Part shown: positions 1 through 64,000 of the stretch, one piece after another
How positions within the stretch are numbered: the stretch's first letter is position 1
Layout: every line of letters starts with the position of its first letter
NCBI GenBank assembly: GCA_964491455.1
Contig: CAZBFM010000002.1
Span: 28,947 to 92,946, forward strand
Direction: 5' to 3'
Origin: an uncultured Candidatus Saccharibacteria bacterium
GTDB lineage: Bacteria > Patescibacteriota > Minisyncoccia > 2-02-FULL-40-12 > GWA2-44-9
Length of the DNA stretch: 64,000 nt
The notes under the pieces: model-generated
Databases searched by the model: none
The model's input: only the letters and a program-made list of their open reading frames with translations
What the model was told of the DNA's origin: nothing
Program-made: the position numbers and the translations under genes

Positions 1-44
1 TCCAGAAAATATTGTACAGCACATATTTCATGATGTCAACGCAC

Positions 45-85
45 AAAAAAGCCCGGCCATCCACGGTGTATGTGAATGCCGGGCC
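45..85 (-). terminator. Rho-independent terminator downstream of the vWA gene: stem gcccggc/gccgggc with a large loop, then a T-run on the minus strand.
   Basis: Inverted repeat at about 51-57 and 78-84, followed on the minus strand by TTTTTT (the plus-strand A-run 45-50). Confidence 0.5.
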
Positions 86-107
86 ACGACCTAGCTACTC
101 CGCCCTA

Positions 108-1151
108 TCAGCGACGCGCGCGACCATGTGCGCCCGTACTGGACGTCGTGATCTCGCCAGACGCCTGCGCGACCAGCGCAGCACCGACAGCCGGAACGAG
201 CGCCGCCGTTGCCTTGGAGGCAGCGTGCACACCTTTTGCTCCCTTGGCACGCAGCACGTCGACAAGATCGTCATGCTCCACACCAGAGAATCGGCCGATC
301 GCCATCGCCATCGTGCTCACGAGGGCGTCGGTCTCGGCCACCTCGAGCACATGCTCCGGATTCTCACCCGCATCCTGCAACAACTTCTGCCACATCTTGG
401 TGATGCGGACATCGGTGCCGTGATGCGTGTGCTTCGGCCGGAGCACGAAGACGTTGAACTTCTTACACGTCTCACGGACCGATTCCAACATCGTGACTTC
501 CGCTTCGATGCGATCACCGAACACAGAGTGCGCGATAGCAGGTGAGGTGCCGTGCTTGCTGGGATCGCCAGCATCGTAGTAGGGCTGCTCGTCGCAGATG
601 ACGAAGGCAAACCCCTTGGTGCCATCACGCTCAAACGATTCGAGCTTCGTATGACGTGCCAGCGCATAGAAGGTGAGGTGATACGCCTCTCCGTCGTTGC
701 CGCCACCCCTCATCGGGATGACCATCTCATTGAGTGCCTCCACCAACTTCGGAGCGCCGATCTCGAACTGGGACATCTGGAACGCCGCGTTAGGAACGAC
801 CGTCTCGTCGTCATGTCCAATGAACATGACGTTGGGGTGATCAGTGATCCCCTGTTCGACGAGGAGCCCGATAAGCGCGGGAAGCGCCTTCTGAATCTTC
901 TCCGGGACATCCTCCATACTTGCCGTACAATCGATCGACACCACAATCGGGGTGACCTGATCGAAGCCGGGTGCGAAACACGACTCTCGTACGCCGTTTT
1001 TTAGACCCTTGGGATCAAGAATCTTTGCGATGGAACCGGCAAAGTCACCGGTTGCCGCCGCTCGTGTGGAACGCGCGAACGCCTTGCCTGAATCGTCCAA
1101 CGCCTTAACGGCGCTGGCGTGATCCACGGGATCATGAGATCCACTGCCCAT
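108..1151 (-). CDS. von Willebrand factor A (vWA) domain protein, TerY-like.
   Basis: MIDAS-like DxTxS motif (VVSIDCTASM) in a roughly 200-aa vWA-fold region. It lies 50 bp downstream of the kinase homolog and is co-oriented with it. Confidence 0.6.
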   Translation of the reverse strand: MGSGSHDPVDHASAVKALDDSGKAFARSTRAAATGDFAGSIAKILDPKGLKNGVRESCFAPGFDQVTPIVVSIDCTASMEDVPEKIQKALPALIGLLVEQGITDHPNVMFIGHDDETVVPNAAFQMSQFEIGAPKLVEALNEMVIPMRGGGNDGEAYHLTFYALARHTKLESFERDGTKGFAFVICDEQPYYDAGDPSKHGTSPAIAHSVFGDRIEAEVTMLESVRETCKKFNVFVLRPKHTHHGTDVRITKMWQKLLQDAGENPEHVLEVAETDALVSTMAMAIGRFSGVEHDDLVDVLRAKGAKGVHAASKATAALVPAVGAALVAQASGEITTSSTGAHGRARR

Positions 1152-1204
1152 AGTGTTAGCCTTTCGTGGTACGACAGTTATACGACGTTATTGAACGAAC
1201 GACA

Positions 1205-2407
1205 CTAGTGCACCGAAGACGGCATGTCTAGTGGTGCAAATTGACGAACCGGGAAGACGCGCTTTGCGACCTCGGTAAATTCTCCCCATGCGGTGCTGCC
1301 ATCACGAGGACGCCGCGACGCAGTGGGTTGCAAACACCGATTGATGAACTCACGAAATGGAGCCTCGACCGTATCGGGGAGATGCTGCGTAGCAGGATCG
1401 CCTCCCAGAAGATACACCATACACCACGCCGACATGAAAATATCAGACGCCGGTGTTGGTGGGGCAGCGGTGCATGCCACCTCCAGAGGATAGTACGCTT
1501 GGTAGCGACTCTCCATATACGGGACAACATCAGCTTGACCCAACCGACACGACGCAGTCCAATCAATGATGTTTGCTTGGTGATCTCTCGCATGCACCAG
1601 CACGTGATTGGGCGTGAGGCCACCATGGATCACTTTCGCGCTGTGCGCCAGCGTGAGACCTTCGAGGATTCGATTCCAAATAAAGGTCATGATGCGCGTC
1701 GACACGCCGTTGGGATACGCAGATCGAATCGCTTCGAGCGTATACCAGCCGTCGGTTCGTACCGGATCCTGCAGTAGCACGTTCACCACGCGGCGATGTG
1801 TACTGCCAGGCTCTGCGAGTCTGATCGACTCGAGAAAATGCGGAAGACGACCTGCGAGACTGACAGCAACACGCTTACGATCAGGTACGTTCGAAAGCTC
1901 TTTGACCTTACTAGCGATCAAGCCATAGGAGCGAGCTTCTCGCTCCATAAGATCATTGTCAGCGCTCGAGTGAGGAATGCGCATCACCACGCTCGTGGCA
2001 ACGCCTTGCTTATCAATCGCAACACCGGTAAAGATGCCGCAGGTGCCGCCCTCGGAGATTCGAGTTAAGACCTGATACGAGTATCGCGCTGTGCGAAAAA
2101 CGAGTGGCCCACGCGTCGGCGCTTTCTTCGGCGTTGCGGACGTGCCATACGAGCCAGCTTTCAGTGCAGCCTGCGCTCGTCCCCAGAGCTCAGTGAGCCC
2201 CTGGAACGCCTTGCGCGCCTGCGCTTTTTCGCCGACGTCGAGGTACTTGTCCTCATGAACAACGCGCGCGAGGCGCCAGTAGATTTTCCGTGCTGCATCC
2301 AGTTGTGCATCGGGGGCGCCCGACAGGACACCAAAGATGTGCTCCGGAGTCAATGCTCGTGCAATCTGCTCAGCAACGATGGATAGCTCGTTACTAGACA
2401 CTTCCAA
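1205..2407 (-). CDS. Ser/Thr protein kinase-like protein, predicted pseudokinase or atypical kinase.
   Basis: Kinase-fold signatures are present: a Gly-rich loop (EGGTCGIFTGV) and a C-lobe. The catalytic loop reads HGGLTPNH where HRDLKPxN is expected, so the HRD Asp and the Lys are missing. DFG is replaced by DWT, and the beta3 position reads VVMRI rather than VAIK. Confidence 0.55.
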   Translation of the reverse strand: MEVSSNELSIVAEQIARALTPEHIFGVLSGAPDAQLDAARKIYWRLARVVHEDKYLDVGEKAQARKAFQGLTELWGRAQAALKAGSYGTSATPKKAPTRGPLVFRTARYSYQVLTRISEGGTCGIFTGVAIDKQGVATSVVMRIPHSSADNDLMEREARSYGLIASKVKELSNVPDRKRVAVSLAGRLPHFLESIRLAEPGSTHRRVVNVLLQDPVRTDGWYTLEAIRSAYPNGVSTRIMTFIWNRILEGLTLAHSAKVIHGGLTPNHVLVHARDHQANIIDWTASCRLGQADVVPYMESRYQAYYPLEVACTAAPPTPASDIFMSAWCMVYLLGGDPATQHLPDTVEAPFREFINRCLQPTASRRPRDGSTAWGEFTEVAKRVFPVRQFAPLDMPSSVH

Positions 2408-2551
2408 CCTCCTTTCTTATCAATGTTCGAAGGCACTATAGTAATACAAAGGTGGTGCAATGTCAACTACGCGATGCTTGACTTTTGAGCATTTTAGCTG
2501 TAGAGTACTGCGTCGTTCTCTGACAATCTAGTTACAACCAAGGAGGGCTCT

Positions 2552-5101
2552 ATGCCCGAGAAACTACCCTGTCTTCTTCCTGACGATGTGAAGTTCATTC
2601 ACTACGATCTGGAGCTGGAGCCCGATTTCGAAAAGTTCGAATTTCGTGGCGCCGTCCGCATCACCTGCCAGGTTATTCGTCCGACCAAGAGTATCACCCT
2701 GCACGCTGCCGGGCTGACATTCTCGGCAGGCGCTCGCGTTGGCTACGAAAACCACTGCGGCAATGATGTTATTTCGTTTGCATCGCAGATCCAATTCGAC
2801 GACGCACAGGAACGCGTGACGATTCAGTTCGAAAAAGAGCTCCCCACCAAACTCGTGTACCTGACGATTGCCTACTCGGGTGAACTCAATGATTCGATGA
2901 AGGGCTTCTATCGCAGCTCGTATGTCGCCGCCGATGGGACTACCAAGTACCTGGCCGTGACGCAGTGCGAATCGACCGACGCCCGTCGCGTCTTGCCCTG
3001 CGGCGACGAGCCGGCGCTGAAGGCGACGTTTGCCGTGACTCTCATCCGACCCGTTGGCATGCACGCGCTATCGAACATGCCCATCCATTGGGATGTTCCT
3101 CATGGCGATAACAAGCGTAAGGTTCAATTCGGGGTTACCCCGAAGATGTCCACCTATCTGCTTGCCATCGTGATCGGCGACCTTGATTTCATCGAGACTG
3201 AGATGAAATCAGGCACCCGTGTGCGTGTCTACACGACACCCGGGAAATCTGAGCAGGGACGCTTCGCACTCGAGACAGCTTGCCGTGCTCTCGAGTTCTA
3301 CAACGCGTACTTCTGGATCAAATACCCGCTGCCGAAGCTGGACATGGTGGCCATTCCCGACTTCGCTGCCGGCGCCATGGAAAACTGGGGACTGGTGACG
3401 TATCGCGAAAACGCGCTCCTCATCGATCCCGTGCATTCGTCCGCAGCTGCCTACAAGCGCGTCGCTGAAGTGGTCTGCCACGAGCTCGCACACATGTGGT
3501 TCGGAAACCTGGTCACCATGACCTGGTGGACGCACCTCTGGCTCAACGAAGGCTTTGCAACCTGGGTTGCCAGCCATGCGATGCACCATCTGTTCCCTGA
3601 CTGGAACGTGTGGAATCACTTCGTTGCCGATGAGTACGAAGCTGGCCTCCAGCTGGATGCTCTGCGTTCTACCCATCCCATCGAGGTTGCCGTGTCGCAT
3701 CCCGATGAGATTTCGCAGATCTTCGATGACATCGCCTACGCAAAAGGTGCGAGCGTCATTCGCATGATCCACGAAGAACTCGGCGCGGAAGCATTTCGCG
3801 AGGGCCTGCATCGCTACCTGCATCGCTTTGCCTACGGCAACGCGTCGACGGATGATCTGTGGGCGTCACTGAGCCAAGCATCCGGACAGGATGTGGCGGC
3901 ACTTATGAGTAGCTGGACGAAGCAGCCTGGATTCCCGATCGTGCGATTCTTCGATGACATCGACGATGACCATACGACTACGCACATCGAGCAAGAACGG
4001 TTTGTTGCCGATGGGTCTGCACTCCTTCCATCAGAACGGGAGCAGCGATGGAAACTTCCTCGCCAAATCTATCAGCAGGAAGGAAATTCGTGGAAGATCA
4101 ACGTCGGCCAGTCATCGTTTGTTCGAGTACATTACACGAGCGAACACTTGCGTGGCCTCGGATATTCCATTGAACACGGGACTCTGCCGCCGCTGGACCG
4201 CTACGGCATCATCAGCGACACTCACGCGCTGACCCGTGCAGGCAAAGTCGACGTCGTCGACCTCCTGACGCTCATCGCCATGTATCGCCGAGAGACGGAC
4301 TACACTGTCTGGACTGCGGTCACTGCAGCGCTCGCCGATCTTCGCTCGCTCGTTGAAGATGACGCGGTGCTCGTGCGACGATTCAAAGAATTCGAATGTC
4401 GCATACTGACTCGCATTCATGGCGTCCTCGGCGTCGTTGAAGGCACTAATGATTCTCATGACACGAAGCTCCTTCGAGGGCTCATCATGGGAGCCATCGG
4501 ATCGGCGGGCAATCGCCCGACGATTCACCAGGCGAGAGCACTCTTCATGGACCATTTCAGTGGCACGGAGATTCTCAACCCCAATCTTCGTGCGCCAACG
4601 TACAAGCTCATTGCACGCGAAGCGAATTGGGACTACTACACCAAGCTCATCGCACTGCTCGAGCAAGCCACACTGCAAGAGGAGCGCGTGCGAATCCTGC
4701 ACGCCATGGGGCTCGTTGAAGAGCCGGCGATCATCCAGGATCTGCTAGCGCTCATCTTTGAACGGAAGCTCATTCGTACGAGTGACATCGTCTATGTCAT
4801 GCCAGCGATGGGATCGCATCCCGGCGGGCGACTCGCTCTGTGGGATTACGTCCGCACCAACTGGGGCGTCATCAACGAGTCCTACGGTAAAGGCACGAGG
4901 ATGATATCGCGCATCCTGGAAGGCATGATCTCCGGTCACGCAACGACGAATGCTGCTGACATGTTTGAAGTGTTCTTCCATCTCAATCCCGTACCAAGTG
5001 CGACGTCAAAAATCGCTCAGTCCATTGAAACGGTCAGGACGCGCGCCGCATGGCGTCAGCGCGACTCAGCAAAAATCGCTGAGTTCCTTTCCGGATTCTG
5101 A
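2552..5101 (+). CDS. pepN: Aminopeptidase N (M1 family zinc metallopeptidase).
   Basis: GAMENWG exopeptidase motif, HELAHMWFGN...LWLNEGFATW (HExxH-x18-E), length about 850 aa, and an AAGGAGGG RBS 6 nt upstream. Confidence 0.9.
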   Translation: MPEKLPCLLPDDVKFIHYDLELEPDFEKFEFRGAVRITCQVIRPTKSITLHAAGLTFSAGARVGYENHCGNDVISFASQIQFDDAQERVTIQFEKELPTKLVYLTIAYSGELNDSMKGFYRSSYVAADGTTKYLAVTQCESTDARRVLPCGDEPALKATFAVTLIRPVGMHALSNMPIHWDVPHGDNKRKVQFGVTPKMSTYLLAIVIGDLDFIETEMKSGTRVRVYTTPGKSEQGRFALETACRALEFYNAYFWIKYPLPKLDMVAIPDFAAGAMENWGLVTYRENALLIDPVHSSAAAYKRVAEVVCHELAHMWFGNLVTMTWWTHLWLNEGFATWVASHAMHHLFPDWNVWNHFVADEYEAGLQLDALRSTHPIEVAVSHPDEISQIFDDIAYAKGASVIRMIHEELGAEAFREGLHRYLHRFAYGNASTDDLWASLSQASGQDVAALMSSWTKQPGFPIVRFFDDIDDDHTTTHIEQERFVADGSALLPSEREQRWKLPRQIYQQEGNSWKINVGQSSFVRVHYTSEHLRGLGYSIEHGTLPPLDRYGIISDTHALTRAGKVDVVDLLTLIAMYRRETDYTVWTAVTAALADLRSLVEDDAVLVRRFKEFECRILTRIHGVLGVVEGTNDSHDTKLLRGLIMGAIGSAGNRPTIHQARALFMDHFSGTEILNPNLRAPTYKLIAREANWDYYTKLIALLEQATLQEERVRILHAMGLVEEPAIIQDLLALIFERKLIRTSDIVYVMPAMGSHPGGRLALWDYVRTNWGVINESYGKGTRMISRILEGMISGHATTNAADMFEVFFHLNPVPSATSKIAQSIETVRTRAAWRQRDSAKIAEFLSGF

Positions 5102-5109
5102 TACGTACT

Positions 5110-5137
5110 CCCCGCCAGCAATGGCGGGGATTTTTTG
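5110..5137 (+). terminator. Rho-independent terminator after pepN.
   Basis: ccccgccagcaatggcgggg hairpin followed by TTTTTTG. Confidence 0.7.
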
Positions 5138-5140
5138 TGA

Positions 5141-5170
5141 TTGCAGACCTACCAACATTCTTCTATACTC
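5141..5170 (+). promoter_or_regulatory. Sigma70-like promoter for pth (TTGCAG-N18-TATACT). The ATG lies 5 nt past the -10 box, which suggests a leaderless transcript.
   Basis: The -35 TTGCAG sits at 5141-5146 and the -10 TATACT at 5165-5170, with the pth ATG at 5176. There is no Shine-Dalgarno sequence between them. Confidence 0.4.
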
Positions 5171-5175
5171 ATCCC

Positions 5176-5745
5176 ATGAAACTTATCGTTGGTATCGGCA
5201 ACCCAGATGCGGAATATCTCCTCACTCGCCACAACGTTGGCTGGCAGTTTTTAGACTGGCTTCAAAAGAAGTATAAGGGCGGTGCATTTGAAGAAAACAA
5301 GAAAGTGCTCGGCATGGCAGCTACTATAGATATAGAAGGCGAGAAAGGATGGCTCCTCAAACCAACCACCTACGTCAATAAGTCCGGTGATAGTGTTCGA
5401 AAGGCAAAACCGTGGGCGAAGGCAAAAAACACCGACATTATTGTCGTGCACGACGATCTCGACATTCCGTTTGGCATGTGCAAATTTTCGTTTGAGAAAA
5501 ATTCTGGCGGTCATCGCGGCGTGCAAAGCGTTATCGACTCGCTGAAGACAACGAAATTCTATCGCATCCGCATCGGTACAGGTGTACGAGCGCTCGATAA
5601 AGCGCGTGATGAGTCGGATAAAAAACGTGATGAATTTGTGAAAGATTTCGTACTTAAGAAATTCACCCCTGCACAGCATGAGGAGCTCAAGGCAATCTTC
5701 AAAGAATGCGAAGTTCGCCTCTTCCAAGCGCTCAAGCACGGCTAA
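5176..5745 (+). CDS. pth: Peptidyl-tRNA hydrolase.
   Basis: N-terminus MKLIVGIGNPDAEYLLTRHNVGW (Pth signature), with the conserved His and an HDDLD region. The annotated GTG start at 5137 falls inside the terminator T-tract, so the ATG at 5176 is preferred. Confidence 0.85.
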   Translation: MKLIVGIGNPDAEYLLTRHNVGWQFLDWLQKKYKGGAFEENKKVLGMAATIDIEGEKGWLLKPTTYVNKSGDSVRKAKPWAKAKNTDIIVVHDDLDIPFGMCKFSFEKNSGGHRGVQSVIDSLKTTKFYRIRIGTGVRALDKARDESDKKRDEFVKDFVLKKFTPAQHEELKAIFKECEVRLFQALKHG

Positions 5746-5752
5746 CGCACGC

Positions 5753-7084
5753 ATGGCAACCGACTACCCCATCGCAGGCATGCACTGTCACTCCTGCGAG
5801 ATACTCGTCGAACAACACATCCAAAAAGTCCCCGGCGTGCAATCAGTGGACGTACATCACCACACAGGAATTGCTCGCGTGACACCGCAATCGGGACAGA
5901 CGCCAAATGAAGACGCCATCAAGCAAGCGATTCGTGACGCAGGATACACCCCCTCACAAGAACAACCACGACCGTGGATTGTCCGCGACAGCAACCAATG
6001 GATTGAAGCGATGGTCGCGGCGTGCTTGGTATTTGTGCTGTACATTGCCGCACGCCTTCTGGGAATCACATCGCTGTCAGCATCGATCGGCTCATCGGTG
6101 GGCATCGGGGTTGCACTTGTTGTCGGCCTTACTGCGGGCGTTTCCACCTGTGCCGCACTCGTCGGTGGCCTTGTGCTAGGATTTTCCGCACGCCACGCGG
6201 ATACACATCCACACGACACACTCTTGCAACGCCTTCGTCCTCACGCGTTTTTTCACCTTGGTCGCATCGTGGGATTTGCGCTCTTAGGTGGTGTGATTGG
6301 TTTTGCTGGATCAGCACTGCAGCCATCTGCGCTTCTCTTGGGAGTCCTTACGATGATTGTGGGTGTGGTGATGATTTCCTTAGGTATCAAACTCACCGAG
6401 CTAGTACCACGTGTTGATACACTTCTTACACTTCCACCGAGCATCGCGCGAACATTGGGCATCACCGCCGAGCATGCCTACAGTCACTGGCGAGCAATGC
6501 TCACCGGCGCGCTCACCTTTTTTGTGCCGTGCGGATTTACACAAGCGATTCAATTAGCTGCAGTCTCATCTGCGAGTGCTGCGCAAGGAGCGCTCATGAT
6601 GGGCGCATTTGCAGTGGGAACTACTCCGGGGCTTCTTGGTATCGCTGCCCTGTCATCACTGGTTCGAGGACCCTTTGCACGTTTTCTCTTTAAAGTGATT
6701 GGCGTTCTGGTTATCGGGCTAGGCGTCTGGAATATGAGTAATGGACTAACCTTGAGTGGCATTGCACTCCCTTCGCTGTCCGAAAAAGTCCAGGGCCCCC
6801 TGGCGGAGCTTCGCGGAGGCACGCAATACATAACCATGAAGCAAGGAGAGATTGGATACTCACCGAATACATTCACTATTCGAAAAGGCGTTCCCTTCGT
6901 ATGGACAATCACCTCCACGAGCTCATACACCTGCGCATCAACGTTGAGTGTGCCATCGCTGGGCATTCAAAAAAATCTTTCACTCGGAGATAATGTGATC
7001 ACCTTTACGCCATCGCGCAGTGGCACGATTCGATTTAGTTGCTCCATGGGTATGTTTGGGGGCGAAATAACCGTCATCGATTAG
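5753..7084 (+). CDS. Heavy-metal-associated (HMA) domain fused to a multi-pass permease and a C-terminal small beta-rich (cupredoxin-like?) domain.
   Basis: N-terminal GMHCHSCE (MxCxxC HMA motif), then at least 6 predicted TM helices including a conserved FFVPCGF segment, then a roughly 100-aa soluble C-terminal domain. It is immediately upstream of, and adjacent to, copA. The start at 5753 (ATG) was chosen because the longer ORF overlaps pth. Confidence 0.6.
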
Positions 7085-7085
7085 C

Positions 7086-9356
7086 ATGGCTAAAAAAACA
7101 ATCTCCATCCGCGGTATGCACTGCGCGTCATGCGTCCTGCTCATCGAACAAACACTCAAGAGCGTACCCGGCATCACGGAAGCAAATGCGAATCTTGCAA
7201 CGAACACCGCAACAATCACCTTCGACCCCCAGAACGTCACCGATCACGATATAGCGGAAGCCGTCAATAAAACGGGCTATGAAGTAGCCACCGAACAGCA
7301 CGAGGGCATGTCCGCTAGCGAACATTCTGCTCACCTCAAGCGCGAGAGCGCGCAAGAACTCATATCACTTCGACGAAAGGTCATTATATCGCTTGTATTC
7401 GGCGTACTCATCATATGGGGAAGCGTTCCTTGGCTTACCGCAACGGCTCCCTCGCTCCTTACGCAACCGTGGCTACAACTCCTCCTGGCGACTCCCGTCC
7501 AGCTTTGGATTGGCTTGGTCTTCTATCGACCCGCATTACGCGCTGCTCGTCATGGCACCTCAAACATGGACACGCTCGTTGCCATTGGAACAAGTGTCGC
7601 GTTTGCATACTCCACAGTCATCACAGTCGCCCCAACACTTGTGACGCGCATGGGCATCATTGCGATGCCATACTTTGATGTCAGCGTGATCGTCATTGGC
7701 CTCGTACTTCTGGGTCGCTATCTGGAAGCACGCGCAAAATCAGGAACCTCAGAAGCCATCGAAAAACTCATGGGACTGCAGGCAAAAACGGCGCGGGTCA
7801 TTCGCGACGGACAAGAGATTGATATTGCCATCGAACAGGTGATTGTTGGCGACACGATTCGCGTGCGACCGGGAGAGAAGATTCCCGTGGATGGTGTGAT
7901 TACCGAGGGCAGCTCTGCGCTCGATGAATCAATGGTGACGGGTGAAAGCATTCCCGCGAATAAGAGCGTCGGCGATACCGTTATCGGTGCAACGCTGAAC
8001 GTGCAGGGGTCCTTCCTCTTTACCGCTACAAAGATAGGCTCCGAAACGATGCTTGCGAGTATTATCAAACTCGTCCAAGACGCACAGGGGAGCAAAGCGC
8101 CCATTCAACGCTTGGCTGATCGCGTCTCATCGTACTTCGTTCCCGTGGTATTGGTACTCGCCGTTCTGACATTTGTAGTCTGGTATTTCGTCGGCCCATC
8201 CCCCACGCTCCCCTACGCGCTCCTAAACATGGTTGCCGTGCTCGTCATCGCCTGCCCCTGTGCTATGGGACTGGCAACACCCACAGCTATCATGGTCGGA
8301 ACCGGTGCTGGTGCGCAACGTGGAATCTTGATAAAAAATGCAGCAGCACTCGAAGTCGCTCACTCAATCACCGCAGTGCTGTTTGATAAAACAGGAACAC
8401 TCACCGAAGGCAAGCCGCGGGTCACTGGTGTTATCACCGTAGATGGATACACCGAATCAGACATCCTTCGTTTGGACGGAGCACTCGAGCAATCCTCAAG
8501 CCACCCGGTCGCGAAGGCCATCACCGATGAGGCGCGTCACCGAGGAGTCTCCCTCCAGGGATCACCGCAACAGTTTGAGGCCGTCGCCGGATTTGGCATT
8601 CAGGGACTCGTTGAGGGTCAGCAGCTCGTGTCGGGCACTGAACGTTTCATGCAGATGAAAAAGATTGATGTAACTCTTCTGCGCGCACAGATTGATACGC
8701 TCATGGACGGTGGCAACACGCTCACCATCGTTGCTGCCGATGGCATTGTCATCGGAGCCATTGCGATTGCCGATACCATCAAGCCAACTGCGCGACAGAC
8801 GATAGACACGCTCAAAAAAATGGGAGTATCAGTTGCCATGATAACGGGTGATCACGAACGCGTAGCATCATCGGTCGCACACGCACTCGGCATTGATCGC
8901 TACTTTGCGTCTGTGCTCCCCAGCGACAAAGCAAGCTACGTCACTAAACTCCAACGCGAAGGCAACAAGGTTGCCATGGTTGGCGATGGCATCAACGATG
9001 CGCCAGCGCTTGCTGCCTCAGACGTGGGCATCGCCATCGCAACGGGCACTGATGTCGCCATCGAAGCGGCGGGTATCACCCTCGTCAACAAAAACCTCAT
9101 CGCAATTGCAACGACGCTCGCTCTTTCGCGAGCCACCATGCGCACCATCAAACAGAACCTCTTTTGGGCATTTGGGTACAACATCATCCTTATTCCGATT
9201 GCCATGGGAGCTCTCTATCCGTTCACCGGCACGCTCATGAATCCAATGCTTGCATCAGCGGCGATGGCGCTTAGTTCAATTTCCGTGGTGCTCAATTCTC
9301 TAATCCTAAAGAGAAAGGATATACAGCCAAGCGGCACGCCGCGGCTCCGTATGTAA
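7086..9356 (+). CDS. copA: Copper-translocating P1B-type ATPase.
   Basis: N-terminal HMA GMHCASC; the CPC transmembrane metal site ([12 protein letters not shown]); DKTGTLT phosphorylation motif; GDGINDAP hinge; 756 aa. Confidence 0.92.
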
Positions 9357-9506
9357 TCCCACGTCGCCAAGCGGCACGCCGCGGCTCCGTATGTAATCCC
9401 ACGTCGCCAAGCGGCACGCCGCGGCTCCGTATGTAATCCCACGTCGCCAAGCGGCACGCCGCGGCTCCGTATGTAATCCCACGTCGCCAAGCGGCACGCC
9501 GCGGCT
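9326..9506. repeat. Perfect 40-bp tandem repeat of about 4.5 copies (unit ccaagcggcacgccgcggctccgtatgtaatcccacgtcg). The first copy encodes the last residues and TAA stop of copA.
   Basis: Direct reading: four identical units at 9326-9485 and a 21-bp partial fifth. The unit contains the palindrome gccgcggc. There are no spacers, so it is not a CRISPR. Confidence 0.95.
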
Positions 9507-9600
9507 CCTCTGGATATTTCCATGTTGCCTTATGCAACATGGAAATAAAAACGACCCCTCACAGAGAGGGGTCGTGGCTACCACGATGGTAGCGGCTAAC
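9507..9600. terminator. Cluster of three stem-loops between the convergent copA and MYG1-like genes, likely bidirectional terminators.
   Basis: tttccatgttgc-cttat-gcaacatggaaa (12-bp stem) followed by A-run; gacccctc-acag-agaggggtc; gctaccacgatggtagc. Confidence 0.6.
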
Positions 9601-10870
9601 GCTGCGCGCGGTGATGTCCGCGAGGACGCGTGGTCTGTGCAAGACCCTCGCGGATGCAACGCTCGATCTGCTCGATCGAAAGACTCGTTCGCTTCACCGT
9701 TCTGGTTTTGACCGTTGAGTTGAAGATGGCAATTATCTTGCCATATTTCTCGAACAGAAACCATTCCGGCACCTCAGGCAACGTACCCGGCTCGTACAGA
9801 CGCCAGGGCGGCAGACGACGCCCACCGAGATTCGCGCTCTCAGCATCACGCAAACGAGCGCCGATCGGGCGCAGGTCTCGACGATGATCGCTGAAGATCT
9901 GCACGTGCCCGCTGGAGCGCACCTGCACGATCAGCGCGAGCTGCGGATCCGACGCACGTGCAGCCCGGTTCATCTGCTCATTGTCGGAGCGGATGACTGC
10001 CACCTTCACGGGGCAGTCGGCCAGCATGTGCGACTTGGATGCGAAGTCGTCGATGGCAGCCATGAACTGCTGCTGGACGAAGACCTTTGCGTTGAGAACG
10101 ACGCGAGCATTTTCGACGATCGCCTCCATCATGAAGCCAGCCATTTGCATGGCGTAGACGACGCCAGCAAACGAGAACGGATCCTCCGCGTCCATCTGCA
10201 CATCCAAGTACTTCTGGATGTGTGCGAGCTCTCCCGTCATCTCTTCGGTCAGCTGCGCCTTCACTGTCGGCGCGTCCATGAAGTCCTGGAACGAGAAAGA
10301 CGGATCGGTGTCGATCGCCTCCATGCTGAATCGCTCAAGGAACCAGCATATCGCGATCTGCTTGACCGACATCAGCTCACTGGTCTTCTCGTAGCGATTC
10401 ATGAAGACGTCGTAGAGCGAATTGAGCCACCGATCGACGATGCGCCTGACCTGCTCCAAAGGGACGCCCGCGGAGTGCATGTCCTTGATCAGCCGCGCCA
10501 TCGCGAAGGGACCATCGGTGGCCTTGTCGTCTGCCTTTACGGCGTACGCCAAAATAGGCTTCAGGCCGGCGTTGTCCGTGAGACCAAGGAACTCGGCAGT
10601 CAACGATGCGGCAGACTTGCCGTCTCCCTTGCCGTGCTCGTCGAATCGGCCACCCAGAGCGCCGATAACGACGAAGCCCTTCTTGAGCCAATCATCACCG
10701 GTCTCGCCAGGCTTGAGCGAGAGACCAGCATCGATGGTCTGAATCGGCGACCGAGAGAGACCTGGATAGACCTGCTTGCCGAAGCGGCTCAATAGCCACA
10801 ACGCAAACAACTCGTCCAGGTCCGGCCTGTGATGCGTCACAGCACGATACGACGTAACCTTCTTTTCCAT
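9596..10870 (-). CDS. MYG1/UPF0160-like metal-dependent hydrolase (tentative).
   Basis: N-terminal THHRPDLDELFALWLL resembles the MYG1 THxGxFHxDEAL motif. GALGGRFDEHG resembles the GGxYDxxxxRxDHH motif. A C-terminal LPPWR segment resembles MYG1 LPEPWRG. Confidence 0.35.
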   Translation of the reverse strand: MEKKVTSYRAVTHHRPDLDELFALWLLSRFGKQVYPGLSRSPIQTIDAGLSLKPGETGDDWLKKGFVVIGALGGRFDEHGKGDGKSAASLTAEFLGLTDNAGLKPILAYAVKADDKATDGPFAMARLIKDMHSAGVPLEQVRRIVDRWLNSLYDVFMNRYEKTSELMSVKQIAICWFLERFSMEAIDTDPSFSFQDFMDAPTVKAQLTEEMTGELAHIQKYLDVQMDAEDPFSFAGVVYAMQMAGFMMEAIVENARVVLNAKVFVQQQFMAAIDDFASKSHMLADCPVKVAVIRSDNEQMNRAARASDPQLALIVQVRSSGHVQIFSDHRRDLRPIGARLRDAESANLGGRRLPPWRLYEPGTLPEVPEWFLFEKYGKIIAIFNSTVKTRTVKRTSLSIEQIERCIREGLAQTTRPRGHHRAQR

Positions 10871-10977
10871 ACTGTCTCCTTGCTCCTCGCATGTGGGGAG
10901 CGTTGTGAAAGAACGTGGATCCTATACCCACGCTGAGTATCTATTATAGCAGAAAATAGCTATAAAGTCAATAGACC

Positions 10978-11688
10978 TTACTTCGTCGCGAACTTGATGA
11001 TGAACGCCGTCGCCACAAATAATCCGGCCGCAAACATCGCGAGCGCGACATATTGCCAAATGATCGGTCGATCGCGTTGCACGAGGAGAAATTCACGCTG
11101 CACATCCGCGAATGCCTTTTCGACATCGGACTCTGATTTGGTGGGGTACTGCGCATATGCGTGATCGCTGGCGTTCATTTTGTTGGCGACCGCACGCTTG
11201 AGATAGGCTTGATTGAAAAACCGTATGACATCCGCATGCGAAATGATTCCCACGAGCTTTTTTTGCTCATCGACCACGCAGATGGTGCTAGTGCGTGGAT
11301 AATCGGCAAAGACGTTGCTTGCCTCTTCGAGCGATGCGGTGTGCGGCAAGCTGATAGGATTGAGATCCATGATGCTCGTTGCTTTGATGTTCCGTAATTT
11401 TCCAAAGTGCGCATCGAGAGCGCGCTGGTCACCCTTCCCTTTGGTAATTTGTTCGATGAGACGAAGCATTGTTGGCAGGTGCACCTCTGACGACTGCAGT
11501 ACCATGTCATGCTTAGTGATGATGCCCTTGAGTGCGTGCTGACTATCAATGACGGGCATGCCCTCGTAGTCGTACTTCTCAAAGAGTCCAGCGATCACAT
11601 CGAGCGTATCATTGACGTCAATAGCGATGACGTCGCGCGTCATCACATCACGAAGGGTCATTACGGGGGCAGAACGCTCTTCATTCAT
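10978..11688 (-). CDS. Tandem CBS-domain protein with a C-terminal transmembrane anchor.
   Basis: Two CBS repeats (MTRDVIAIDVNDTL...GMPVID and TSIMDLNPISL...ICVVDEQKKLVGIIS) and a hydrophobic C-terminal helix. Confidence 0.7.
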   Translation of the reverse strand: MNEERSAPVMTLRDVMTRDVIAIDVNDTLDVIAGLFEKYDYEGMPVIDSQHALKGIITKHDMVLQSSEVHLPTMLRLIEQITKGKGDQRALDAHFGKLRNIKATSIMDLNPISLPHTASLEEASNVFADYPRTSTICVVDEQKKLVGIISHADVIRFFNQAYLKRAVANKMNASDHAYAQYPTKSESDVEKAFADVQREFLLVQRDRPIIWQYVALAMFAAGLFVATAFIIKFATK

Positions 11689-11756
11689 ACGCCCAGTATA
11701 GCACAGGACCCCTCATGAAGAGGGGTCCTGTGTGGACGCATACAGTGTAGTATCGT

Positions 11757-13787
11757 CTAGAGAAATGGGGCGATCAAGAGCGCTACGATGTTGGCGACTT
11801 TGATCATCGGATTGATCGCGGGACCAGCGGTATCCTTGTACGGATCGCCCACCGTATCACCGGTGACTGCCGCCTTGTGCGCGTCACTCCCCTTGCCTCC
11901 ATGCGCACCTTCTTCGATGTATTTCTTTGCATTGTCCCACGCGCCACCACCGGACGTCATAGAGATTGCAACAAACAGTCCTGACACGATCGTTCCCATG
12001 AGAAGCCCTCCGAGTGCCTCTGGCCCAAGTGCGAATCCAACGATAATCGGAACAAACACTGGGATCAATGCAGGGACCACCATCTCACCGAGCGCAACAC
12101 GCGTCACAATATCAACTGCTGCTCCGTAGTCGGGCTTCGCGGTATGCTCCATGATTCCTTTGATTTCACGGAACTGTCGACGAACCTCATCAACAACGGC
12201 AGATCCCGCGTGACTGACCGCCTGCAACGCCATCGAACCAAACAGGTATGGCATCATGCCACCAATAAGCAACCCTACAATGACGCGAACATCGGATAGA
12301 TCAAATCGCGCATGATTGCCAGCAGCGAGAAGCTCTTGCGTGTATGCGGCAAATAAGACGAGTGCCGCCAAGCCAGCCGATGCGATCGCATATCCTTTGG
12401 TAACCGCCTTGGTGGTGTTACCCACCGCATCGAGCGCATCGGTGATCGTGCGCACATCCTCAGGGAGATGCGCCATCTGTGCGATACCTCCTGCGTTATC
12501 GGTGATCGGACCGAATGCATCAATAGCCAAAACGATACCTGCCAATGAAAGCATACTCAATGTCGCAAGCGCGATTCCGTAAAGTCCTGCGATCGTGTAC
12601 GCACCGAGCATCGCCGCTCCAATAACCACCAACGGGAGCGCAGTCGCCTGCATGCCCATAGCGATCCCCATGATGACATTCGTACCGTGACCGGTTGTGG
12701 ATGCCTGTGCGATTAAACGAACCGGGGAAAAACTCTTCGACGTGTAATACTCCGTGATCACCACCATCAATATGGTGACGGCAAGACCAATCATCAGTGT
12801 CCACACGAGACTCATCGAGCTGACACCCATCCACATCAAATCGCCCAATGACGTCGCCGACCACATGTAGGTCACCGCGCCGTACATGCCCGCCCCAGCA
12901 AGAACCGTGGTGACGCCAAGTCCCTGGTAGAGTGATCCCATGATACTACCTCGCAGTCGTACGATGAGTGAACCGATCATTGACGCCCACACACCGACTG
13001 AACCGATGACCAACGCGAGCTCAGCAGCTCCAACATTGCCCTCAAAAAGAAGTCCCGCAAGAAGCATCACCGAGACCACTGCGACGATATACGTTTCAAA
13101 TACATCAGCCGCGGTACCCGCCTGATCGCTGACGTTATCACCTACCAAGTCTGCTATGACTGCAGGATTGCGAGGATCATCCTCCGGAATGCCGGCTTCT
13201 ACCTTACCAACAAGATCAGCACCGACATCGGCACCCTTGGTGAAGATTCCACCACCGAGACGAGCGAATACAGAGATAAGTGAGCCACCAAAACTCAAGC
13301 CAATGAGCGACTTAATGTCTCCGGTGAGCACATACAAGAGCGTCAGCGAGAGCAGAGCGAGTCCTAGAACGAGAAAACCCGTCACTGCGCCACCCTTGTA
13401 TCCCATACTGAATGCTTCCGCCATTCCTACTCGAGCACTCTCGGCTACGCGCACATTTGCACGAACAGCTACCATCATACCGGCGTAGCCAGCGACAGCA
13501 GAACCGATGGCACCAATGACAAATCCGAGGGCAGCGTGCCAACCGACGATGACGTACAGAATAACTCCAACCACCACACCAACGACGAACACTGTGCGAT
13601 TCTGTCGACGCAAAAATGCCGATGCTCCCTCCAGAATTGCGGCGGCAATTTCTTGCATCTCCGCATTTCCCGACGAGCTCCGCAGAACTTGCCAGGCAAG
13701 GAAACCACTAAACGCCAACGCCACGACAGCTGACACGAGTGAAAATAGAACAATCTCCATAGCAGTGCGATAAATTAATACCTGCAA
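11757..13787 (-). CDS. hppA: Membrane-bound proton-translocating pyrophosphatase, K+-independent type.
   Basis: [29 protein letters not shown]-like and [14 protein letters not shown] motifs. The GNTTKA segment (Lys rather than Ala) is the signature of K+-independent H+-PPases. 676 aa and multi-TM. Confidence 0.9.
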
Positions 13788-13892
13788 AATGTACCAGCAT
13801 ACTATAAGGTATTTTCACGACAAGACAAGCTGTGCACCCGCAGATTGACACTACAATATTTTCATAGTATTGTTTTCGCGGAGGAGATCCCT

Positions 13893-14276
13893 ATGAGCAC
13901 AGTGCTGTGGGCCGGCATCAGCGTCGACCCGATGAGAAGCGGAACAGTGGAAGCACACCTCATGAATCATCGTATCGATTGCGCGCTCACGCGAGTGGCA
14001 AGCCGAACACTCTCGTCAGTACTGGGAGATGATGGCTCGGAAATCTATCGATACATGATTGATGATGTCATCATCACCGACTTTCACGATCGTCGCGGCG
14101 AACGCGTCGGCATCGGCATTGAAGCTGGTGATATCGAGGATGCCTACAGCCTCCTCGACGACGCCTACGAGCTGCTCGCAGATGTCCTCGGCATCATCGA
14201 CAAGTTCGATGAAGTTGAAGTATGGATGTGGGATCGCTGCGCAGTTCCCCGCGTGCCACCAAGCATCTGCCCCTAG
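13893..14276 (+). CDS. Hypothetical acidic protein.
   Basis: ORF with a GGAGGAG RBS 7 nt upstream of the ATG at 13893, followed by a clean terminator. No recognisable domain. Confidence 0.4.
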   Translation: MSTVLWAGISVDPMRSGTVEAHLMNHRIDCALTRVASRTLSSVLGDDGSEIYRYMIDDVIITDFHDRRGERVGIGIEAGDIEDAYSLLDDAYELLADVLGIIDKFDEVEVWMWDRCAVPRVPPSICP

Positions 14277-14282
14277 ACCTCA

Positions 14283-14345
14283 ACCGAGAGCTTCAACTCT
14301 CGGTTTTTTTATACAAAAAAACCCGCCACGTGATGTGGCGGGTGG
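14283..14345. terminator. Back-to-back rho-independent terminators serving convergent genes.
   Basis: ccgagag-cttcaa-ctctcgg + TTTTTTT (plus strand). cccgccac-gtga-tgtggcggg, preceded by AAAAAAA, acts on the minus strand. Confidence 0.75.
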
Positions 14346-14349
14346 GCGG

Positions 14350-15018
14350 CTAGCGGCGGAAGAGATACCACTGACGATGAATATCATGCTGATGAACAAA
14401 CTCAGCACCGGTAAGAATTCTCTTTCCTGCAGCACCGATGGTTGCCCAGTGAAAGCATCCCGCAATCGCAAGTGTCTCTGTCGCAATGAGCGTGTCCGTC
14501 AAGCCAAAACCCCGATCTACGAAACCACTCGTACGCTTGATGATAGACTCTTCGACGATCAGCAGATCATGAGGATTCGTCAAACGCAGATCATTGTCGC
14601 GCGCCCAGGGCTCTGCTTCCGCTAGTGGCGTCGTAAGTTTATGATGCGCGACAATGCCTGGCGACCGCTGCACAAAAACGTATATTTGAGGCCTCGGAAG
14701 CTGGAGCGGGATGCACGCCTCCAAAGCACGCGTTGCGCCACGATCGACCCAGAGTCCATCATCGAACGCAGAAAGCTCATCCAGCGAAAAGAGTCGCCGA
14801 GGCGTCACGCTAATTTCCACAATTCGCTCAGCCCACGACGGCTGACTCAATCGCGGCAGCACATTGATCTCGGCGCCCGTCTGAATCGCACGCAGAGCTG
14901 TTTCGAGCTTGTCGCGACCACGCAGGATCTGCTGGCGGGTCAGGCCCATTGCAAGCGCCGTACGCAGCAAACCCAAGAACTGTTGCTCAGTCACTTGATC
15001 GACTTTCTTACTTGGCAC
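14350..15018 (-). CDS. Hypothetical protein.
   Basis: 222-aa ORF with coding-like composition, bounded by a terminator and the rmuC stop. No confident motif. Confidence 0.4.
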   Translation of the reverse strand: MPSKKVDQVTEQQFLGLLRTALAMGLTRQQILRGRDKLETALRAIQTGAEINVLPRLSQPSWAERIVEISVTPRRLFSLDELSAFDDGLWVDRGATRALEACIPLQLPRPQIYVFVQRSPGIVAHHKLTTPLAEAEPWARDNDLRLTNPHDLLIVEESIIKRTSGFVDRGFGLTDTLIATETLAIAGCFHWATIGAAGKRILTGAEFVHQHDIHRQWYLFRR

Positions 15019-15048
15019 AACTGCCTCCTAAAAAGAGAAGAACGAAAA

Positions 15049-16050
15049 TTACTCTAACATCGAATCAGCTTCTTGTCCAGACTCTGCGGCAGTGCTGATC
15101 ACTTTCTGCGTTCGTGAGACAAGATGGCCAAGTTTCTTTTCACTTCGTTCGAATGCGGATTGTGCATCGCCGAGATGATCACCTAATTTGCGAAAATCAG
15201 TCGCAAGAGTATTAGCATCTTTCATGACCACTTCAAGGCGCTTCATGATAGCTCCCGTTTGCTTCTGCAGCTGCACATCCTTGAACCAGTGAATCACCGC
15301 GGTGAGCGTGATGTAGAGTGTATTGGGAGACGTGAGATACACCTTGCGCTTACGGGCGTATTCAGACACATCATCGTCTTTGAGATTTTGGATGACTTCG
15401 TAGTAGATACTTTCTGCTGGCATATACATCAATGCCATATCGACAGTCCCCTCCGATGGGAGCACATATTTTGTTGCAATCTCATCGATGCGCTTTTTGA
15501 TATCGCTCAAAAATTGCTTACGGTACGCAACGCGAGCAGGCTCATCTTGCGCCTCTGACATTTTTTGAAAATTCTCCCAGCTAAACTTTGAATCAATGGG
15601 GAGAAGTAGCTCATTGGGAAGTTTAAGGACTGCATCGACGATTTCACCCGATGCAAATGGATGTTGCTCATCGAATCCACCGTGCGGGAAATACTCGTGC
15701 AATATTGCTCCCAGCGTGAGCTCGCCCCACGTACCACGATGCTTGGGCGAACGAAACATCTCCTGAAACGATGAGACCCCTTTCACCGATTCTTGCACCT
15801 GATGCACCGTCTCGCGAAGTTCCGTCATCCCCCGCGTAAATGACTGCACCTGCGACGCCACCGATGTTGCAGATCGTTCACTTGCTTGTCGACTATGCTC
15901 GAGCTGCTGTGCCATCTGTGATGCCAATGCATCGATTCTCGCGCTCACCAACGCCAAGGGATCCGCCCCTTGAGGAGACGAGCTTCGCCTCGCAATCACG
16001 AGTGCTGCAATCACAATGGACACGGCGAGAATAATGAGGGCGCTATTCAT
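15049..16050 (-). CDS. rmuC: DNA recombination protein RmuC.
   Basis: N-terminal TM helix, long coiled-coil, and the conserved HRGTWGE...PNTLY region typical of the RmuC family. Confidence 0.8.
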   Translation of the reverse strand: MNSALIILAVSIVIAALVIARRSSSPQGADPLALVSARIDALASQMAQQLEHSRQASERSATSVASQVQSFTRGMTELRETVHQVQESVKGVSSFQEMFRSPKHRGTWGELTLGAILHEYFPHGGFDEQHPFASGEIVDAVLKLPNELLLPIDSKFSWENFQKMSEAQDEPARVAYRKQFLSDIKKRIDEIATKYVLPSEGTVDMALMYMPAESIYYEVIQNLKDDDVSEYARKRKVYLTSPNTLYITLTAVIHWFKDVQLQKQTGAIMKRLEVVMKDANTLATDFRKLGDHLGDAQSAFERSEKKLGHLVSRTQKVISTAAESGQEADSMLE

Positions 16051-16137
16051 GTCCTCTAGTGTACTATACGGCGGTCGAGATACAATCGTTCATGCAATAT
16101 TGTACAAACGAAAAGAAATAGCTACTATCGCCTTGCT

Positions 16138-17718
16138 ATGGCAACACCAACAATCCTCAAACTCACGGGACAGACACTCACCACACACGACGTACAGGCG
16201 GTCGTTACCCACCCTCGCCTGCAGGTGCGCGTTGCACCCGCCGCTCTCATTGGAATGCGCAAATCCAAAAAACTTCTCGATGCCACTCTCACCGAGCGCA
16301 TTATCTATGGCGTCAATACAGGTTTTGGTCCAATGGCCTCTCATATTATTGGTCGCGATGACCTCCTACAACTCCAGCTCAATCTTGTGCGCAGCCACTC
16401 CAGTGGCATCGGAGCTCCGATTGATTCCAACCTCGTACTTGCGGCAATGGTCATTCGCCTCAACACACTCTCAAAGGGATTTTCGGGCGCGTCCGATGCC
16501 GTCGCCCATCAACTCGAAAAGTTTATCAACGCCCGCATCACTCCTATCATCCCAGAGCACGGCGCTGTTGGAACAAGTGGCGACCTCGTGCAACTCGCAC
16601 ACATTGCACTTGCCCTCATTGGAGAAGGTGAGGTGCACTACCGCGGCGAACGCATGCCGACCGCAACTGCGCTCGCAAAAGAGAAAATTGCACCACTTAC
16701 GCTCGGACCAAAAGAGGGGCTAGCACTGATCAATGGCACCGCTGGAATGACGGCTGTTGCTGCAATCCTCTGTGAAGCGGCGGCACGCATTGTTGCGCTC
16801 AGCCTCCGCACCGGTGCGTGGTCGCTTGATATCGTGGGTGGATTCGACGACAGTATTAGCGAGCGCATTCATGCGGTACGCCCACACGCCGGCCAACGAG
16901 TCGCCGCTGCTGCCCTTCGAGGTCTCGTCGCCAAAAGTGGCCGCATGAAAAATCGCGAAGCATTCAACAAGAAGCACGCTATTTCCGATGAGGTCCACAA
17001 AATCGCCGAAGATGTTCAGGAGATGTACTCCCTTCGATGCATACCGCAGATTGTTGGGCCCGTGCTTGATGCGTTCTGGAGAGTCCGTAGCGACGTCACC
17101 ACGGAAATGAATTCTGCCACTGACAATCCGATTGTGGACTGGGAGCGTGGCGTCTTTCTCCATGGAGGCAACTTTCATGGTGAATACATCGCCGCTGCAG
17201 TCGACTACCTCAAGACTGGCATGATCAAGCTCACTATGCTCAGCGAGCGGCGCATCAATTACTTCATGAATCCTGCAATCAATCATCGATTGCCTCCATT
17301 TGTGAATCTGCACACTCCTGGACTTACCCTCGCGCTCCAAGGCATGCAATTTGTCGCCACCTCCACAGCAGCACATAGTCAATCGTTGGCATTCCCCCAT
17401 CATATTCACTCCATTCCAACAAATGGGGATAACCAAGATGTTGTGAGCATGGGATTTGATGCAGCCCTCATCGCCACCAAGGCAATTGAAAATGCATATG
17501 CCGTCCTTGCTATTGAGATGGTGACACTCGCTCAAGCCACCGATGCTCTGAAGTGCTCTCGCGAACTATCGCCCGAAAATCAGCAACTCTATCGGGCAAT
17601 TCGCAAGCTCACTCCCCCCGTGATCGAAGATCGCCCACTTGCACCTGATCTTGAGCGCATCGTCGCGTTTCTCAAGTCATCACCAACACTGCCCATCGAC
17701 TCACTCAGGAAGCAATGA
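16138..17718 (+). CDS. Aromatic amino-acid ammonia-lyase/aminomutase family (HAL/PAL/TAL, MIO-dependent) homolog.
   Basis: Family-typical GTSGDLVQLAHIAL with Thr-Ser-Gly at the MIO-forming triad (canonical Ala-Ser-Gly), plus NTGFG and the conserved C-terminal fold. 526 aa. Confidence 0.8.
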   Translation: MATPTILKLTGQTLTTHDVQAVVTHPRLQVRVAPAALIGMRKSKKLLDATLTERIIYGVNTGFGPMASHIIGRDDLLQLQLNLVRSHSSGIGAPIDSNLVLAAMVIRLNTLSKGFSGASDAVAHQLEKFINARITPIIPEHGAVGTSGDLVQLAHIALALIGEGEVHYRGERMPTATALAKEKIAPLTLGPKEGLALINGTAGMTAVAAILCEAAARIVALSLRTGAWSLDIVGGFDDSISERIHAVRPHAGQRVAAAALRGLVAKSGRMKNREAFNKKHAISDEVHKIAEDVQEMYSLRCIPQIVGPVLDAFWRVRSDVTTEMNSATDNPIVDWERGVFLHGGNFHGEYIAAAVDYLKTGMIKLTMLSERRINYFMNPAINHRLPPFVNLHTPGLTLALQGMQFVATSTAAHSQSLAFPHHIHSIPTNGDNQDVVSMGFDAALIATKAIENAYAVLAIEMVTLAQATDALKCSRELSPENQQLYRAIRKLTPPVIEDRPLAPDLERIVAFLKSSPTLPIDSLRKQ

Positions 17719-19199
17719 CACCGCGCGACTTGCAAACGTTTTTTGATGCTCACGCACAACGCAATTGGGTGAAGCATTACTTCTCGTTTGACGTTGCGAC
17801 ATTCGAGCGCCTCCTCCACCACCGCGACGAAACCTTTTGGAATACTCTTGGCGCTCGTAGGGCTCTCAAGTTATTTCACGACGCAGCTGTGCGCGTACCC
17901 GCATATAAGGACTTCCTTCGCACCAATCGCATTCGCCATGCAACAGTAAAAACAATCGCAGACTTTGCGCGCGTGCCCCGCACCACCAAGGAGAATTACA
18001 TCAACCGCTATGCACTCAGCGATCGTTGCTGGGATGGCATACTCTCCGCTACCAGCATCATCGCGATGAGCTCCGGGACGAGTGGCGAGCCAAAATTCTG
18101 GCCCCGAGGTGGCTTCTCTGAATTCGAAGCGGCGATCATTCACGAGCTCACGTATCGTTCACTTTTTTCAATTCACAAAAAGAGAACGCTTCTCGTTATT
18201 GGGTTCCCCATGGGTGTGTATGTATCGGGCATCGCCACACTTCTGCCGAGCTGGATGGTAGCGCAGCGAGACTACGACTTGACGATTGTGGCCGCCGGCA
18301 ACAATAAAGTCGACATGCAACGCATCACGCAACACCTCCGAACTGCATTCGATCAAGTCGTTCTTATTGGCCACCCATTCTTCATTAAAGATGTACTCGA
18401 AACGGGCGCAGCGGAAGGTGTTGATTGGAGCACAATCACCACGTCACTTCTGTTCTGTAGTGAAGGATTTAATGAACAGTGGAGGGATCACGTTGCATCT
18501 GTCGCTGGTAGTACGCCCGACTCGGTTCGCATATTCAACACGTATGGCTCGTCGGAGACACTACTCATTGGTCACGAAACACCAGTAAGTATTGCCCTCC
18601 GTAAAACCATGAACGACACATTAACGCCGAACATATTCCAGTACAATCCATTCTTGCGATACCTCGATGTCACCGATGGCATTCTCAACTTTACTCTCAA
18701 CAGCGGAGTGCCCCTCATTAAGTACGACCTCGCCGATGGCGGGACCATCCTTCCTTTTTCAGAGGCAACACAACATCTTTCACCATCGCTTCGTCGGTCT
18801 GCGTGGAAGCTTCCGTTTGTTACGCTCGATGGTCGGCGTGACAATACAATTATCTTCTATGCGGCCAATATCTATCCAGAACACATTCATGCCGCACTCA
18901 ATGACAAGAAATTTTTGCGCTCCATAACGGGCAAATTTGCGATGCGAAAAGAGTACCTGAAAAATAAGGATGAATTCCTAGAAATACACGTAGAGCTTCG
19001 CCCTCGCCAAAAAGTCACCGCAGCACTCGCCACTGCAATTGCCAAGCACGCCACCTCGCGACTATTAGATATCAATATGGAGTACAAATTTCTTTGGTCG
19101 AACCTCGACAAAGACATCCGCCCGCGCGTCATTTTGCACCCCTACCAATGCGAGCCCTATTTCCGCGCCGGACTAAAACCTCGCTATATCATCAAATGA
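17715..19199 (+). CDS. PaaK-like adenylate-forming enzyme (phenylacetate-CoA ligase / F390 synthetase family).
   Basis: SSGTSGEPKFWPR P-loop-like AMP-binding motif, about 490 aa. Its ATGA start overlaps the lyase stop, indicating translational coupling. Confidence 0.65.
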   Translation: MTPRDLQTFFDAHAQRNWVKHYFSFDVATFERLLHHRDETFWNTLGARRALKLFHDAAVRVPAYKDFLRTNRIRHATVKTIADFARVPRTTKENYINRYALSDRCWDGILSATSIIAMSSGTSGEPKFWPRGGFSEFEAAIIHELTYRSLFSIHKKRTLLVIGFPMGVYVSGIATLLPSWMVAQRDYDLTIVAAGNNKVDMQRITQHLRTAFDQVVLIGHPFFIKDVLETGAAEGVDWSTITTSLLFCSEGFNEQWRDHVASVAGSTPDSVRIFNTYGSSETLLIGHETPVSIALRKTMNDTLTPNIFQYNPFLRYLDVTDGILNFTLNSGVPLIKYDLADGGTILPFSEATQHLSPSLRRSAWKLPFVTLDGRRDNTIIFYAANIYPEHIHAALNDKKFLRSITGKFAMRKEYLKNKDEFLEIHVELRPRQKVTAALATAIAKHATSRLLDINMEYKFLWSNLDKDIRPRVILHPYQCEPYFRAGLKPRYIIK

Positions 19200-20341
19200 C
19201 CCCCGTCGACCACCCAACGCTCTTTACGCCACGCATGCCAGCGCATCAATCTGCACTGAGGAAACTGCGCTCCGATGTATCGGTGCGCGTCATTGATACC
19301 TACGAGCACCAACTCGCTGAACTGTACGTGATCCAAAACCCTGCTGTCATTGGGCTGCCACCAGCAGAGCTTGCAACTCGTATAGCGACATACGTAGCTC
19401 GTACTGCGCGACGAGCCACGCTTGAGCAGCAAGGAACCTGGGCCTGGCTTCCCTGGCAGCGAACACTCGTGCATATTCTTCCTGAACGAGAATTCTTTCT
19501 CGTTCGAACCAATCGCAATGGAAATCTCATCACACCACAAGAACAACAACGGTTCTATCGGTGCGTCGTCGGCGTAGCGGGACTATCCGTTGGCGGTAGC
19601 ATTGCCCTCACCCTCGCACTCCAGGGTGGCGCTCGAACTATTCGAATTGCGGACTTCGATTCACTTGAGCTCTCCAACACCAACCGCATACTAGCGGGAG
19701 TACATGAACTCGCCACGCCAAAAACAACCATTGTAGCTCGTCGCATTTGGGAGATGAATCCGTATGCACGCATCACCATCTTTCAAGATGGCCTCACTGA
19801 AAAGAACATACCGTCATTCATGCGAGGCCTTGATGTTATCGTCGACGAGATGGACCAAATGGCAATCAAACAGCTCATTCGCGAACAAGCACGTGCCAAT
19901 AAAGTCGCGCTCGTATCGACTGCCGATAATGGAGATACGAGCGTCGTGGACGTGGAACGCCACGACCTCAAGCAGACTCCGTACTTCCTGGGTCGACTTG
20001 GAGCGACGTCCGTTAAGCAATTCCACTCGATGAATAAACTTCAAATCATCCGCGAAATCACACGTCTCATGGGCCCTGAAAATGTTCCTCCTCGCATGCA
20101 ATCGTCTCTTTCAGAAATCGGCAACACCCTCGTGTCAGTCCCTCAGCTCGGTGGCACCGCACTCATGGGCGCAGCGGCAACCGCATACTGCGTACATCGC
20201 ATCGCCGCTGGCCTTCCGCTCCCATCTGGTCGCTCCATTATTTCTCTCGATGAGAAGCTCGAGCCCGGGCACCAAGCAAGCGCTGCAAAAAATCGTCGCG
20301 CAAAAAATACTCGCATCTTTGCAAAGAACCTCGGCCTGTAG
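19196..20341 (+). CDS. E1-like (ThiF/MoeB family) adenylyltransferase with an N-terminal extension of about 120 aa.
   Basis: Rossmann motif VVGVAGLSVGGSIALTLALQGG...IRIADFDSLELSNTNRI, which is the E1 signature. ATGA overlap with the upstream ligase. Confidence 0.7.
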   Translation: MTPVDHPTLFTPRMPAHQSALRKLRSDVSVRVIDTYEHQLAELYVIQNPAVIGLPPAELATRIATYVARTARRATLEQQGTWAWLPWQRTLVHILPEREFFLVRTNRNGNLITPQEQQRFYRCVVGVAGLSVGGSIALTLALQGGARTIRIADFDSLELSNTNRILAGVHELATPKTTIVARRIWEMNPYARITIFQDGLTEKNIPSFMRGLDVIVDEMDQMAIKQLIREQARANKVALVSTADNGDTSVVDVERHDLKQTPYFLGRLGATSVKQFHSMNKLQIIREITRLMGPENVPPRMQSSLSEIGNTLVSVPQLGGTALMGAAATAYCVHRIAAGLPLPSGRSIISLDEKLEPGHQASAAKNRRAKNTRIFAKNLGL

Positions 20342-20409
20342 CACGTATCCGCAGATGCCATACTACCGTTTTTTTTGGCACGATTTCGCGGTATACTAAA
20401 AATCATCAC

Positions 20410-21444
20410 ATGCGTACCGCCATCGAACACATTCTCGCAGCGGCCGTACTCGCTCCCTCCGGAGACAATTGCCAACCGTGGCGTTTTGAAGTTGCACGCG
20501 ACACCATTGATGTGCACCTCGTGAGTGAGCGAGACACATCGCTCTATGGCGTCGGTCACTTTGCATCCTACATCGCACACGGAGCGCTCTTAGAGAATAT
20601 CGCCATAGCGGCGCGCGCGCAGGGAGTTCAGGCAACTATTTCGGAATTCCCTACGCCACACAATCAGCTCCACACCGCACGAATAACACTCTCGTCGATA
20701 CCCACGCGCCATGATCCTCTAGCCAGTGCGATTGCCGAGCGTTGCTCGAATCGAAAACCATACCTCTCCACACCCTTAACACCGCACCAACGAGATGTGC
20801 TTCGTGAAGCGGGAGGAAACGACACGATCTTCATCGAAGACGAATTAACTCGAAAACTTCTTGCATCCTCGCTGGCGGCAAATGAGAAGGTGCTCTTCGA
20901 AAATAGAGCGATGCATACGTTCTTCTTCGATCACATGCTCTGGACTGCACATGCGGCAGCAGCGAATCCCATTGGATTTCATCCAGCGTCACTCGAGCTC
21001 CCCGCACCAATTTATGGCATATGGCCAGCGTTTCGACATTGGCCAATCATGGCCACCTTAACGTCTCTTGGATTTGCGAATGCAATCGCTTTCGGGAACG
21101 CCCCGATCTATGCTTCAGGAGCAGCTCTCGCCTGTATTACAATCGTCGAGCGATCTGCGCGCGACTATCTTCACAGTGGCCGCACACTCCAACGCCTCTG
21201 GCTAACCGCCACTAACCTTGGGTTGAGTGCACAAATCCTCACAGGCATCCCGCTCCTTATGAATGCAGTTCATGCACGCACACCATGCCTTTCACCAAAG
21301 CATGCGCGCTTCATCGAACGGCACTACGCTCATCTACAACACCTTGTTGGAGCTCCACATGCAGAGATCGCTTTTTTTCTTCGAGTTGGTGTCAGCCCTA
21401 AGCCAAGCGCTCGCACGCCCCGTGCAGCACCCACCATCACATGA
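20410..21444 (+). CDS. Extended nitroreductase-family (FMN-dependent) protein.
   Basis: N-terminal PSGDNCQPWRF nitroreductase motif. Its 344-aa length suggests two nitroreductase-like lobes. The stop overlaps the histidine kinase start (ATGA). Confidence 0.6.
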   Translation: MRTAIEHILAAAVLAPSGDNCQPWRFEVARDTIDVHLVSERDTSLYGVGHFASYIAHGALLENIAIAARAQGVQATISEFPTPHNQLHTARITLSSIPTRHDPLASAIAERCSNRKPYLSTPLTPHQRDVLREAGGNDTIFIEDELTRKLLASSLAANEKVLFENRAMHTFFFDHMLWTAHAAAANPIGFHPASLELPAPIYGIWPAFRHWPIMATLTSLGFANAIAFGNAPIYASGAALACITIVERSARDYLHSGRTLQRLWLTATNLGLSAQILTGIPLLMNAVHARTPCLSPKHARFIERHYAHLQHLVGAPHAEIAFFLRVGVSPKPSARTPRAAPTIT

Positions 21445-23099
21445 CCACACCGATGTCACTCGGACTTATTGGAAGCTCGCTTACTAGTGGATTAGGCAAT
21501 CTCGATCTTGTCGCGATTCTCATCGCCGTCGCGGCGCTCCTCACGCTTGGATTTATCGTGTACTTCAATAATCCGAAGAGTGCAACGAATCGAGCATTCC
21601 TCATGTTCTCGCTCATGACCGTTGCATATGGTTCCGCCAATTTTGCAAGCTACCAAATAACGGACCCCTGGCAGGTACTATGGCTGTTGCGGATCACGAT
21701 GTTTTCGGCCGTCTGGCATGCTGCATCTTTTTTCTATTTATTTTTTGTATTTCCTCGTCAACAAGCCGCACTGCCACGCTGGATCACACTCGGTGCGTTT
21801 CCCGTTGCGATGGTGACGAGCGCACTCACACTTACGCCATATGTGTTTCGCTCTATCCAAGTCGTCTCCCAGGTGGGCTCGGTAACCAATCCAGTGCGCG
21901 GTCCTGCTATCCCGTTTTTCGGAGCCGTAGCGGGCGCATTTGTGCTCGCTGGTCTCGCAGAACTTCTCAAAAAAACGTTCGCGGGTGAAGAGATTCAACG
22001 AAAGCAGGCGCGCGTCATTCTCGCGGGTGCTTCTATGACATTTTTACTCATTCTTGTCTGTAATGTGCTCCTGCCGCTGGCATTCAACATACTGAGATTC
22101 ATACCGCTTGTTCCTATCTTCTTTCTTCCCTTCGTCCTCTTGACCGCACATGCGATTCGCAAATATCGATTCCTGGAAACAAAGGTACTTGCAACCGAAA
22201 TGATCGCGCTCGTCTTGGTCATTCTCAATATGATCGAACTAGTCATCGCAAAGGATCTTGGAACTCTTATATTGCGCGTGGGCGTGTTCTCGGCTGTGCT
22301 GGCATTTAGCATCATGCTCATCAAGTCCATTGTCCGCGAGGTCAACCAGCGCGAACGACTTCGAGCGCTGTCTGACGACCTCCAGAAAGCGAATGCGAAG
22401 CTTACGCAACTGGACACGCTTAAATCTCAATTCTTGTCATTTGCCTCGCATCAACTTCGGACGCCACTAACAGCAATCAAGTGGCAGGCTCAGCTCTTAC
22501 GTGACGGCACCGTGGGGCAACTCCCAGAGAAAGCACTGGAAATTGCGCATGGGATTGAAGAATCGTCACAGCGCATGCTCGAGCTCGTTTCGGAATTCCT
22601 CAACCTCCGAAAACTCGAAGAGGGAAAAATGGAATACTCATTTGAGCCCACCGATATCGCCGAGCTCACATCGCGCATCGTAGAAGACATTCGACCGCTC
22701 GCCTCCCATAAGGGCCTCGAGCTCACATTCGTGAATCATGCTTCGCAATCACTCTGCTCAGTTGACCGACAAAAATTCTCGCAAGTCGTTCAAAATCTCG
22801 TCGATAATGCCATCAAATACACCGACCATGGCAGCGTTCAGATCTTCATAAACAACACCGCGGAAAAAAGGATTCGCATCGTGGTGACAGATACTGGCCA
22901 TGGGATAGACCCAACCGTTATTAGCTCGCTCTTTGAGCAGTTTGTTCGCGATAAGAAAGAAGCAAAAACAATTGAAGGCACAGGGCTTGGCCTTTACATC
23001 GCCAAGCAGATGATGGACGCCCACCAGGGAAGCATCCTTGCCTCGTCTCCGGGAAAAGGAAAGGGCAGCACATTCACGATTGAACTGCCAACGCTCTAG
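21441..23099 (+). CDS. Sensor histidine kinase with a multi-pass membrane sensor domain.
   Basis: At least 6 TM helices, then an H-box SHQLRTPLTAI, an N-box, DTGHGIDP (G1) and GTGLGLYIAKQ (G2). Confidence 0.85.
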   Translation: MTTPMSLGLIGSSLTSGLGNLDLVAILIAVAALLTLGFIVYFNNPKSATNRAFLMFSLMTVAYGSANFASYQITDPWQVLWLLRITMFSAVWHAASFFYLFFVFPRQQAALPRWITLGAFPVAMVTSALTLTPYVFRSIQVVSQVGSVTNPVRGPAIPFFGAVAGAFVLAGLAELLKKTFAGEEIQRKQARVILAGASMTFLLILVCNVLLPLAFNILRFIPLVPIFFLPFVLLTAHAIRKYRFLETKVLATEMIALVLVILNMIELVIAKDLGTLILRVGVFSAVLAFSIMLIKSIVREVNQRERLRALSDDLQKANAKLTQLDTLKSQFLSFASHQLRTPLTAIKWQAQLLRDGTVGQLPEKALEIAHGIEESSQRMLELVSEFLNLRKLEEGKMEYSFEPTDIAELTSRIVEDIRPLASHKGLELTFVNHASQSLCSVDRQKFSQVVQNLVDNAIKYTDHGSVQIFINNTAEKRIRIVVTDTGHGIDPTVISSLFEQFVRDKKEAKTIEGTGLGLYIAKQMMDAHQGSILASSPGKGKGSTFTIELPTL

Positions 23100-23137
23100 C
23101 TGGAATTCGTCATTATTACTGTGGTATACTTGGGGGT

Positions 23138-23533
23138 ATGGACAACGCAAAACCCCTCATTCTCGTTACCGATGATGACGCGAGCATTCGGAATATTCTC
23201 CACATAAAACTGGAAGCCGCTGGCTTTCGAGTATCCGAAGCAACGAATGGACAGGAAGCGATCGATTTTTGCAAAAAGGAAAAGCCGGCACTTATCGTTA
23301 TGGACGTGGGGATGCCGGTCATGTCAGGCACAGAGACAGTAACTGCAATAAAGAAAGACGATGCGATAAAGGATATTCAAATTATATTCTTAAGCAATTT
23401 CGGAGAGGAAAACGAGCTCAATGCGTGGCTTGATCAGAAGTTCGCAAAAGAACTCGGCGCTGTAGATTACATGAAAAAGTCGGAGGATATATCCAGGATC
23501 ATCGAGAAGATAACGTCTCTCGTTCATGTCTAG
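23138..23533 (+). CDS. Stand-alone response-regulator receiver (CheY-like).
   Basis: ILVTDDDASIRN...LIVMDVGMPVMSG...KK carries the receiver Asp/Lys signature. 131 aa. Confidence 0.8.
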   Translation: MDNAKPLILVTDDDASIRNILHIKLEAAGFRVSEATNGQEAIDFCKKEKPALIVMDVGMPVMSGTETVTAIKKDDAIKDIQIIFLSNFGEENELNAWLDQKFAKELGAVDYMKKSEDISRIIEKITSLVHV

Positions 23534-25256
23534 CGATGGCGCAAAAACTGTTCTTATCATCGAAGATAACTTCTTTATGGCGCAACTATTGCGCGAGAAG
23601 CTGGAACACCAAGGCTTTGCGGCAATCCATGCTCAAAATGGGAACATCGGCGTCGATGAAGCGCTCAAGAAAACCCCAGCGCTAATACTCGTCGATATCC
23701 CCCTCTCCGGCGACATGGACGGCTTTGCAACACTTACTGCACTCCGAGGCATCCAGTCCCTCGAACACGTACCCGTCCTCACGCTATTCACCACAAAGGA
23801 TCAAGGCGATATCGAAAAGCTGGAAAAAATAGGCTTTGCGGAGTACCTCGTAAAAGCAGATGCAAACGCCGATGCCATCGTTCTGAAAGTCGTCGAGCTC
23901 ATCACCGGAGTTTTACAAAAATCGACCAAGATCATCGCGCCGGGCGAAAAAGAACTGAAGACGGTGCCACCGAAGGTACGCGCAGTGATAGCAGAATCAG
24001 GCAACGAAGGATCACAGTATGTCGCGCGCGCCGCAACTATCAAGGCGGAAGTAGCAACCATGTTGAAACTTCCCGAAGCGGAAATATCCATCATCACACT
24101 TGTCGATGACATGATGATATTTGCATTTCTAGCCAGAGCGTCAGACGTTCACCTTGAGCCGTTTGAAGAGACTCTCGTTGCTCGTATGCGTATCGATGGG
24201 ATCCTGAGCGACGAATTCACATTCCCTAAGGCGCTCCACGCCGGCATCATTTCGCGCATCAAAGTATTAGGCGGCATGCGCACCGATGAACACCAAGCCG
24301 CTCAAGATGGACGCTTCCAGATGACAATCCCAGATATTCAAAAGCAATTCGATGTTCGCGTCAGTATTATCCCGACATATTACGGTGAAAATGGAGTCTT
24401 GCGTTTACTCGCAGAACAAACATCTATCAGCTCACTTGATAATTTAGCCTTTACTGATTTCGATCGTGCTCGCATCCGCAAGGCCGTCAAAACACCCTAC
24501 GGCATGATCCTCGCTACAGGACCTACGGGATCCGGAAAAACCACCACGCTCTACACCATTCTACGAGAGCTCAACACGCGAGCAGTCTCCGTCATCACCA
24601 TCGAAGATCCGATTGAGTACTCACTCGAGGGCGTCGATCAAATACAGGTCAACACCCGTACGGGCCTCACCTTTGCCACCGGTCTTCGATCTATCCTTCG
24701 ACAAGACCCCAACATCATTATGGTTGGAGAGATTCGCGATGAAGAAACCGCATCGATCGCAATCAATGCCGCGCTCACGGGACACAAGCTCTTAAGCACC
24801 ATCCACACGAACGACGCGGCAACAACACTTCCCCGCTTGCTTGATATGGGCATCGAGCCATTTCTTGTGGCGTCAACGGTCAATGTTGCCGTCGGACAGC
24901 GTTTAGTTCGCATGATATGCAATGAGTGCAAGGTACCCCGACGGATCACAGAGGGCGAGTTTAATGCTCTCAAAGAAAACATTCCGGAATCGATTCTCGG
25001 AGATCATCACGATTACTTTCAGGGCAAGGGCTGCGATGCGTGTGGGCAAACGGGCTATCGCGGACGTATGGGTATCTATGAGATACTAGAGATGAGCGAC
25101 TTCATTCGTGAGGCGCTGATGAGGCGCGCGGACGCTGGAGAAATTAAAAAGATTGCAGTCAAAAATGGCATGACCACGCTCCTAGAAGATGGATTCAAAA
25201 AAGCAGTGGAAGGTCGCACCACCATCGAAGAACTACTTCGCGTTATTCATGAATAA
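23526..25256 (+). CDS. pilB: Type IV pilus/T2SS assembly ATPase (PilB/GspE family) with an N-terminal receiver domain.
   Basis: An N-terminal REC fold (KTVLIIEDNFF...LILVDIPLSGDMDG) precedes a GspE core. The core carries Walker A GPTGSGKTTT, the Asp box and His box (GEIRDEETA...TIHTNDA), and a tetracysteine motif CNEC...CDACG. Confidence 0.85.
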   Translation: MSSDGAKTVLIIEDNFFMAQLLREKLEHQGFAAIHAQNGNIGVDEALKKTPALILVDIPLSGDMDGFATLTALRGIQSLEHVPVLTLFTTKDQGDIEKLEKIGFAEYLVKADANADAIVLKVVELITGVLQKSTKIIAPGEKELKTVPPKVRAVIAESGNEGSQYVARAATIKAEVATMLKLPEAEISIITLVDDMMIFAFLARASDVHLEPFEETLVARMRIDGILSDEFTFPKALHAGIISRIKVLGGMRTDEHQAAQDGRFQMTIPDIQKQFDVRVSIIPTYYGENGVLRLLAEQTSISSLDNLAFTDFDRARIRKAVKTPYGMILATGPTGSGKTTTLYTILRELNTRAVSVITIEDPIEYSLEGVDQIQVNTRTGLTFATGLRSILRQDPNIIMVGEIRDEETASIAINAALTGHKLLSTIHTNDAATTLPRLLDMGIEPFLVASTVNVAVGQRLVRMICNECKVPRRITEGEFNALKENIPESILGDHHDYFQGKGCDACGQTGYRGRMGIYEILEMSDFIREALMRRADAGEIKKIAVKNGMTTLLEDGFKKAVEGRTTIEELLRVIHE

Positions 25257-25279
25257 ACCATAACTACAAGCGGAGGGAT

Positions 25280-26356
25280 ATGAAATGGTTTGACTCACTC
25301 AGCTCATTGGGATTTCGCTTGTCACTCAAAGACAAGATGCTGTTTGCGCGTCACATGGAAATGATGACCCGCTCGGGCATGCAAATACTCGACGCCCTCG
25401 AGATTCTCAAGAAGCAAACCAAATCCAAACCATTTATCTCAATGGTCGACCATCTCATCGAAGATGTTCGCAATGGCCAGAACTTATCTGTTGGGATGCA
25501 GCGCTATAAGAATGTGTTCGGTGAATTCTTCATCAATCTTATTCGCGTTGGAGAATCATCAGGAACACTTTCGGAAAATTTTGCCTACCTCGCCACCGAG
25601 CTGGGCAAGAAATCTGAGCTTCAGAAAAAAATTCGTGGGGCAATGGCGTATCCTCTCGTCATTCTCTTTGCCACGTTTGGCATATCGGGAATTCTTTCGT
25701 TCGTCATATTCCCAAAAATTCTTCCCGTTCTTCGAAGCCTCAACACAACACTCCCTCTCTCTACTCGTATTTTCATTTCCATATCGGAATTTATGATTTC
25801 CAATGGACTCCTTCTCTTCGGAGTTGTTATTGGCGGCATCGTGCTTGGGACCCTCCTGTTACGCATCGGTGCGATCCGGCTCTTCTGGCATCGTATTATC
25901 CTCGCAACACCTTTTGTGAATCGCATGTCAATCGACATTAATATTATCAGCATATCTCGCACACTCAATCTCCTCCTCCGCGGAGGCGTCAAAATAGTCC
26001 AGGCACTAGAAATCACCTCCGACACACTAACGAATCTCGTATATCAGACTGAACTACGGATCATTGCGCAAGCAGTGCAACGAGGAGAACCCATGAGTAA
26101 ATCGATGATCCTCAATGAGCGACTCTTCCCTCCTACGTTTAGTCAGATGGCCGCAGTTGGTGAAAACACGGGAAAGCTCGATGAGACGCTCGTGTTCTTA
26201 GCGGACTTCTATGAAAGCGAAATGGATAATTCGACAAAGAGCATGAGCAACGTATTAGAGCCGGCGATGTTGCTGGCAATGGGAGGCATTGTCATGTTCG
26301 TCGCCATCTCGATCATCACACCCATTTATTCGGTCACGCAAACACTTGGTCGCTAA
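25280..26356 (+). CDS. pilC: Type IV pilus inner-membrane platform protein (PilC/GspF family).
   Basis: Two GspF-type repeats, 3 TM segments, and a position immediately after pilB. Confidence 0.8.
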   Translation: MKWFDSLSSLGFRLSLKDKMLFARHMEMMTRSGMQILDALEILKKQTKSKPFISMVDHLIEDVRNGQNLSVGMQRYKNVFGEFFINLIRVGESSGTLSENFAYLATELGKKSELQKKIRGAMAYPLVILFATFGISGILSFVIFPKILPVLRSLNTTLPLSTRIFISISEFMISNGLLLFGVVIGGIVLGTLLLRIGAIRLFWHRIILATPFVNRMSIDINIISISRTLNLLLRGGVKIVQALEITSDTLTNLVYQTELRIIAQAVQRGEPMSKSMILNERLFPPTFSQMAAVGENTGKLDETLVFLADFYESEMDNSTKSMSNVLEPAMLLAMGGIVMFVAISIITPIYSVTQTLGR

Positions 26357-26357
26357 T

Positions 26358-28115
26358 ATGAAACAACGAACGGGACAACGGGGGTTCACCGTCCTTGAGA
26401 CGTTAATCGGAATCGCGATTCTTTCTATCGTGAGCACCGCTGTGTATTTTTCGTATTCCAATATCCTCGATATCGTTCAGGCGGCGCAGTACAACAACGC
26501 GGCGCTAAGCATCATGGAATCAAACGTCGAATCAGTTCGAAATATGCGCTACGAAGATATCGGCGTCATTGGCGGAGCTCCCGCGGGTCTCATCCCCCAG
26601 GTAACATCCGTGACGCTCGGTACAACGACCTACACGCTCCACACGTATGTTCGCAATATTGACGATTCCTTCGACGGAACTCTGGGTGGAACGCCCAACG
26701 ATACCGCCCCAGCTGATTATAAGCTCGTTGAATTCCAAGTTACCTGCGATAGTTGCACTCGCTATCGCGAGCTCACCATGGCAACCTATGTAGCCCCAAA
26801 GAATCTCGAGAGTGCCAGCAAAAATGGCAACCTCTTTGTTCGCGTGCTCGATGCGTCGGGTATTCCCCTGAGTGGCGTGACTGTCCGGGTTACGAATAAC
26901 AAGGTGACACCCGCTATCGATCTCACGGATACGACGAATACGAATGGCATCCTGCAACTCGTCGGGATAGCTACGAGCTCTTCAGGGTATCACCTAGTTG
27001 CGTCAAAAACCGGCTACAGCACCGATCAGACTTATCCCATAGGCGCACCTGCGAATCCGGTAAAGCCGGACGCCACGGTCGCGAATCAACAGCTTACCAT
27101 CTCAACTCTTGCCATCGATGCACTTGGGTCACTACGCATTCAAGCCCGCACAGCATATTGTCAAAACGTGCCCTCTTTTGATTTTCTTATTACCGGAGCA
27201 CAGCTCATTGGCACGAAACCGGACGTGCCTAAATATTCCGTACCGCTCACCACAGACACCAATGGGTCGTACGTGAACCAAAGCCTCGAATGGGATTTCT
27301 ATTCGATTCGCGCAACCGATGCTTCCTATGATCTCGCTGCCACCGTCTCATCGCTCTCGTTCTCACTAGCACCGAGTGAGTCAAAAACTCTCTCGTGGAT
27401 GCTCGCTGATAAATCAAGCAATAGCACAACGCTATCAGTCGTCGATCAATCAGGGACTCCAATCTCGGGTGCAACGGTGCGAGTCACAGGCACCTCCTAT
27501 GATCAATCACGCACCACGAGCTACTATCCGTTCACACAAACAACCTGGGCAAGCAATGAGTTCACCAGCAAAAGCACACTCATGAGCACGGCAACGCCCG
27601 GATTGCTCACGCTGGGTATGATTGCTGGATCGTACGCGAGCGCTAGCAATGAGTGGCTCATTTCGAACACGATAGATCTTGGCACCTCCAGCACATCACT
27701 CGGGGTTCTACGCTGGTCTCCCATAGTTCAACCTCCGACCGTAGGCACAGGTGCGTTGCAGATACAAATCGCAGGCAACTCTGATAACGCGACATGGAAT
27801 TGGGTCGGCCCTGATGGAACACCTGGAACATTTTTCTCGACACCTGGGCAACTCATTCCTGAAAGTCTTCGTGGGTCCCGCTACCTCCGCTACCGCGTCG
27901 TCATGGACACTGCTGACGTCAATCAATCACCTCAACTCGATGATATATCGCTGGAATTTTCTTCTGACTGCGTTCCCCTTGGGCAAGTCTACTTTAATGG
28001 CCTCGCCCTTGGCAGCTACACCGTGACCATTTCTCATCCGAATTATCAGGCGTTTACCGGGACCCTCGTCATCTCAAGCGACTGGAGCCGGTCTACATTC
28101 ACACTCTTACCATGA
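26358..28115 (+). CDS. Large prepilin-like protein (about 585 aa; pseudopilin or putative tip adhesin).
   Basis: Class III signal peptide KQRTGQRGFTVLETLIGIAIL (G/FTxxE cleavage-methylation motif), followed by Ig-like/carboxypeptidase-regulatory-like beta domains. The start was moved to the ATG at 26358, just after the pilC stop. Confidence 0.7.
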   Translation: MKQRTGQRGFTVLETLIGIAILSIVSTAVYFSYSNILDIVQAAQYNNAALSIMESNVESVRNMRYEDIGVIGGAPAGLIPQVTSVTLGTTTYTLHTYVRNIDDSFDGTLGGTPNDTAPADYKLVEFQVTCDSCTRYRELTMATYVAPKNLESASKNGNLFVRVLDASGIPLSGVTVRVTNNKVTPAIDLTDTTNTNGILQLVGIATSSSGYHLVASKTGYSTDQTYPIGAPANPVKPDATVANQQLTISTLAIDALGSLRIQARTAYCQNVPSFDFLITGAQLIGTKPDVPKYSVPLTTDTNGSYVNQSLEWDFYSIRATDASYDLAATVSSLSFSLAPSESKTLSWMLADKSSNSTTLSVVDQSGTPISGATVRVTGTSYDQSRTTSYYPFTQTTWASNEFTSKSTLMSTATPGLLTLGMIAGSYASASNEWLISNTIDLGTSSTSLGVLRWSPIVQPPTVGTGALQIQIAGNSDNATWNWVGPDGTPGTFFSTPGQLIPESLRGSRYLRYRVVMDTADVNQSPQLDDISLEFSSDCVPLGQVYFNGLALGSYTVTISHPNYQAFTGTLVISSDWSRSTFTLLP

Positions 28116-28708
28116 GGCTTTACGGATTCACCCTTATAGAAATACTCGTGGCAATGACGATCACGTCTATGACCCTTGTTTTTGTAACGTATTTCTCACT
28201 CAATATTTCGAGCTTTGGAACTGACCTAAATTCTCGACTAGAATCAGAATACGAGCTTCAGCTGGCCCTTCGCACCATGTCATCGGAAATTAGATCTATG
28301 GGACCGGGTAGTAATGGCGCTTACCCCATAGCCACAGCAACGGCAACGACGTTTATGTTTTATAGCGACATCGATGGAGATGGTTCATTCGAGCAAGTGC
28401 GCTACTTCCTCGAGGGAACGGTTCTTAAAAAAGGAGTGACTCGAGCAACAGCAACGGAGCCGATCCTGTATCCGTCAGCAAACGAAACAGTCATTGAAAT
28501 CGCGCACTACCTTACCTCGACATCTCTCTTTTCCTTCTTCGCTGAAGGCCATCCTGACATTATTGCCCCGCTCGCAACGCCCGTGACACTCTCTCAAATT
28601 CGCCTCGTGCGTATTACCGGCACTGTTGATCGCGACACCATGCAGCCGCCACTCCCAAGCACGCTCTCAACGTCTATCACCATTCGAAATTTAAGAGGCG
28701 AAATATGA
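28112..28708 (+). CDS. Minor pilin (prepilin-type N-terminal domain).
   Basis: MRLYGFTLIEILVAMTITS prepilin motif. Confidence 0.7.
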   Translation: MRLYGFTLIEILVAMTITSMTLVFVTYFSLNISSFGTDLNSRLESEYELQLALRTMSSEIRSMGPGSNGAYPIATATATTFMFYSDIDGDGSFEQVRYFLEGTVLKKGVTRATATEPILYPSANETVIEIAHYLTSTSLFSFFAEGHPDIIAPLATPVTLSQIRLVRITGTVDRDTMQPPLPSTLSTSITIRNLRGEI

Positions 28709-30147
28709 CAACAAGCACGCTCGCACCTCAAAAGGGTCAGATGACGCTCTATGTCCTGATATTTAGCGCAGTCGCTCTTGTCGTGCTCTCAGGTTTCGTA
28801 CTATGGGCAGATAGTAATATACGAATTGTATTTCGTGACGTCGATAAATCGCAAGCCTTCATGGCGTCCGAGGCGGGCATTGAATATTATCGCTGGCATC
28901 TTGCGCATGCGCCAAGCGATTATAAAGACGGAACCCAGTCCAGTGGTCCCTACACACACGACCTGAAGGACAAGGATGGAAACGTGATTGCCGCATTCTC
29001 GCTTGGCATAACCGCACCACCAACCGGATCAACTGTCGTCACCCTGAATTCAACGGGAACGGTAGCCGCGAATTCCACGGTGAGCAAAATCATTGAGGCC
29101 AAGATGGCAATCCCATCATTTGCGAAGTATGCCGCTGTCATCGGTTCAGAAGTACGATTCGGTGAAGGAACCGATCTCTATGGCCCCATTCACAGCAATG
29201 GAGGCGTACGCATGGATGGTATCGCCCATAACATGGTTACCAGCGCGGTGGCAACGTACGACGACCCCGACCATAACGGTGGCAATGAATTTGGCGTTCA
29301 CACGCATATATCACCAGTCGATCCGCTGCCACCAGCAGCCACACCGAAACGAAGTGACATTTTTATGACAGGACGATCGTTTCCAGTCGCACCCGTTGAT
29401 TTTCTTGGCATAGCACAAGACCTCTCTTCAATGAAAACCATTGCGAATGCTAACCAATCATACTGGAAGCCATCGGGTGCGAAAGGATATGAAATTATAC
29501 TGAAAACAAATGACACCTATGACCTCTATAAGGTCACTTCGCTCGTCGCGGCGCCATCAGGATGTACAAACTCCCAAAATCAAACCGGTTGGGGCACCTG
29601 GAGCATCTCGGCCAAAACACTCATCGGCAATAAGCCGATTCCATCCAGCGGTGTTATCTTTGTCGAAGACGACGTATGGGTAAGCGGTCAAATCTCTACA
29701 GCACGCGTTACGATCGCTTCCGCCAGATTCCCCGACAATGCTAGTACTCGCTCGAGTATCACCATTAACAACGACCTGAAGTACTCGTCGTATTCCGGCT
29801 CAGATGTCATCGCGTTGATCGCTCAAGACAACATAAATATTGGCATGGTATCAGCAACAACGCTCCGCATTGATGCCGCCCTCATGGCAGAAAACGGGAG
29901 AGTGGGACGTTACTATTACAATCCCCCCACCAACAAGAACAATTGTGGACCTTATCATTCACGCAGTTCCATCACAAGCTTTGGCATGCTCGCTTCAAAT
30001 CAACGCTATGGCTTTGCGTATACGGACGGAACCGGCTACATCACTCGCACCATCATTTACGATGCTAATCTCTTATATGGACCACCTCCGAGCTTCCCAC
30101 TCACGGCTGACTTCTACACGCCGATTTTCTGGAACGAAAAAAAGTAG
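28705..30147 (+). CDS. PilX-like or pilus-associated protein with an N-terminal hydrophobic anchor.
   Basis: QKGQMTLYVLIFSAVALVVL pilin-like N-terminus lacking Glu5, followed by a roughly 440-aa extracellular region. Confidence 0.5.
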   Translation: MTTSTLAPQKGQMTLYVLIFSAVALVVLSGFVLWADSNIRIVFRDVDKSQAFMASEAGIEYYRWHLAHAPSDYKDGTQSSGPYTHDLKDKDGNVIAAFSLGITAPPTGSTVVTLNSTGTVAANSTVSKIIEAKMAIPSFAKYAAVIGSEVRFGEGTDLYGPIHSNGGVRMDGIAHNMVTSAVATYDDPDHNGGNEFGVHTHISPVDPLPPAATPKRSDIFMTGRSFPVAPVDFLGIAQDLSSMKTIANANQSYWKPSGAKGYEIILKTNDTYDLYKVTSLVAAPSGCTNSQNQTGWGTWSISAKTLIGNKPIPSSGVIFVEDDVWVSGQISTARVTIASARFPDNASTRSSITINNDLKYSSYSGSDVIALIAQDNINIGMVSATTLRIDAALMAENGRVGRYYYNPPTNKNNCGPYHSRSSITSFGMLASNQRYGFAYTDGTGYITRTIIYDANLLYGPPPSFPLTADFYTPIFWNEKK

Positions 30148-30268
30148 AATATGTGGACATCTCGAAGAGCGTTTGCTGATATACTGTACGCATAAGGTCG
30201 ATAGCTGGGACGCTCCATGCATGGCGCCTCAGTGATATGTATTCAAGTGTAATAAATTATTTTTATCT

Positions 30269-30718
30269 ATGTTCGCAAAGAAACAACAAAAAGGTTTCAC
30301 GCTTATCGAAATCTTGGTAGTCATCGGTATCATCGCAATCTTGGCAGCAGTTGTTATTGTCGCCTTGAACCCGGCTCGTCAGTTCGCACAGGCTCGCAAC
30401 ACGCAGCGCTGGAGCAACGTCAACACGATCCTCAATGCAGTTGGCCAGCGCATGGCTGACAATCGTGGCATCTGGAAGACAACCTGCGGATCCGCAACAG
30501 TTACACTTCCCGCAACCGCAACGCATATCGGAAGCGGAGCATCTTTGACTGATTTGGAGTCCTGCATCGTAGACACCTACGTCTCAACGATGGTTATGGA
30601 TCCGTCAGACGGTACAAATGCTGATACCGGCTACACAATCGTTAAGTCAACGAACGGCCGTATCACCGTCGCAGCTCCTGCAGCAGAGCTCGAGGAAGTC
30701 ATTTCCGTCACTCGCTAA
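30269..30718 (+). CDS. Type IV major pilin candidate.
   Basis: KGFTLIEILVVIGIIAILAAVV canonical prepilin leader with Glu5, 149 aa, and a strong terminator immediately downstream. Confidence 0.8.
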   Translation: MFAKKQQKGFTLIEILVVIGIIAILAAVVIVALNPARQFAQARNTQRWSNVNTILNAVGQRMADNRGIWKTTCGSATVTLPATATHIGSGASLTDLESCIVDTYVSTMVMDPSDGTNADTGYTIVKSTNGRITVAAPAAELEEVISVTR

Positions 30719-30744
30719 CACTCGTTCGAGTAGGAGGAATACAT

Positions 30745-30775
30745 CACAACGCCCGAAAGGGCGTTGTGTGTTTGT
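30745..30775 (+). terminator. Rho-independent terminator after the major pilin gene.
   Basis: acaacgccc-gaaa-gggcgttgt stem-loop followed by GTGTTTGTG. Confidence 0.65.
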
Positions 30776-30789
30776 GATATACTTGGCAT

Positions 30790-32418
30790 ATGCAAATCAT
30801 GCGAGCATTCTTCGTAACGCTATGCATACTGGTGATCGCTCCAACGGCATTCGCACAAGAATATTTTAGTTTTAATCCTGATTATTCTCGAAGCATTCTT
30901 GTTGCAACGTCTGACGCTCTTTCTGAAGTATTTCTTCCGCTCAATGATTATCTCGGCGGATATGATTTTTGGCTAAGCAATCAGTCAACTCCTGGCGATG
31001 CCACGTTCACCATAGGAACGCTCAGTGGCGAGACCATTGATTCGCAACTCATCTCACTCCCCGCGATCGCAGACAATGAGACGGGATCACGCATACACAT
31101 ATCGCTCCCCGCACAAATCCGCGTCAGTCCTCAGACTCCCTACCGGATCACCATTCAAAGCGCCGCTCCGACACTTCGCATATACTTCTCCGATGCGACG
31201 CAACTCCTAGCCCACAACGGTTCGCCAACTGCGATGTACGCGGGTGGACGTGCCCGCATAGGTGATGAAGATATGGGATTTAGTTTTAAATTTTCTCTGC
31301 ATGAATCAACCGAACGCACCCCACCCATTCTATCAGGTGTATCCGTAGAGCAGCTCTCCCCATCAGAAGCACGACTATCCTGGTATGCCAACGAACCCGT
31401 TGATCACAACCTCATATATAATGACAAAGCGCTCACGTGGTCGTCTGAATATTCGTCGTGCGTAAGCCCCGGTCAACCATGTTCTGTATATTTTGACATT
31501 CAAACCGCCACTACCTATTCCTACACTCTGACCATACGCGACGTCTGGGGTAACACAAGCTCATTCTCGGGAGTATTCATTTCGGCAGGAGAAGCGTCAT
31601 CATCAATTGCACCATCCCCGTCGCCAACAGCGACTAGCACACCAGTAGCCACCTCGACACCAGCTCCAGATGTACAACCACCAATCATCTCCAAGGCACG
31701 ACTTGTCACCGCAACAGCCAGCTCCGCTACATTCGCATGGACAACGAACGAGGCGGCGACAAGCTCTGTGGTAACGCACATTCTTCCTTTTATAATTACC
31801 GCCGGCTGGAATACTGACACAACACTAGAGCTTGAACACTTCGTTACCGTTTCAGGTCTACCCGCTGACACTTTTTTCCGCGCAACGATATCATCGCGCG
31901 ATGCAGCAAATAACGACACGACTCACTACCTACAGTTCACAACACCTTCTGGCGTATCCGTCGCATCGTCGACTCCTACACCAAACGCGACACACACGCC
32001 CTCACCTCTGATCGTCGAACCGGTAATCACAGGCGCTCCGAATGCCCCCCAACTTCGCTGGGCGCCTCCGCTCAATGGAGAGCCTTCCGATGGCTATCGA
32101 ATTGATATATTTGACGCAAACAACAATCTCGTGCGAACGATATCGGTTGCTTCCGGGAGTCATACCGCTGCCCTTGGAATTTCCCCGAGTAGCACTCAGC
32201 GCATCGTTGTATATGAAAATAACAATGGCGTCTATCAAAAGACAGGAGCACCGACCATACTCAAGGGAGCTGCAACTTCAAAGCGCACCTCCTTGTCGTA
32301 CGTTGGGCCAGCGCTCATACTCTTAGGGATCTTCGTGGGCGCGTGGTTGCGAGTGCGCAGGAGAGCAGCTCATGCGCCAACACCCCTTCCACCCACTACA
32401 AAGGTCGAATCACGATAA
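30790..32418 (+). CDS. Secreted, C-terminally membrane-anchored surface protein with FN3-like repeats and Ser/Thr/Pro linkers.
   Basis: Signal peptide MQIMRAFFVTLCILVIAPTAFAQ, a PSPSPTATSTPVATSTPAPD linker, and a C-terminal TM helix plus basic tail (LILLGIFVGAWLRVRRR). Confidence 0.6.
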   Translation: MQIMRAFFVTLCILVIAPTAFAQEYFSFNPDYSRSILVATSDALSEVFLPLNDYLGGYDFWLSNQSTPGDATFTIGTLSGETIDSQLISLPAIADNETGSRIHISLPAQIRVSPQTPYRITIQSAAPTLRIYFSDATQLLAHNGSPTAMYAGGRARIGDEDMGFSFKFSLHESTERTPPILSGVSVEQLSPSEARLSWYANEPVDHNLIYNDKALTWSSEYSSCVSPGQPCSVYFDIQTATTYSYTLTIRDVWGNTSSFSGVFISAGEASSSIAPSPSPTATSTPVATSTPAPDVQPPIISKARLVTATASSATFAWTTNEAATSSVVTHILPFIITAGWNTDTTLELEHFVTVSGLPADTFFRATISSRDAANNDTTHYLQFTTPSGVSVASSTPTPNATHTPSPLIVEPVITGAPNAPQLRWAPPLNGEPSDGYRIDIFDANNNLVRTISVASGSHTAALGISPSSTQRIVVYENNNGVYQKTGAPTILKGAATSKRTSLSYVGPALILLGIFVGAWLRVRRRAAHAPTPLPPTTKVESR

Positions 32419-32935
32419 ATCGCCGCTTAAAGGCCGGAAGGAACGAGGCAAGGGAGCATGAGCGAATGCCACGCTCTTCGGTCTCCTCTTCGGGATCGTT
32501 GTAGTAGACATACCCATCTTCATATCCAGTGATCACAACGATATGCCCACCGCCTCGTTCTGGATCAAATCCTGAAAAAACGCTCGCCAGAACCGGTCCA
32601 CTGAGAAGATTTTCAAGAAGCTTCTCCCATGCAAGCTCCGCGCTTAGCGGTGTTTTCCCCTGCAACGCGAAGTCCTCATTGAAACCCGTGTACCCAAATT
32701 GCTCGGCAAGCCGAGCCAGTCCGGAATGTATCCATCCGATGCCCTCGCGATAGGCTCCGATGGCTAACCCATCTTCGAGTAATACGCGCAAAGTCGGCAG
32801 TGTATTTTTCACGTCCACAGAATTCCAATACGCCAGCACCATCAAAAGAGCCGTTACGCCGCAACCACGCGAGCGCCACTCGTGACGCTCGATGTCCGCA
32901 TGCTGTGAATAGAATGGAACAAGAAAGCGCGGCAT
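32396..32935 (-). CDS. Peptidase C39-like (papain-fold Cys/His) domain protein.
   Basis: RGCGVTALLMVLAYW (catalytic Cys context) and GGGHIVVITGY (His). About 180 aa, matching the stand-alone C39_2-type architecture. Confidence 0.55.
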   Translation of the reverse strand: MPRFLVPFYSQHADIERHEWRSRGCGVTALLMVLAYWNSVDVKNTLPTLRVLLEDGLAIGAYREGIGWIHSGLARLAEQFGYTGFNEDFALQGKTPLSAELAWEKLLENLLSGPVLASVFSGFDPERGGGHIVVITGYEDGYVYYNDPEEETEERGIRSCSLASFLPAFKRRFIVIRPL

Positions 32936-32957
32936 GGCGTGTACAAACTATCTGCTG

Positions 32958-33030
32958 TGGACCCTAGCAGGTTCGAACTGCTGACCTCCTCATTGCAAAT
33001 GAGGCGCTCTACCAGCTGAGCTAAGGGCCC
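32958..33030 (-). tRNA. tRNA-Ala (anticodon UGC).
   Basis: Reverse complement GGGCCCTTAGCTCAGCTGGTAGAGCGCCTCATTTGCAATGAGGAGGTCAGCAGTTCGAACCTGCTAGGGTCCA. It has the G3:U70 Ala identity pair, anticodon loop TT-TGC-AA, a T-loop GTTCGAA, and no encoded CCA. Confidence 0.9.
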
Positions 33031-33041
33031 GTATACCGCGG

Positions 33042-33113
33042 TGGGCGATCTAGGAATCGGACCTAGGACCTCTGTCTTATCAGGACAGCGTTCTACCACT
33101 GAACTAATCGCCC
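33042..33113 (-). tRNA. tRNA-Ile (anticodon GAU).
   Basis: Reverse complement GGGCGATTAGTTCAGTGGTAGAACGCTGTCCTGATAAGACAGAGGTCCTAGGTTCGATTCCTAGATCGCCCA, with anticodon loop CT-GAT-AA. Confidence 0.9.
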
Positions 33114-33230
33114 AATACACCCCACAAGGAACGGCTCATAGTACCAGCTTTTGAGCCTACTGACAATACACTCAAAACCCGCACAGAACATTGCCAAAAT
33201 TGATGCTCTATGCTATTATACATCAACTCT

Positions 33231-33785
33231 ATGACCGACACGAAGACACTCACTTCGGTCAACAATGCCCTCAAGGAGAAATTCAAGGGTAAAAAGCTTG
33301 TTTTTGGACAGGGCGTTGTTGGCGCGAAAGTCGTCGTTGTCAGTGAAATGCTCGGTGCTCACGGCGAAAAAGATGGCTCACCCGTTGGCGGCCCTCATCT
33401 CAAGCTCATCAATAAGCTCCTTCGCGATGCTGGCATTGATCGGAAGAAGGTGTACTTTACGAACGTCGTTAAGTATCGACCTGATGCCGACAAGGCACCG
33501 TCGCCCAAAGAGATAAAGAGTCACGCTACGTTCTTGAAGGAAGAAATCCGCACGGTTAATCCTGAGATCGTGGTTACTCTTGGCAATCTTGCACTCAACG
33601 GCGTTGGCCTTCGAATTCCCGTAGAAAATGTCCACGGTAAAACATTTCCCCTTGGTGGCTACCGACTCTTGCCTACCTTCCATCCTGAGCGCGCGCTACG
33701 AGACCCCGGAGCAAAGACGCTCCTGGAAGCGGACTTCGCAAAACTCAAAGAGCTCTTCAAACTCCCGAAGCTCGAAGCCAACTAA
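33231..33785 (+). CDS. Uracil-DNA glycosylase superfamily protein (family 4/5-like, atypical motifs).
   Basis: The PVGGPHLKLINKLLRDAGIDRKKVYFTNVVKYRP region matches the UDG family-4 core (F/PVG...L...GL.R..VY.TN.VK.RP). Motif A reads GQGVVG rather than GEGPG. The KCRP cysteine is Tyr, and no Fe-S cysteine set is present. Confidence 0.6.
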   Translation: MTDTKTLTSVNNALKEKFKGKKLVFGQGVVGAKVVVVSEMLGAHGEKDGSPVGGPHLKLINKLLRDAGIDRKKVYFTNVVKYRPDADKAPSPKEIKSHATFLKEEIRTVNPEIVVTLGNLALNGVGLRIPVENVHGKTFPLGGYRLLPTFHPERALRDPGAKTLLEADFAKLKELFKLPKLEAN

Positions 33786-33813
33786 AAAATCACCTCCCGA
33801 GAGGTGATTTTTT
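33784..33813. terminator. Bidirectional rho-independent terminator.
   Basis: aaaaaatcacctc-ccga-gaggtgatttttt, a perfect hairpin flanked by A- and T-runs. Confidence 0.8.
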
Positions 33814-33815
33814 AG

Positions 33816-34808
33816 TTATGATTTTCGAGCAACGACCCTTCGTGCGGCTTGAACGATAGCGTGAGCATCCAACCCAAATGCTGCCATGAGCTCAGACGGC
33901 GTACCCGACTCTCCGAAACGATCGCGTATCCCGACATACTCCATCGCGATAGGGTAATGCTGCGCAAGAAGCTCAGCGACTGCCGACCCCATACCCCCGG
34001 CAACCTGATGCTCCTCTGCTGTAACCATTGCGTTGCACTTCTTTGCAGCGTGGAGAATGACCTCATCATCAAGCGGTTTTATAGTGTGATTATTGATAAC
34101 CATTGCTTGGATGCCATGCTTCTCCAGCATCTCCGCAGCGACAAGCGCTTCATACACCATGGTTCCACATGCCACAATCGCCACATCGTCACCATCTCGA
34201 AGGATAAGTGCTTGGCCGATCGCAAATGGCGTTTCAGGGAGCGTGATTATCGGTGTCTTCTCGCGAGCGAGACGCAAGTAGCTGGGCGCGCTCGTCGCAG
34301 CAATTGCGCGGGTTGCCTTGCCAGCCTCAATCGAATCACACGGCACAATCACCTGCATACGCGGCAACATCCTCATCAAACCAATATCTTCGAGCGCCTG
34401 GTGCGTGGCGCCATCGGGACCAACACTCACACCCGCATGCGCTCCGACAATCTTTACGGGCATATTATTTAAGCAAATGTTCGTTCGAATTTGTTCGTTG
34501 TTGCGTCCCGGACTAAAAGCTGCGTAACTTGCAATAAAGGGGATCTTACCCGCAGCGGCCATACCCGATGCAATCACCGCAAGATTCTGCTCAGCAATGC
34601 CCACTTGAAAGAATCGATGAGGGTATCGCTCGGCGAACCAATGATTGCGAGTGCTCTCGGTAAGATCGGCGCTAAGGACTACAACTCGCTCGTCGTATTC
34701 AGCAGCCTGCACAACGCCATGCCCATAGCCATCGCGAATCGGCTCAGATTGCATCGTCTCGCGTTGAAGCGAGTCGACAATCGGGACCAGCTCTGACAAT
34801 CGTTTCAT
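33816..34808 (-). CDS. tktB: Transketolase C-terminal subunit (pyrimidine-binding and C-terminal domains).
   Basis: Conserved transketolase Pyr/C-terminal fold motifs (GPDGATHQALEDIGLMR, FIASYAAF). It pairs with the N-terminal TPP-binding subunit gene 0.8 kb upstream. Confidence 0.85.
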   Translation of the reverse strand: MKRLSELVPIVDSLQRETMQSEPIRDGYGHGVVQAAEYDERVVVLSADLTESTRNHWFAERYPHRFFQVGIAEQNLAVIASGMAAAGKIPFIASYAAFSPGRNNEQIRTNICLNNMPVKIVGAHAGVSVGPDGATHQALEDIGLMRMLPRMQVIVPCDSIEAGKATRAIAATSAPSYLRLAREKTPIITLPETPFAIGQALILRDGDDVAIVACGTMVYEALVAAEMLEKHGIQAMVINNHTIKPLDDEVILHAAKKCNAMVTAEEHQVAGGMGSAVAELLAQHYPIAMEYVGIRDRFGESGTPSELMAAFGLDAHAIVQAARRVVARKS

Positions 34809-34810
34809 AT

Positions 34811-35212
34811 CTATTTTGGATTACAAACGCCACAAATGCCCTCTCGAACCTGCGTGGATACACGCTCCGAGATAAGCGCTGCGCACATCGTACGCTGGCC
34901 CTCATTTGAACAGTGATCGCTTACTGCGGTGCTAGCAAACGAACCACTTACATCAATGCGAAATAGCCCTGGAGCAGCAGGCAGGCCATCAGCTATAGTG
35001 GCATACAACGAGATCTTATCCGGCCGCGCTATAGTGCTGCGCTCTATAGTCGAAAGTATAAAGGCCATACGCTTTTGAGAGGCTGACTGCAGCGCACTTG
35101 CCTGCATATACTCCAAGCCCGCTACAACGAAAGAAATACCTGCTAGCACAAACATCACGGTTGGAAATAACTGTCGTCGATCAATGGTCATTTGGTGAAA
35201 CAAGTTATGCAA
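34811..35212 (-). CDS. Small membrane-anchored Cys-containing hypothetical protein.
   Basis: N-terminal TM helix (VMFVLAGISFVVAGLEY, TadE/pseudopilin-like) and about 100 aa of soluble region with 3 Cys. Inserted between the two transketolase subunit genes. Confidence 0.4.
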   Translation of the reverse strand: MHNLFHQMTIDRRQLFPTVMFVLAGISFVVAGLEYMQASALQSASQKRMAFILSTIERSTIARPDKISLYATIADGLPAAPGLFRIDVSGSFASTAVSDHCSNEGQRTMCAALISERVSTQVREGICGVCNPK

Positions 35213-35634
35213 TTACGTTGAGAGATTTCATGGATGAGCGTTGCTGCGGACTGACAGATGACCGAATCAGGATCACTGCGGGCGCACCGAGTGTTTACCG
35301 TCGAGAGCGCTTGCGCACGTGCGACACAGACCTCGCGCACGACGCGTGAGCAGGTAGCGCTCGCATTTGGATCCTGAGCATTCGATTGTGAAAAGTCCAC
35401 AACAGGCGTGGGGGCTCCCAATGACATCAGCGCTGCATTCACGATAGACGCTTTCGCCGCAGCGCTTACCGCAATGTCGGAGATTTGCCCAAGGACGCGA
35501 TAGGTTTGCTCATAGGCGAAATTGCGCGCGTTGCCCGCCTCTGCATTCTTATACACACCAAACGTAATCGAGACAATCGACACTAGAACAGAAAAGATAA
35601 GGGCAAGATCGCGTGTCATATTATTGATGCTCAC
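35188..35634 (-). CDS. Small membrane-anchored Cys-containing hypothetical protein, a possible paralog-in-function of the neighbouring small gene.
   Basis: N-terminal TM helix (LALIFSVLVSIVSITFGVY) and a soluble region with 6 Cys. It overlaps both flanking genes by a few codons. Confidence 0.4.
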   Translation of the reverse strand: MSINNMTRDLALIFSVLVSIVSITFGVYKNAEAGNARNFAYEQTYRVLGQISDIAVSAAAKASIVNAALMSLGAPTPVVDFSQSNAQDPNASATCSRVVREVCVARAQALSTVNTRCARSDPDSVICQSAATLIHEISQRNCITCFTK

Positions 35635-36484
35635 TTTCTATTTTACCATGAAGCGTTCGCAACTCCGAAAGAAAAACCTTCGCTTCAGCAGGCTTCGGGG
35701 GGATGCCGTGCCATTTGTAGTCAAATTCAATTTCATGAATTCCCTTACCCGGAATGGTATGCGCGATGATAACGGTCGGCTTCTCGTATATTGCTTTGGC
35801 CTCCTGCACGGCATCCACAAACGCTTCGATGTTGTGCCCATCAACCTCAATGACATGCCAATTGAATGCTTGCCACTTGGCGCGAAGAGATTCCAGTGGC
35901 ATCACATCTTCAGTCATGCCATCGATCTGAATGTTATTGCGATCAACGATTGCCGTCAGATTCGAAAGTCTATATTTCCCTGCTAGCATCGCGGATTCCC
36001 ACACAATGCCTTCATCGAGCTCGCCGTCGCCCATCGAACAATAGGTGTGCCATTTGGCTCCGTCCATACGCGCCGCCAACGCCATGCCGATTGCTTGTCC
36101 CAACCCGGAACCGAGTGGTCCTGACGTGGTCTCGAGTCCCGGGAGTCGCTCTCGTTCTGGATGTCCCTGCAGGCGAGATCCAATCTTGCGCAACGTGAGG
36201 AGCTCGGAGATGGGGAAGTAGCCCGCATGTGCCATGGTTGCGTAGCGTACGGGCGCTATGTGACCATTGGAGAGTATGAATCTATCACGGTCGGGCATGT
36301 CGGGGTTCTTGGGGTCATGTTTGAGCACATGGTAATACATCGCCGTAAAAATATCCGCCATGCCCAGTGGTCCGGCCGTATGTCCAGAACCAGCGGCAAC
36401 AAGCATCTCGATAATGCTCTGACGAATCTCATTCGCCTTCAACTCTAGCTCCTTCACCTTGGTTTCAGAAATATACTCGGACAT
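35621..36484 (-). CDS. tktA: Transketolase N-terminal subunit (TPP-binding).
   Basis: GHTAGPLGMADI, a GDGELDEG-type TPP-binding motif (SMGDGELDEGIVWE) and the HIAPVRYA region. 287 aa. Confidence 0.85.
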   Translation of the reverse strand: MSEYISETKVKELELKANEIRQSIIEMLVAAGSGHTAGPLGMADIFTAMYYHVLKHDPKNPDMPDRDRFILSNGHIAPVRYATMAHAGYFPISELLTLRKIGSRLQGHPERERLPGLETTSGPLGSGLGQAIGMALAARMDGAKWHTYCSMGDGELDEGIVWESAMLAGKYRLSNLTAIVDRNNIQIDGMTEDVMPLESLRAKWQAFNWHVIEVDGHNIEAFVDAVQEAKAIYEKPTVIIAHTIPGKGIHEIEFDYKWHGIPPKPAEAKVFLSELRTLHGKIESEHQ

Positions 36485-37512
36485 TAGAGCGACTTCGCCG
36501 CTGTCAAAACATGCATGACGAGCGAGTTCGTATACCCAAACTCATTGTCGTACCACGCATACACACAACAGAGATCACCATCCACGACTTTCGTTAAAGA
36601 GAGGTCGGCAATCGAAGCATGAGCGTCCCCGATAATATCCGATGAAACGAGTTGCTCTCGCGTCACAGCAAAGATGCCAGCCCAGCGAGGCTCGCCAGCT
36701 GCCTTCTCGAGCATCTCATTGATTTCTTCGGCAGTCGTTTTCTTCTTGGCCAAAAAGACAATCGCTGAAATTGAACCCGTCACGACCGGTACACGCAATG
36801 CAGAGCCATCAAACTTCCCTTCCATGCCATCAACAACACGACCGACAGCAATGGCGGCACCCGTGGAAGAGGGGGTAATATTCACGGCAGCAGAACGACC
36901 ACGACGATAGTCATTGCCCTTGGTTGGTCCATCGATAAGGCTCTGGGTCGCGGTGTAGCCATGCACGGTGTTCAGAAATGCCTTCTTAATTCCGAGCTCT
37001 TCCTGCAAGATTTGAATCACCGGAGAAACAGAATTGGTTGTGCAGGAACCATTCGACGACAACACGCACGTCGCCAGAGCATCCGCATTCACACCCATCA
37101 GCGCCGTCACTGCGTCGCCAGCATCTTCGTCTTTTGCAGGAGCGGTCAGGACAACGCGCTTCGCGCCTGCATCGACATGAATGCGTGCCTTCTCAAAACT
37201 CTCAAACACTCCCGTTGCCTCAACGACAATATCAATACCAAGATCACCCCATGGCAATTTGCTAGCATCTTTTTCCTGGAGAAACTGGATGCGCCGCTCA
37301 CCAACAACAAGATACCCACGATCATCTGACGACTCGATACGTACCTCGTGGTGATAGCGACCATAGGCCGAATCAAACTTCAAAAGATACGCCAGATTCT
37401 CTGGGTCTCCAAGGTCATTGATCGCTACGACGTTGAGCTCGTCATGGGTCAACGCTAACTTTAAGAAAGCCCTACCGATTCTTCCGAATCCGTTGATTGC
37501 AATAGTTGCCAT
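36484..37512 (-). CDS. gap: Glyceraldehyde-3-phosphate dehydrogenase (type I).
   Basis: NAD-binding IAINGFGRIGR and the catalytic Cys region SNGSCTTNSVSPV. The start was set to the ATG at 37512 (MATIAING), because the longer ORF adds 35 non-conserved residues. Confidence 0.85.
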   Translation of the reverse strand: MATIAINGFGRIGRAFLKLALTHDELNVVAINDLGDPENLAYLLKFDSAYGRYHHEVRIESSDDRGYLVVGERRIQFLQEKDASKLPWGDLGIDIVVEATGVFESFEKARIHVDAGAKRVVLTAPAKDEDAGDAVTALMGVNADALATCVLSSNGSCTTNSVSPVIQILQEELGIKKAFLNTVHGYTATQSLIDGPTKGNDYRRGRSAAVNITPSSTGAAIAVGRVVDGMEGKFDGSALRVPVVTGSISAIVFLAKKKTTAEEINEMLEKAAGEPRWAGIFAVTREQLVSSDIIGDAHASIADLSLTKVVDGDLCCVYAWYDNEFGYTNSLVMHVLTAAKSL

Positions 37513-37556
37513 ATATACTCCATGGTACCATGCCACCATCAAAAAAGACCCCCGCC

Positions 37557-38249
37557 TTATGAACAGGTAGGGGGTGCAGACGTGGTATGCGTCAGGGAAT
37601 GGGGCGGGAAAAAGCAAAGCTCAATGACCGCGGGCGTGAAGACTAGCAGATCGAGCATGAAATGTGCGAAGCTCGCATAGATGAGCGGATCGCTGGTAGC
37701 GCTTGTGAGATATAAATAGCTAAACCAAAATCCCATTGCCGTCTGGAGGATACCGCCGCGCACATTCCACGACATGATTGCATGAAAGAACCCGAACAAG
37801 AGTGAGCTCACCATAATATCTCGCCATGAGCGCACTGGATGTGGCCCAAGCCCTCCATGACGAAATATGAACTCCTCGAGCATCGCGAGAATCGGCAAAT
37901 TGTAGAGAAGAAGCGCCGCGAATGGATACTTCAGCCACGGATGCAAAAGAGGTCGAAAATTGAGATTGCTCGACACGAGTCGCACGGGTCGAAACTTTCC
38001 ATCAACTTGTTCGATGAGCTTTCCGAGAATTGCCATTACCACGAGCATTCCCGCTGAATACCAGAACAGACGCACGATCGGGATGTCGATGATTGCCGCC
38101 TCTGCCGGATGCAGCACCGCATACCAGAACTCATTTGTAAGAACATGCGCTGAAACGGCAAGGTACACGAGCACCGCCGCAAATGCGCATCCGTACAACG
38201 AAGGGAACCACCGTCGAACACACTCTGTAAGCGTAGGCATATGCGCCAC
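37557..38249 (-). CDS. CPBP (CAAX) family intramembrane metalloprotease.
   Basis: Motif 1 LEEFIFRHGG (EExxxR), motif 2 FGFFHAIMSW (FxxxH), and multiple TM helices. Confidence 0.7.
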   Translation of the reverse strand: MAHMPTLTECVRRWFPSLYGCAFAAVLVYLAVSAHVLTNEFWYAVLHPAEAAIIDIPIVRLFWYSAGMLVVMAILGKLIEQVDGKFRPVRLVSSNLNFRPLLHPWLKYPFAALLLYNLPILAMLEEFIFRHGGLGPHPVRSWRDIMVSSLLFGFFHAIMSWNVRGGILQTAMGFWFSYLYLTSATSDPLIYASFAHFMLDLLVFTPAVIELCFFPPHSLTHTTSAPPTCS

Positions 38250-38295
38250 ACCTCCAACGCAGTTAAAGACCGTTGAGCAGGAGCGTATGCCTCTT

Positions 38296-38937
38296 TTATC
38301 TCGGAGTCAATCGGAATGATGTGCGATGTAACGGCGATGGTCCGTGGAGTGCGAGACGCTCATAGTGCAGCTTCGTCCCATAGCCTTTGTGTTTCTCAAA
38401 ACCATACTCGGGATATTTTTTGGCTGCACGAGTCATGAATGCATCACGATGCACCTTCGCAAGAATCGAAGCGCACGCAATCGTAAAGACAATCCGGTCT
38501 CCACCAACGATGGTGCGCTGCTCCAATGCAATATCAGAAATACGACGATTGCCATCCACGAGTACCAGTGGGCGACGTACCGTTGATGCTGCCACGCATG
38601 CATGCACGGCCTTCGCCATTCCATCATGCGTGGCACGCAGAATATTTCGTGCATCGATACTACGCGAGGAGACCACAGAAAGGCGATACGTGAGAAGGCG
38701 CTCCGCTGAAAGCGCGCGAGCAAGCGCCTCACGAGTAGATGCTGTCAAAAGCTTCGAATCCCGGACAGCGCTCAACGCGGGATGTCGAGTACGGAAAAAC
38801 TCGGGGGAGAAGTATGCCGCGCATACAACCACGGGTCCCGCGAGACATCCGACACCCACCTCATCAACGCCAATACAATATCCAAAGCCAGCCCGCAGCG
38901 AGTTGCGCTCGTACCTTGTATGCGGTAGCTTGCTCAT
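38296..38937 (-). CDS. rnhB: Ribonuclease HII.
   Basis: GVDEVGVGCLAGPVVVCAAY (DExGRG active site) and DSKLLT. The start is probably the internal ATG at 38937; the maximal ORF extends to 38994. Confidence 0.8.
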   Translation of the reverse strand: MSKLPHTRYERNSLRAGFGYCIGVDEVGVGCLAGPVVVCAAYFSPEFFRTRHPALSAVRDSKLLTASTREALARALSAERLLTYRLSVVSSRSIDARNILRATHDGMAKAVHACVAASTVRRPLVLVDGNRRISDIALEQRTIVGGDRIVFTIACASILAKVHRDAFMTRAAKKYPEYGFEKHKGYGTKLHYERLALHGPSPLHRTSFRLTPR

Positions 38938-38955
38938 GCTCCCTGACAATACATC

Positions 38956-39300
38956 ATGTCGCACAATCATGAAAGGTCCCCGCGTATGGCTCATCCAATG
39001 CGTCGACTACACCTCTCACTACCACAGTACGAATATCCAGTCGTAAGCTGCGACACGTGCCTCTCAACACGTGACATCAAAGTCAAAATGATACTGGTTG
39101 CTGACGGCGAAGGGTCCTTGCTTCGCGTCATCCCACCCATGCTGTATATCTGCAGCACCTGTAACCGGCAAGGCACCCGCAGCGCATCCAACGTTGCAAT
39201 CGATGGCACGAAGGTGTACCTCCATTGGAGCAAAACTCCTGAGCATGTCGTTCGTGGTTTCGTATTCGCACCGCTGATGTTTCGCGATTCGCTCATGTAA
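38956..39300 (+). CDS. Possible small zinc-ribbon protein, antisense to the local gene flow.
   Basis: CDTC...x28...CSTC (two CxxC pairs) in a 114-aa ORF filling a 340-bp gap. A minus-strand ORF of similar size overlaps it, so the call is uncertain. Confidence 0.2.
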   Translation: MSHNHERSPRMAHPMRRLHLSLPQYEYPVVSCDTCLSTRDIKVKMILVADGEGSLLRVIPPMLYICSTCNRQGTRSASNVAIDGTKVYLHWSKTPEHVVRGFVFAPLMFRDSLM

Positions 39301-39335
39301 ACTCGTTTTCGCTCCATGCGATCACGAGTTTTTTC

Positions 39336-39818
39336 TTACTTCCAACGACGTGTAAATTCGTACAACGCGACCCCTAACGCAACGGACACGTTGAGTGATT
39401 CCTTATGTCCTCGCATCGGAATTTTCACCATATGGTCTACATTATGCGACATACTTACACGAACCCCCTTCACTTCATTACCAACCACCACGGCCATCGG
39501 CCATACAGGCACATGCGCTCGATAGTCGCCCGACGCATCCCCCGTCTCAAGCGCAATAACCGAAACTCCTCGCTTTCGTAAAGCGCGCACCACATCCACT
39601 GCCCGCTTCACTCGTCGCCATGAGACAAACGACTGTGCCCCAAGCGCCGTCTTATTGATGCGCTCCGGATGCGTATCAGGGCCTGGGGTAAACCCAGCAA
39701 GTAGTATCTCCCCCACCCCAACGGCGTCCGCAGTACGGAATGCGGAGCCAACATTGTGGACACTCCTGACATCGTCAAGAATAAGCGTAAGTTTTGGCGT
39801 GGTCGTTTGCGGTGGCAT
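39336..39818 (-). CDS. SpoU/TrmH-family (SPOUT) RNA 2'-O-methyltransferase.
   Basis: LILDDVRSVHNVGSAFRTADAVGV (motif 1), VVVGNEVKGV (motif 2), and a C-terminal knot region. 160 aa. Confidence 0.7.
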   Translation of the reverse strand: MPPQTTTPKLTLILDDVRSVHNVGSAFRTADAVGVGEILLAGFTPGPDTHPERINKTALGAQSFVSWRRVKRAVDVVRALRKRGVSVIALETGDASGDYRAHVPVWPMAVVVGNEVKGVRVSMSHNVDHMVKIPMRGHKESLNVSVALGVALYEFTRRWK

Positions 39819-39858
39819 AGTATATGATAGAGAGACGTACCAATTAAGGTCCTATACT

Positions 39859-40608
39859 ATGCTAGAAAAATTTCAGAAGCAACTGCAGGTTGGCGGATGG
39901 GTGCTCGTCGTTGTCATTGCACTTACGGGAGTTTTGCTATGGCAGAATATCGATCGCGTTGGTCGCTCCGGCAATGTAAGCGACACATTCTACGTCAACG
40001 GCACGGGAACGGTCAGCGCAGCACCGGATATCGCAGTAGCGGATATCGCCATCAGCGTTGATGGCCACTCTTCCAAGCTCGCGCAAGATGAAGCCAATAA
40101 GAAGTCCAAAACCGTGGTGGAGTATCTCAAGAATACTGGCATCGCATCGTCAGACATCAAGACCAGTGCGTACAACATCTACCCGATCTACGACTACTCC
40201 AATGGAGCAAATCGTATTCGTGCCTATCAGGTGACACAATCACTCACCATTAAGATTCGAGATCTCGACAAGACAAATACGATCATCGATGGTGTCGTCG
40301 ATGCTGGCGCGAACAACGTCAACGGCGTTCGTTTCGAAATCGATGAGCCAGAAAAACTACAAGCGGAGGCACGCGCAAAAGCTATTGCAAACGCAAAAGA
40401 AAAAGCGGAACAACTCGCCAAACAGCTTGGCGTTCGACTCGGCGATATCGTCAGCTTTAATGAATCAGGCAACACATATCCACCTATGATGTATGGCATG
40501 GGTGGAAGCTCGGTCATGATGAAAGACTCTGCAATGACTGCACCCGAGCTACCCGCCGGCCAGAATGAAATTAAGGTTGATGTGACTATCACCTATCAGA
40601 TTCATTAG
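39859..40608 (+). CDS. SIMPL domain (DUF541) secreted/periplasmic protein.
   Basis: N-terminal TM/signal, then FYVNGTGTVSAAPD...YQVTQSLTIKIRD...GVRFEIDEPEKLQAEARAKAIANAKEKAEQLAK, which is typical of the SIMPL family. The start was set to the ATG at 39859. Confidence 0.7.
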   Translation: MLEKFQKQLQVGGWVLVVVIALTGVLLWQNIDRVGRSGNVSDTFYVNGTGTVSAAPDIAVADIAISVDGHSSKLAQDEANKKSKTVVEYLKNTGIASSDIKTSAYNIYPIYDYSNGANRIRAYQVTQSLTIKIRDLDKTNTIIDGVVDAGANNVNGVRFEIDEPEKLQAEARAKAIANAKEKAEQLAKQLGVRLGDIVSFNESGNTYPPMMYGMGGSSVMMKDSAMTAPELPAGQNEIKVDVTITYQIH

Positions 40609-40671
40609 AGGGTGGCGAGAGTACCAGCGTATGAAAAAGAGCACCCACGGGGGTGCTCTTGCAGTCTCTGC

Positions 40672-41067
40672 CTACAGCTTCAGAGCTTCAAGCTCCTTGC
40701 TCATGACTGCATCAAGCATACTCGCTCGCCTCCGGATTCGATCGACTGCGATCGCCAATGTCTTCATCTGGCCCTGATTTACGTTTGTTAGTTTCAGATT
40801 GCGACGCGCCTGCTCAACAAAGGCGAATGGGACCGTTCCCGATTCCACCAGATGATACCGTGTCTTTTGGTCAGGTGGTGGAAAGACCTTGCACATCGTC
40901 ACTTGTGGGGCCTTTCCGAGTGGCACCCACTGAATCACAATCTGTGCATCGGGGATCCAAAGCGCTCGACGCTCCAACCTCCCCTTCTTGCTCATTACAC
41001 TGTGGACGTACTTTTCTGCCCACATACTCGACTCCTTTCGTTGGACACAACAGTGCCCTCCTTTCAA
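40672..41067 (-). CDS. Hypothetical protein.
   Basis: A 131-aa ORF; the true start is probably internal (MWAEKY or MSKKGR). It contains RLERR...ESGT, which is faintly PilZ-like (RxxxR...D/NxSxxG), but the match is weak. Confidence 0.35.
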   Translation of the reverse strand: MKGGHCCVQRKESSMWAEKYVHSVMSKKGRLERRALWIPDAQIVIQWVPLGKAPQVTMCKVFPPPDQKTRYHLVESGTVPFAFVEQARRNLKLTNVNQGQMKTLAIAVDRIRRRASMLDAVMSKELEALKL

Positions 41068-41109
41068 ATACTATAATACCACACTGCGAGATTCTAGGCA
41101 AGTGCCCGC

Positions 41110-41622
41110 CTATGATCGAGCCACGACGCCCGCATACTTACTAATCACGTCGCGAAGCGCTTCGGGATTGGCAATTTGATCAATAACAAATTTCTTATCG
41201 GTACCCGCCGATTGCACAATCACACTCCCAAATCGCAGGACTGTACCGATGACGCCCTGAATATGCGTAGCTACATCCTGCACTCGCTCGAGTCGAATAA
41301 TGGAAATATTGCGGTCAAAGAGACGCTGGTAATCAATATCGATGATGCGCTTGTTGGTGACGATCCAGATATCCATGTAGTAGGTAGTCCAGAACTGCCA
41401 GAACACCGCCCACAAGACGAGCCCCCACAGCGCCCACACCACTACTAGCGACGACAGCGAAGCAGCTATCGGAGCGATGATACCCATCCACACCAAGACG
41501 CCGCTCACTGCCAAGGGAAGAAACGACATCGCTACTAGCGCCACAATACGGACAGCAATGAAGAGCCAGTGCCGATGCACCTTCAGTATAATCTCCTCCC
41601 CCTCTTCCATGGGTATATACAT
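41110..41622 (-). CDS. Membrane-flanked bacterial PH domain protein (YdbT/bPH_2-like).
   Basis: EEIILKVHRHWLF, two TM helices, then a roughly 80-aa PH-like domain (IVTNKRIIDIDYQRLFDRNISIIRLERVQDV). Confidence 0.55.
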   Translation of the reverse strand: MYIPMEEGEEIILKVHRHWLFIAVRIVALVAMSFLPLAVSGVLVWMGIIAPIAASLSSLVVVWALWGLVLWAVFWQFWTTYYMDIWIVTNKRIIDIDYQRLFDRNISIIRLERVQDVATHIQGVIGTVLRFGSVIVQSAGTDKKFVIDQIANPEALRDVISKYAGVVARS

Positions 41623-41628
41623 TGTGCG

Positions 41629-41910
41629 TTATGAAAGTAAGATACCAAGACTGACAATCGCACCGAGCGCAATCACGCCACCGATGTAGACTCGCTCGGC
41701 CGTTTTGAATGTATCATGCTCAAACGGAAACCGTCGCCAGTGATACAGCAAGATAACAGTGACAGCGGCAATAAACACGCCCGCAAGTGACGCCAAGCTG
41801 ACGAGCACAAGGGGCGAGAGCTCGACGGTCACCGGCAATGACGTCCATACCGATTGCAGATCGGGAAGGGGTACGCCGGTAATTCGCGGGAGCTGAGGTG
41901 ATACCAACAT
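41629..41910 (-). CDS. Small two-TM membrane protein.
   Basis: A 93-aa hydrophobic ORF upstream of, and co-oriented with, the PH-domain protein. Confidence 0.4.
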   Translation of the reverse strand: MLVSPQLPRITGVPLPDLQSVWTSLPVTVELSPLVLVSLASLAGVFIAAVTVILLYHWRRFPFEHDTFKTAERVYIGGVIALGAIVSLGILLS

Positions 41911-41932
41911 CGTGCACTAAGTATACCACACC

Positions 41933-41961
41933 ACAAAAAAGCTCGGAGATATTTTCCGAGC
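41933..41961 (-). terminator. Rho-independent terminator on the minus strand.
   Basis: gctcgga-aaatatc-tccgagc hairpin followed by TTTTTT on the minus strand. Confidence 0.65.
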
Positions 41962-41987
41962 AGTGAGACCTGCAACATCTCATACCG

Positions 41988-42122
41988 TTAAACGAGATCA
42001 CATTGTGGACAGGCCGAGCAACTACTATGCCGCGCCCAATCAATGAGTCCCCTCCCGCACCTCCAACAAACGCCATTGTACGCGCACACAATCCGGTGAA
42101 GCATCGCTCTTAGAAAGGACAT
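41988..42122 (-). CDS. Small cysteine-rich zinc-ribbon protein (44 aa), not in the ORF track.
   Basis: Manual translation of the minus strand gives MSFLRAMLHRIVCAYNGVCWRCGRGLIDWARHSSCSACPQCDLV. A GGAGGA RBS sits 4 nt before the ATG. It has six Cys, with spacing CxRCGR-x10-CxxC (as in the zinc-binding core of type-Z ribosomal protein S14). It lies between two terminators. Confidence 0.4.
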   Translation of the reverse strand: MSFLRAMLHRIVCAYNGVCWRCGRGLIDWARHSSCSACPQCDLV

Positions 42123-42153
42123 ACTTCCTCCAATCGGCACTAGCATAGCACAC

Positions 42154-42182
42154 AAAACCCCATCTGAAGATGGGTTTTTGGT
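42154..42182. terminator. Bidirectional terminator ending the 16S rRNA transcript.
   Basis: aaaacccc-atctgaag-atgggtttttgg. Confidence 0.7.
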
Positions 42183-42375
42183 TTCTAATCTTACACAGTC
42201 AATTAGTTTCAGAGTGCGCTTTTGTTCCTAGCACCATGAACGGAACTCCGATTTCGCTGTCGGACCCAGCATAGTACGTACGCCGTGAGGCCCTTGCGGG
42301 TCGCGCGACGTACACCCTATATCGACTTCTTTTACCTTTCCCAAACTTCTCTCTACACGAAGTAGAAAGAATAGA

Positions 42376-43874
<1,499 letters not shown>

Positions 43875-44104
43875 CTTAAAAAGGAAACTTTCATTTCCCG
43901 GCTGAGAACTAATTGACTGTGTAAAATTGGAAATGTCCTGTTGGGCTGGACGAAGGTAGATATGCCTTCTTCAACAACACAACCCCGTATGCCTCCGTTG
44001 CAGAAGCATGCGGGGTTGGACTGTCTTTGTGCATTGTTTGGTGCCTTTCCCTCCTGGGTGTCGCTTTGGACTCCCTATCTACGGGGCAAGGGTCATTATA
44101 CACG

Positions 44105-44132
44105 AGCACGAAAGCCCGTCAATACCTACAAA
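44105..44132 (-). promoter_or_regulatory. Near-consensus sigma70 promoter for the 16S rRNA (TTGACG-N16-TATAAT on the minus strand), about 230 nt upstream of the mature 5' end.
   Basis: Minus-strand reading: ttgacgggctttcgtgctcgtgtataatgaccc. Confidence 0.6.
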
Positions 44133-44265
44133 ACCACAGAGAATACGCGACTCGCTCTAGTTCATCTTGAGCACCTTTCGAGATCGACGGATCGAGAACG
44201 GAGATGATTTCTTAGCAAAGAAATCATCGTGGCAAAAAATGACCGAGGACCCGATAAAAGTATCT

Positions 44266-44922
44266 CTATTGCTTTCGATTCCTTGCCCGCCAATCTGCGA
44301 TTTTCGCATGGTCGCCTGAGAGAAGCACGGGTGGGACTTTGAGTTTCTTTTTGCCCAGCGAAAATACCTCCGGACGGGTGTATTGCGGGTACTCTAAGAC
44401 GCCCTCAACGGTGTGGCTTTCATCTTCGACGCTAGCGGCTTTCTGCACGACGCCAGGGATCAGACGCGAGACCGCCTCCATGATAATCATGGAGGGCACC
44501 TCACCCCCAAAGAGCACATAAGGGCCCACTGAAAACTCCTCATCAGCAATGGTGTCGGCGACACGCTCATCGACGCCTTCATAGCGCCCGCAGATGAATA
44601 TGAGCTGGTCGTACTTGGTGAGACGCCGAGCATCTCTCTGGGTAAATTGCTTACCTGATGCAGACAGCAAGATCACGCGAGATTTCTTCGGCTTTCGAAT
44701 CTTCTTGATGGCTTTCGAAATGGGCTCAATCATCATCACCATACCCGCGCCACCACCATATGGACGGCCATCAACGGTCTTGTGATTGTCGGTAGTCCAG
44801 TCGCGAAGCTGATGTGCCTTGATGGATATAAACTTCTTTTTGATAGCACGCGCAATCAAAGACTGCCCGGCAAAATCGCCGAACAGCTCTGGAAAAATCG
44901 TGATGATATCGAATCGTTTCAT
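44266..44922 (-). CDS. trmD: tRNA (guanine37-N1)-methyltransferase.
   Basis: MKRFDIITIFPELF N-terminus, RDWT, GRPYGGGAGMVMMIEP SAM-binding/knot motifs. The start was set to the ATG at 44922. Confidence 0.9.
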   Translation of the reverse strand: MKRFDIITIFPELFGDFAGQSLIARAIKKKFISIKAHQLRDWTTDNHKTVDGRPYGGGAGMVMMIEPISKAIKKIRKPKKSRVILLSASGKQFTQRDARRLTKYDQLIFICGRYEGVDERVADTIADEEFSVGPYVLFGGEVPSMIIMEAVSRLIPGVVQKAASVEDESHTVEGVLEYPQYTRPEVFSLGKKKLKVPPVLLSGDHAKIADWRARNRKQ

Positions 44923-45220
44923 GATGATAAAAAATGTGCCCGTGTCCGTTGCGCTGGACACGGGCTGACCTCACACGAAGTGAAGCCTGTACGGCCCCTC
45001 CGCAGGCAGCTCAGCGTGAGCCTGCTTCCATCCCACAGCTTGGAGCGCGTGCACAAGGGTGTGCAGGCAGTTGATGCTCACGTTGGCCGGGATTTCCAGC
45101 GGCTGCCGCTGGCGGGTGAATGTCCCCGACAAGTACTGACGAATCTTTTTGAAGAACACTCGGTGACCCTCCTTAAGGTCTAATTAATTATACGCTAAAA
45201 ATATGCAAAAGTCAACCATC

Positions 45221-45247
45221 AAAAAAAGCCCCTTGCGGGGCTTTTCT
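45221..45247. terminator. Bidirectional rho-independent terminator downstream of the KH-domain gene.
   Basis: aaaaaaagcccc-ttgc-ggggcttttct. Confidence 0.75.
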
Positions 45248-45265
45248 GATTACTTTTCTAACTGC

Positions 45266-45598
45266 TTACTGGAGGTCTCCGAGGATGTCTTCGACATCGC
45301 GAGATGCACCTTCCTTTGAGCCCAAGAGGCCCGATGCCATGCGACCACCTTCTGGTTCTTCGATGCGAAGGTTGACGCGAGCATTATTGCGCATACCCAC
45401 GATGCGGGCCAAGATACGAATTGCCTTTGCGGTCGTGCCTGAACGACCAATCAAGAGCCCCATATCCTTGGGATCTACCTTGACTGTGATGAGCACGCCG
45501 AGCTCATCGACGCTGCGGGTAACCACCACCGCTTCTGGGTTATTGACGATACTTTTTATAACGTACTCTACAAACGCTCTGTCGTGGTCTTCGTTCAT
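45266..45598 (-). CDS. KH-domain RNA-binding protein (KhpA/YlqC-like, UPF0109).
   Basis: GLLIGRSGTTAKAIR (GxxG KH loop) in a small protein located in the rpsP-trmD neighbourhood. Confidence 0.65.
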   Translation of the reverse strand: MNEDHDRAFVEYVIKSIVNNPEAVVVTRSVDELGVLITVKVDPKDMGLLIGRSGTTAKAIRILARIVGMRNNARVNLRIEEPEGGRMASGLLGSKEGASRDVEDILGDLQ

Positions 45599-45641
45599 GC
45601 GGGAATAGTATAAATCGCTACCCCCCTACTCTAGCATGGCA

Positions 45642-48074
45642 TTACGATACGACAAGATTGAGCAGCCGCCCGGGAATATAGATAATCTTTCGAATCGTGA
45701 CACCTTCGCAGTGCTTTGCAATCATCGGATCAGCCATCGCACGACGCTGTGCCTCATCCTGCCCAGCCTTGGCAGGAATGGTGATGACGCCGCGGAGCTT
45801 TCCGTTGACCTGTACCGGCATCTGAATCTCATCGAGCACGAGGAGCGCAGGCGTATATGATGGCCACGGCTGAAGATGCACTGACGTTCTCTTTTTGAGC
45901 ACTCCTTGCCAGAGCTCATCGGTAAGATGTGGGACGAGAGGAGCAAGTATGCACAAGAAACGTTCGCGCTGTGGTTTGGTGAGCGTGGTGTTGGCCTCCT
46001 CAATCACATTGATGAGTTTCATGAGCTCGCTCACACAGGTATTCAACGACATCGCATTCAGATCGTCGCCGATCTTTTTGGTCGCCGCGTGCAGTGCACG
46101 CTCGACAATGGTGACAGGATTCTTATCTGCCGGTTTCTGGTAGAGGTTGAAGACGCGATTCAAGAATCGATAGACACCGTTGATGCCCTTCGGGTCCCAC
46201 GGACCGCCCTGCTCGTAGGGCGACATGAACGCCAAGTACATGCGAATCGTATCTGCGCCGAACTGGGCGACTTCCTTGTCAGGGTCGACAACGTTCCCTC
46301 TCGATTTTGACATCTTCTGTCCATCGGGCCCGAGAATGATGCCGTGGTTGCGTCGCGAGGTGAATGGCTCGATGAATTTCACGTAGCCCATATCGTGGAG
46401 CGCATGCGCGAAGAATCGCGAGTACAACAAGTGCATCGTGTTATGTTCGGCGCCACCGATATACATCGAAACAGGCGTCCACGCGACAAGCTTCTTGGGG
46501 TCGGCAAATTTCTTCTTGTTGGTGGGATCAGTATAGCGAAGATAGTACCAGCTCGAGTCGACAAAGGTATCCATCGTGTCCGTCTCTCGCTCGGCAGCAC
46601 CGCCACACTTCGGACACTTCACCTTGAGCCACTTGGTTGCCTTGGCGAGCGGACTGCGACCATCATCGGCGGGCTTGAAATCTTTGAGCGGTGGAAGCTT
46701 CACGGGCAAATCTTTCTCGGGCACAGGAACATGGCCACAGGCGGTACAGTTGATAACAGGAATGGGGACGCCCCAGTACCGCTGACGAGACAACACCCAA
46801 TCGCGAAGCTTGTAGGTGCGCTTTGGGCCACCCACACCGAGGTCGTGGAGCTTCTTGCCAATCATCGCCGACGCCTCGCTGCTGGTGCGCCCATTGTACG
46901 GACCTGAATTCACGAGAATACCCGCATCACTAAACACTGACGAGAGATCGTGATGCCCACCACCCACAGGCACAATCACCTGCTTCATTGCGAGATGGAA
47001 TGTCGACGCAAACTCAAAATCACGACTGTCGTGCGCAGGGACTGCCATAATCGCGCCGGTGCCGTAGGAGCCAAGCACATAATCGCCGACCCACACGGGC
47101 AAAAGCTCCGAGGTGAGCGGATGAATAGCATGCGCGCCAGTAGCAACGCCCGTCTTTTCTTTGCCGGCCTCCATACGATCAAGCTCGCGACGACCCAGCG
47201 CGCGAGAGACATAGTTCTTCACCTCTGCGGATGGTGACCATCCCACATCCATCCACTTCTTTGCCAGCTCCGGCGAGATAACCAAAAACGTCACGCCAAA
47301 GAGCGTATCTGGGCGCGTCGTAAACGTTTCCACGGTGTGTGCGTCATCGGTCTGTCCGGGAATACGCAAACGCCAGCGAATTGTGGCGCCGTCAGAACGA
47401 CCAATCCAATTCTGCTGCGCGACACGCGTAGCGTGTGGCCAGTCTAAATCCGTAAGCTGGTCGATGAGCTGATCGGCGTAGGCGGTCGTGCGCATCATCC
47501 ACTGCTCCAGCAGCTTCTGTTGCACCACTGCACCACAGCGCTCGCAGGAACCATCAACAACCTGCTCGTTGGCAAGCACCGTTTTGTCCTTGGGGCACCA
47601 GTTAACCATAGTCTTGGCGCGATACGCCAAGTCGCGTGCATGGAGCTTCAAAAACATCCACTGCGTCCACGCGTAGTACGCAGGATCGATAGTGGAAACG
47701 ACGCGCGAAAAATCAAACATCGTACCCATGCTCACCAACTGTTTGGTCATGTAGGCAATGTTCTGTTTGGTCCATGTTTCAGGATGGATATTACGCTGGA
47801 TGGCGGCGTTTTCCGCAGGAAGCCCGAACGCGTCAAACCCGATTGGATACATGACATTGTAGCCACGCATACGCCAGTAGCGAGCATACATATCCGGAAG
47901 CGCGAATGAATACCAGTGGCCCATGTGAAGATTCCCCGATGGATACGGGAACTCAACAAGAATCATCTTATTCTCCTTGCCTTTTACGCGATCGCGCGTC
48001 ACCGAGAGCTTTTTGGTAGCCCATACCTTTTGCCACTTTTTCTCGATTTTGGAGGGTTGATAGGTAGCCATCAC
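45642..48074 (-). CDS. leuS: Leucyl-tRNA synthetase.
   Basis: PYPSGNLHMGH (HIGH motif), QKMSKSRGN (KMSKS), CP1 editing-domain insertion, 810 aa. Confidence 0.95.
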   Translation of the reverse strand: MMATYQPSKIEKKWQKVWATKKLSVTRDRVKGKENKMILVEFPYPSGNLHMGHWYSFALPDMYARYWRMRGYNVMYPIGFDAFGLPAENAAIQRNIHPETWTKQNIAYMTKQLVSMGTMFDFSRVVSTIDPAYYAWTQWMFLKLHARDLAYRAKTMVNWCPKDKTVLANEQVVDGSCERCGAVVQQKLLEQWMMRTTAYADQLIDQLTDLDWPHATRVAQQNWIGRSDGATIRWRLRIPGQTDDAHTVETFTTRPDTLFGVTFLVISPELAKKWMDVGWSPSAEVKNYVSRALGRRELDRMEAGKEKTGVATGAHAIHPLTSELLPVWVGDYVLGSYGTGAIMAVPAHDSRDFEFASTFHLAMKQVIVPVGGGHHDLSSVFSDAGILVNSGPYNGRTSSEASAMIGKKLHDLGVGGPKRTYKLRDWVLSRQRYWGVPIPVINCTACGHVPVPEKDLPVKLPPLKDFKPADDGRSPLAKATKWLKVKCPKCGGAAERETDTMDTFVDSSWYYLRYTDPTNKKKFADPKKLVAWTPVSMYIGGAEHNTMHLLYSRFFAHALHDMGYVKFIEPFTSRRNHGIILGPDGQKMSKSRGNVVDPDKEVAQFGADTIRMYLAFMSPYEQGGPWDPKGINGVYRFLNRVFNLYQKPADKNPVTIVERALHAATKKIGDDLNAMSLNTCVSELMKLINVIEEANTTLTKPQRERFLCILAPLVPHLTDELWQGVLKKRTSVHLQPWPSYTPALLVLDEIQMPVQVNGKLRGVITIPAKAGQDEAQRRAMADPMIAKHCEGVTIRKIIYIPGRLLNLVVS

Positions 48075-48337
48075 TGGTACAGAGCGTAGCGCGAATTGCG
48101 CGATGTTTCAACTGGTGCCACGGACTTGCTTTAGATGCTCCAAGCGAGGATATCCTCGTGAAGAATATTTCGAGCTCGACGGAGCGAGAACGAAGAAATT
48201 CTACGAGCACGTAGAATTTCGTGTCTGAACAGGGATATCCGCGCTTAGGACTGAAACGAATGTAAAGAGAATCACAGCGCGAAAAGAGCCGGCTTTGAGG
48301 CGGCTCTTTTCGTTCACCAGACCCTTCTATGCTAGCA

Positions 48338-49063
48338 CTACTTCCCGACTATGACCAGAATGTTTGCGGTGGTTTTCGCCTCTCCCGTTGGAAGTGTCGA
48401 GACTGCTTTCACGCCAAAGATCTTCTCGAGTGCGGCAATTGCACCTGGATTCTTACCGCCTGACATATCAACAATAACAGTAGCAGTATAGATGCCCTTG
48501 GAGTCATTTGCGGTCGCACTCGTCACCCACGCATTCTTTTTAAGGTCGCTTGCTGTCTTACCTGCAAATCCCACCGTGGTGGTGCCGTTGCGAACTTCAA
48601 TGGTTACTTTTTCGGGAGCAACCGGTGTTGCGCTCGGTGTCGGTGTCAGTTGTGCGCTGCCTGACGCAATAGCATCTGGCGTCGGCGATGGTGTTGCAGT
48701 GTTTTGTGTAACCAGACCTACACCCACGAGCTTGTTGGTGATAGCGTCATAGATAATCATGCGCGTTGGATACACGATAAGAATATTGCCGTCGACGGCA
48801 TCCTGAAAGATGGCCTGCTGCTGTGCAAGTGCCGCGGCATCCTTGAGCACCACCACTGAAGGCCGCTCGTCATTGGGGACGACCATGAATTTGCTGATGC
48901 GCGCCACAACTGCATCCACCTGCGCCTCGGTAAGCTTGGTGCCAGGATTGGATGCGAGCTTTACAAGCTCATCTCCTGAACCAGAGCTAAACGTGTACCA
49001 CCCTCCAACTGCTACGACGACGACCACGACGACTCCAAGAATAATTTTGTAGGTTGTTTGCAT
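48338..49063 (-). CDS. Membrane-anchored protein with a conserved juxtamembrane domain (shared with 56037-56435 and 59982-60422) and a C-terminal LytR_C-like domain.
   Basis: N-terminal TM helix. The VVPNDERPSVVVLKDAAAL...ILIVYPTRMIIYDAITNKLVGV domain is homologous to the two paralogs. The C-terminal EVRNGTTTVGFAGKTASDLKKNAW...VIVDMSGG resembles the LytR cell-envelope-related C-terminal domain. Confidence 0.5.
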   Translation of the reverse strand: MQTTYKIILGVVVVVVVAVGGWYTFSSGSGDELVKLASNPGTKLTEAQVDAVVARISKFMVVPNDERPSVVVLKDAAALAQQQAIFQDAVDGNILIVYPTRMIIYDAITNKLVGVGLVTQNTATPSPTPDAIASGSAQLTPTPSATPVAPEKVTIEVRNGTTTVGFAGKTASDLKKNAWVTSATANDSKGIYTATVIVDMSGGKNPGAIAALEKIFGVKAVSTLPTGEAKTTANILVIVGK

Positions 49064-49153
49064 GAGATGAGCGACCTCCCTCCAGAGAGCGCATCGTTAT
49101 GAACGGGGCAATCATAGCACGCTGTTTTCGTACGGCCAGAGCACTTCTCCACA

Positions 49154-51229
49154 TTAGCGTCCTAACTTATAAAGCTGAGTGACTTCCGACGACGGCAGTG
49201 CACGGTTGTAGATGCGAACATCGTCAATCAAGCCAGGAAAGTAACGGACCCCTGTCTGCGAACCAATATGTAATTCAGAGGGAGTGGCGGGAGTAACCGC
49301 AGACGTATTTGCGGTCCGAACACCATCAACATACATGTATGTCGTGCCAGCATCACGAATCATGACAACATGATACCAGCGATTTGCGCTCGGAAAAGTA
49401 TACCCTGAATCAAAACGGGCCAGGCCAGAAAATAAGCCCTCTAGCTTTGAACCGCCACCACCAGATGCATTACCGATGCCAAACGAATATCCGTCCCCCG
49501 TTATCCCGTTATCTCTACCATTGGAAACAGCAATTACCTCGCCTGACGTAGGGAGCACAGAAGGATTTATCCACGCCGACATAGTCCAATTGTTAGTTGC
49601 GGTAGCCGATGTTGTCGAAAACGATATAGTATCATCTACCCCATCAAACTTCAGCGCCTGACCGAGCTGACCCATAATCGGACGGGGCAAGCCATTGGCG
49701 CCAGTAAGTGTGCCGTGGTTGAGGTTGGTTGTGGAGTCTTTTGCTTTCGTTGAGGTTAGATACTTGCCATCAAACGTCCAGTGACCAACGAGACCGGAAG
49801 CGAGACTCGTCCCTGTCTGAAGTTTTGCAGTCGAGGTATTTATTTTTACGACACCGGCATTATAGATGGCCGCTACTTCACCTGCCGACAATGCCCGGTT
49901 ATAAATACGTACCTCATCAATTGAGCCCGAGAAAACCTCTTGTAAAGCGCTCGAGCCAAGCGGCGTACTTGCGCCAATATAGAGAGGATCATCCGTATTT
50001 GCATTACCATTCGCAGTTCCGGTTATTGTCTGAGCACTGGCACCGTTCACGTAATACGTAACATTGAAACCAGACATAACCGCCACTACATGCGTCCAAG
50101 TATTCGTTGATAGCGTAATGGTGGTTGAGGTGTAATCTTTTACCGAAAACGTCGTAAACAACAGACCGGCACCGCTTGTTCCAAACGTAAATCCATTTGA
50201 TGTCACAGTTCGTGATGCGCCCACTATTCTGTGGATGCCTGAAAGATTCGTGCTATTTATCCATGCACTTACCGTTACGTTGGTTGTAAGAGATCCGATT
50301 GCAGTCGAAGTTCCTGCACTTACATAATCATTATTCCCATCAAAATTCAGCGCGCAAGAGCCACGCTTGCCGGCGACCCAGTTGGATGTGACGCCGGTGA
50401 GGGCGAAGTTGGTGAGCGTGCCTGTGTTGCCGCGACCAGAGTTGTCGGTGGCTTTGGTGAGTTTACAGTCTTCCATGCTCCAGTAGCCGACGAGGCCACG
50501 CGTGGTGGGCGCCACCGTTCGCGATGCTCCCCCGCTATAGAGTCGTGCAATCTCATTGCCTGTCAGCGCGCGATTGTACACGCGAACGTCATCAATGGAA
50601 CCAACAAAGAACCTTGACCCCGCTCCCGCCAAATAATTTGCCCTCCCTAGTTCTAGCGCACTACCGGAATCAACGCCTGGGCTACTTCCACGATTCCAAA
50701 CTCGTACTCCGTTTACAAACAACATGATGTCGGTACTTGTATACGTTGCTACAACATGCTGCCATACGTTCACAACCGCAGGCACACTCGTGTTTACGAG
50801 AACATTCCCGGCATGCACCTGAAATGTACCGGCGGTTATCTCAACACCCTTATCCCACTGACCATTATCCGTACACCAAAAACAGTGCGCCACGTCGATA
50901 GAGGTTGGCTTGATCCACAGAGCAACCGATACGGGCTCCGCGTCAAGGTTGAGGCCGGTATTAAGATAATCGTTTATCCCATCAAAATTGAGAGCGCATG
51001 CCCCCAGCTTGCCAGCGACCCAGTTGGATGTTGCACCGGTGAGGGCGAAGTTGGTGAGAGTACCGGTGTTGCCGCGACCAGAGTTGTCGGTGGCTTTGGT
51101 GAGTTTGCAGTCTTCCATACTCCAGTAGCCGACGAGGCCACGGGTGGTGGGAGGCTGCGTAATCCCAGCATGCGCAGAGGATGCGGAGAGGAGAAAGAAG
51201 AGCGATGTGATGAGGAAAAATCGTTTCAT
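49154..51229 (-). CDS. Secreted LamG/concanavalin A-like lectin (Laminin_G_3-type) repeat protein, copy 1.
   Basis: Signal peptide MKRFFLITSLFFLLSASSAHA. Three repeats of the LVGYWS.ED...D.SG.GN.GTL...GK.G.A..FDG..DY core typical of Laminin_G_3 domains. 691 aa. Confidence 0.75.
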   Translation of the reverse strand: MKRFFLITSLFFLLSASSAHAGITQPPTTRGLVGYWSMEDCKLTKATDNSGRGNTGTLTNFALTGATSNWVAGKLGACALNFDGINDYLNTGLNLDAEPVSVALWIKPTSIDVAHCFWCTDNGQWDKGVEITAGTFQVHAGNVLVNTSVPAVVNVWQHVVATYTSTDIMLFVNGVRVWNRGSSPGVDSGSALELGRANYLAGAGSRFFVGSIDDVRVYNRALTGNEIARLYSGGASRTVAPTTRGLVGYWSMEDCKLTKATDNSGRGNTGTLTNFALTGVTSNWVAGKRGSCALNFDGNNDYVSAGTSTAIGSLTTNVTVSAWINSTNLSGIHRIVGASRTVTSNGFTFGTSGAGLLFTTFSVKDYTSTTITLSTNTWTHVVAVMSGFNVTYYVNGASAQTITGTANGNANTDDPLYIGASTPLGSSALQEVFSGSIDEVRIYNRALSAGEVAAIYNAGVVKINTSTAKLQTGTSLASGLVGHWTFDGKYLTSTKAKDSTTNLNHGTLTGANGLPRPIMGQLGQALKFDGVDDTISFSTTSATATNNWTMSAWINPSVLPTSGEVIAVSNGRDNGITGDGYSFGIGNASGGGGSKLEGLFSGLARFDSGYTFPSANRWYHVVMIRDAGTTYMYVDGVRTANTSAVTPATPSELHIGSQTGVRYFPGLIDDVRIYNRALPSSEVTQLYKLGR

Positions 51230-51304
51230 GCGTTAACGCCCGAGATTATAGAGTTGGGTGATTTCTGCCGCGGAGAGTGCGCGGTTGTACACGCGGACGT
51301 CGTC
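51001..51304. repeat. Perfect direct repeat of about 304 bp (copy A). It spans the 5' 228 nt of LamG copy 1, the 3-bp junction and the 3' 72 nt of LamG copy 2.
   Basis: Identical base-for-base to 53080-53383 (offset 2079 bp, which equals the gene period). Confidence 0.9.
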
Positions 51305-53308
51305 AATCGTAGCGGCCATGTAGCCACCAGAGATTGATACCAGATTTGAAGTGCCTTCAATGAGTATGTTGGGCACCGTATACCCCGTATATGTCGCTCC
51401 AGCAACCACACTGCCGACTTCTACTCCATCTACATACGTCTTCGCAGTGGAGCCATTCGCCACGCCCATCACGTGTACCCATGTATTGAGCGGTATAGGT
51501 GATGCAGGTGCACTCGTAGTCTTCTGCGCACCATCGTACACATAGAAATATAGTCGCCCATCCGTATTTATGTAGAGATCCTTATCGTAGGTAGCAGCAC
51601 CAATACCATTCACAAATCCCGCGACCAACCCCTTTGCGGCGGGATAACTCGTCAGCTTCACCCACGCGGAGACCGTTACGGGTGAGGTGTTGACCACGTT
51701 CGATGAAATCACATAATCGTCGACGCCATCAAAACTAAGTGCCTGACCGAGCTGACCCATAATCGGACGGGGCAAGCCATTGGCGCCAGTAAGTGTGCCG
51801 TGGTTGAGGTTGGCGGTAGAGTCTTTTGCTTTCGTTGAGGTTAGATTGGCGCCGTCGAATGTCCAATGACCAACAAGACCCGACGCGAGGCTCGTGCCAG
51901 CCTGCAACGCCGCCGTCGACGCGTTGTATCGCGTTGCTGATGAATTATAGAGGTCGGAAATTTCATTGCCCGTCAGTGCGCGGTTATATACACGGATGTC
52001 ATCCAGGGAGCCAGCAAAATAGTAAGCACTTCGCCCGCCCATACTTAGTTGATTCACCGAGACGAAATTCGTGCTATCAGCAACGGTAGCTCCTTGCTGT
52101 ACGCCATCAAATAACATTCTATTTGATGACCCACTCCTCATCACCACCACATGATGCCACTTATTATCAAGGATTGCAGTGGCGGGTCTGCTATACACAT
52201 TGGTCGTTCCAAAGTGAGATTGTAAATATAGATCCGACAAATACATAACTATCCCCCAGTTTCCTGCTCCTGACCCGAACTGCGCAATAATTTCAGCGCC
52301 GACCGAGTCAAGACTTTTCATCCAAAATGCAATCGTGAAATCACCAGTGCCAAAAGTAAAATCTGTGGTTGAAGAAGTAAGAATCTGATCGTTTATCCCA
52401 TCAAAATTCAGCGCACACGCCCCCAGCTTGCCGGCGACCCAGTTGGAAGTGGCTCCGGTGAGGGCGAAGTTGGTGAGGGTGCCTGTGTTGCCGCGGCCAG
52501 AATCATCGGACGCCTTATTGAGCTTGCAGTCCTCAAAACTCCAATGACCCACCAGTCCACGGGTCGTTGCGGGCTTTGCACGTGACGACCCACCACCATA
52601 TAATCTCGCAATCTCATTGCCTGTCAGCGCGCGATTGTAGACCCGTACGTCATCCATGGAGCCCTGAAAAAAACGGAACGACTCTGCTGCGTTATACCAA
52701 TATCCCAGCTTAAGTGAATTAGCACTAAGAGCAACAGTTCCGGATCCCTGACCGACTATGACACCGTCAACATAGAAGGCGTAGGAGGAGCCACTTACTG
52801 TCACCGCCACGTGTTGCCACCTATTCAAGGTTATCACATTCGAGTTGGAGAGATAGCTTGTAGTTCCGGATCTCAACAAAAGACCCGAATTATTTGCATA
52901 AACGGCTAAAGCCATACCACCATCGCCGACGCCGGTTCCCTGATAAATAATGCCATTTGCCTGATTAGAGGCCCCGTATCGAGCAGGGTTAATCCAAGCG
53001 CTCATGGTAAATACACCGGAAGTGAGCACTTGAGAGCTCGACACGTAATCAGTGGTCCCATCAAAATTCAGCGCACACGCCCCCAGCTTGCCAGCGACCC
53101 AGTTGGATGTTGCACCGGTGAGGGCGAAGTTGGTGAGAGTACCGGTGTTGCCGCGACCAGAGTTGTCGGTGGCTTTGGTGAGTTTGCAGTCTTCCATACT
53201 CCAGTAGCCGACGAGGCCACGGGTGGTGGGAGGCTGCGTAATCCCAGCATGCGCAGAGGATGCGGAGAGGAGAAAGAAGAGCGATGTGATGAGGAAAAAT
53301 CGTTTCAT
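51233..53308 (-). CDS. Secreted LamG/concanavalin A-like lectin repeat protein, copy 2.
   Basis: The same architecture as copy 1. The first 76 codons are nucleotide-identical to copy 1. 691 aa. Confidence 0.75.
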   Translation of the reverse strand: MKRFFLITSLFFLLSASSAHAGITQPPTTRGLVGYWSMEDCKLTKATDNSGRGNTGTLTNFALTGATSNWVAGKLGACALNFDGTTDYVSSSQVLTSGVFTMSAWINPARYGASNQANGIIYQGTGVGDGGMALAVYANNSGLLLRSGTTSYLSNSNVITLNRWQHVAVTVSGSSYAFYVDGVIVGQGSGTVALSANSLKLGYWYNAAESFRFFQGSMDDVRVYNRALTGNEIARLYGGGSSRAKPATTRGLVGHWSFEDCKLNKASDDSGRGNTGTLTNFALTGATSNWVAGKLGACALNFDGINDQILTSSTTDFTFGTGDFTIAFWMKSLDSVGAEIIAQFGSGAGNWGIVMYLSDLYLQSHFGTTNVYSRPATAILDNKWHHVVVMRSGSSNRMLFDGVQQGATVADSTNFVSVNQLSMGGRSAYYFAGSLDDIRVYNRALTGNEISDLYNSSATRYNASTAALQAGTSLASGLVGHWTFDGANLTSTKAKDSTANLNHGTLTGANGLPRPIMGQLGQALSFDGVDDYVISSNVVNTSPVTVSAWVKLTSYPAAKGLVAGFVNGIGAATYDKDLYINTDGRLYFYVYDGAQKTTSAPASPIPLNTWVHVMGVANGSTAKTYVDGVEVGSVVAGATYTGYTVPNILIEGTSNLVSISGGYMAATIDDVRVYNRALSAAEITQLYNLGR

Positions 53309-53383
53309 GCGTTAACGCCCGAGATTATAGAGTTGGGTGATTTCTGCCGCGGAGAGTGCGCGGTTGTACACGCGGACGTCGTC
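53080..53383. repeat. Perfect direct repeat of about 304 bp (copy B), at the LamG copy 2/copy 3 junction.
   Basis: Identical to 51001-51304. Confidence 0.9.
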
Positions 53384-55489
53384 GAGAGAGCCGTTAAAAA
53401 TGTAGCGCTGATTTGCATTCGCAACATCGGCATCGCTGCCGATTCGAATAGGCCCCGAAGGCGCGTACGACGATAAGCCCGATCCCGTATTATTCAGCAC
53501 ACCGTTTATGTATAAACTCAGCGTTGTACCATCATTTACTCCAACAACGTGCGTCCATGTATCTGCAACGGGTGTGTCCGTTTGCGTCACCGTCGAGTTA
53601 CCAGCTGCATTTGAAGATCGAACCGTAAAACTAATTTTGCCACTCGAACCACCACCATCACACACGCCAAATTTAAGTATATAGGCAGACCAGGAGGTGT
53701 TTCTATTACCGTTATTGACGATAACTTGACTGCCAGTAACTACGCGCGGATTAACCCAGGCCGAAACGGTTTCAATCGTTGGTTTTAATAACGCATTATC
53801 TGCAATAGTTACAAGGTCATCCACTGCATCAAACTGTATTCCCTGACCAAGTCGCCCTGCCACAGGTTTTGGGAGGCCGTTGGTGCCAGTAAGTGTGCCA
53901 GTATTGGCATTACCACTTGAATCAAGTGCGGTAGTCGCAGTGAGAGTTGGCCCATCAAACGTCCAGTGACCGACAAGGCCGGATACAAGATTAGTGTTGT
54001 TATCGAGCGTCGCAGTGGAGACGCCAAGCTTCGTGGCCCCTGCGGTGTAGAGCGCGGCCACCTCTGGGGCAGAGAGTGCGCGATTGTACACGCGAACGTC
54101 GTCGAGAGATCCGAACATACGATACGCCGTTGATCCATTGCCATGCGTGCCGATAAAAGTATTCGACCCAAGACCGGTCCATCCAATCGATGTCGCATTA
54201 CTACCTGACTGAGCCAACACACCGTCGATGTATAGCCGCTGGGCATTTGCTACGTCATCATAGGTATACACATAATGATGCCAATCAGCAGTAGAAACTG
54301 CTCCCGAAGTAATTATCGCCCATGTAACCCCAGTGTAAAAAGCACCAATCGCGTTTGCGTTTTGAAGACGCAACGTCACATGATCACCCAAAGAAATAAT
54401 CTCGTCCTCTGAAGCATCCGCAGTTTTTCGTGCCCAACCAGCTACGGTAACATCAGTTGGGGTACCAAGAAGTCCAGTGATCTGAACATAATCATCCGTG
54501 CCATCAAACTTTAATGCGCATGAGCCTCGCTTTGCGGAGCCCCCGCTCACCCAATTGGAGGTGTTGCCCGTCAGAGTAAAATTGGTGAGCGTGCCAGTAT
54601 TGCCACGCCCAGAGGAGTCGGTGGCTATTGAACCCCTGCAATCCTCCATACTCCAGTAGCCAACCAGACCTCGCGTGGTCGAGCCAGTGACTCTCGAGGC
54701 GCCGGAGTTGTAGAGACTAGCAACTTCAGCTGTTGTGAGCGCACGGTTATAGATTCGAACGTCATCAAGTGCACCATTTAGAGGAGCAGAAGTGCCATCG
54801 GCGTCTAAGCCAATCCTTAAATTCACATCGTTTAAAATAGTATTCCCCGCGAGAGCATCAGCGGTGGTTGTTGTGGAAATCGCAGATCCATCCATGTAAA
54901 GCGTCATTCCGCTCGCAGCGCCAGAGCCTGTATACACCCCCATAACATGCACCCACGCATTCGCACGCCAAGCAGCAGTTGCCCTTTTCCTTATGTGAAT
55001 TGCAGATTGCGCATTATTCGAGATGCTCATCTGAAGCAGCCCGGACGAACCAATGAGAGAAAACCCCCTTGCAGCGGTATCTGTAGTAGTCTTATTCACA
55101 ATTGTCATCGAGGACGCCGCATTAGCAGGTTTCACCCATGCAGAAATTGTAAATGGTTGCGTAGAATCAAAATCAAAATTTGTTTCGATGGCAGTAGAAA
55201 TATAATCATCCGTACCACCGAAATTCAACGCACACGAGCCTCGCTTTGCGGAACCTCCAGACACCCAATTAGACGTTGCGCCCGTCAAGGCAAAATTTGT
55301 AATAGTGCCCGTGTTGCCCCGCCCAGAGGAGTCGGTTGCTTTACTACCTCGACAATCTTCCATGCTCCAGTAAGCAACAAGACCGCGATTATCCATTGGT
55401 CTCGTGATGCCTGCGAGAGCAGTGGGAACTTTAGCCACGAAAAAACCAACCAGCAGTGCAATAAAGAAAAAACGCCTTAAAATTTCCAT
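53312..55489 (-). CDS. Secreted LamG/concanavalin A-like lectin repeat protein, copy 3.
   Basis: Signal peptide and three LamG-like repeats. The C-terminal 23 codons are identical to those of copy 2. 725 aa. Confidence 0.75.
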   Translation of the reverse strand: MEILRRFFFIALLVGFFVAKVPTALAGITRPMDNRGLVAYWSMEDCRGSKATDSSGRGNTGTITNFALTGATSNWVSGGSAKRGSCALNFGGTDDYISTAIETNFDFDSTQPFTISAWVKPANAASSMTIVNKTTTDTAARGFSLIGSSGLLQMSISNNAQSAIHIRKRATAAWRANAWVHVMGVYTGSGAASGMTLYMDGSAISTTTTADALAGNTILNDVNLRIGLDADGTSAPLNGALDDVRIYNRALTTAEVASLYNSGASRVTGSTTRGLVGYWSMEDCRGSIATDSSGRGNTGTLTNFTLTGNTSNWVSGGSAKRGSCALKFDGTDDYVQITGLLGTPTDVTVAGWARKTADASEDEIISLGDHVTLRLQNANAIGAFYTGVTWAIITSGAVSTADWHHYVYTYDDVANAQRLYIDGVLAQSGSNATSIGWTGLGSNTFIGTHGNGSTAYRMFGSLDDVRVYNRALSAPEVAALYTAGATKLGVSTATLDNNTNLVSGLVGHWTFDGPTLTATTALDSSGNANTGTLTGTNGLPKPVAGRLGQGIQFDAVDDLVTIADNALLKPTIETVSAWVNPRVVTGSQVIVNNGNRNTSWSAYILKFGVCDGGGSSGKISFTVRSSNAAGNSTVTQTDTPVADTWTHVVGVNDGTTLSLYINGVLNNTGSGLSSYAPSGPIRIGSDADVANANQRYIFNGSLDDVRVYNRALSAAEITQLYNLGR

Positions 55490-56040
55490 GAACCTACGAC
55501 GGCGCTCATCTCTAGCTCAGCGTCGGGTGAGCCAGTGATTTGATACAAATACCCTTCATGCGTAAACCAAACCTCACGAGTACTACTCCCCGATGCATCT
55601 TTGCTCTTAAATACCAGTGCCTTAGCCCCTTGTACGACAACGGATTTTGCCCCCTCCACAATCACGTCCGGTGCGTCTTGCTGAATGCGAGCCTTGGTGA
55701 CCTCGAACTGCTCATCTTGAGGCGTGATGTAGATCTGAAAATTCTTGAGCAAGATTGTCTCACTCACATCATCCCGAATATCACCGGGTGTGCATCCCGC
55801 ACAATCAAACGAAAAAGAAGGCTTTTCGTGGACGTATCGCTTTCCACGGATTTCCCCTTTTCCGAGCGCCACCAGAGGCTCTGCTGGATTCTCCAAATCT
55901 CCATCTTCGCTAGGAGAAATTGCCACCAACGGATTGTCGGGAAGCTTAAAACCATCATTTTTCTTGGCAATCGCCCAATACCCCACCCCTGCCAGAACTA
56001 CGAGCGTGCTTATAATATAGAAGGCCTTGTTGATTTTCAT
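55477..56040 (-). CDS. Membrane-anchored hypothetical protein, first gene of the LamG operon.
   Basis: N-terminal TM (FYIISTLVVLAGVGYWAI) and a roughly 150-aa extracytoplasmic domain with a CAGC pair. It overlaps the LamG copy 3 start. Confidence 0.45.
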   Translation of the reverse strand: MKINKAFYIISTLVVLAGVGYWAIAKKNDGFKLPDNPLVAISPSEDGDLENPAEPLVALGKGEIRGKRYVHEKPSFSFDCAGCTPGDIRDDVSETILLKNFQIYITPQDEQFEVTKARIQQDAPDVIVEGAKSVVVQGAKALVFKSKDASGSSTREVWFTHEGYLYQITGSPDAELEMSAVVGSWKF

Positions 56041-56435
56041 GGTTTATTTGGCGTGGGAGATGGCGTTCCGATGGTAAGCGGAGCAATATCAATGATGCGT
56101 TTCAATGTGGGGCTATACAAAATCGCCTTCCGGGCGGTGTTATAGATAATCACCTTATCCCCTAGATGCGCATTGGCAAACAATGGCTGCCCACTCAATG
56201 CCTTCAAATCCGTCACGGTTGCAATAACCGGCTCCTCTCCCGTGGGGAGCACCACAAGCTTACTCACCTCTGCGAGGAGATCAGCGGTAGTATAGGTAGA
56301 CTTGGTATCGCGACCTAACAGAACGCGAAGCTGCGCGCGATACAACCACGCCCCGCCGATAAGCGCCACAAGAAGAAGCAACACTACCCAAGGATATATT
56401 CGGGGTTTTCCTGAAATGATTTGTTGGCCGTTCAT
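56037..56435 (-). CDS. Small membrane-anchored protein, a paralog of 59982-60422 and of the N-terminal domain of 48338-49063.
   Basis: TM helix plus LPTGEEPVIATVTDLKALSGQPLFANAHLGDKVIIYNTARKAILYSPTLKRIIDIAPL. The same block appears in the other two copies. Confidence 0.55.
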   Translation of the reverse strand: MNGQQIISGKPRIYPWVVLLLLVALIGGAWLYRAQLRVLLGRDTKSTYTTADLLAEVSKLVVLPTGEEPVIATVTDLKALSGQPLFANAHLGDKVIIYNTARKAILYSPTLKRIIDIAPLTIGTPSPTPNKP

Positions 56436-56614
56436 ATCATGACATGGTTGGAATACTCAATAATTATAAGCTTTCGATTAGCGTTGGCAACGCTTCATCG
56501 GTTGCCAATCGTAGTATGTAGAAATCGCAGCGCAAAAAAAATACGTGCAGCGCATTTCTTATTTTGAAATATATATTCTTCTCTTTATTTTCATGTTTAT
56601 GTGAGGATATTTCC

Positions 56615-58198
56615 TCAGATAAGAGCGCTACCCGTCATCTCCTTGGGTATTTTGATGTTCAGGAGCTTGAGAATCGTCGGGGCTACATCGATGAGGGATC
56701 CTGTTGATTCCCTCCGTGCCAATGATTCAATACTTTCGCCTTCTTGACCCTGCTGCACCTCGGGAAGCACAAATACGATTGGCACAGAGCGCGTCGAATG
56801 CTGCGTGTCTTCCCCGCCCGTGAATGGATCAAGTAATTCTTCAGCATTTCCATGGTCTGCCGTGATAATAAGCGCTGTATCACCTCGCTCCAACGCCGCA
56901 TTGGCTATTTGCCCGATGCAATCATCGACAACACGCACCGCTCGCTCGGTTGCTGCTAGATTTCCTGTATGCCCTATCATGTCGAGATTGGCGAGGTTAA
57001 CCGCGTACAAAACCGCATCATCATTGAGTCGCTCGATCAGCGTGCTTGTTATCTCTCGCGCCGACATCTCAGGATGTACCACGTATTGGTCCCCCCTCAT
57101 GAATCGAGAAGCGACGATGCAACGCCGCTCTCCATCGCTGGGCGTCATCCGTCCCCCGTTCAAAAAGCTAGTCACATGAGCTTCTTTCTCTTTTTCCGCA
57201 ATTCTCCACTGTCGTATGCCCGCATTACTTATCACCTCTCCCAATGTATTGGGTGGTGGAGCAGATTCATAGGCAACGGGGCATGAAAAATCACTTCCAT
57301 ATCGCGTCATGGTAACAATCATAAGGTTCGCTGGTCGAATTCTGAGCGGAAATGCTTGAAATGTGGCCGATTCAATGAATGGCGTGGCGAGTTGTTGGGC
57401 TCGATCGCTGCGAAAATCGTAGAAAATTACTGCATCATTATCTTGAACGGGCCCAATTGGCTTACCTTGAGAAACCACCGTTGCCGGGTCAATTGCATAG
57501 TCCCCCACGCCCTTCTCGTAGTTTGATTGCACATATTCCTGAGGATTTTCGATAGGCGGAGCATTTCCGTCGACAATCGCACGCCACACTTGCTCGGTAA
57601 GCTTCCAATTGAGCACTCTATCCATCGCAAAAGACCGCCCTTGCACGGATGCGATGCTGGCTCCGGACCGCCTCAGGTGAGGCTCTAGCATAGTGAGGAC
57701 CTGTATTGCATCCTGCGCTGGCATGTCTTGCCCGTCCGCTATGACATGAACAAAGACCTTCTTGAGGTTATGTCGTTTTGCTAATTCCAGAAGCGCAATT
57801 AGGTGATCCGTGTGCGAGTGAATCCCCCCTGGACTGGTACAACCGATAAGATGGAGTGCGGAATTGTGTTTTTTGGCGTGTGTAATTGCTTTTAAGAGCG
57901 CCTCATTGGTATAAAAATCGCCAGAACGTATCTGCGTGTGAATATGCGCCAAATCTTGCACCACCACCCTCCCACAACCAAGCGCAGTATGACCGACTTC
58001 GCTGTTTCCCGGCTCGCCCCAAGGAAGCCCCACAACAAGCCCTGATGCCGTAAGGGGCATAGAGACGTGCTTGGTCAGTAAGTCTTCAAGGTGAGGCATT
58101 CCAGCCCGCAGGATGGCATTTCCGGGGCCATCTGGAGCGAGCCCGAACCCGTCGATGACAAGTAGGATTACTTTCTTGAAGTTCGTTGATGATTTCAT
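56615..58198 (-). CDS. gpmI: 2,3-bisphosphoglycerate-independent phosphoglycerate mutase.
   Basis: VILLVIDGFGLAP N-terminus, catalytic Ser region (LIGCTSPGGIHSH), metal-binding DHGNAE and ITADHGN motifs. 527 aa. Confidence 0.9.
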   Translation of the reverse strand: MKSSTNFKKVILLVIDGFGLAPDGPGNAILRAGMPHLEDLLTKHVSMPLTASGLVVGLPWGEPGNSEVGHTALGCGRVVVQDLAHIHTQIRSGDFYTNEALLKAITHAKKHNSALHLIGCTSPGGIHSHTDHLIALLELAKRHNLKKVFVHVIADGQDMPAQDAIQVLTMLEPHLRRSGASIASVQGRSFAMDRVLNWKLTEQVWRAIVDGNAPPIENPQEYVQSNYEKGVGDYAIDPATVVSQGKPIGPVQDNDAVIFYDFRSDRAQQLATPFIESATFQAFPLRIRPANLMIVTMTRYGSDFSCPVAYESAPPPNTLGEVISNAGIRQWRIAEKEKEAHVTSFLNGGRMTPSDGERRCIVASRFMRGDQYVVHPEMSAREITSTLIERLNDDAVLYAVNLANLDMIGHTGNLAATERAVRVVDDCIGQIANAALERGDTALIITADHGNAEELLDPFTGGEDTQHSTRSVPIVFVLPEVQQGQEGESIESLARRESTGSLIDVAPTILKLLNIKIPKEMTGSALI

Positions 58199-58200
58199 GG

Positions 58201-59136
58201 CTATAGTGCTACTTTTTCAGTAATCCACCCCTTCGATGATTGTATATTTACCGCCACCTGTCGCTGAGGAAGCACATCAGAAGGCGTAGATACGCGGATT
58301 TCGAATCTTCCCTTTTGGCACATGAGGATATACCTGCCCTGTTCATCGCTCACCGCATACCCCACACGAGTCCCCTGCGTAGTATGTAGCGTAATGAGAG
58401 CATAGGGCAGGCCGAGTCCCGTGTGAACATCCACAATGAGACCAAATGGCGCGCCTATGAATCCCCAAATACGCAAGCTGACTAGCCCAGCAAAAACAAA
58501 AACCAATCCAGCAGTAAAAAATCCAGGCATAATGACAAAGCTCAGTGGTATAGAGAGTAATCCAAGCAAAAGACTACCATCCGCAACGAGCGCAACCAGA
58601 GCACCCTTTTGAATAGCCGGTATTGCGCTGCGAGTACGCGCGATCTCGCTGCCCTTAGAATCGAGGGGTATATCGTAATTAATAGCCTCCCCACTGGCTA
58701 AAACGAATTGCTCGCCTCGATAAGGCGCACCGAAGATCGCACTCCGCATCACAGAATCATGAGCGGACGGAAAGACAAAGCCAGGAGCAGCAACAAATAA
58801 CTTCGCAAAACACGACAAATCAGGAGATGTTGCTACTCTACCCAAAAACTCATAGCGCCCAAAACGATCGGTAATTTGCGACTCAAGTGGTCTCTGACTT
58901 TCATCACGAAGCTCAACGCGAGCAAAAGGCAATGGCATCAACGTTCGCGAATCGTAGACAACGCCCCAGGCCGTCTTCCTTCCGGGCAAGAGCTGCACCA
59001 CACGGACAACCCTTTTGATCACAAATAAAGCAAAGTTGCGAATACGAAATAGCGTCACTTTCATGCGATAAGTATACCACCAAAAGCAAAACTGAATGCA
59101 CACGGTAGCACAGAACAACAGGGACAAAATTCCCAA
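58201..59136 (-). CDS. Membrane protein with carboxypeptidase-regulatory-like beta-sandwich domains.
   Basis: ARVELRDESQRPLESQITDRFGRYEF and GYAVSDEQGRYIL (CarbopepD_reg-like GxYxF pattern), plus at least 3 TM helices. Confidence 0.4.
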   Translation of the reverse strand: MGILSLLFCATVCIQFCFWWYTYRMKVTLFRIRNFALFVIKRVVRVVQLLPGRKTAWGVVYDSRTLMPLPFARVELRDESQRPLESQITDRFGRYEFLGRVATSPDLSCFAKLFVAAPGFVFPSAHDSVMRSAIFGAPYRGEQFVLASGEAINYDIPLDSKGSEIARTRSAIPAIQKGALVALVADGSLLLGLLSIPLSFVIMPGFFTAGLVFVFAGLVSLRIWGFIGAPFGLIVDVHTGLGLPYALITLHTTQGTRVGYAVSDEQGRYILMCQKGRFEIRVSTPSDVLPQRQVAVNIQSSKGWITEKVAL

Positions 59137-59278
59137 AATAGCTGTAATTTACCTATTTACACCTACATAGTTATCGTTACTACTTGTTACTATAGTTACC
59201 TATAGCAATCGCGCGATTTTGCATGATCGAATCTGCATATTCGCGCACGCGCAACGCTGGAGATGAGAGATCGCGGCG

Positions 59279-59896
59279 CTAGCCCAACTTGAAAAGCCGA
59301 CGGAGGTCCTCATCGTAATCGATGTCATATGTCGTGATGCTTCGTGCGTACTTTCGCATCAGAGGATCAGCGAGCAACTTAACGAGGTAACCGGGAAGCT
59401 TGTGCGGCCAGACCCACATACTTCTCTGGAACTCGATGAATCCTTGTCGCTTTAATACACCGCGAAGATAATCGCGGATCGGCCTCTTCGATTCGGGAAC
59501 GTCGAATAACACAATGCGCCACCTTCCATCCCAATGCGTCGCAGCAGTCGAAGATCCCTTTGGCTTTTTCTCTGCCACGGTGTGCTCCATTCGGATGTAT
59601 GCCTTCAAGGCAATGTACTCTCCGGCAGACGTGAGCTCATAGGCATGGTCCGCGTCGCGAACTACCGAGCGCCGGCGCTTCAGTCGGGCTAGTGCAGTAT
59701 AAAAACTATTCTCACTTCGTTGCGCACCCAATAGTCGTACGTGTGGGTGCGCCCGAATCTGATCAAATGTTGCCCTCCCCTTTTGCGAGAGAATAAGGAG
59801 GATTATTTGAGCAACGGAAATATCCGGTCGTAGGACAGAGCCACCCGTCCTGCCAGATGCACGTGACTCTGCGCCGCTCGTTGCCGTATTATCCAT
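59279..59896 (-). CDS. PaaX-family-like transcriptional regulator (wHTH plus Cas2-like C-terminal domain).
   Basis: An N-terminal winged-helix segment (ILLILSQKGRATFDQI), then WDGRWRIVLFDVPESKRPIRDYLRGVLKRQGFIEFQRSMWVWP, typical of the PaaX C-terminal domain. Confidence 0.55.
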   Translation of the reverse strand: MDNTATSGAESRASGRTGGSVLRPDISVAQIILLILSQKGRATFDQIRAHPHVRLLGAQRSENSFYTALARLKRRRSVVRDADHAYELTSAGEYIALKAYIRMEHTVAEKKPKGSSTAATHWDGRWRIVLFDVPESKRPIRDYLRGVLKRQGFIEFQRSMWVWPHKLPGYLVKLLADPLMRKYARSITTYDIDYDEDLRRLFKLG

Positions 59897-59981
59897 CTAT
59901 GGAGCATACACCAACGGCATTGTTAGGCCATCGAATACTGTTGATAAACTGTCAATTATTCACGTTCCGCTGATTACAAAA

Positions 59982-60422
59982 CTAGCGCTTCGTACTCGGT
60001 TCCGGGGTTGGTTGCTGAGGAGGATTGATATTGAGTGCAGTAACATCGATAATGCGCTGCTCACTGGGACGATAGAGGATCGCCTTTTTTGCGGTGTTAT
60101 AGATAAGCACCCTGTCCCCCTTCGTCGCGTAGACGAAAAACGGCTGATCCCTGAGCTTCTCTGGGTCAGTAATTGTTGCCATCACCGGCTCCTCTCCTTC
60201 CGGTAGACGGAAGATTTTGCTCACCGCAGCAACGACATCCTGTACCGTCTGCTCCTTCTTTGCCTGCTGATCCCCTGGTACGCCACGAGTTCCTTGAGTT
60301 AATAGGTAGGTCCCTCCCGCAACCACAATCAGAATCGCACTGACAATGGCCAGGTACTTCTGGGTCCTGGAGAAACCCCGCACACGATCGGCTTGCGCTG
60401 CAATGAATACGTTGAATTTCAT
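59982..60422 (-). CDS. Small membrane-anchored protein, paralog of 56037-56435.
   Basis: TM helix plus LPEGEEPVMATITDPEKLRDQPFFVYATKGDRVLIYNTAKKAILYRPSEQRIIDVTAL. Confidence 0.55.
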   Translation of the reverse strand: MKFNVFIAAQADRVRGFSRTQKYLAIVSAILIVVAGGTYLLTQGTRGVPGDQQAKKEQTVQDVVAAVSKIFRLPEGEEPVMATITDPEKLRDQPFFVYATKGDRVLIYNTAKKAILYRPSEQRIIDVTALNINPPQQPTPEPSTKR

Positions 60423-60459
60423 AGTGTTACTTTACTTAATAAATACAGTGGGAACAAGG

Positions 60460-63400
60460 CTATATCTCAGGGGTTGGCGTTGGTGTAGGCGTCACGTCTG
60501 GGGTTGCTTCAGGGGTTGGCGTTGGTGTAGGCGTCACGTCTGGGGTTGCTTCAGGGGTTGGCGCAATAATGATCCGAGCATTGGTGATCGCCAACGAAAT
60601 CCAGCTCAATGGGATATCGATAGTTGATGGTTTGTTGAGCACAATAGTGAAGCCTCGCGTGCTCTTCTTGGAAATCACGTACCGAATATCGTCAGTGAAC
60701 ACGGCCTGCTCAAGATCCGCCGAGTCGCTTGCTTCATCGAATGCAATCGCAGCGTTCACAACAGGCTGCTGTAGATATTCCTGCTCAAAGCTAATACTGA
60801 CACTCGTAGCACCCGCAGGGATAATAGCGAATCCGCCGGAATCTGCGTTGAAGTATGGTCGTCCAAAGAAATACGTACTTCCCATAAAGGTCGTGGCCTC
60901 TCCGACAGATGATATCGAATCTACTCGGAGTCCTCCAATAATCGTGATTGGCCCACTAAACTCAAGTGATTCAGACTGAGCAATCAGCGCAGCAATATCT
61001 ATCGTAGCGGCGCTCTGACTCGCCACGGACGCCTCAAGTGTTTCGAATCGATACGTGAGCAAATCAATCTCAGCGCTCTGACTGGCGAGCTGCTGAGCCA
61101 TGAGGCCGTCGAGATTTGTCACCATAGCGCGAAGATCACCAAATACCTGCTCAAACTGCGTCGACATCGATGCAATTTGCCCGCTGGCATTCTCAAGCCC
61201 GACAATACTTGATGCTTGAATCGATCGCGCGACGAGATCTCCGGCAAAGTAGGCATTTCCTTCGTTATCGATGCTCACCACAACCTCCGATGCTGAAACA
61301 GATGCTGCGGTACTAAACGACGTCGAGAGCGCGTTTGCACCGTTGCTCGTAATGATAAATCGTCCATCTTCTGCAAGCTTCACTTCAAGCTCCTTGTCTG
61401 TCGGCTCAAATGCGCGGGCGACAACGGTATCTGCCACGACGCGTGGAGTAATGACTTCCAAGCCGGCAACCACGCGATCCGTGAAGAGCTCAGAAAGCTC
61501 TGTTTCCTTGGTGATGCTCTCCTTATCCTGAATCATTTGCGCCAAAATCACACGTCCCATATCTGCATTCTCTGGGATTTCGGAAAGCACGACACCTTGA
61601 TGCGCCATAACGGACTTAAGGTTTGCTCCTGTTGAATACGTGGTATGAATGGAAACCAAGACCTCGCCGATGACTCCGGGTTCAGCATCGTAGTCCTCCA
61701 TGGCAGAGCCGATGATTGAACCTGCTTTATCCGTTCGCACCGCAACACCTGGGATGCTCGATGCCGTGAGACTATCGCCGGCCTTAATCGCGCCATTCGC
61801 CGTCGAAACGCGCACCGGAACACGTCCACTCAACGCTACTGGTCGTGGATTGATGGCGTTATCGGTGATGTCGTTACCAATGATGTACTCTGGATTTGTC
61901 GCAATAACACCAAATATCTTATCTCCGGCAACGGCTGGTTTGAGTTTTGCTGCTGTGTGCTCAACGCCACGCTTGTCGGTGTAGGTGAACATCTCATCGC
62001 TATACGCTACGATATCGGCAAAACTCGCCGATCCATCCGTCTCATACCACTCGGCATAGTCAGCGCCAGACTTCTTGCCACCAACGCCACCGGTGTATGC
62101 CCAGACGATGACTGCACCGTTTGCTCCAGCACCGAATACACCCGTTGGCTCCGATCCACCGCCGCCACCACCACCCGGAACCGTACCGGCGACACCATTC
62201 TTTGCCTGACCTGTAGCAGCACAGCCACTACTTCCAGCGCCACCAGCACCACCAAACGGACTGCTACCTCCTGCACCACCACCCGAACAATCCAGCGCAA
62301 AAGAGTGGCCACCGCTGCTGCCTGCGATATTGATTGTTCCGACAGATCCCGCTGTTCCACCAGCACCACCAGTGACCGTGACGTGTGCAGCTGCTCCATT
62401 TGCCTGAATCTTCAAATCGCCCTTAAAGTTACTATTCGTTCCTGCAGTTCCCGACGTTGCACCTCCCGTACCAACAGCAACATCGATAGTCGAAGCTGAA
62501 ACACCAACAATACTCGATGCATACGCTCCACCACCCCCACCAGCGCCAGACGTATTCGAGCCAGCAGTTATACCAGCAGCTCCAGCACCCCAGACCTCAA
62601 CGGATACCGACGCAACGTCATTGGGGCGCGTCCAACTGTTACTGCCAGGAGTTGTGAATACCTGCACCGAGCGAATACTAAATCCACGCGTACAGGAGAA
62701 CTTGCCACCGTTACTACCGGATGCCGTGTACTGCACCACCTGACTGGCATCGTCACAATCGGTAAGTCCTGCGCCAAAGAGCTTGGAGACGGATGCCGTA
62801 CCCGTGACTTCGAGGTTCGTTGAAAGCGATGCGCCCGTGGGAAGCAATGTCATCAAGATATTCGAAGCCTGGAAGCCACCCGCAGCGAACTTCAGGCCAA
62901 CGGTGCTAGATGAGCTCGCCGTGCCAAGGACCAAGTCGCCTGTCTGCGTGTACAAGTATCCATCATGCGCACCAGCCGCTCCGTATTGACCCCAGCGGAA
63001 TGCCGAATTATTAATACCCAAATCAAGATAGTTCGTGGAATCAGTGCCGTCATTTGCCGTAATCACCAAATCCATCGACGCACTCGCGCCGGCGCTCAAG
63101 TTCTGGAGGTTTACCTGCGCATACGAGTTCACATTCGCACCGATCGACATTGGATTATTCGGTAGACTAACGATGTCAACGCCCACATCCATGCGAGTAA
63201 TGGAGGCCATCGGCGCAATCAGCCCCGCGCTAAATGTGTTGACCGCAGACCATGTGTTCGCCATCGCACGAGAAGCGGGACCGTTGGTGTAGTCGAGATT
63301 GAGATCGAGGTAGCCATTAGAAATATCGAGATTGAATGCTGTTCCGTGGAACGAAACGGATGAAACCCGATTTCCATCTGGAGTATCAGTGCCGACATCG

Positions 63401-64000
63401 ATTTGCGTGCCACCACCGGAAAATCCTGTCGTCTGATCTATACCACACGAGAATTGCCCCGTTGCTGAATTCCAAAGCAGTTTCGATGTAGTGGTGTTCG
63501 AGCATGAGGTGAGACCGGAGCCGAAGATCGACGTGAATGTCCACGCACCAGTAATGGTCTGATCTGCGGCACGTGATGCGGGGCCATTTGCCCAATCAAG
63601 ACGGACAATCGCAGAGGATGCGGTGGTGGAGAGGTCGAACTGGTTTGCATCAAACGAGATCGATGAAATCTTAACCTGTGATCCCTCGATGGTGCCAAAA
63701 TCGAGACCTGAGAAGGAACTCGATCCACCTGCGCCGCACGAGAATTTGCCGGTGGTCGCGTCCCAGTTGAGCTTATCGTTGACACCGTCACAGTCCCCAA
63801 GAATTCCTCCTGCAACGGATGGTAAACGGAATGAAGAGATGGAAGCATATCCATCAACTTCGAGATTTGCCGAAATAGAAGCACTATTCCAGAAATACGT
63901 TTGGCCAGAGATGCTTGCTGTACCCGCGACCGACAACGTATTCGTTGGTGTAACCGTATTGATACCAACCGAGCGACTCGCTGTACCGCCGGCGCCATCG
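60460..64000 (-). CDS. Giant Gly/Ser/Thr-rich surface protein (more than 1180 aa; the N-terminus lies beyond the window edge) with a C-terminal Thr-Pro repeat tail.
   Basis: The reading frame stays open through position 64000. The annotated start at 63936 is a TTG. The protein has GxGGxGG-rich beta-helix-like segments. The C-terminus APTPEATPDVTPTPTPTPEATPDVTPTPTPTPEI is encoded by a 42-bp tandem repeat at 60469-60566. Confidence 0.7.
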   Translation of the reverse strand, partial: DGAGGTASRSVGINTVTPTNTLSVAGTASISGQTYFWNSASISANLEVDGYASISSFRLPSVAGGILGDCDGVNDKLNWDATTGKFSCGAGGSSSFSGLDFGTIEGSQVKISSISFDANQFDLSTTASSAIVRLDWANGPASRAADQTITGAWTFTSIFGSGLTSCSNTTTSKLLWNSATGQFSCGIDQTTGFSGGGTQIDVGTDTPDGNRVSSVSFHGTAFNLDISNGYLDLNLDYTNGPASRAMANTWSAVNTFSAGLIAPMASITRMDVGVDIVSLPNNPMSIGANVNSYAQVNLQNLSAGASASMDLVITANDGTDSTNYLDLGINNSAFRWGQYGAAGAHDGYLYTQTGDLVLGTASSSSTVGLKFAAGGFQASNILMTLLPTGASLSTNLEVTGTASVSKLFGAGLTDCDDASQVVQYTASGSNGGKFSCTRGFSIRSVQVFTTPGSNSWTRPNDVASVSVEVWGAGAAGITAGSNTSGAGGGGGAYASSIVGVSASTIDVAVGTGGATSGTAGTNSNFKGDLKIQANGAAAHVTVTGGAGGTAGSVGTINIAGSSGGHSFALDCSGGGAGGSSPFGGAGGAGSSGCAATGQAKNGVAGTVPGGGGGGGSEPTGVFGAGANGAVIVWAYTGGVGGKKSGADYAEWYETDGSASFADIVAYSDEMFTYTDKRGVEHTAAKLKPAVAGDKIFGVIATNPEYIIGNDITDNAINPRPVALSGRVPVRVSTANGAIKAGDSLTASSIPGVAVRTDKAGSIIGSAMEDYDAEPGVIGEVLVSIHTTYSTGANLKSVMAHQGVVLSEIPENADMGRVILAQMIQDKESITKETELSELFTDRVVAGLEVITPRVVADTVVARAFEPTDKELEVKLAEDGRFIITSNGANALSTSFSTAASVSASEVVVSIDNEGNAYFAGDLVARSIQASSIVGLENASGQIASMSTQFEQVFGDLRAMVTNLDGLMAQQLASQSAEIDLLTYRFETLEASVASQSAATIDIAALIAQSESLEFSGPITIIGGLRVDSISSVGEATTFMGSTYFFGRPYFNADSGGFAIIPAGATSVSISFEQEYLQQPVVNAAIAFDEASDSADLEQAVFTDDIRYVISKKSTRGFTIVLNKPSTIDIPLSWISLAITNARIIIAPTPEATPDVTPTPTPTPEATPDVTPTPTPTPEI
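60469..60566. repeat. 42-bp coding tandem repeat (2.3 copies) encoding the TP-rich C-terminal tail of the giant protein.
   Basis: aggggttggcgttggtgtaggcgtcacgtctggggttgcttc repeated twice, then a partial copy. Confidence 0.9.

Follow-up and report, generated by a model that had tools for sequence, protein, structure and literature searches.

A J-domain pseudokinase gene and a vWA-fold protein gene form part of a widespread three-gene cassette with a PurA-like ligase

Related systems and layout of the locus

The TerY-P triad, reportedly set out by Anantharaman, Iyer and Aravind in 2012, is said to consist of a TerY vWA protein, a PP2C phosphatase and a Ser/Thr kinase. In eukaryotes, cyclin-G-associated kinase/auxilin combines an active kinase with a J domain that recruits Hsp70, and the enzyme activases CbbQ-CbbO, NorQ-NorD and CoxD-CoxE belong to the MoxR-vWA systems. 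In MoxR-vWA-centred ternary systems the vWA protein is a co-chaperone that operates together with a chaperone ATPase and with an effector (Kaur et al. 2020, PMC7159879).

The 64-kb stretch of DNA analysed here (the window) carries two genes for which an earlier note had reported a shared orientation and a spacing of about 50 bp; both indeed lie on the minus strand, with an intergenic gap of 53 nt. They encode JK, a protein with a J-like domain and a pseudokinase domain, and vWA-B, a vWA-fold hub protein. A PurA-like gene begins just outside the window and is given in the coordinates of locus L001 (window position = 9356 minus L001 position). The features are:

2438..2466, minus strand: promoter-like site TTGACA-17-TACTAT (10/12 matches), upstream of the JK gene
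1205..2407, minus strand: JK gene (J-like domain and pseudokinase), an ORF of 400 aa from TTG 2407
2144..2395, minus strand: J-like domain of JK, approximately residues 5-88 (hhalign and AlphaFold helices)
1208..2110, minus strand: ePK-fold pseudokinase domain of JK, approximately residues 100-400 (hhalign to PknB, Foldseek)
1604-1627, minus strand: JK catalytic loop HGGLTPNH (hhalign register)
1556-1564, minus strand: DWT at the DFG position of JK (hhalign register)
108..1151, minus strand: vWA-B gene (vWA-fold hub protein), an ORF of 347 aa
45..85, minus strand: intrinsic-terminator-like hairpin and T6 tract, directly 3' of the vWA-B stop codon (TGA 108-110)
11..39, minus strand: promoter-like site TTGACA-17-TACAAT (11/12 matches; L001 9317-9345), serving the PurA-like gene
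L001 9365-10714: PurA-like gene, its ATG 10 nt past window position 1

The likely true start of JK is GTG 2401 (398 aa; the public gene call), 7 nt 3' of a GGAGG. The terminator hairpin spans window positions 85-50 (14 bp with one bulge and a 7-nt loop, by RNA fold) and escaped a simple scan because its loop and bulge exceed the limits of that scan. The pair had been said to end in a clean terminator; the hairpin and T-tract are real, but the near-consensus promoter of the PurA-like gene follows at once, directly 3' of them. The cassette is flanked in the window by housekeeping genes, and no phage-like genes were seen near it there. The source is assigned to the CPR from its closest homologs and from a by-eye reading of the gene content.

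The locus resembles the TerY-P triad in that a MIDAS vWA protein is encoded beside a kinase-fold protein, and differs from it in having no PP2C and no Ter genes, a vWA-B protein without a match to standard vWA models, a JK that carries a J domain and lacks the catalytic Asp throughout its family, and a third gene for a PurA-like ligase. With the MoxR-vWA systems it would share a tripartite design: an adaptor of the vWA type, a component that provides or brings in a chaperone ATPase, and a co-encoded client or effector enzyme. Here, however, Hsp70 would be engaged through a J domain, which is degenerate in this copy; the candidate client is a PurA paralog, and at other cassette loci the first gene encodes small proteins without a chaperone signature. 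Neither the gene list of the contig nor the clusters of conserved neighbours include a MoxR-type AAA+ gene. JK and cyclin-G-associated kinase/auxilin both hold a kinase fold and a J domain in one polypeptide, but cyclin-G-associated kinase has the reverse domain order, an active kinase, and an unrelated origin and clients.

The conserved cassette, its PurA-like gene and its neighbours

A survey of 155 non-identical loci reveals that JK and vWA-B are two members of a widespread three-gene cassette of JK, vWA-B and a PurA-like ligase; the loci come from the CPR, Actinobacteria, Clostridia and Bacteroidales and from large phages, Bxz1-like mycobacteriophages among them. The earlier note's dyad has to be enlarged by this third conserved partner, which lies within 6 kb of the vWA-B gene in 148 of the 155 loci. 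The order JK, protein of ~330-348 aa, Adenylsucc_synt is shared by CPR MAGs, Nocardiopsis and Bifidobacteriaceae, and recurs in mycobacteriophage Catera (gp249/gp250/gp252) and a Vibrio phage; median gaps are ~22 nt from JK to vWA-B and ~35 nt from vWA-B to the PurA-like gene. vWA-B is the constant hub of the cassette. The first gene varies: JK is commonest (65/155 loci), followed by two families, c4 (46 loci) and c7 (16 loci), whose products are small and have no J domain; that these might be cryptic relatives of JK was rejected on hhalign probabilities of 0.1-0.2%. Four gammaproteobacterial loci encode the pseudokinase and vWA-B with no adjacent PurA-like gene. Relatives of vWA-B occur on at least 456 IMG/VR contigs, many of them 100-400 kb long, and in 219 GenBank phage records, 200 of which are Mycobacterium phages; an integrase adjoins the cassette in locus L002. 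No published description of the cassette was found in the literature, in which phage genome announcements merely name the genes.

The PurA-like protein is a divergent adenylosuccinate-synthetase paralog with the PurA fold and a GD-x-GKG P-loop, scoring 142 bits against a purA cutoff of 395 bits; members of its clade fall far under that cutoff even in Nocardiopsis. Within the clade D13, K16, H41 and Q224 are invariant (Asp13 in 79/79 members), while N38Q, T129C, V273H and T301Q are near-universal (Gln replaces T301 in 77/79). R303 is absent and R305 is hydrophobic; the aspartate-binding arginines are lost. R303, R305 and T301 belong to the aspartate site in PurA, and T129 and N38 are IMP-phosphate residues. 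This pattern of residues indicates that the protein keeps what the phosphoryl-transfer half-reaction requires (Asp13, Lys16, His41, Gln224) and that its acceptor site has been rebuilt; judged by the equivalog cutoff together with R303, R305 and T301, it lies outside ordinary PurA. The PurA fold, P-loop, His41 and Gln224 are points of likeness to both PurA and phage PurZ/PurZ0, and Asp13 to PurA only; the low score and the altered R303, R305, T301, T129 and N38 set the protein apart from PurA. A PurZ/PurZ0 identity was rejected, as PurZ has Ser at the catalytic Asp13 position (PMC12884076), whereas no member of the clade does. In the phylogeny of that study several hundred phage homologs of PurA fall into neither the PurA nor the PurZ group and are left undiscussed.

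The cassette is often accompanied, in cells and in large phages, by an NrtR-like regulator of the ADP-ribose type and by NAD-salvage genes. At least one of NrtR-like, NadV and PncB is present in about a third of the loci (55/155; NrtR-like in 51, NadV in 11, PncB in 8), PncA and NadE share operons with the cassette at some loci, and on viral contigs NrtR-like and NadV genes lie inside it. These NrtR-like Nudix-wHTH, NadV or PncB, PncA and NadE genes recall NrtR-regulated NAD-salvage operons (nadV, pncA, pncB, nadE) and the phage NAD reconstitution pathways, NARP1 and NARP2. To our knowledge, no NAD-salvage or reconstitution pathway includes a vWA protein, a J-domain pseudokinase or a PurA-family enzyme. 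The cassette of this window differs from the NAD-salvage operons in that no NAD gene lies beside it, either in the window or in its 16-kb contig.

The vWA-B and JK proteins

The vWA-B sequence yields no match at E<=1 to any model of Pfam, NCBIfam or PADLOC, standard vWA models included, and retrieves nothing at E<=10 from a sequence search against solved structures. The vWA fold claimed in the earlier note is nevertheless recovered from its AlphaFold monomer (pLDDT 87), for which Foldseek returns SpaC vWFA, integrin I domains and TFIIH p44 (probability 1.0), and the claimed MIDAS is complete and invariant (D74-x-T76-G-S78 at window 918-932, T168, D187), with a predicted metal site. Its relatives form 1561 clusters of 50% identity at E<=1e-10, and it matches phrog_2971, labelled 'unknown function'; no domain fusions were found among the best 150 representatives, which include only one tandem duplicate. 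The C-terminal tail is basic. An N-terminal MG-x-G-S followed by an aromatic residue is conserved in 134/142 representatives. The idea that this N-terminus co-occurs only with the PurA-like gene, as an amine substrate of the encoded enzyme might, is not supported, since the four gammaproteobacterial loci without that gene keep the motif.

The C-terminal part of JK has the ePK fold: it is bilobal, and alignment by hhalign of a 28-member JK family profile to the PknB kinase domain (97% probability) places E309 as the APE Glu, D322 as the alphaF Asp and R366 as the subdomain XI Arg. The best Foldseek matches of the AlphaFold monomer (pLDDT 91) are GRK2, PIM1, AAK1, PknB and PknG; the Pfam Pkinase score is 28.2 bits, under the 31.7 cutoff. 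In the same register H261-G262-G263 occupies the HRD position, Gly263 replacing the catalytic Asp, T265 and H268 stand for the catalytic-loop Lys and Asn, and D282-W283-T284 occupies the DFG position with its Asp kept in this copy. The kinase fold without a catalytic Asp that the earlier note had read from HGG, T and DWT is thereby confirmed, as is its Arg at the beta3 Lys position (R143), which is placed from the strands of the AlphaFold model and by visual inspection alone, hhalign having left the N-lobe unaligned. The two findings that the earlier note said would overturn its reading did not materialize: hhalign rules out a re-registered catalytic loop that recovers HRD, and an aminoglycoside-phosphotransferase fold is limited to a Pfam APH match with E=0.042 over 45 residues, the Foldseek matches being ePKs. 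Under the operational definition of a pseudokinase (loss of one or more of the beta3 Lys, HRD Asp and DFG Asp), JK is one.

Loss of the HRD-position Asp is family-wide and not a local accident. The search found 48 JK homologs, and among 90 non-identical JK relatives only two have this Asp. Judging from these residues, JK cannot be a conventional kinase, and with the catalytic Asp absent from 88/90 relatives phosphorylation would therefore never have been part of the family. The wider family has also lost the DFG Asp (~40/90), the beta3 K/R (~30/90) and the alphaC Glu (~39/90), a pattern that fits a binding scaffold and not an enzyme. The phosphorylation-independent scaffold suggested in the earlier note is kept as a sensible reading. 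Neither JK nor vWA-B has a full-length match to a PADLOC defence-system protein; JK gives partial kinase-domain matches only (MkoA, 47.7 bits over 150/1112 positions; PD-T4-6; mad6; PglW).

The N-terminal 90 residues of JK, overlooked in the earlier note, form a J-like domain. The JK family profile aligns with the J domain of E. coli DnaJ (hhalign probability 89.5%, E=2e-6), and the AlphaFold model has helices at 5-17, 22-25, 32-49 and 58-83, which include helices II and III and the helical hairpin of a J domain. Eight JK relatives have a precomputed Pfam DnaJ match; the JK of this window scores 12 bits against DnaJ. An intact HPD is needed for a J-domain protein to stimulate Hsp70. In this copy the position reads H51-E52-D53 (window 2249-2257), and the intact motif is absent; HPD is present in 55/90 relatives and missing from 35/90, with HED in the 11/90 that make up the CPR clade. 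Hsp70 recruitment is therefore doubtful for this copy. As the first gene can be replaced by two unrelated proteins without J domains, Hsp70 is therefore not essential to the core function.

Proposed function, alternatives and implications

We propose, tentatively and at somewhat less than an even chance, that vWA-B is an adaptor, JK a non-catalytic regulator and the PurA-like protein the working enzyme of a system in NAD/ADP-ribose-linked metabolism. The MIDAS face of vWA-B would grip a partner, for which the PurA-like enzyme and the first-gene protein are the likeliest candidates; JK would be a non-catalytic scaffold that binds vWA-B and, where HPD is intact, may bring Hsp70/DnaK to remodel or switch the vWA-B complex. 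Catalysis would fall to the PurA-like enzyme, which would use an NTP to exchange the oxo group of a purine-like nucleotide for a non-aspartate amine, within NAD/ADP-ribose-linked nucleotide metabolism. Such an arrangement would resemble the ternary MoxR-vWA-client systems, the AAA+ ATPase being replaced by a J-domain pseudokinase. Several observations weigh against the proposal: a terminator and a promoter part the vWA-B and PurA-like genes here, the four gammaproteobacterial loci have no adjacent PurA-like gene, the J motif is degenerate in this copy and HPD is missing from 35/90 relatives, the first gene is replaceable by proteins without J domains, and the NAD association extends to about a third of the loci and not to this window or its contig. 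Given the HED motif and the separate PurA-like promoter behind the terminator, Hsp70 coupling and co-transcription may therefore be relaxed in this lineage. A more specific version, which we regard as possible but doubtful, is that the cassette constitutes an unrecognised nucleotide pathway in which the PurA-like enzyme uses a non-aspartate amine, vWA-B and an Hsp70-recruiting pseudokinase act as its on/off gate, and an ADP-ribose-sensing regulator controls the whole. Candidates for the amine are ammonia, nicotinamide-related chemistry and even the invariant glycine at the N-terminus of vWA-B; a purine or NAD-related nucleotide would be made or restored, by a pathway common to large phages, CPR, Actinobacteria and gut anaerobes.

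The earlier note had called the pair TerY-P-like, which would make it a signalling dyad in which a degenerate kinase partner controls a TerY-type vWA sensor, simply without PP2C. A MIDAS vWA gene does lie co-oriented and closely spaced beside a kinase-fold gene, and the four gammaproteobacterial loci hold only these two, but this reading is very unlikely and a Ter-type signalling pair is not supported. Standard models, Pfam included, recognise no TerY-type vWA; with the catalytic Asp missing from nearly all JK relatives, JK is not a catalytically competent kinase; and the conserved partner is a PurA-like enzyme. The absence of PP2C, on which the earlier note was right, holds for the gene calls of the 16-kb contig and for motifs in the 64-kb window; no conserved phosphatase family is found among the neighbours in the 155 loci, and no Ter genes among the contig's called genes. 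JK might instead be an enzyme after all, atypical yet active, such as a kinase or nucleotidyl-transferase modifying vWA-B by a non-canonical mechanism that involves the invariant His261, His268 and Asp282. Its Gly-rich loop (G120), beta3 K/R and Glu157 are largely retained in the close family, in which His261, Pro266, His268 and Trp283 are invariant, and kinase-fold proteins once called pseudokinases catalyse different reactions (SelO, AMPylation; SidJ, glutamylation). The wider-family losses of the DFG Asp, beta3 K/R and alphaC Glu argue against such an activity, and we consider it unlikely.

It is extremely improbable that the neighbourhood is coincidental, with the PurA-like protein being the organism's ordinary adenylosuccinate synthetase beside an unrelated pair. 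The terminator and separate promoter between the vWA-B and PurA-like genes would suit this reading, as would the strong divergence common in CPR proteins, but the adjacency persists across several phyla and phages, R303 and R305 are lost, nearly all members carry changes at T301, T129 and N38, and the score is far under the purA cutoff even in Nocardiopsis. A further reading, to which we give roughly a one-in-three hearing at most, is a phage-derived NAD/nucleotide-pool counter-defence or takeover module, domesticated by some bacteria, in which the PurA-like enzyme would replenish or synthesise a nucleotide once the host or a defence system degrades NAD or deaminates adenine nucleotides, and vWA-B and JK would only tune it. 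The many viral contigs and phage records with vWA-B relatives point this way, as do the NrtR-like and NadV genes inside viral cassettes and the integrase in L002, whereas the housekeeping flanks of this window, with nothing phage-like seen nearby, and the weak kinase-domain matches in PADLOC do not. This account overlaps the proposed adaptor-regulator-enzyme system and places its function in phage-host conflict and not in housekeeping.

Should the PurA-like protein prove to be an ordinary adenylosuccinate synthetase, the finding would shrink to an odd regulatory pair. If the proposed system is correct, several hundred phage 'PurA-like' genes would represent a separate clade of enzymes that act on another acceptor substrate. 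Among them would be those of about 200 Bxz1-type mycobacteriophages, in which the cassette is annotated only as 'kinase', 'hypothetical' and 'PurA-like', and the phage homologs outside PurA and PurZ in the recent phylogeny. JK would then be a bacterial and phage family-wide fusion of pseudokinase and J domain, a scaffold from Hsp70 to vWA that replaces the usual MoxR ATPase, and the placement of NrtR, NadV, PncB, PncA and NadE would provide a testable link to NAD/ADP-ribose, which is central to present research into phage defence and counter-defence. Tractable models are available in M. smegmatis infected with Catera or Bxz1, in Vibrio phages of the KVP40 type and in Nocardiopsis. If the non-aspartate pathway exists, its enzymatic activity would be new, and so would this route in the NAD/ADP-ribose-linked conflict between phages and their hosts.

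Gene layout and the cassette

The gene layout claimed in the earlier note, two co-oriented genes ending in a terminator, is correct: its coordinates are occupied by two minus-strand ORFs, ORF A and ORF B, 53 nt apart, with a hairpin and T-tract at the end. The features at this edge of the window and just beyond it are:

2466-2438, minus strand: promoter-like TTGACA-17-TACTAT upstream of ORF A
1205-2407, minus strand: ORF A, encoding JK (J-like domain plus pseudokinase), 400 aa from TTG
108-1151, minus strand: ORF B, encoding vWA-B (vWA fold with a MIDAS), 347 aa, stop TGA at 108-110
85-45, minus strand: hairpin (14-bp stem, one bulge, 7-nt loop), then six T's, after the ORF B stop
39-11, minus strand: near-consensus promoter TTGACA-17-TACAAT between the vWA-B terminator and the PurA-like gene
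L001 (the source contig extended beyond the window) 9365-10714: PurA-like gene (Adenylsucc_synt family), 449 aa, next after vWA-B, starting 10 nt outside window position 1

The public gene call starts JK at GTG 2401 (398 aa), with GGAGG 7 nt upstream.

The pair very probably belongs to a cassette of JK, vWA-B and PurA-like genes, an order that recurs in other CPR contigs, in one unclassified MAG, in Bifidobacteriaceae and in Nocardiopsis, where stop and start codons overlap. Mycobacteriophage Catera encodes the three as gp249 ("kinase"), gp250 and gp252; vWA-B and the PurA-like gene occur without JK in one gut phage and in a Vibrio phage of the KVP40 type. vWA-B is encoded in 219 GenBank phage records (200 of them Mycobacterium phages) and in at least 456 IMG/VR contigs, many of 100-400 kb. 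Purpose-built profiles were used to scan 174 fetched loci, which collapsed to 155 when identical copies were merged.

Genes within 6 kb of vWA-B in 155 non-identical loci
PurA-like gene: 148/155
JK as first gene: 65/155
c4 (~200 aa, acidic tail) as first gene: 46/155
c7 (~135 aa) as first gene: 16/155

JK, c4 and c7 are mutually unrelated families, and the estimated median gaps are short (~22 nt from JK to vWA-B, ~35 nt from vWA-B to the PurA-like gene). Where JK is absent, c4 commonly lies directly before vWA-B (L039, L054, L076, for example at 5154-5792 in L076, and 43 other loci); it has no match in Pfam, NCBIfam or PHROG, and its strongly acidic C-terminal tail could be a MIDAS ligand. In four gammaproteobacterial MAG loci (L035, L038, L043, L070) a longer pseudokinase (~575 aa) accompanies vWA-B with no adjacent PurA-like gene; this protein has a Cys-rich N-terminal region instead of the J domain, then an HGA-type pseudokinase, and its vWA-B still starts MGYGGY. 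Three loci (L057, L064, L067) carry two tandem vWA-B paralogs between JK and the PurA-like gene, and the 581-aa vWA-B database representative P0273 has the appearance of a fused tandem duplicate. In one contig of Saccharibacteria type (L002), the gene immediately upstream of JK, on the other strand, encodes a phage-type integrase (7025-7906), a hint of mobility for the cassette.

Elsewhere in the window are the following:

42375-43881, minus strand: full-length 16S rRNA gene
32957-33113, minus strand: tRNA-Ile(GAT) and tRNA-Ala(TGC)
16138-21444, plus strand: four co-oriented genes
23138-32418, plus strand: type IV pilus-like block, recognized by eye
49154-55489, minus strand: three tandem paralogous genes with products of ~690-725 aa

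The usual home of these two tRNAs is the 16S-23S spacer. Here ~9.3 kb of protein-coding genes separate them from the 16S gene and no 23S rRNA was detected in the window; thus the rRNA genes are unlinked. The four-gene set, possibly a small cluster for modification or biosynthesis, encodes an aromatic amino-acid ammonia-lyase (519 bits), a 494-aa protein without a Pfam match, a ThiF-family E1-like protein and a nitroreductase-like protein, and is followed by a histidine kinase and response regulators. The pilus-like block comprises response regulators, PilC, several prepilin-like proteins and a PilB/GspE-type ATPase with a fused receiver domain. The signal peptides of the tandem paralogs are nearly identical, and their repeated "DDVRVYNRAL" modules look by eye like LamG/concanavalin-type repeats.

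A pseudokinase with a J-like domain, and the vWA protein encoded beside it

Pfam Pkinase scores JK at 28.2 bits, below the cutoff of 31.7, over the C-lobe only. A search of 5.8 billion proteins gave 48 relatives of ~390 aa, mostly unnamed metagenomic proteins, with some labelled Candidatus Paceibacterota and one a Nocardiopsis "J domain-containing protein". The earlier note had read JK as a kinase-fold protein lacking the catalytic HRD Asp and proposed a profile alignment; this was run, and the reading holds. A 28-member JK profile matched the kinase domain of PknB with 97% probability, fixing the register: H261-G262-G263 occupies the HRD position, T265 that of the catalytic-loop Lys, H268 that of the catalytic-loop Asn and D282-W283-T284 that of DFG, while E309 is the APE Glu, D322 the alphaF Asp and R366 the subdomain XI Arg. 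The N-lobe lies outside this hhalign alignment; a strand map of the model and inspection by eye place R143 at the predicted beta3 Lys position. The AlphaFold model (pLDDT 91) matches the ePKs GRK2, PIM1, AAK1, PknB and PknG, not aminoglycoside phosphotransferases. Genomes, viral contigs and the protein database together supplied 90 non-identical family members, of which only 2 have Asp at the HRD position, ~50 keep the DFG Asp and 58 have K or R at the beta3 position. As judged from these alignments, JK is a family-wide pseudokinase, not a decayed single copy.

Residues 5-88 form a J-like domain that the earlier note overlooked. Aligned to the J domain of E. coli DnaJ (E=2e-6), the family profile places H51-E52-D53 opposite His-Pro-Asp, and eight relatives have a precomputed Pfam DnaJ match. 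HPD is intact in 55 of the 90 members and wholly gone in a few; 11, all of a CPR-type clade that includes the window copy, have HED. With HGG for HRD and HED for HPD, the window copy is therefore degenerate in both recognizable motifs.

vWA-B has no match among Pfam, NCBIfam and PADLOC models or PDB sequences. Its AlphaFold model (pLDDT 87, pTM 0.86) matches vWA/I domains (SpaC vWFA, integrin alpha-I and beta-I domains, TFIIH p44), and a complete MIDAS (D74-x-T76-G-S78, T168, D187) is invariant in 40 aligned relatives with identity down to 24%, as are the family-specific SQFE and GGGN-x-x-E motifs; the MIDAS-bearing vWA protein that had been noted beside the kinase-fold gene is thus borne out. 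In a full HMMER scan of 1.84 billion representatives, 1561 clusters reached E<=1e-10; almost all of them are single-domain, 290-350 aa long and matched from the first residue. Of 142 representatives, 134 begin with M-G-x-G-[ST]-[WYF]-S (window copy at 1131-1151), a degree of conservation that is unusual at an N-terminus. At the other end, many members finish with R-L or with basic residues (GRARR in the window copy).

The PurA-like enzyme and neighbouring NAD genes

In CPR and Nocardiopsis alike, PurA-like proteins score 92-184 bits against purA equivalog models with cutoffs of ~395-402. In E. coli PurA, Asp13 and His41 drive 6-phosphoryl-IMP formation, the aspartate-binding residues include R303 and T301, and the phosphate of IMP is bound by N38, T129 and R143. 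Aligned with E. coli PurA (whose numbering is used), 79 members keep the P-loop G12-D13-x-G15-K16-G17 together with His41, Gln224, Leu228 and Thr239; nearly all are changed at N38 (to Q), T129 (C), V273 (H), T301 (Q) and K331 (H), have no counterpart of R303 and are hydrophobic at the R305 position. From these residues we infer that phosphoryl transfer would be kept with a different acceptor amine; the nucleotide substrate is probably different too. PurZ identity is ruled out by Asp13, where PurZ carries Ser (PMC12884076). In a tree of 767 sequences only 251 fall in PurA and 151 in PurZ, and the remainder, mostly from phage, were left undiscussed (PMC12884076).

An NrtR-like gene (Pfam NUDIX plus NrtR_WHD; NCBIfam NtrR 118-126 bits, under cutoff), encoding Nudix and winged-helix domains, adjoins the cassette in 51 of 155 loci, spanning CPR, Actinobacteria, Clostridia, Bacteroidales and viral contigs. 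Rumen and gut Clostridia have an operon of NrtR, PncA, NadE or a methyltransferase, PncB, c4, vWA-B and the PurA-like gene (PncB confirmed by Pfam; PncA and NadE read by eye from sequence). A NadV-type phosphoribosyltransferase above the NCBIfam cutoff lies inside or beside the cassette in 11 loci (8 viral, one Saccharibacteria), for example as NrtR-NadV-JK-vWA-PurA-like. In L017, L088, L103 (vWA-NrtR-NadV-PurA-like-JK), L110, L117, L119, L124 and L168 the cassette genes are intermingled with NadV-type and NrtR-like genes; in some viral loci the gene before vWA-B encodes a HIRAN-like small protein. No NAD gene was seen beside the cassette in the window and its contig; therefore, the NAD link holds by family and not by this locus.

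Known systems and a possible mechanism

The defining features of TerY-P systems include a TerY-type vWA, a PP2C and an active kinase. The TerY-P-like label of the earlier note fails on all three (vWA-B matches no Pfam, NCBIfam or PADLOC model; no PP2C motif occurs in the 64-kb window; the HRD Asp is missing). The note's observations of a pair, a probable pseudokinase, a MIDAS vWA and a terminator are confirmed, and its interpretation is supported in part. PADLOC systems show only partial kinase-domain similarity to the cassette proteins. PHROGs labels the three "kinase", "unknown function" and "2-aminooxy adenylosuccinate synthetase", phage genome papers give them names only, and no description of the cassette turned up in full-text literature searches. 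Its nearest described parallel in logic is the ternary chaperone/co-chaperone arrangement, where an effector works together with a MoxR ATPase and a vWA protein that binds peptides (PMC7159879); by analogy, the J-domain pseudokinase would replace MoxR in the cassette.

In the mechanism that we propose, vWA-B would be the hub, since it stays constant beside the enzyme whichever first gene is present, and would bind through its MIDAS; JK would bind without catalysis and, where HPD is intact, recruit Hsp70 to the complex; and the PurA-like protein would be the working enzyme. We put this model forward tentatively, as possible but falling short of probable, and any particular chemistry for the enzyme is less likely still. 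The Hsp70 step is weakened by HED in the window copy, by alternative first genes without a J domain and, at this locus, by the terminator and promoter that separate vWA-B from the PurA-like gene. The cassette is widespread, made of known domain families and apparently undescribed, and its enzyme and its NAD context are new relative to the vWA-chaperone ternary systems that its logic resembles.

Follow-up and report, generated by a model that had tools for sequence, protein, structure and literature searches.

A perfect 40-bp minisatellite at the end of copA in a CPR bacterium, probably a recent slippage product beside a lost stop codon

In a CPR (Paceibacteria-like) bacterium, the short spacer between the convergent genes for a copper-transporting ATPase (copA) and a protein of 424 amino acids (aa) contains a perfect tandem array, and the stop codon of copA lies inside the first repeat unit. 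Such an arrangement raises the question of whether a repeat that appears to encode the end of an enzyme is a switch, a regulatory site, a remnant of a mobile element or an accident. We analysed a stretch of 64,000 nucleotides that includes this locus (hereafter, the window) and compared the spacer with those of related loci. With a probability of roughly three in four, the array is a young VNTR-type minisatellite that arose by slippage or unequal recombination and, most likely, serves no function itself. It is probably an ordinary outcome of slippage, neutral in effect, and neither a switch nor a site for a regulator.

Structure of the tandem array

Tandem Repeats Finder places the array at positions 9326-9508 of the window, with a period of 40, 4.6 copies, 100% matches, 0 indels and a score of 366, in agreement with the perfect 40-bp array described in the first-pass annotation. 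The repeat unit is GCCAAGCGGCACGCCGCGGCTCCGTATGTAATCCCACGTC, with 67.5% G+C and 17.5% A. Four full 40-bp units start at 9326, 9366, 9406 and 9446, and are followed by a 23-nt partial unit (9486-9508), which is the box of an intact terminal module (see below); no strand is assigned to the array itself. The 23-nt part of the unit occurs five times in the 64 kb and the 17-nt part four times, in all cases at the array, compared to chance expectations of 0.01 and 0.15, respectively. This is the sole array in the window with at least three units and at least 50 nt. Because all the units are still identical, the amplification appears to be recent, as previously suggested, and relatives with copA nucleotide identity of ~93-94% indeed lack the 40-bp array. 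Elsewhere in the window, the 3' end of another gene carries a further perfect tandem duplication (42 bp x 2.3), so that such events apparently recur in this genome.

The predicted fold of a single unit is no more stable than that of shuffled sequence (z about 0), and two units show modest box-to-box pairing (z of -1.9 and -2.5); given this weak self-structure, a special secondary structure is neither needed nor shown for slippage. Three minus-strand open reading frames (ORFs) across 9215-9764 consist of a repeated peptide and overlap real genes, and the 126-nt single-copy spacers cannot encode them; we agree with the initial interpretation that these ORFs are artefacts of the repeat.

Copy number in an independent assembly

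The reality of the array could be assessed in an independent short-read assembly. Of two Logan k=31 contigs (run SRR12404947), one ends at window position 9355 and the other begins at 9479, the exact branch points computed for the array in a de Bruijn graph. Breaks at these positions arise only with at least two full units, so at least two full units are present in the reads, and the array is not purely an assembly artefact. This answers the concern about an artefact for at least two full units; the count of four full units is that of the assembled contig.

It is possible, although on balance we doubt it, that the array is real and its length is a product of assembly, the true copy number being other than 4.6 or heterogeneous in the population. 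The 183-bp perfect array is longer than the 150-nt reads, the Logan assembly was unable to cross it, and assemblers are documented to collapse or miscount units in such regions (PMC9879509). However, 183 bp is not the shortest path through the graph at any usual k (k = 21-141), the minimal paths being 63, 103 or 143 bp, which implies that some read or pair evidence probably set the length; furthermore, the flanks are joined correctly and are syntenic with those of two related loci, L004 and L011.

Loss of the ancestral copA stop codon

The copA gene (7086-9356, plus strand) encodes a Cu+ P-type ATPase of 756 aa, identified by its ORF, by the Pfam domains HMA, E1-E2_ATPase and Hydrolase that are assigned to an identical CopA product, and by homologues named Cu+-exporting or heavy-metal ATPase. 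The ORF terminates at TAA (9354-9356, plus strand) within unit 1, as originally described. Comparison of codons with those of the relatives points to a loss of the ancestral stop codon upstream of this TAA. The CAG at 9324-9326 (plus strand), the G of which is also the first base of the array, occupies the position that is taken by TAG in L004, L008 and L009, and by TAA in L010, L011 and the outgroup L005. In the C-terminal alignment of 61 sequences, the last 10 codons of CopA prove to be derived, having been added by read-through: the 60 nearest homologues all stop 0-7 residues past the position of the ancestral stop, and the tail in the window is the longest of the 61 C-termini. Thus, CopA carries its 10-residue tail because, in this genome, CAG replaces the ancestral stop that every relative retains as TAG or TAA.

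By this codon comparison, the TAG-to-CAG stop loss appears to be an event separate from the amplification of the repeat. The earlier statement that the repeat encodes the C-terminus of CopA therefore holds in part: the stop codon is inside unit 1, but the tail results from stop loss and not from a replacement of the C-terminus by the repeat. In this respect, the gene resembles known cases in which a protein is extended into 3' flanking sequence after the loss of a stop codon: one T-to-C substitution abolishes the stop, and the ribosome continues to the next in-frame stop. The difference is that, in this case, the next stop lies in a repeat unit, so that the repeat appears to encode the C-terminus.

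A conserved module and three hairpins follow the array

The four full units lead into a conserved single-copy module (9477-9547, plus strand), delineated by its occurrence in relatives and a covariance model, which consists of TCCCACGTC (9477-9485), the 23-nt GC-rich box (9486-9508), a TCTGGA linker (9509-9514) and hairpin 1 (9515-9547, plus strand), with a predicted 14-bp stem. Hairpin 2 (9551-9575, minus strand) has a 10-bp stem followed, on the minus strand, by TTTTTATTT in the terminator scan. The GC-rich stem, the T-run and the conserved structure, including a compensatory pair (A-U to G-C, two lineages versus two), identify it as a predicted intrinsic terminator of the convergent gene. 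Hairpin 3 (9577-9593, no strand assigned), with a 7-bp stem, is invariant in four lineages and is located directly behind the stop of this gene. The DNA fold of the hairpin region has an energy of -33.2 kcal/mol compared to -8.2 in shuffles (z = -12.2); the RNA fold was computed as well. The three hairpins that had been noted after the array are therefore confirmed, with stems of 14, 10 and 7 bp at 9515-9593. The convergent gene itself (9596-10870, minus strand; 424 aa) is a clade-restricted, fast-evolving ORF that matches no Pfam family, and its stop codon at 9596-9598 shows that the end originally given for the locus, 9600, was about right.

Hairpin 1 contains one compensatory pair, and its terminal copy keeps the pairing, the unpaired cells coming only from the upstream copy in L004. 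Rfam 15 gave no match to the locus at the gathering threshold; in a permissive Rfam search, the best match scored 13 bits against a threshold of 47 and covered the terminator alone.

Allelic states in relatives and a likely route to the array

Several states of the spacer are found among the relatives. L011 has a single module in a spacer of 126 nt, and L010 and L012, over which the module is split, probably represent a single copy as well. In L004, the box and hairpin 1 are present as an imperfect 70-bp duplicate, with the module as the downstream copy; L008 and L009 have the same allele, their contigs breaking 41 nt after the stop, as computed for the 70-bp duplicate. The outgroup (L005/L006) has the terminator only. 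Among the relatives compared, the array of four 40-bp units is found in the window type only. The 40-mer matches the two ends of the 70-nt unit of L004, its 5' part aligning over 23 nt and its 3' part over ATGxAATCCCACGTC, across a net gap of 30 nt, and the junction of AATCCCACGTC with GCCAAGCGG is common to the window and L004.

These states suggest a stepwise origin. The ancestral spacer would have contained one module (TCCCACGTC, the 23-nt box and hairpin 1), followed by the terminator hairpin 2 and hairpin 3. A tandem duplication of ~70 bp, encompassing the box, hairpin 1 and CCCACGTC, would then have fused the upstream box to the copA stop codon, a state apparently kept in the sister allele, in which the upstream hairpin already seems to be decaying. 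In the lineage of the window, a net loss of 30 bp from the upstream copy would have left two direct repeats of the 23-nt box separated by 17 nt, an ideal substrate for slippage, and slipped-strand mispairing would have amplified the resulting 40-bp period to four full units. Independently, the change of TAG to CAG would have let translation run 10 codons into unit 1, the new TAA stop lying in the part of the unit that was, under this scenario, deleted and substituted. Subsequent gain or loss of units would only alter the length of the 3' untranslated spacer ahead of the intact module and the terminators. The first three steps (single module, duplication and deletion) appear as allelic states in sequences of the relatives; the order of events, the slippage mechanism and the neutrality are what we infer from them.

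The order is made uncertain by recombination. The locus sits in a recombination patch: over the last 1200 nt of copA, L004 and L010 show seven differences, every one of them within the 28 nt at the very end.

Constraint on the module and possible regulatory roles

The module differs from that of L004 at 2 of 76 nt and thus is better conserved than the third-codon positions of copA; the binomial probability of so few mismatches is 7.5e-4 at the copA third-position rate and 0.12 at the mean copA rate. The outcome of this test depends on the neutral rate chosen, with P ranging from 0.12 to 8.5e-6, and is confounded by the recombination patch, which could by itself explain the high identity of the module. 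Conservation above that of third positions implies that the box might be a functional site and that its multiplication need not be neutral.

It is nevertheless unlikely, in our assessment, that the box functions in cis, whether as DNA bound by a protein or as an RNA motif of the 3' UTR acting with hairpin 1, and that its five-copy amplification is adaptive; in such a role it could, for example, serve as a roadblock or insulator where the two convergent transcription units meet, or affect mRNA stability. The module is conserved in four lineages in which the flanking 424-aa gene is 84-90% identical, hairpin 1 shows a compensatory change, and the box holds an 8-bp palindrome, with a 40-bp spacing that would be close to four helical turns. 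However, this palindrome is broken in L011 (GCCGCGAC) and the box also varies at another position (C, A or TA), hairpin 1 is missing from the extra units, decay is under way in the upstream duplicate of L004, the amplification occurred in one lineage only, no regulator gene adjoins the locus, the palindrome is not enriched elsewhere, and the high identity may reflect the recombination patch. Slightly less likely still is the bolder version, in which TCCCACGTC, the 23-nt box and hairpin 1 together would be an undescribed, clade-specific cis-element of Paceibacteria-like CPR bacteria, located between convergent genes, and selection would have driven the five-fold amplification of the box, so that the array would be a working multi-site form of the element; such an element may act as a protein-bound roadblock or as an RNA 3'-end element.

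A copper-responsive operator had also been proposed. The CopY operator (cop box) is a TACANNTGTA inverted repeat upstream of the cop promoter, and the CsoR operator is a GC-rich pseudo-palindrome that overlaps the cop promoter, with the csoR gene nearby. The proposal is not supported: the array is 3' of copA, between convergent genes, and 9326-9600 contains no match to TACANNTGTA even with 1 mismatch, nor is this pattern enriched in the window. Compared with the description of the CsoR operator, rather than a consensus model, the array differs in its position 3' of the gene, in having no neighbouring regulator gene and in that the palindrome of the box, broken in one lineage, is not conserved.

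Several other candidates were considered and rejected. The palindrome GCCGCGGC is not a genome-wide motif, its 2 other occurrences in the 64 kb being at the chance level. A CRISPR array is incompatible with a 17-nt 'spacer' that is identical in all units. As for iterons or a replication origin or terminus, cumulative GC skew is monotonic across the window, with no skew switch, and the neighbours are copA and a 424-aa protein without a Pfam family.

Search for dispersed copies

REP/BIME or MITE-type elements are present in many dispersed copies per genome and are marked by terminal inverted repeats or target-site duplication. The absence of the module from a relative with 76% identity, which implies that it was gained in this clade, together with its strong hairpin and the location of the locus in a recombination patch, might suggest that the unit is the end or remnant of a mobile or dispersed element (of the REP/BIME, MITE or IS-terminus type), but we consider this origin very improbable. 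Searches of the window for the box, the 17-mer and hairpin 1, exact and with 3 mismatches, gave no match outside the locus; a degenerate-box search of the related loci (73 kb) and a covariance model of the module run over 137 kb found this locus only (best other E = 0.12). Among GTDB species representatives, there is one match to the 23-mer, in Methylobacterium with different flanks, which is a chance match. Searches of JGI metagenomes for the box and for hairpin 1, and of IMG/VR, returned 0 matches each, and phages and plasmids likewise gave none in a sensitive blastn comparison. The Logan contig passes through the box and hairpin 1 without branching, and neither the alignment nor L011, the allele with one copy, shows terminal inverted repeats or target-site duplication. 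The suggestion that the array derives from a mobile-element terminus or a REP-like element thus finds no second copy to rest on in any of these collections.

Least plausible of all is a contingency (phase-variation) locus that switches the C-terminus of CopA by unit number. In its favour, 40 bp is not a multiple of 3 and the repeat extends over the end of the ORF. However, the in-frame TAA comes from unit 1 whatever the number of units, so that copy-number change leaves the tail and the stop unaltered (756 aa at 1-8 full units in simulation, only the loss of all full units changing the protein, to 821 aa), the tail arose recently through the accidental loss of a stop codon, and the array is 3' of both flanking genes. 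Neither the predicted alteration of the CopA tail or stop nor the contingency locus survives this simulation, in which no frame shift results from unit gain or loss, ruling it out for both.

Comparison with known tandem repeats

The preferred reading, a VNTR-type minisatellite formed by slippage, was compared with known systems. Bacterial VNTR or minisatellite loci, used in MLVA typing, are formed by slipped-strand mispairing. Like these, the array is made up of head-to-tail units measuring tens of bp, lies between genes or at the end of one, is bounded by a partial unit and needs no function, and its structure differs among relatives: single in L011, a 70-bp duplicate in L004, L008 and L009, and four 40-bp units in the window type. 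Assignment to this class rests on such differences between related lineages; within-population variation would be the hallmark of an active VNTR. Unlike typical cases, the stepwise origin by duplication, deletion and amplification is unusually visible here, and the host is an uncultivated CPR bacterium.

Mycobacterial interspersed repetitive units (MIRUs, MIRU-VNTR), which are dispersed over many loci, share with the array a tandem unit tens of bp long and overlap with the end of a flanking ORF. They appear to be mobile, and a small ORF inside them is coupled to the downstream gene, which has the same orientation (PMC12548453). In contrast, the array is confined to one locus, its flanking genes converge and no ORF is coupled to it; hence it is not of the MIRU type.

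The perfect tandem repeats of Borgs are accompanied by flanking partial 'seed' repeats, in some cases start inside ORF ends, break or collapse assemblies, and have been read as recent slippage products (PMC9879509). The resemblance to the array extends to perfect units, the flanking partial 'seed' repeat, a possible start inside an ORF end, an intergenic unit that is often not divisible by 3, absence or difference in close relatives, and contigs that terminate or collapse (PMC9879509). Borg repeats, however, are rich in A and occur pervasively, about once every 18 kb (PMC9879509), whereas the array has 17.5% A, belongs to a bacterial chromosome and is the only one with at least three units in 64 kb.

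Implications

The locus serves as a caution, in that a 'repeat encoding a protein end' resolves into stop-codon loss and slippage expansion. The allelic series in the relatives exposes the intermediates: the single module, the 70-bp duplicate, the deleted duplicate and the amplified 40-mer. CPR genomes can carry perfect minisatellites that break contigs, which is relevant to the assembly of MAGs and to the calling of gene ends. To our knowledge, almost no cis-regulatory elements are known in this group, and, if functional, the module of box and hairpin 1 would be a new intergenic element in these bacteria.

A perfect tandem array between copA and its convergent neighbour

The copA ORF (7086-9356; 756 aa, with HMA, E1-E2 ATPase and hydrolase domains) runs into a perfect tandem array at 9326-9508, which Tandem Repeats Finder scores as 4.6 copies of period 40 that match at 100% without indels. 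The repeat unit, GCCAAGCGGCACGCCGCGGCTCCGTATGTAATCCCACGTC, contains 67.5% G+C, and the array comprises four full units plus, at its end, a box of 23 nt, GCCAAGCGGCACGCCGCGGCTCC. Neither this box nor the 17 nt that complete the unit occur outside the array within the 64-kb window (chance expectations 0.01 and 0.15). The copA stop codon, TAA at 9354-9356, lies within unit 1. Behind the array are three hairpins with stems of 14 bp (hairpin 1, 9515-9547), 10 bp (hairpin 2, 9551-9575) and 7 bp (hairpin 3, 9577-9593), whose joint folding energy is -33.2 kcal/mol, compared with -8.2 kcal/mol in shuffled sequence (z = -12.2). The first-pass annotation, which had reported the array, the end of CopA in unit 1 and the three hairpins, was right in all these descriptive points; its interpretation is only partly supported, as detailed below.

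On the minus strand, the stem of hairpin 2 is directly followed by TTTTTATTT, which marks it as the intrinsic terminator of the gene that runs towards copA and encodes 424 aa (9596-10870, minus strand). This gene, which always adjoins copA in these genomes, belongs to no Pfam family, and its product has only 15 homologues at E <= 1e-20 among 5.8 billion sequences, all unnamed except for one labelled merely 'hypothetical protein'; the protein is clade-restricted and fast-evolving.

The array in independent assemblies

The nearest CopA homologues carry the names Candidatus Pacebacteria or Paceibacterota, and the organism is a CPR/Patescibacteria bacterium. Among the Logan contigs (k=31 assemblies of public sequencing runs) of run SRR12404947, one encodes an identical CopA and ends at window position 9355; another encodes an identical downstream protein and starts at 9479, exactly 30 repeat bases ahead of the unique exit. 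For comparison with these contig ends, the branching 31-mers were computed from the window sequence. Two predecessors lead into the first of these, which starts at 9326, and two successors lead out of the last, which ends at 9508; therefore, unitigs must stop at 9355 and resume at 9479, precisely as observed. In simulations, this break pattern required at least two full units, and with 0 or 1 unit the k=31 contig was uninterrupted. Thus, a multi-unit array is present in the SRR12404947 reads, the bound being at least two full units rather than an exact length. Nor is the array a trivial collapse product, because the shortest graph paths for k = 21-141 are 63, 103 or 143 bp, not 183 bp.

Allelic series and origin of the array

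Relatives retrieved through the 90% CopA cluster and through proteins homologous to the 424-aa product comprise four related lineages and one outgroup. In the outgroup (L005/L006), CopA is 76% identical, and beyond the stop TAA there is only one terminator hairpin. In the related locus L011 (SRR13287453), the entire spacer of 126 nt holds one module, that is, a TCCCACGTC-type lead, the box and hairpin 1: it reads TAA, AGGGACA, TCCCACGTC, the box (GCCAAGCGGCACGCCGCGACTCC), TCTGGAT, hairpin 1, AAAAA, hairpin 2 and hairpin 3. Loci L010 and L012 (SRR32119641) show TAA, an A-run, GAAAATCCCACGTC and the box ahead of a contig gap, and CTGGAT and the three hairpins past it; their hairpin 1 carries a compensatory change from C-G to T-A. 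In the sister allele L004 (GCA_017992005.1), as well as in L008 and L009, the stop TAG abuts the first box directly. The 70-nt unit of L004 (box, TCTGGAT, a decayed hairpin 1 and CCCACGTC) is followed by a second, intact copy of box and hairpin 1, and the contigs of L008 and L009 end 41 nt past the stop, the exact branch point computed for an imperfect duplicate of the L004 type. The window 40-mer aligns to both ends of this 70-nt unit, with a net 30 nt absent between them: the 23-nt box has 1 mismatch, ATGTAATCCCACGTC matches ATGAAATCCCACGTC, and the junction of AATCCCACGTC with GCCAAGCGG is common to the window and L004.

The simplest history suggested by these alleles would start from one module in the spacer, which gave rise to a 70-bp tandem duplicate. 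The upstream copy would then have lost 30 bp, leaving two direct repeats of 23 nt with 17 nt between them, and slippage or unequal exchange would have amplified the 40-bp period. The amplification is recent, as the first-pass annotation had proposed, because the four units are still identical although copA has diverged by about 6-7% between the lineages and the 424-aa gene by 10-16%. Altogether, we put the probability at roughly three in four that the array is a recent, probably neutral slippage expansion from an older local duplication, with CopA ending in unit 1 through an unrelated stop loss.

The repeat-encoded tail of CopA

The codon aligned to window positions 9324-9326 is TAG in L004, L008 and L009, TAA in L010, L011 and L005, and CAG in the window. 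When the window CopA was aligned with its 60 nearest homologues, all the others ended 0-7 residues past the ancestral stop position, and the 10-residue extension was found in the window protein alone among the 61 sequences. The C-terminus encoded by the repeat is, therefore, read-through after a T-to-C stop loss. The TAA that now ends CopA sits where deletion and substitution have altered the unit. It had been suggested that copy-number change would alter the CopA tail or stop context, making the array a contingency locus. However, when the locus was rebuilt with 0-8 full units, every count from 1 upward yielded the same 756-aa CopA, and only zero units yielded a different product, of 821 aa; CopA thus cannot be tuned by copy number, and the proposal of a contingency locus fails.

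Comparison with known elements and other features of the window

No second copy turned up to support a mobile-element terminus or REP-like element: a covariance model built from TCCCACGTC, the box and hairpin 1 recovered this locus alone in 137 kb of window and related loci, and the repeated sequence had no similarity in phage or plasmid collections and was not found in IMG/VR or JGI metagenomes. GTDB species representatives yielded one 23-mer match, in Methylobacterium, with unrelated flanks, which we regard as chance. No Rfam family was detected at gathering thresholds, the best permissive match (13 bits) falling on the terminator. The suggested copper operator is not borne out for the CopY type, as the CopY box TACANNTGTA is not found in the array; the palindrome GCCGCGGC occurs at chance-level frequency outside the array and is broken in L011. 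The window shows no GC-skew switch, and the array has no rep-like neighbour. Within the loci and collections searched, the REP/MITE, CopY-operator, iteron and CRISPR readings each lack at least one defining feature. Elsewhere, one exact TACAGGTGTA (the CopY-box pattern) falls within the 3' portion of the Pth coding sequence at 5577-5586, about 170 nt before the HMA-DsbD_2-cupredoxin gene begins. It is probably due to chance, because a stretch of 64 kb should hold about 2 such exact matches and no gene for CopY was seen.

By kind, the array is a bacterial VNTR or minisatellite. Its best-described analogues, the perfect tandem repeats of Borg elements, are fast-evolving, are flanked by partial seed repeats, sometimes begin inside the end of an ORF, frequently have units whose length is not a multiple of three, and cause assemblies to break or collapse (PMC9879509). 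However, Borg repeats are A-rich and pervasive (PMC9879509), whereas the window unit is GC-rich and isolated. MIRUs fall in the same size range and likewise overlap the ends of ORFs; they occur dispersed, seem to be mobile and are coupled to genes in the same orientation (PMC12548453), whereas the array occupies a single locus between convergent genes.

A second perfect tandem repeat (60467-60563; 42 bp x 2.3, 100% identity) lies at the extreme 3' end of the minus-strand ORF 60460-63936, which encodes a 1158-aa glycine-rich (PF21722) protein. Being in frame, it encodes TPEATPDVTPTPTP in repeats right before the stop and truly lengthens the Thr/Pro-rich C-terminal tail of the protein. Two genes downstream of this large protein is a putative PaaX-like regulator (59279-59896, minus strand; PF20803, Cas2-like central domain). 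At 49170-55400, about nine diverged direct repeats with 650-730 nt spacing and 60-97% identity (97% between 53046-53345 and 50967-51266) make up a tandem array, either of paralogous genes or of repeat domains, and account for the two ATGCGCAGAGG micro-repeats found at 51170 and 53249. The 16S rRNA gene (42375-43881, minus strand) is separated by about 9.3 kb, with housekeeping genes (GAPDH, a transketolase-like and a bPH-domain protein) between, from the tRNA-Ala and tRNA-Ile pair (32957-33113, minus strand); a C39-like peptidase gene comes after tRNA-Ala, and no 23S rRNA was detected within the 64-kb window. The rRNA arrangement is unlinked, and the Ile/Ala tRNA pair, which is of the spacer type, is an orphan.

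Module conservation and recombination

The single-copy module is highly conserved and differs at 2 of 76 positions between the window and L004 and at 1 of 75 between the window and L011, in which hairpins 2 and 3 are identical to those of the window. Pairing in hairpins 1 and 2 is each preserved by a two-sided change, and pairs are lost in the redundant upstream hairpin copy of L004, which fits real 3'-end structures of two convergent genes; the covariation in four lineages is statistically weak, the observed score being reached in 22 of 500 shuffles. For the box, evidence of constraint depends on the rate assumed, with a binomial P of 0.12 at the mean copA divergence and 7.5e-4 at the third-codon-position rate.

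Rather than from selection, the high module identity may result from spacer exchange between lineages, given a recombination patch and mosaic identity along the region (69% to 98% per 150 nt). Over the last 1200 nt of copA, 7 positions distinguish L004 from L010, two strains that are nearly identical elsewhere; every one of these positions lies in the final 28 nt (L004 10214-10241 vs L010 1939-1966), and the 1172 nt upstream contain none. Differences between L004 and L010/L012 continue throughout the spacer, and L004 and L012 differ at 28 positions in the 423-aa gene, the counterpart of the 424-aa gene, mostly near its 3' end. A spacer-centred patch of a few hundred nucleotides has been replaced, and in this patch L004 resembles the window.

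Across window 2477-17436, identity to L004 is 85% for the M1 peptidase, 98.7% for Pth, 97.4% for the HMA-DsbD_2-cupredoxin gene and 93.5% for copA, and about 69% in the 3' part of the 424-aa gene; this strongly mosaic pattern suggests that homologous recombination is frequent among the CPR lineages compared here.

Follow-up and report, generated by a model that had tools for sequence, protein, structure and literature searches.

What could an aromatic amino-acid ammonia-lyase, an adenylate-forming ligase, an E1-like enzyme and a nitroreductase-like enzyme make together, and what would a histidine kinase do with the product? The question is raised by a 64,000-nucleotide stretch of an uncultured Candidatus Saccharibacteria genome (the window). 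A first-pass annotation held that no described pathway resembles this combination. That is not so for the last two enzymes, which look like an oxazolone synthetase of the Rv1355c/TrzS, OxzB and TyzB/TyzC kind split in two. We lean towards the view that the cassette would be a self-contained pathway to an oxazolone (azlactone)-type product, genetically linked to a membrane sensor kinase of its own. Every step of the pathway is drawn from homology and gene fusions.

Gene order and linkage

All of the genes lie on the forward strand. The lyase gene (16138-17718, 526 aa) overlaps the ligase gene (17715-19199, 494 aa) by an ATGA start/stop at 17715, and the ligase gene overlaps the E1 gene (19196-20341, 381 aa counted from the ATG) in the same way at 19196. 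A 68-nt gap (20342-20409) precedes the nitroreductase-like gene (20410-21444, 344 aa). The four coupled ORFs are exactly where they had first been placed. Their translational coupling can be read in the sequence, and domain and profile searches agree with the enzyme families first named. A third ATGA overlap, at 21441, joins the nitroreductase-like gene to the histidine kinase gene (21441-23099). The first-pass annotation named this kinase and left it outside its four-gene cassette. A stand-alone CheY-like receiver (23138-23533; PF00072, E 5e-22) and a protein that joins a receiver to a PilB-type type IV pilus ATPase (23526-25256; Response_reg plus T2SSE, E 5e-118) follow.

In about 40 independent contigs of Patescibacteria the genes come in one order, lyase-ligase-ThiF-oxidase-(methyltransferase)-7TM kinase, at 45-55% identity and with unrelated flanks. 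The same order between unrelated flanks means that the linkage is well above chance. Whether the cassette stays together in relatives was a question left by the first-pass annotation, and it does in about 40 genomes. In two of the loci, L018 and L045, ThiF and the kinase have no oxidase gene between them, and some relatives carry an extra SAM methyltransferase or alpha/beta-hydrolase.

A probable split oxazolone synthetase

We argue that the E1 and the nitroreductase-like enzyme are very probably a split-form pair of the oxazolone-synthetase type. They match the two halves of one family, NF005901 (Rv1355c), at E 3e-98 and E 4e-46, and residues 4-339 of the oxidase align to positions 376-712 of the profile. 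The E1 has a ThiF domain (PF00899, E 5e-23). It scores 330 bits against the Rv1355c family versus 45-70 against ThiF/MoeB equivalogs, and its nearest relative of solved structure is TcdA, also an ATP-dependent cyclodehydratase. Identity to an actinobacterial member of the family is 39%, and the motifs and catalytic Asp align. The oxidase matches the Acg family (NF047509, E 2e-41), has the nitroreductase N-terminal motif, and is closest among solved structures to Acg (2ymv). Its conserved positions are APSGxNxQPW, RxxNR, Q274 and R325; R540 and Q651, the FMN-site residues mutated in TrzS, have no certain counterpart in the oxidase alignment. ThiF and oxidase are fused in three relatives (L021, L035, L036), and with the NF005901 cut-off at 476 bits, fused orthologues come to 500.1 and 474.2.

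Rv1355c is TrzS, which has been shown biochemically to cyclise N-acyl-Trp with ATP and then desaturate it with O2 to an oxazolone (PMC12856293). TrzA and TrzS (Rv1356c/Rv1355c) make N-acyl tryptazolones in Mycobacterium tuberculosis and its relatives (PMC12856293). TyzB/TyzC and OxzB carry out the same cyclisation and desaturation for Tyr and Phe; TyzACB is Rv2336-Rv2338c, OxzAB comes from Pseudoalteromonas rubra, and the products are tyrazolone and phenazolone (PMC10404671; bioRxiv 10.1101/2020.06.11.147165). The cassette shares with TrzS the ThiF-like cyclase, the Acg-like flavin oxidase (Acg is also the nearest relative reported for TrzS), the N-terminal extension, the ATP motifs and the catalytic Asp, and some Patescibacteria orthologues are fused just as TrzS is. 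In the window the halves are separate genes, unlike TrzS, and identity is about 25-39%. Separate adjacent genes for ThiF and a nitroreductase-superfamily oxidase are the arrangement of TyzB/TyzC. The chemistry predicted here is likewise that of Tyz and Oxz, in which an N-acyl aromatic amino acid is cyclised at the cost of ATP and desaturated, and the oxidase is the predicted C-alpha/C-beta desaturase.

The E1 carries a conserved N-terminal extension of about 110 aa. It had been read as a peptide clamp, a reading that is not supported: actinobacterial TrzS-family proteins have the same extension. The identification of the pair as RiPP enzymes was considered and rejected, because the Rv1355c/TrzS family uses small N-acyl amino acids. 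The absence of YcaO and of a precursor peptide, already remarked on in the first-pass annotation, holds across the 40 loci examined. Nor is there a conserved small ORF or GG-ending carrier beside the cassette in any of them, and the 68-nt gap is too small to hold a peptide gene. It must be noted that known oxidases of this type use O2 and that many Patescibacteria live without it.

Proposed supply of the N-acyl amino acid

Known oxazolone systems have an N-acyltransferase. TrzA is one, and Tyz and Oxz take a fatty acyl group from acyl-CoA by an AHL-synthase-like acyltransferase. The cassette has no TrzA-type enzyme, and no N-acyltransferase family recurs near it among the loci compared. It has instead an MIO lyase, a PaaK-fold ligase and a fixed 7TM histidine kinase. 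We think it somewhat probable that the lyase and ligase provide the N-acyl amino acid, and the predicted acyl donor, unlike that of Tyz and Oxz, is a ligase-activated deaminated amino acid.

The lyase would provide an unsaturated aryl acid, predicted to be p-coumarate. Lyase_aromatic (PF00221) spans the whole protein (E 1e-155), and the top NCBIfam match is the tyrosine ammonia-lyase FlxA (573 bits, cut-off 700); hutH reaches 465 bits (cut-off 539). The lyase scores below the cut-off of every NCBIfam equivalog, so Tyr versus His or Phe, and lyase versus aminomutase, hang on a few residues. These are Tyr57, His87 within NLVRSHSSG (the very motif in which SgTAM carries His93), and NQDVVSMG with Gln where histidase has Glu; SgTAM Tyr415 is Phe in the window. 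The MIO triad is Thr146-Ser147-Gly148. This had seemed a peculiarity of the window's lyase, and it proves to be the rule, kept in 34 of 38 aligned orthologues (three Microgenomates loci set aside).

The ligase would activate the lyase product and is predicted to couple the acid to an amino acid. It has no Pfam match. Against PaaK (TIGR02155) the match is weak (E 1e-9, 37 bits, cut-off 646), and CoA-ligase equivalogs as a whole give 20-37 bits where cut-offs are 520-646. Its AlphaFold model (pLDDT 87) has the PaaK fold of the ANL superfamily. The best Foldseek matches are BT_0428 and PaaK1 (TM 0.68/0.78, 17% identity), then 2-HIB-CoA ligase, then the amide ligase ClxA. The invariant core is SSGTxG 119-124, YGxSE 277-281, D341, R374 and K488, and a profile search finds 863 cluster representatives of this Patescibacteria-wide family at E<=1e-30. 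ClxA of the closoxazole pathway is described as a PaaK-fold amide/ester ligase that does not need CoA (PMC9400959, PMC12519233). On that description it sets an example of an enzyme joining an aryl acid straight to a nucleophile with no need of CoA. It has the same fold as the window's ligase (Foldseek E 1e-13), yet identity is about 14%, its substrates and pathway are different, and amide formation in the window is something we infer. Alternatively, the ligase product could be a CoA thioester consumed by an unlinked acyltransferase.

Gene fusions and gene order argue for a shared task. The lyase gene is immediately 5' of the ligase gene in 39/42 loci, and the two are fused in one relative (L046). 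The ligase is fused to ThiF in either order (ThiF-ligase in P0284, ligase-ThiF in P0288). In a second variant an ELFV dehydrogenase replaces the lyase and the kinase is kept; this dehydrogenase can be fused to the ligase, with or without ThiF (P0364, P0277). That either of two deaminating enzymes precedes the ligase fits supply of a deaminated acid. The earlier proposal that the lyase-ligase pair activates a coumarate- or cinnamate-type acid is plausible.

Proposed pathway

We propose that the lyase would remove the amino group of an aromatic amino acid; L-Tyr is the likeliest substrate and would give the unsaturated acid p-coumarate. The ligase would adenylate this acid and couple it to the alpha-amino group of an amino acid, so that the N-acyl amino acid would form with no need for the acyl-CoA-dependent N-acyltransferase of known systems. 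The ThiF-like enzyme would adenylate the carboxylate, the amide oxygen would close the 5(4H)-oxazolone ring, and the Acg-like flavoenzyme would then desaturate C-alpha/C-beta. The general product class would be a 2-styryl-4-arylidene oxazolone formed via an N-coumaroyl amino acid. If both halves come from Tyr it would be 2-(4-hydroxystyryl)-4-(4-hydroxybenzylidene)oxazol-5-one (C18H13NO4). The methyltransferase or hydrolase of some relatives may add a tailoring step. The lipophilic, electrophilic product might be sensed by, or act on, the 7TM kinase, which would phosphorylate REC-only proteins and, in the window's lineage, the REC-PilB pilus ATPase. The cassette is apparently an undescribed variant of the known oxazolone systems.

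The sensor kinase

No other neighbour accompanies the cassette as steadily as the kinase. The kinase lies downstream of the enzymes in 31 of the 37 loci that are not truncated by a contig end, each of the three variants of the cassette keeps it, and its gene often overlaps the last enzyme gene by 4 nt. Besides HisKA and HATPase_c it has a 7-helix membrane domain (HisKA_7TM) as its only sensor, and the domain search finds no PAS/PYP domain. A purely membrane-embedded sensor suits a lipophilic ligand. The constancy of the kinase is in line with the first-pass suggestion of a signal linked to the downstream kinase. The kinase may sense the product, regulate the genes, or be modified by the product; that the product is sensed by or acts through it is quite possible, and we hold this more tentatively than the pathway itself. 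CqsA/CqsS and LuxM/LuxN of Vibrio place an autoinducer synthase beside a polytopic membrane kinase. The cassette resembles them in having putative enzymes for a lipophilic small molecule beside a kinase with a membrane-embedded sensor, though neither the enzymes nor the sensor domain is homologous. TrzS, too, has signalling genes nearby: c-di-GMP genes in M. tuberculosis and, on a plasmid of Rhodococcus, a GGDEF gene.

About 17 loci have REC-only genes next to the cassette, on its upstream or its downstream side, and the receiver at 23138-23533 is the probable phosphoacceptor. REC-PilB follows the kinase only in the window and three other loci (L005, L013, L019) and is likely a lineage-specific output. 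The link to pilins once suggested is not a general feature. In many of the ultra-small CPR/Patescibacteria, enzymes predicted to make a reactive oxazolone-type molecule from amino acids sit beside a membrane sensor kinase, and this pairing may offer a first clue, open to testing, to the role of oxazolones.

Alternative explanations

One can imagine a scenario where the oxazolone, or an N-acyl dehydroamino acid, is the end product (a pigment or UV screen, antioxidant, antimicrobial or membrane component) and the kinase merely regulates expression upon another cue. Stress-related roles have been proposed for known oxazolones, the tyrazolones and tryptazolones described so far show absorption at 360-400 nm, and there is a promoter-like element within the cassette. 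We still consider this scenario unlikely, if worth keeping in mind. The kinase persists, often overlapping, across three enzyme line-ups, its sole sensor suits a lipophilic ligand, and the loci compared have no conserved DNA-binding response regulator beside the cassette, just REC-only proteins. A p-coumaroyl-CoA route is improbable. It would use the lyase and ligase as in PYP chromophore or flexirubin synthesis, with ThiF and oxidase simply sharing the operon. A tyrosine ammonia-lyase plus a p-coumarate ligase is the known PYP chromophore route, and the lyase, with its Tyr-type active site directly before an adenylate-forming ligase, recalls FlxA/FlxY and the PYP pairs; FlxA is even its top model, and the ligase has a faint match to FlxY. 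Against this, the ligase falls outside the 4-coumarate-CoA ligase family and far below the CoA-ligase cut-offs, its fusions with ThiF and with dehydrogenase plus ThiF tie it to the cyclase, polyketide genes and PYP are absent, and the kinase lacks a PAS/PYP domain.

Scarcely more credible is a scenario where the E1 adenylates a peptide or protein C-terminus (a RiPP in the style of MccB or PaaA, or a ubiquitin-like carrier), its dehydrogenation falls to the nitroreductase, and coumaroyl is attached to peptide, pilin or kinase. The E1 and oxidase, extension included, belong to a small-molecule family, the 40 loci have neither conserved small ORF, GG-ending carrier nor YcaO, the gaps are too short, and pilus genes are confined to one lineage. 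Least plausible of all is catabolism or housekeeping, with a histidase-like lyase whose ThiF (thiamine or molybdopterin) and nitroreductase neighbours have nothing to do with it. The hutH and histidase models do reach 460-465 bits, and the Ser-His motif of histidase is present in the lyase. Those scores are under the cut-offs (524, 539), the histidase Glu is replaced by Gln, the E1 prefers the Rv1355c family to ThiF/MoeB, and urocanase and ThiS/MoaD genes are absent from the loci examined. The first-pass annotation had named a failure to co-occur in related genomes as the mark of this reading, and the genes co-occur in about 40 genomes.

Elements in the internal gap

The gap at 20342-20409 contains a promoter consensus match, TTGGCA-17-AAAAAT. 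The octamer GGTATACT lies there as well, 12 nt 5' of the oxidase-gene ATG, and again 7 nt 5' of the receiver gene at 23138. It has 5 copies in the window, where 0.54 are expected.

The ThiF-like enzyme and oxidase as a putative oxazolone synthetase

ORF calling puts the lyase (16138-17718, 526 aa), the ligase (17715-19199, 494 aa), the E1/ThiF-like protein (19196-20341, 381 aa counted from the ATG) and the nitroreductase-like oxidase (20410-21444, 344 aa) on the same (+) strand, at the coordinates given by the first-pass annotation. The junction sequences contain the ATGA start/stop overlaps it described at 17715 and 19196 and the 68-nt gap ahead of 20410. The intergenic gaps in the cassette are 0 and 68 nt. 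A fifth gene, for a histidine kinase (21441-23099, +, 552 aa), overlaps the fourth by an ATGA at 21441. It is followed by a gene for a receiver (REC) domain only (23138-23533, +) and then by a REC-PilB fusion gene (23526-25256, +).

We argue that the E1 and the oxidase are the key to this cassette. Going by sequence family, they are predicted to be the two halves of an oxazolone synthetase of the Rv1355c/TrzS type, with cyclisation and desaturation activity. Such enzymes were first found in 2020-2021 and the work was carried to M. tuberculosis in 2023-2025. Rv1355c is TrzS, which converts N-acyl-tryptophan to an oxazolone by ATP-dependent cyclisation followed by O2-dependent desaturation (Kleetz et al., PMC12856293). 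The same chemistry is performed on N-acyl-Tyr by TyzB/TyzC of M. tuberculosis (PMC10404671) and on N-acyl-Phe by OxzB of Pseudoalteromonas rubra (bioRxiv 10.1101/2020.06.11.147165).

The E1 matches the N-terminal half of NCBIfam NF005901, "Rv1355c family protein" (E 3e-98, profile 13-350), and the oxidase matches its C-terminal half (E 4e-46, profile 376-712). The scores are 329.8 and 157.5 bits, and the curated cut-off of 476 bits, which is for the whole protein, is not directly applicable to these separate halves. Orthologues in which ThiF and oxidase are fused reach 500.1 bits, above the cut-off, and 474.2 bits, just below it. The E1 has a ThiF domain (PF00899) in which GLSVG, ADFDxLxLSNxNR and VDEMD(220) are invariant among 30 orthologues and align with the actinobacterial members. 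D220 of the window protein aligns with the catalytic Asp (TrzS D217). When TrzS residues are mapped via a Mycolicibacterium plasmid homologue only this Asp and a conserved Gln274 can be placed, the numbering of the FMN-site residues R540 and Q651 of the M. smegmatis enzyme not being transferable. A Rhodococcus plasmid "Rv1355c family protein" is 39% identical to the E1 over 276 residues and 25% identical to the oxidase over 301 residues. An alignment of five sequences has in common a pre-Rossmann PW...VH.L...F..R..RN.N.IT..EQ segment, the ATP motifs, the catalytic Asp, APSGxNxQPW, RxxNR and the conserved Gln.

The oxidase also matches the Acg family and its closest solved protein is Acg, which was likewise reported as nearest to the oxidase part of TrzS (PMC12856293). 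The closest solved sequence to the E1 is TcdA, also an ATP-dependent cyclodehydratase. The top structural neighbour of the E1 is AclA (9egb), for which a literature search found no paper. The N-terminal extension of the E1 had been taken for something like a peptide clamp. It is predicted to fold as a mixed alpha/beta segment (pLDDT >90) and it is common to TrzS-family proteins. Rather than a peptide-binding domain (RRE or peptide clamp), it is probably a trait of this family, whose enzymes work on small molecules. A Streptomyces sp. NBC_01471 plasmid (locus L048, 4917-6715) has a stand-alone ThiF protein with 38% identity to the Patescibacteria E1, extension included. An overlapping GNAT gene comes next and no nitroreductase gene is beside it. 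It may be a further variation on the N-acyl amino acid cyclase theme, one that lacks the oxidase.

Lyase and ligase

The lyase matches Pfam Lyase_aromatic (PF00221) over its full length (profile 1-466 of 466, E 1e-155). It has the features of an MIO lyase or aminomutase, namely a Thr146-Ser147-Gly148 triad and a catalytic Tyr57, both conserved. The top NCBIfam model is the FlxA flexirubin tyrosine ammonia-lyase (NF053541), at 573.5 bits and under its cut-off of 700. Histidase models come next at about 460-465 bits, and hutH (TIGR01225) at 464.6 is under its cut-off of 539. Among solved proteins the tyrosine aminomutase SgTAM is its nearest relative. The lyase has NLVRSHSSGIG where SgTAM has NLVRSHSAGVG, the motif bearing His93, which contacts the phenol of tyrosine. 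NGDNQDVVSMG is the same in both; histidases have Glu at the position of the Gln in these enzymes. Leaving out three Microgenomates loci, the Thr-Ser-Gly triad is found in 34 of 38 aligned orthologues, and His87 and the Asn-Gln pair are invariant. Both agree with the Tyr-specific SgTAM. We therefore read the lyase as probably Tyr-type, with the preference for Tyr over Phe or His, and lyase over mutase activity, suggested by these residues rather than settled.

The ligase has zero Pfam matches and a faint PaaK match (TIGR02155, 37.2 bits against a cut-off of 646). At that score the "phenylacetate-CoA ligase" label that its homologues carry in databases is unjustified. Its AlphaFold model (pLDDT 87) superposes on BT_0428 and PaaK1 (TM 0.68/0.78, 17% identity), followed by 2-hydroxyisobutyryl-CoA ligase and ClxA. 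By this modelled fold and its adenylation core motifs it is a PaaK-type ANL adenylate-forming ligase. SSGTSGEP, YGSSE, D341, R374 and K488 are invariant among 28 homologues. ClxA is a PaaK-fold enzyme described as an amide/ester ligase (PMC12519233, PMC9400959), so CoA-independent coupling has precedent in this fold.

One homologue, P0001, is 100% identical to the window ligase. Hundreds more are found at about 50% identity, almost all of them in Patescibacteria, and a profile of the ligase collects 863 cluster representatives at E<=1e-30. Two homologues are labelled otherwise: L023, from a bin labelled Bryobacteraceae, which contains just the lyase and a disrupted ligase, and P0098, labelled Gammaproteobacteria. 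Mis-binning or a rare transfer could account for them.

Conservation, fusions and cassette types

The locus scan took one genome per species and gave 42 loci; counted together with two separately obtained contexts, the distinct loci number 42. They come from Paceibacterota/Parcubacteria, Doudna-, Kaiser-, Roizman- and Gottesmanbacteria, Saccharibacteria-labelled bins and the one Bryobacteraceae-labelled bin. A Paceibacterota MAG (L005) is 94-99% identical to the window over the cassette. Gene order was counted from tblastn and ORF clustering, with the 37 loci that are not truncated at a contig end as the denominator. The strict order lyase-ligase-ThiF-oxidase-kinase is kept in 25 of these and a kinase is present in 31. 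The flanking genes, which include DnaK/DnaJ, tRNA synthetases and RmuC, are unrelated from one locus to the next. The families that recur near the cassette in about 40 loci are the lyase, ligase, ThiF, oxidase, kinase, REC, a methyltransferase and TrmB. The methyltransferase is class I SAM-dependent and lies between oxidase and kinase in 8 loci. REC-only genes adjoin the cassette in about 17 loci. Pilus genes downstream of the kinase are confined to the window, L005, L019 and L013. In some genomes the cassette is accompanied by two or three paralogous HisKA_7TM kinases. L038 has a pair ahead of the lyase and a third kinase downstream (5032-8240, 14712-16343), and L052 has a second one downstream (12733-14901, 18423-18544).

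Several of the enzymes are found fused in other genomes. Lyase and ligase are joined in L046 (1024 aa), and ThiF and oxidase in L021, L035 and L036 (726-747 aa). Ligase homologues include a ThiF-ligase fusion (P0284, 880 aa), a ligase-ThiF fusion (P0288, 863 aa), an ELFV dehydrogenase-ligase fusion (P0364, 847 aa) and an ELFV dehydrogenase-ligase-ThiF fusion (P0277, 1242 aa). The last two represent a second type of cassette, with an oxidase, the dehydrogenase-ligase(-ThiF) fusion, an alpha/beta-hydrolase and a HisKA_7TM kinase in that order. In a third type, from Microgenomates, the lyase is PAL-like and carries an Ala-Ser-Gly triad, and the kinase is of the 7TM-GAF form. The ligase, ThiF, oxidase and 7TM kinase are constant in all three types. 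What varies is the enzyme that strips the amino group from an amino acid. Such a pattern would follow if the ligase takes the deaminated acid as its substrate, the cyclase takes the ligase's product and the kinase is functionally part of the system.

Proposed pathway and its possible role in signalling

Active-site residues, together with the fusions and the conserved gene neighbourhood, suggest that the lyase would convert Tyr to p-coumarate and that the ligase would adenylate the coumarate and then form an amide with an amino acid. By family membership with characterised enzymes, the ThiF-like cyclase would close the oxazolone ring and the flavoenzyme would desaturate the C-alpha/C-beta bond to give an arylidene oxazolone. 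In about 40 loci, no N-acyl amino acid synthase (an acyltransferase of the OxzA/TyzA/TrzA type) is among the recurring neighbours of the cassette. The cassette would be an alternative route to N-acyl amino acids, with a deaminating enzyme and an ATP-dependent ligase replacing the acyl-CoA transferase. The expected products of this route are oxazolones whose acyl groups are aromatic and conjugated, a kind hitherto unreported.

The 7TM kinase may answer to the lipophilic, electrophilic product and pass phosphate to REC proteins, here including the REC-PilB pilus ATPase. Its sole sensor part, by domain calls, is the membrane-embedded domain. An oxazolone enzyme pair locked to a membrane sensor kinase in three cassette variants gives a direct, testable producer-receptor hypothesis. 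We tentatively propose that the oxazolone is the cognate ligand of the co-encoded kinase, a self-made signal that in the window's lineage controls type IV pili via REC-PilB; we hold this to be possible, with considerable doubt. If true, the signal would belong to a new chemical class, and the system would be the first for cell-cell or cell-host signalling to be defined in CPR/Patescibacteria. Those who studied TrzS call the physiological role of oxazolones the main open question, note a likeness to signalling molecules and speculate on signalling; c-di-GMP genes adjoin trzAS (PMC12856293). A GGDEF gene is also near the Rhodococcus plasmid copy of the Rv1355c-family gene. One can imagine a more speculative version where a 2-styryl-4-arylidene oxazolone binds or acylates the 7TM domain as a light-absorbing chromophore, making the kinase a new kind of photoreceptor. 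It is suggested by the structural closeness of this compound to the GFP and Kaede chromophores, and we consider it a long shot. A PYP-type chromophore pathway would call for a PAS/PYP protein as acceptor; the kinase has just HisKA_7TM, HisKA and HATPase_c, with no PAS/PYP, and the Microgenomates versions add GAF.

The oxazolone could instead be an end product, with the kinase merely regulating the genes. We think this unlikely. Peptide or protein modification, as in E1 systems of the RiPP type (TOMM C protein, MccB, PaaA), was the proposal of the first-pass annotation, and we think it improbable. No conserved small ORF that could be a precursor, no GG-ending or ThiS/MoaD-like carrier, no YcaO (as TOMM would have) and no conserved gene family beyond those listed above accompanies the cassette genes across the loci, every recurring small ORF being a shadow frame of a genuine gene (REC, methyltransferase, TrpRS, RmuC, PilB). 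A separate coumaroyl-CoA pathway we consider very improbable. Catabolism or housekeeping is hardly credible. The first-pass annotation had named, as the case that would refute it, a plain histidase beside unrelated housekeeping genes that do not co-occur in relatives, and this clearly fails: the genes are together in about 40 genomes. Histidine catabolism, ThiS/MoaD activation and TOMM/MccB-type peptide modification were each considered and rejected.

The ThiF-oxidase enzyme pair is already known. We found no description in the literature of a front end made up of a lyase or dehydrogenase plus a ligase, of a 7TM kinase as constant partner or of the wide distribution in Patescibacteria. Searches on the gene combination, oxazolones in Patescibacteria, CPR ammonia-lyases and HisKA_7TM ligands gave nothing relevant, and the de Rond preprint (bioRxiv 10.1101/2020.06.11.147165) has nothing on a lyase, ligase or kinase context.

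The genomes of CPR bacteria are tiny and encode very little biosynthesis. A five-gene cassette of about 7 kb kept in hundreds of such lineages is therefore likely to be important to their host-attached lifestyle.

Other features of the window

The stretch at 23526-32418 has the REC-PilB-type ATPase, then PilC and several pilin-like genes with a type IV prepilin N-terminus (e.g. 30269-30718). The arrangement suggests that phosphorylation directly controls a pilus assembly ATPase.

A tRNA-Ile/tRNA-Ala pair normally comes after the 16S rRNA gene. Here the 16S rRNA gene (42375-43881, -) and the pair (32957-33113, -) are about 9.2 kb apart, and a 23S rRNA was found nowhere in the 64 kb of the window; the rRNA genes thus seem to be unlinked.

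A perfect tandem repeat of a 40-nt unit, GCCAAGCGGCACGCCGCGGCTCCGTATGTAATCCCACGTC, is found at 9326-9525 in about 4.6 copies. It begins in the last codons of a copper P-type ATPase gene (7086-9356) and continues into the intergenic DNA. A genuine minisatellite and an artefact of assembly are both conceivable.

A promoter/terminator consensus scan gave matches no denser than in shuffled sequence. The octamer GGTATACT occurs five times against 0.54 expected (20390-20397, 23123-23130, and on the minus strand 41920-41927, 49397-49404 and 59071-59078). Two copies lie 12 nt ahead of the oxidase start codon and 7 nt ahead of the REC start codon. In the window's organism the octamer may serve as a leader element or as a -10-like promoter element.
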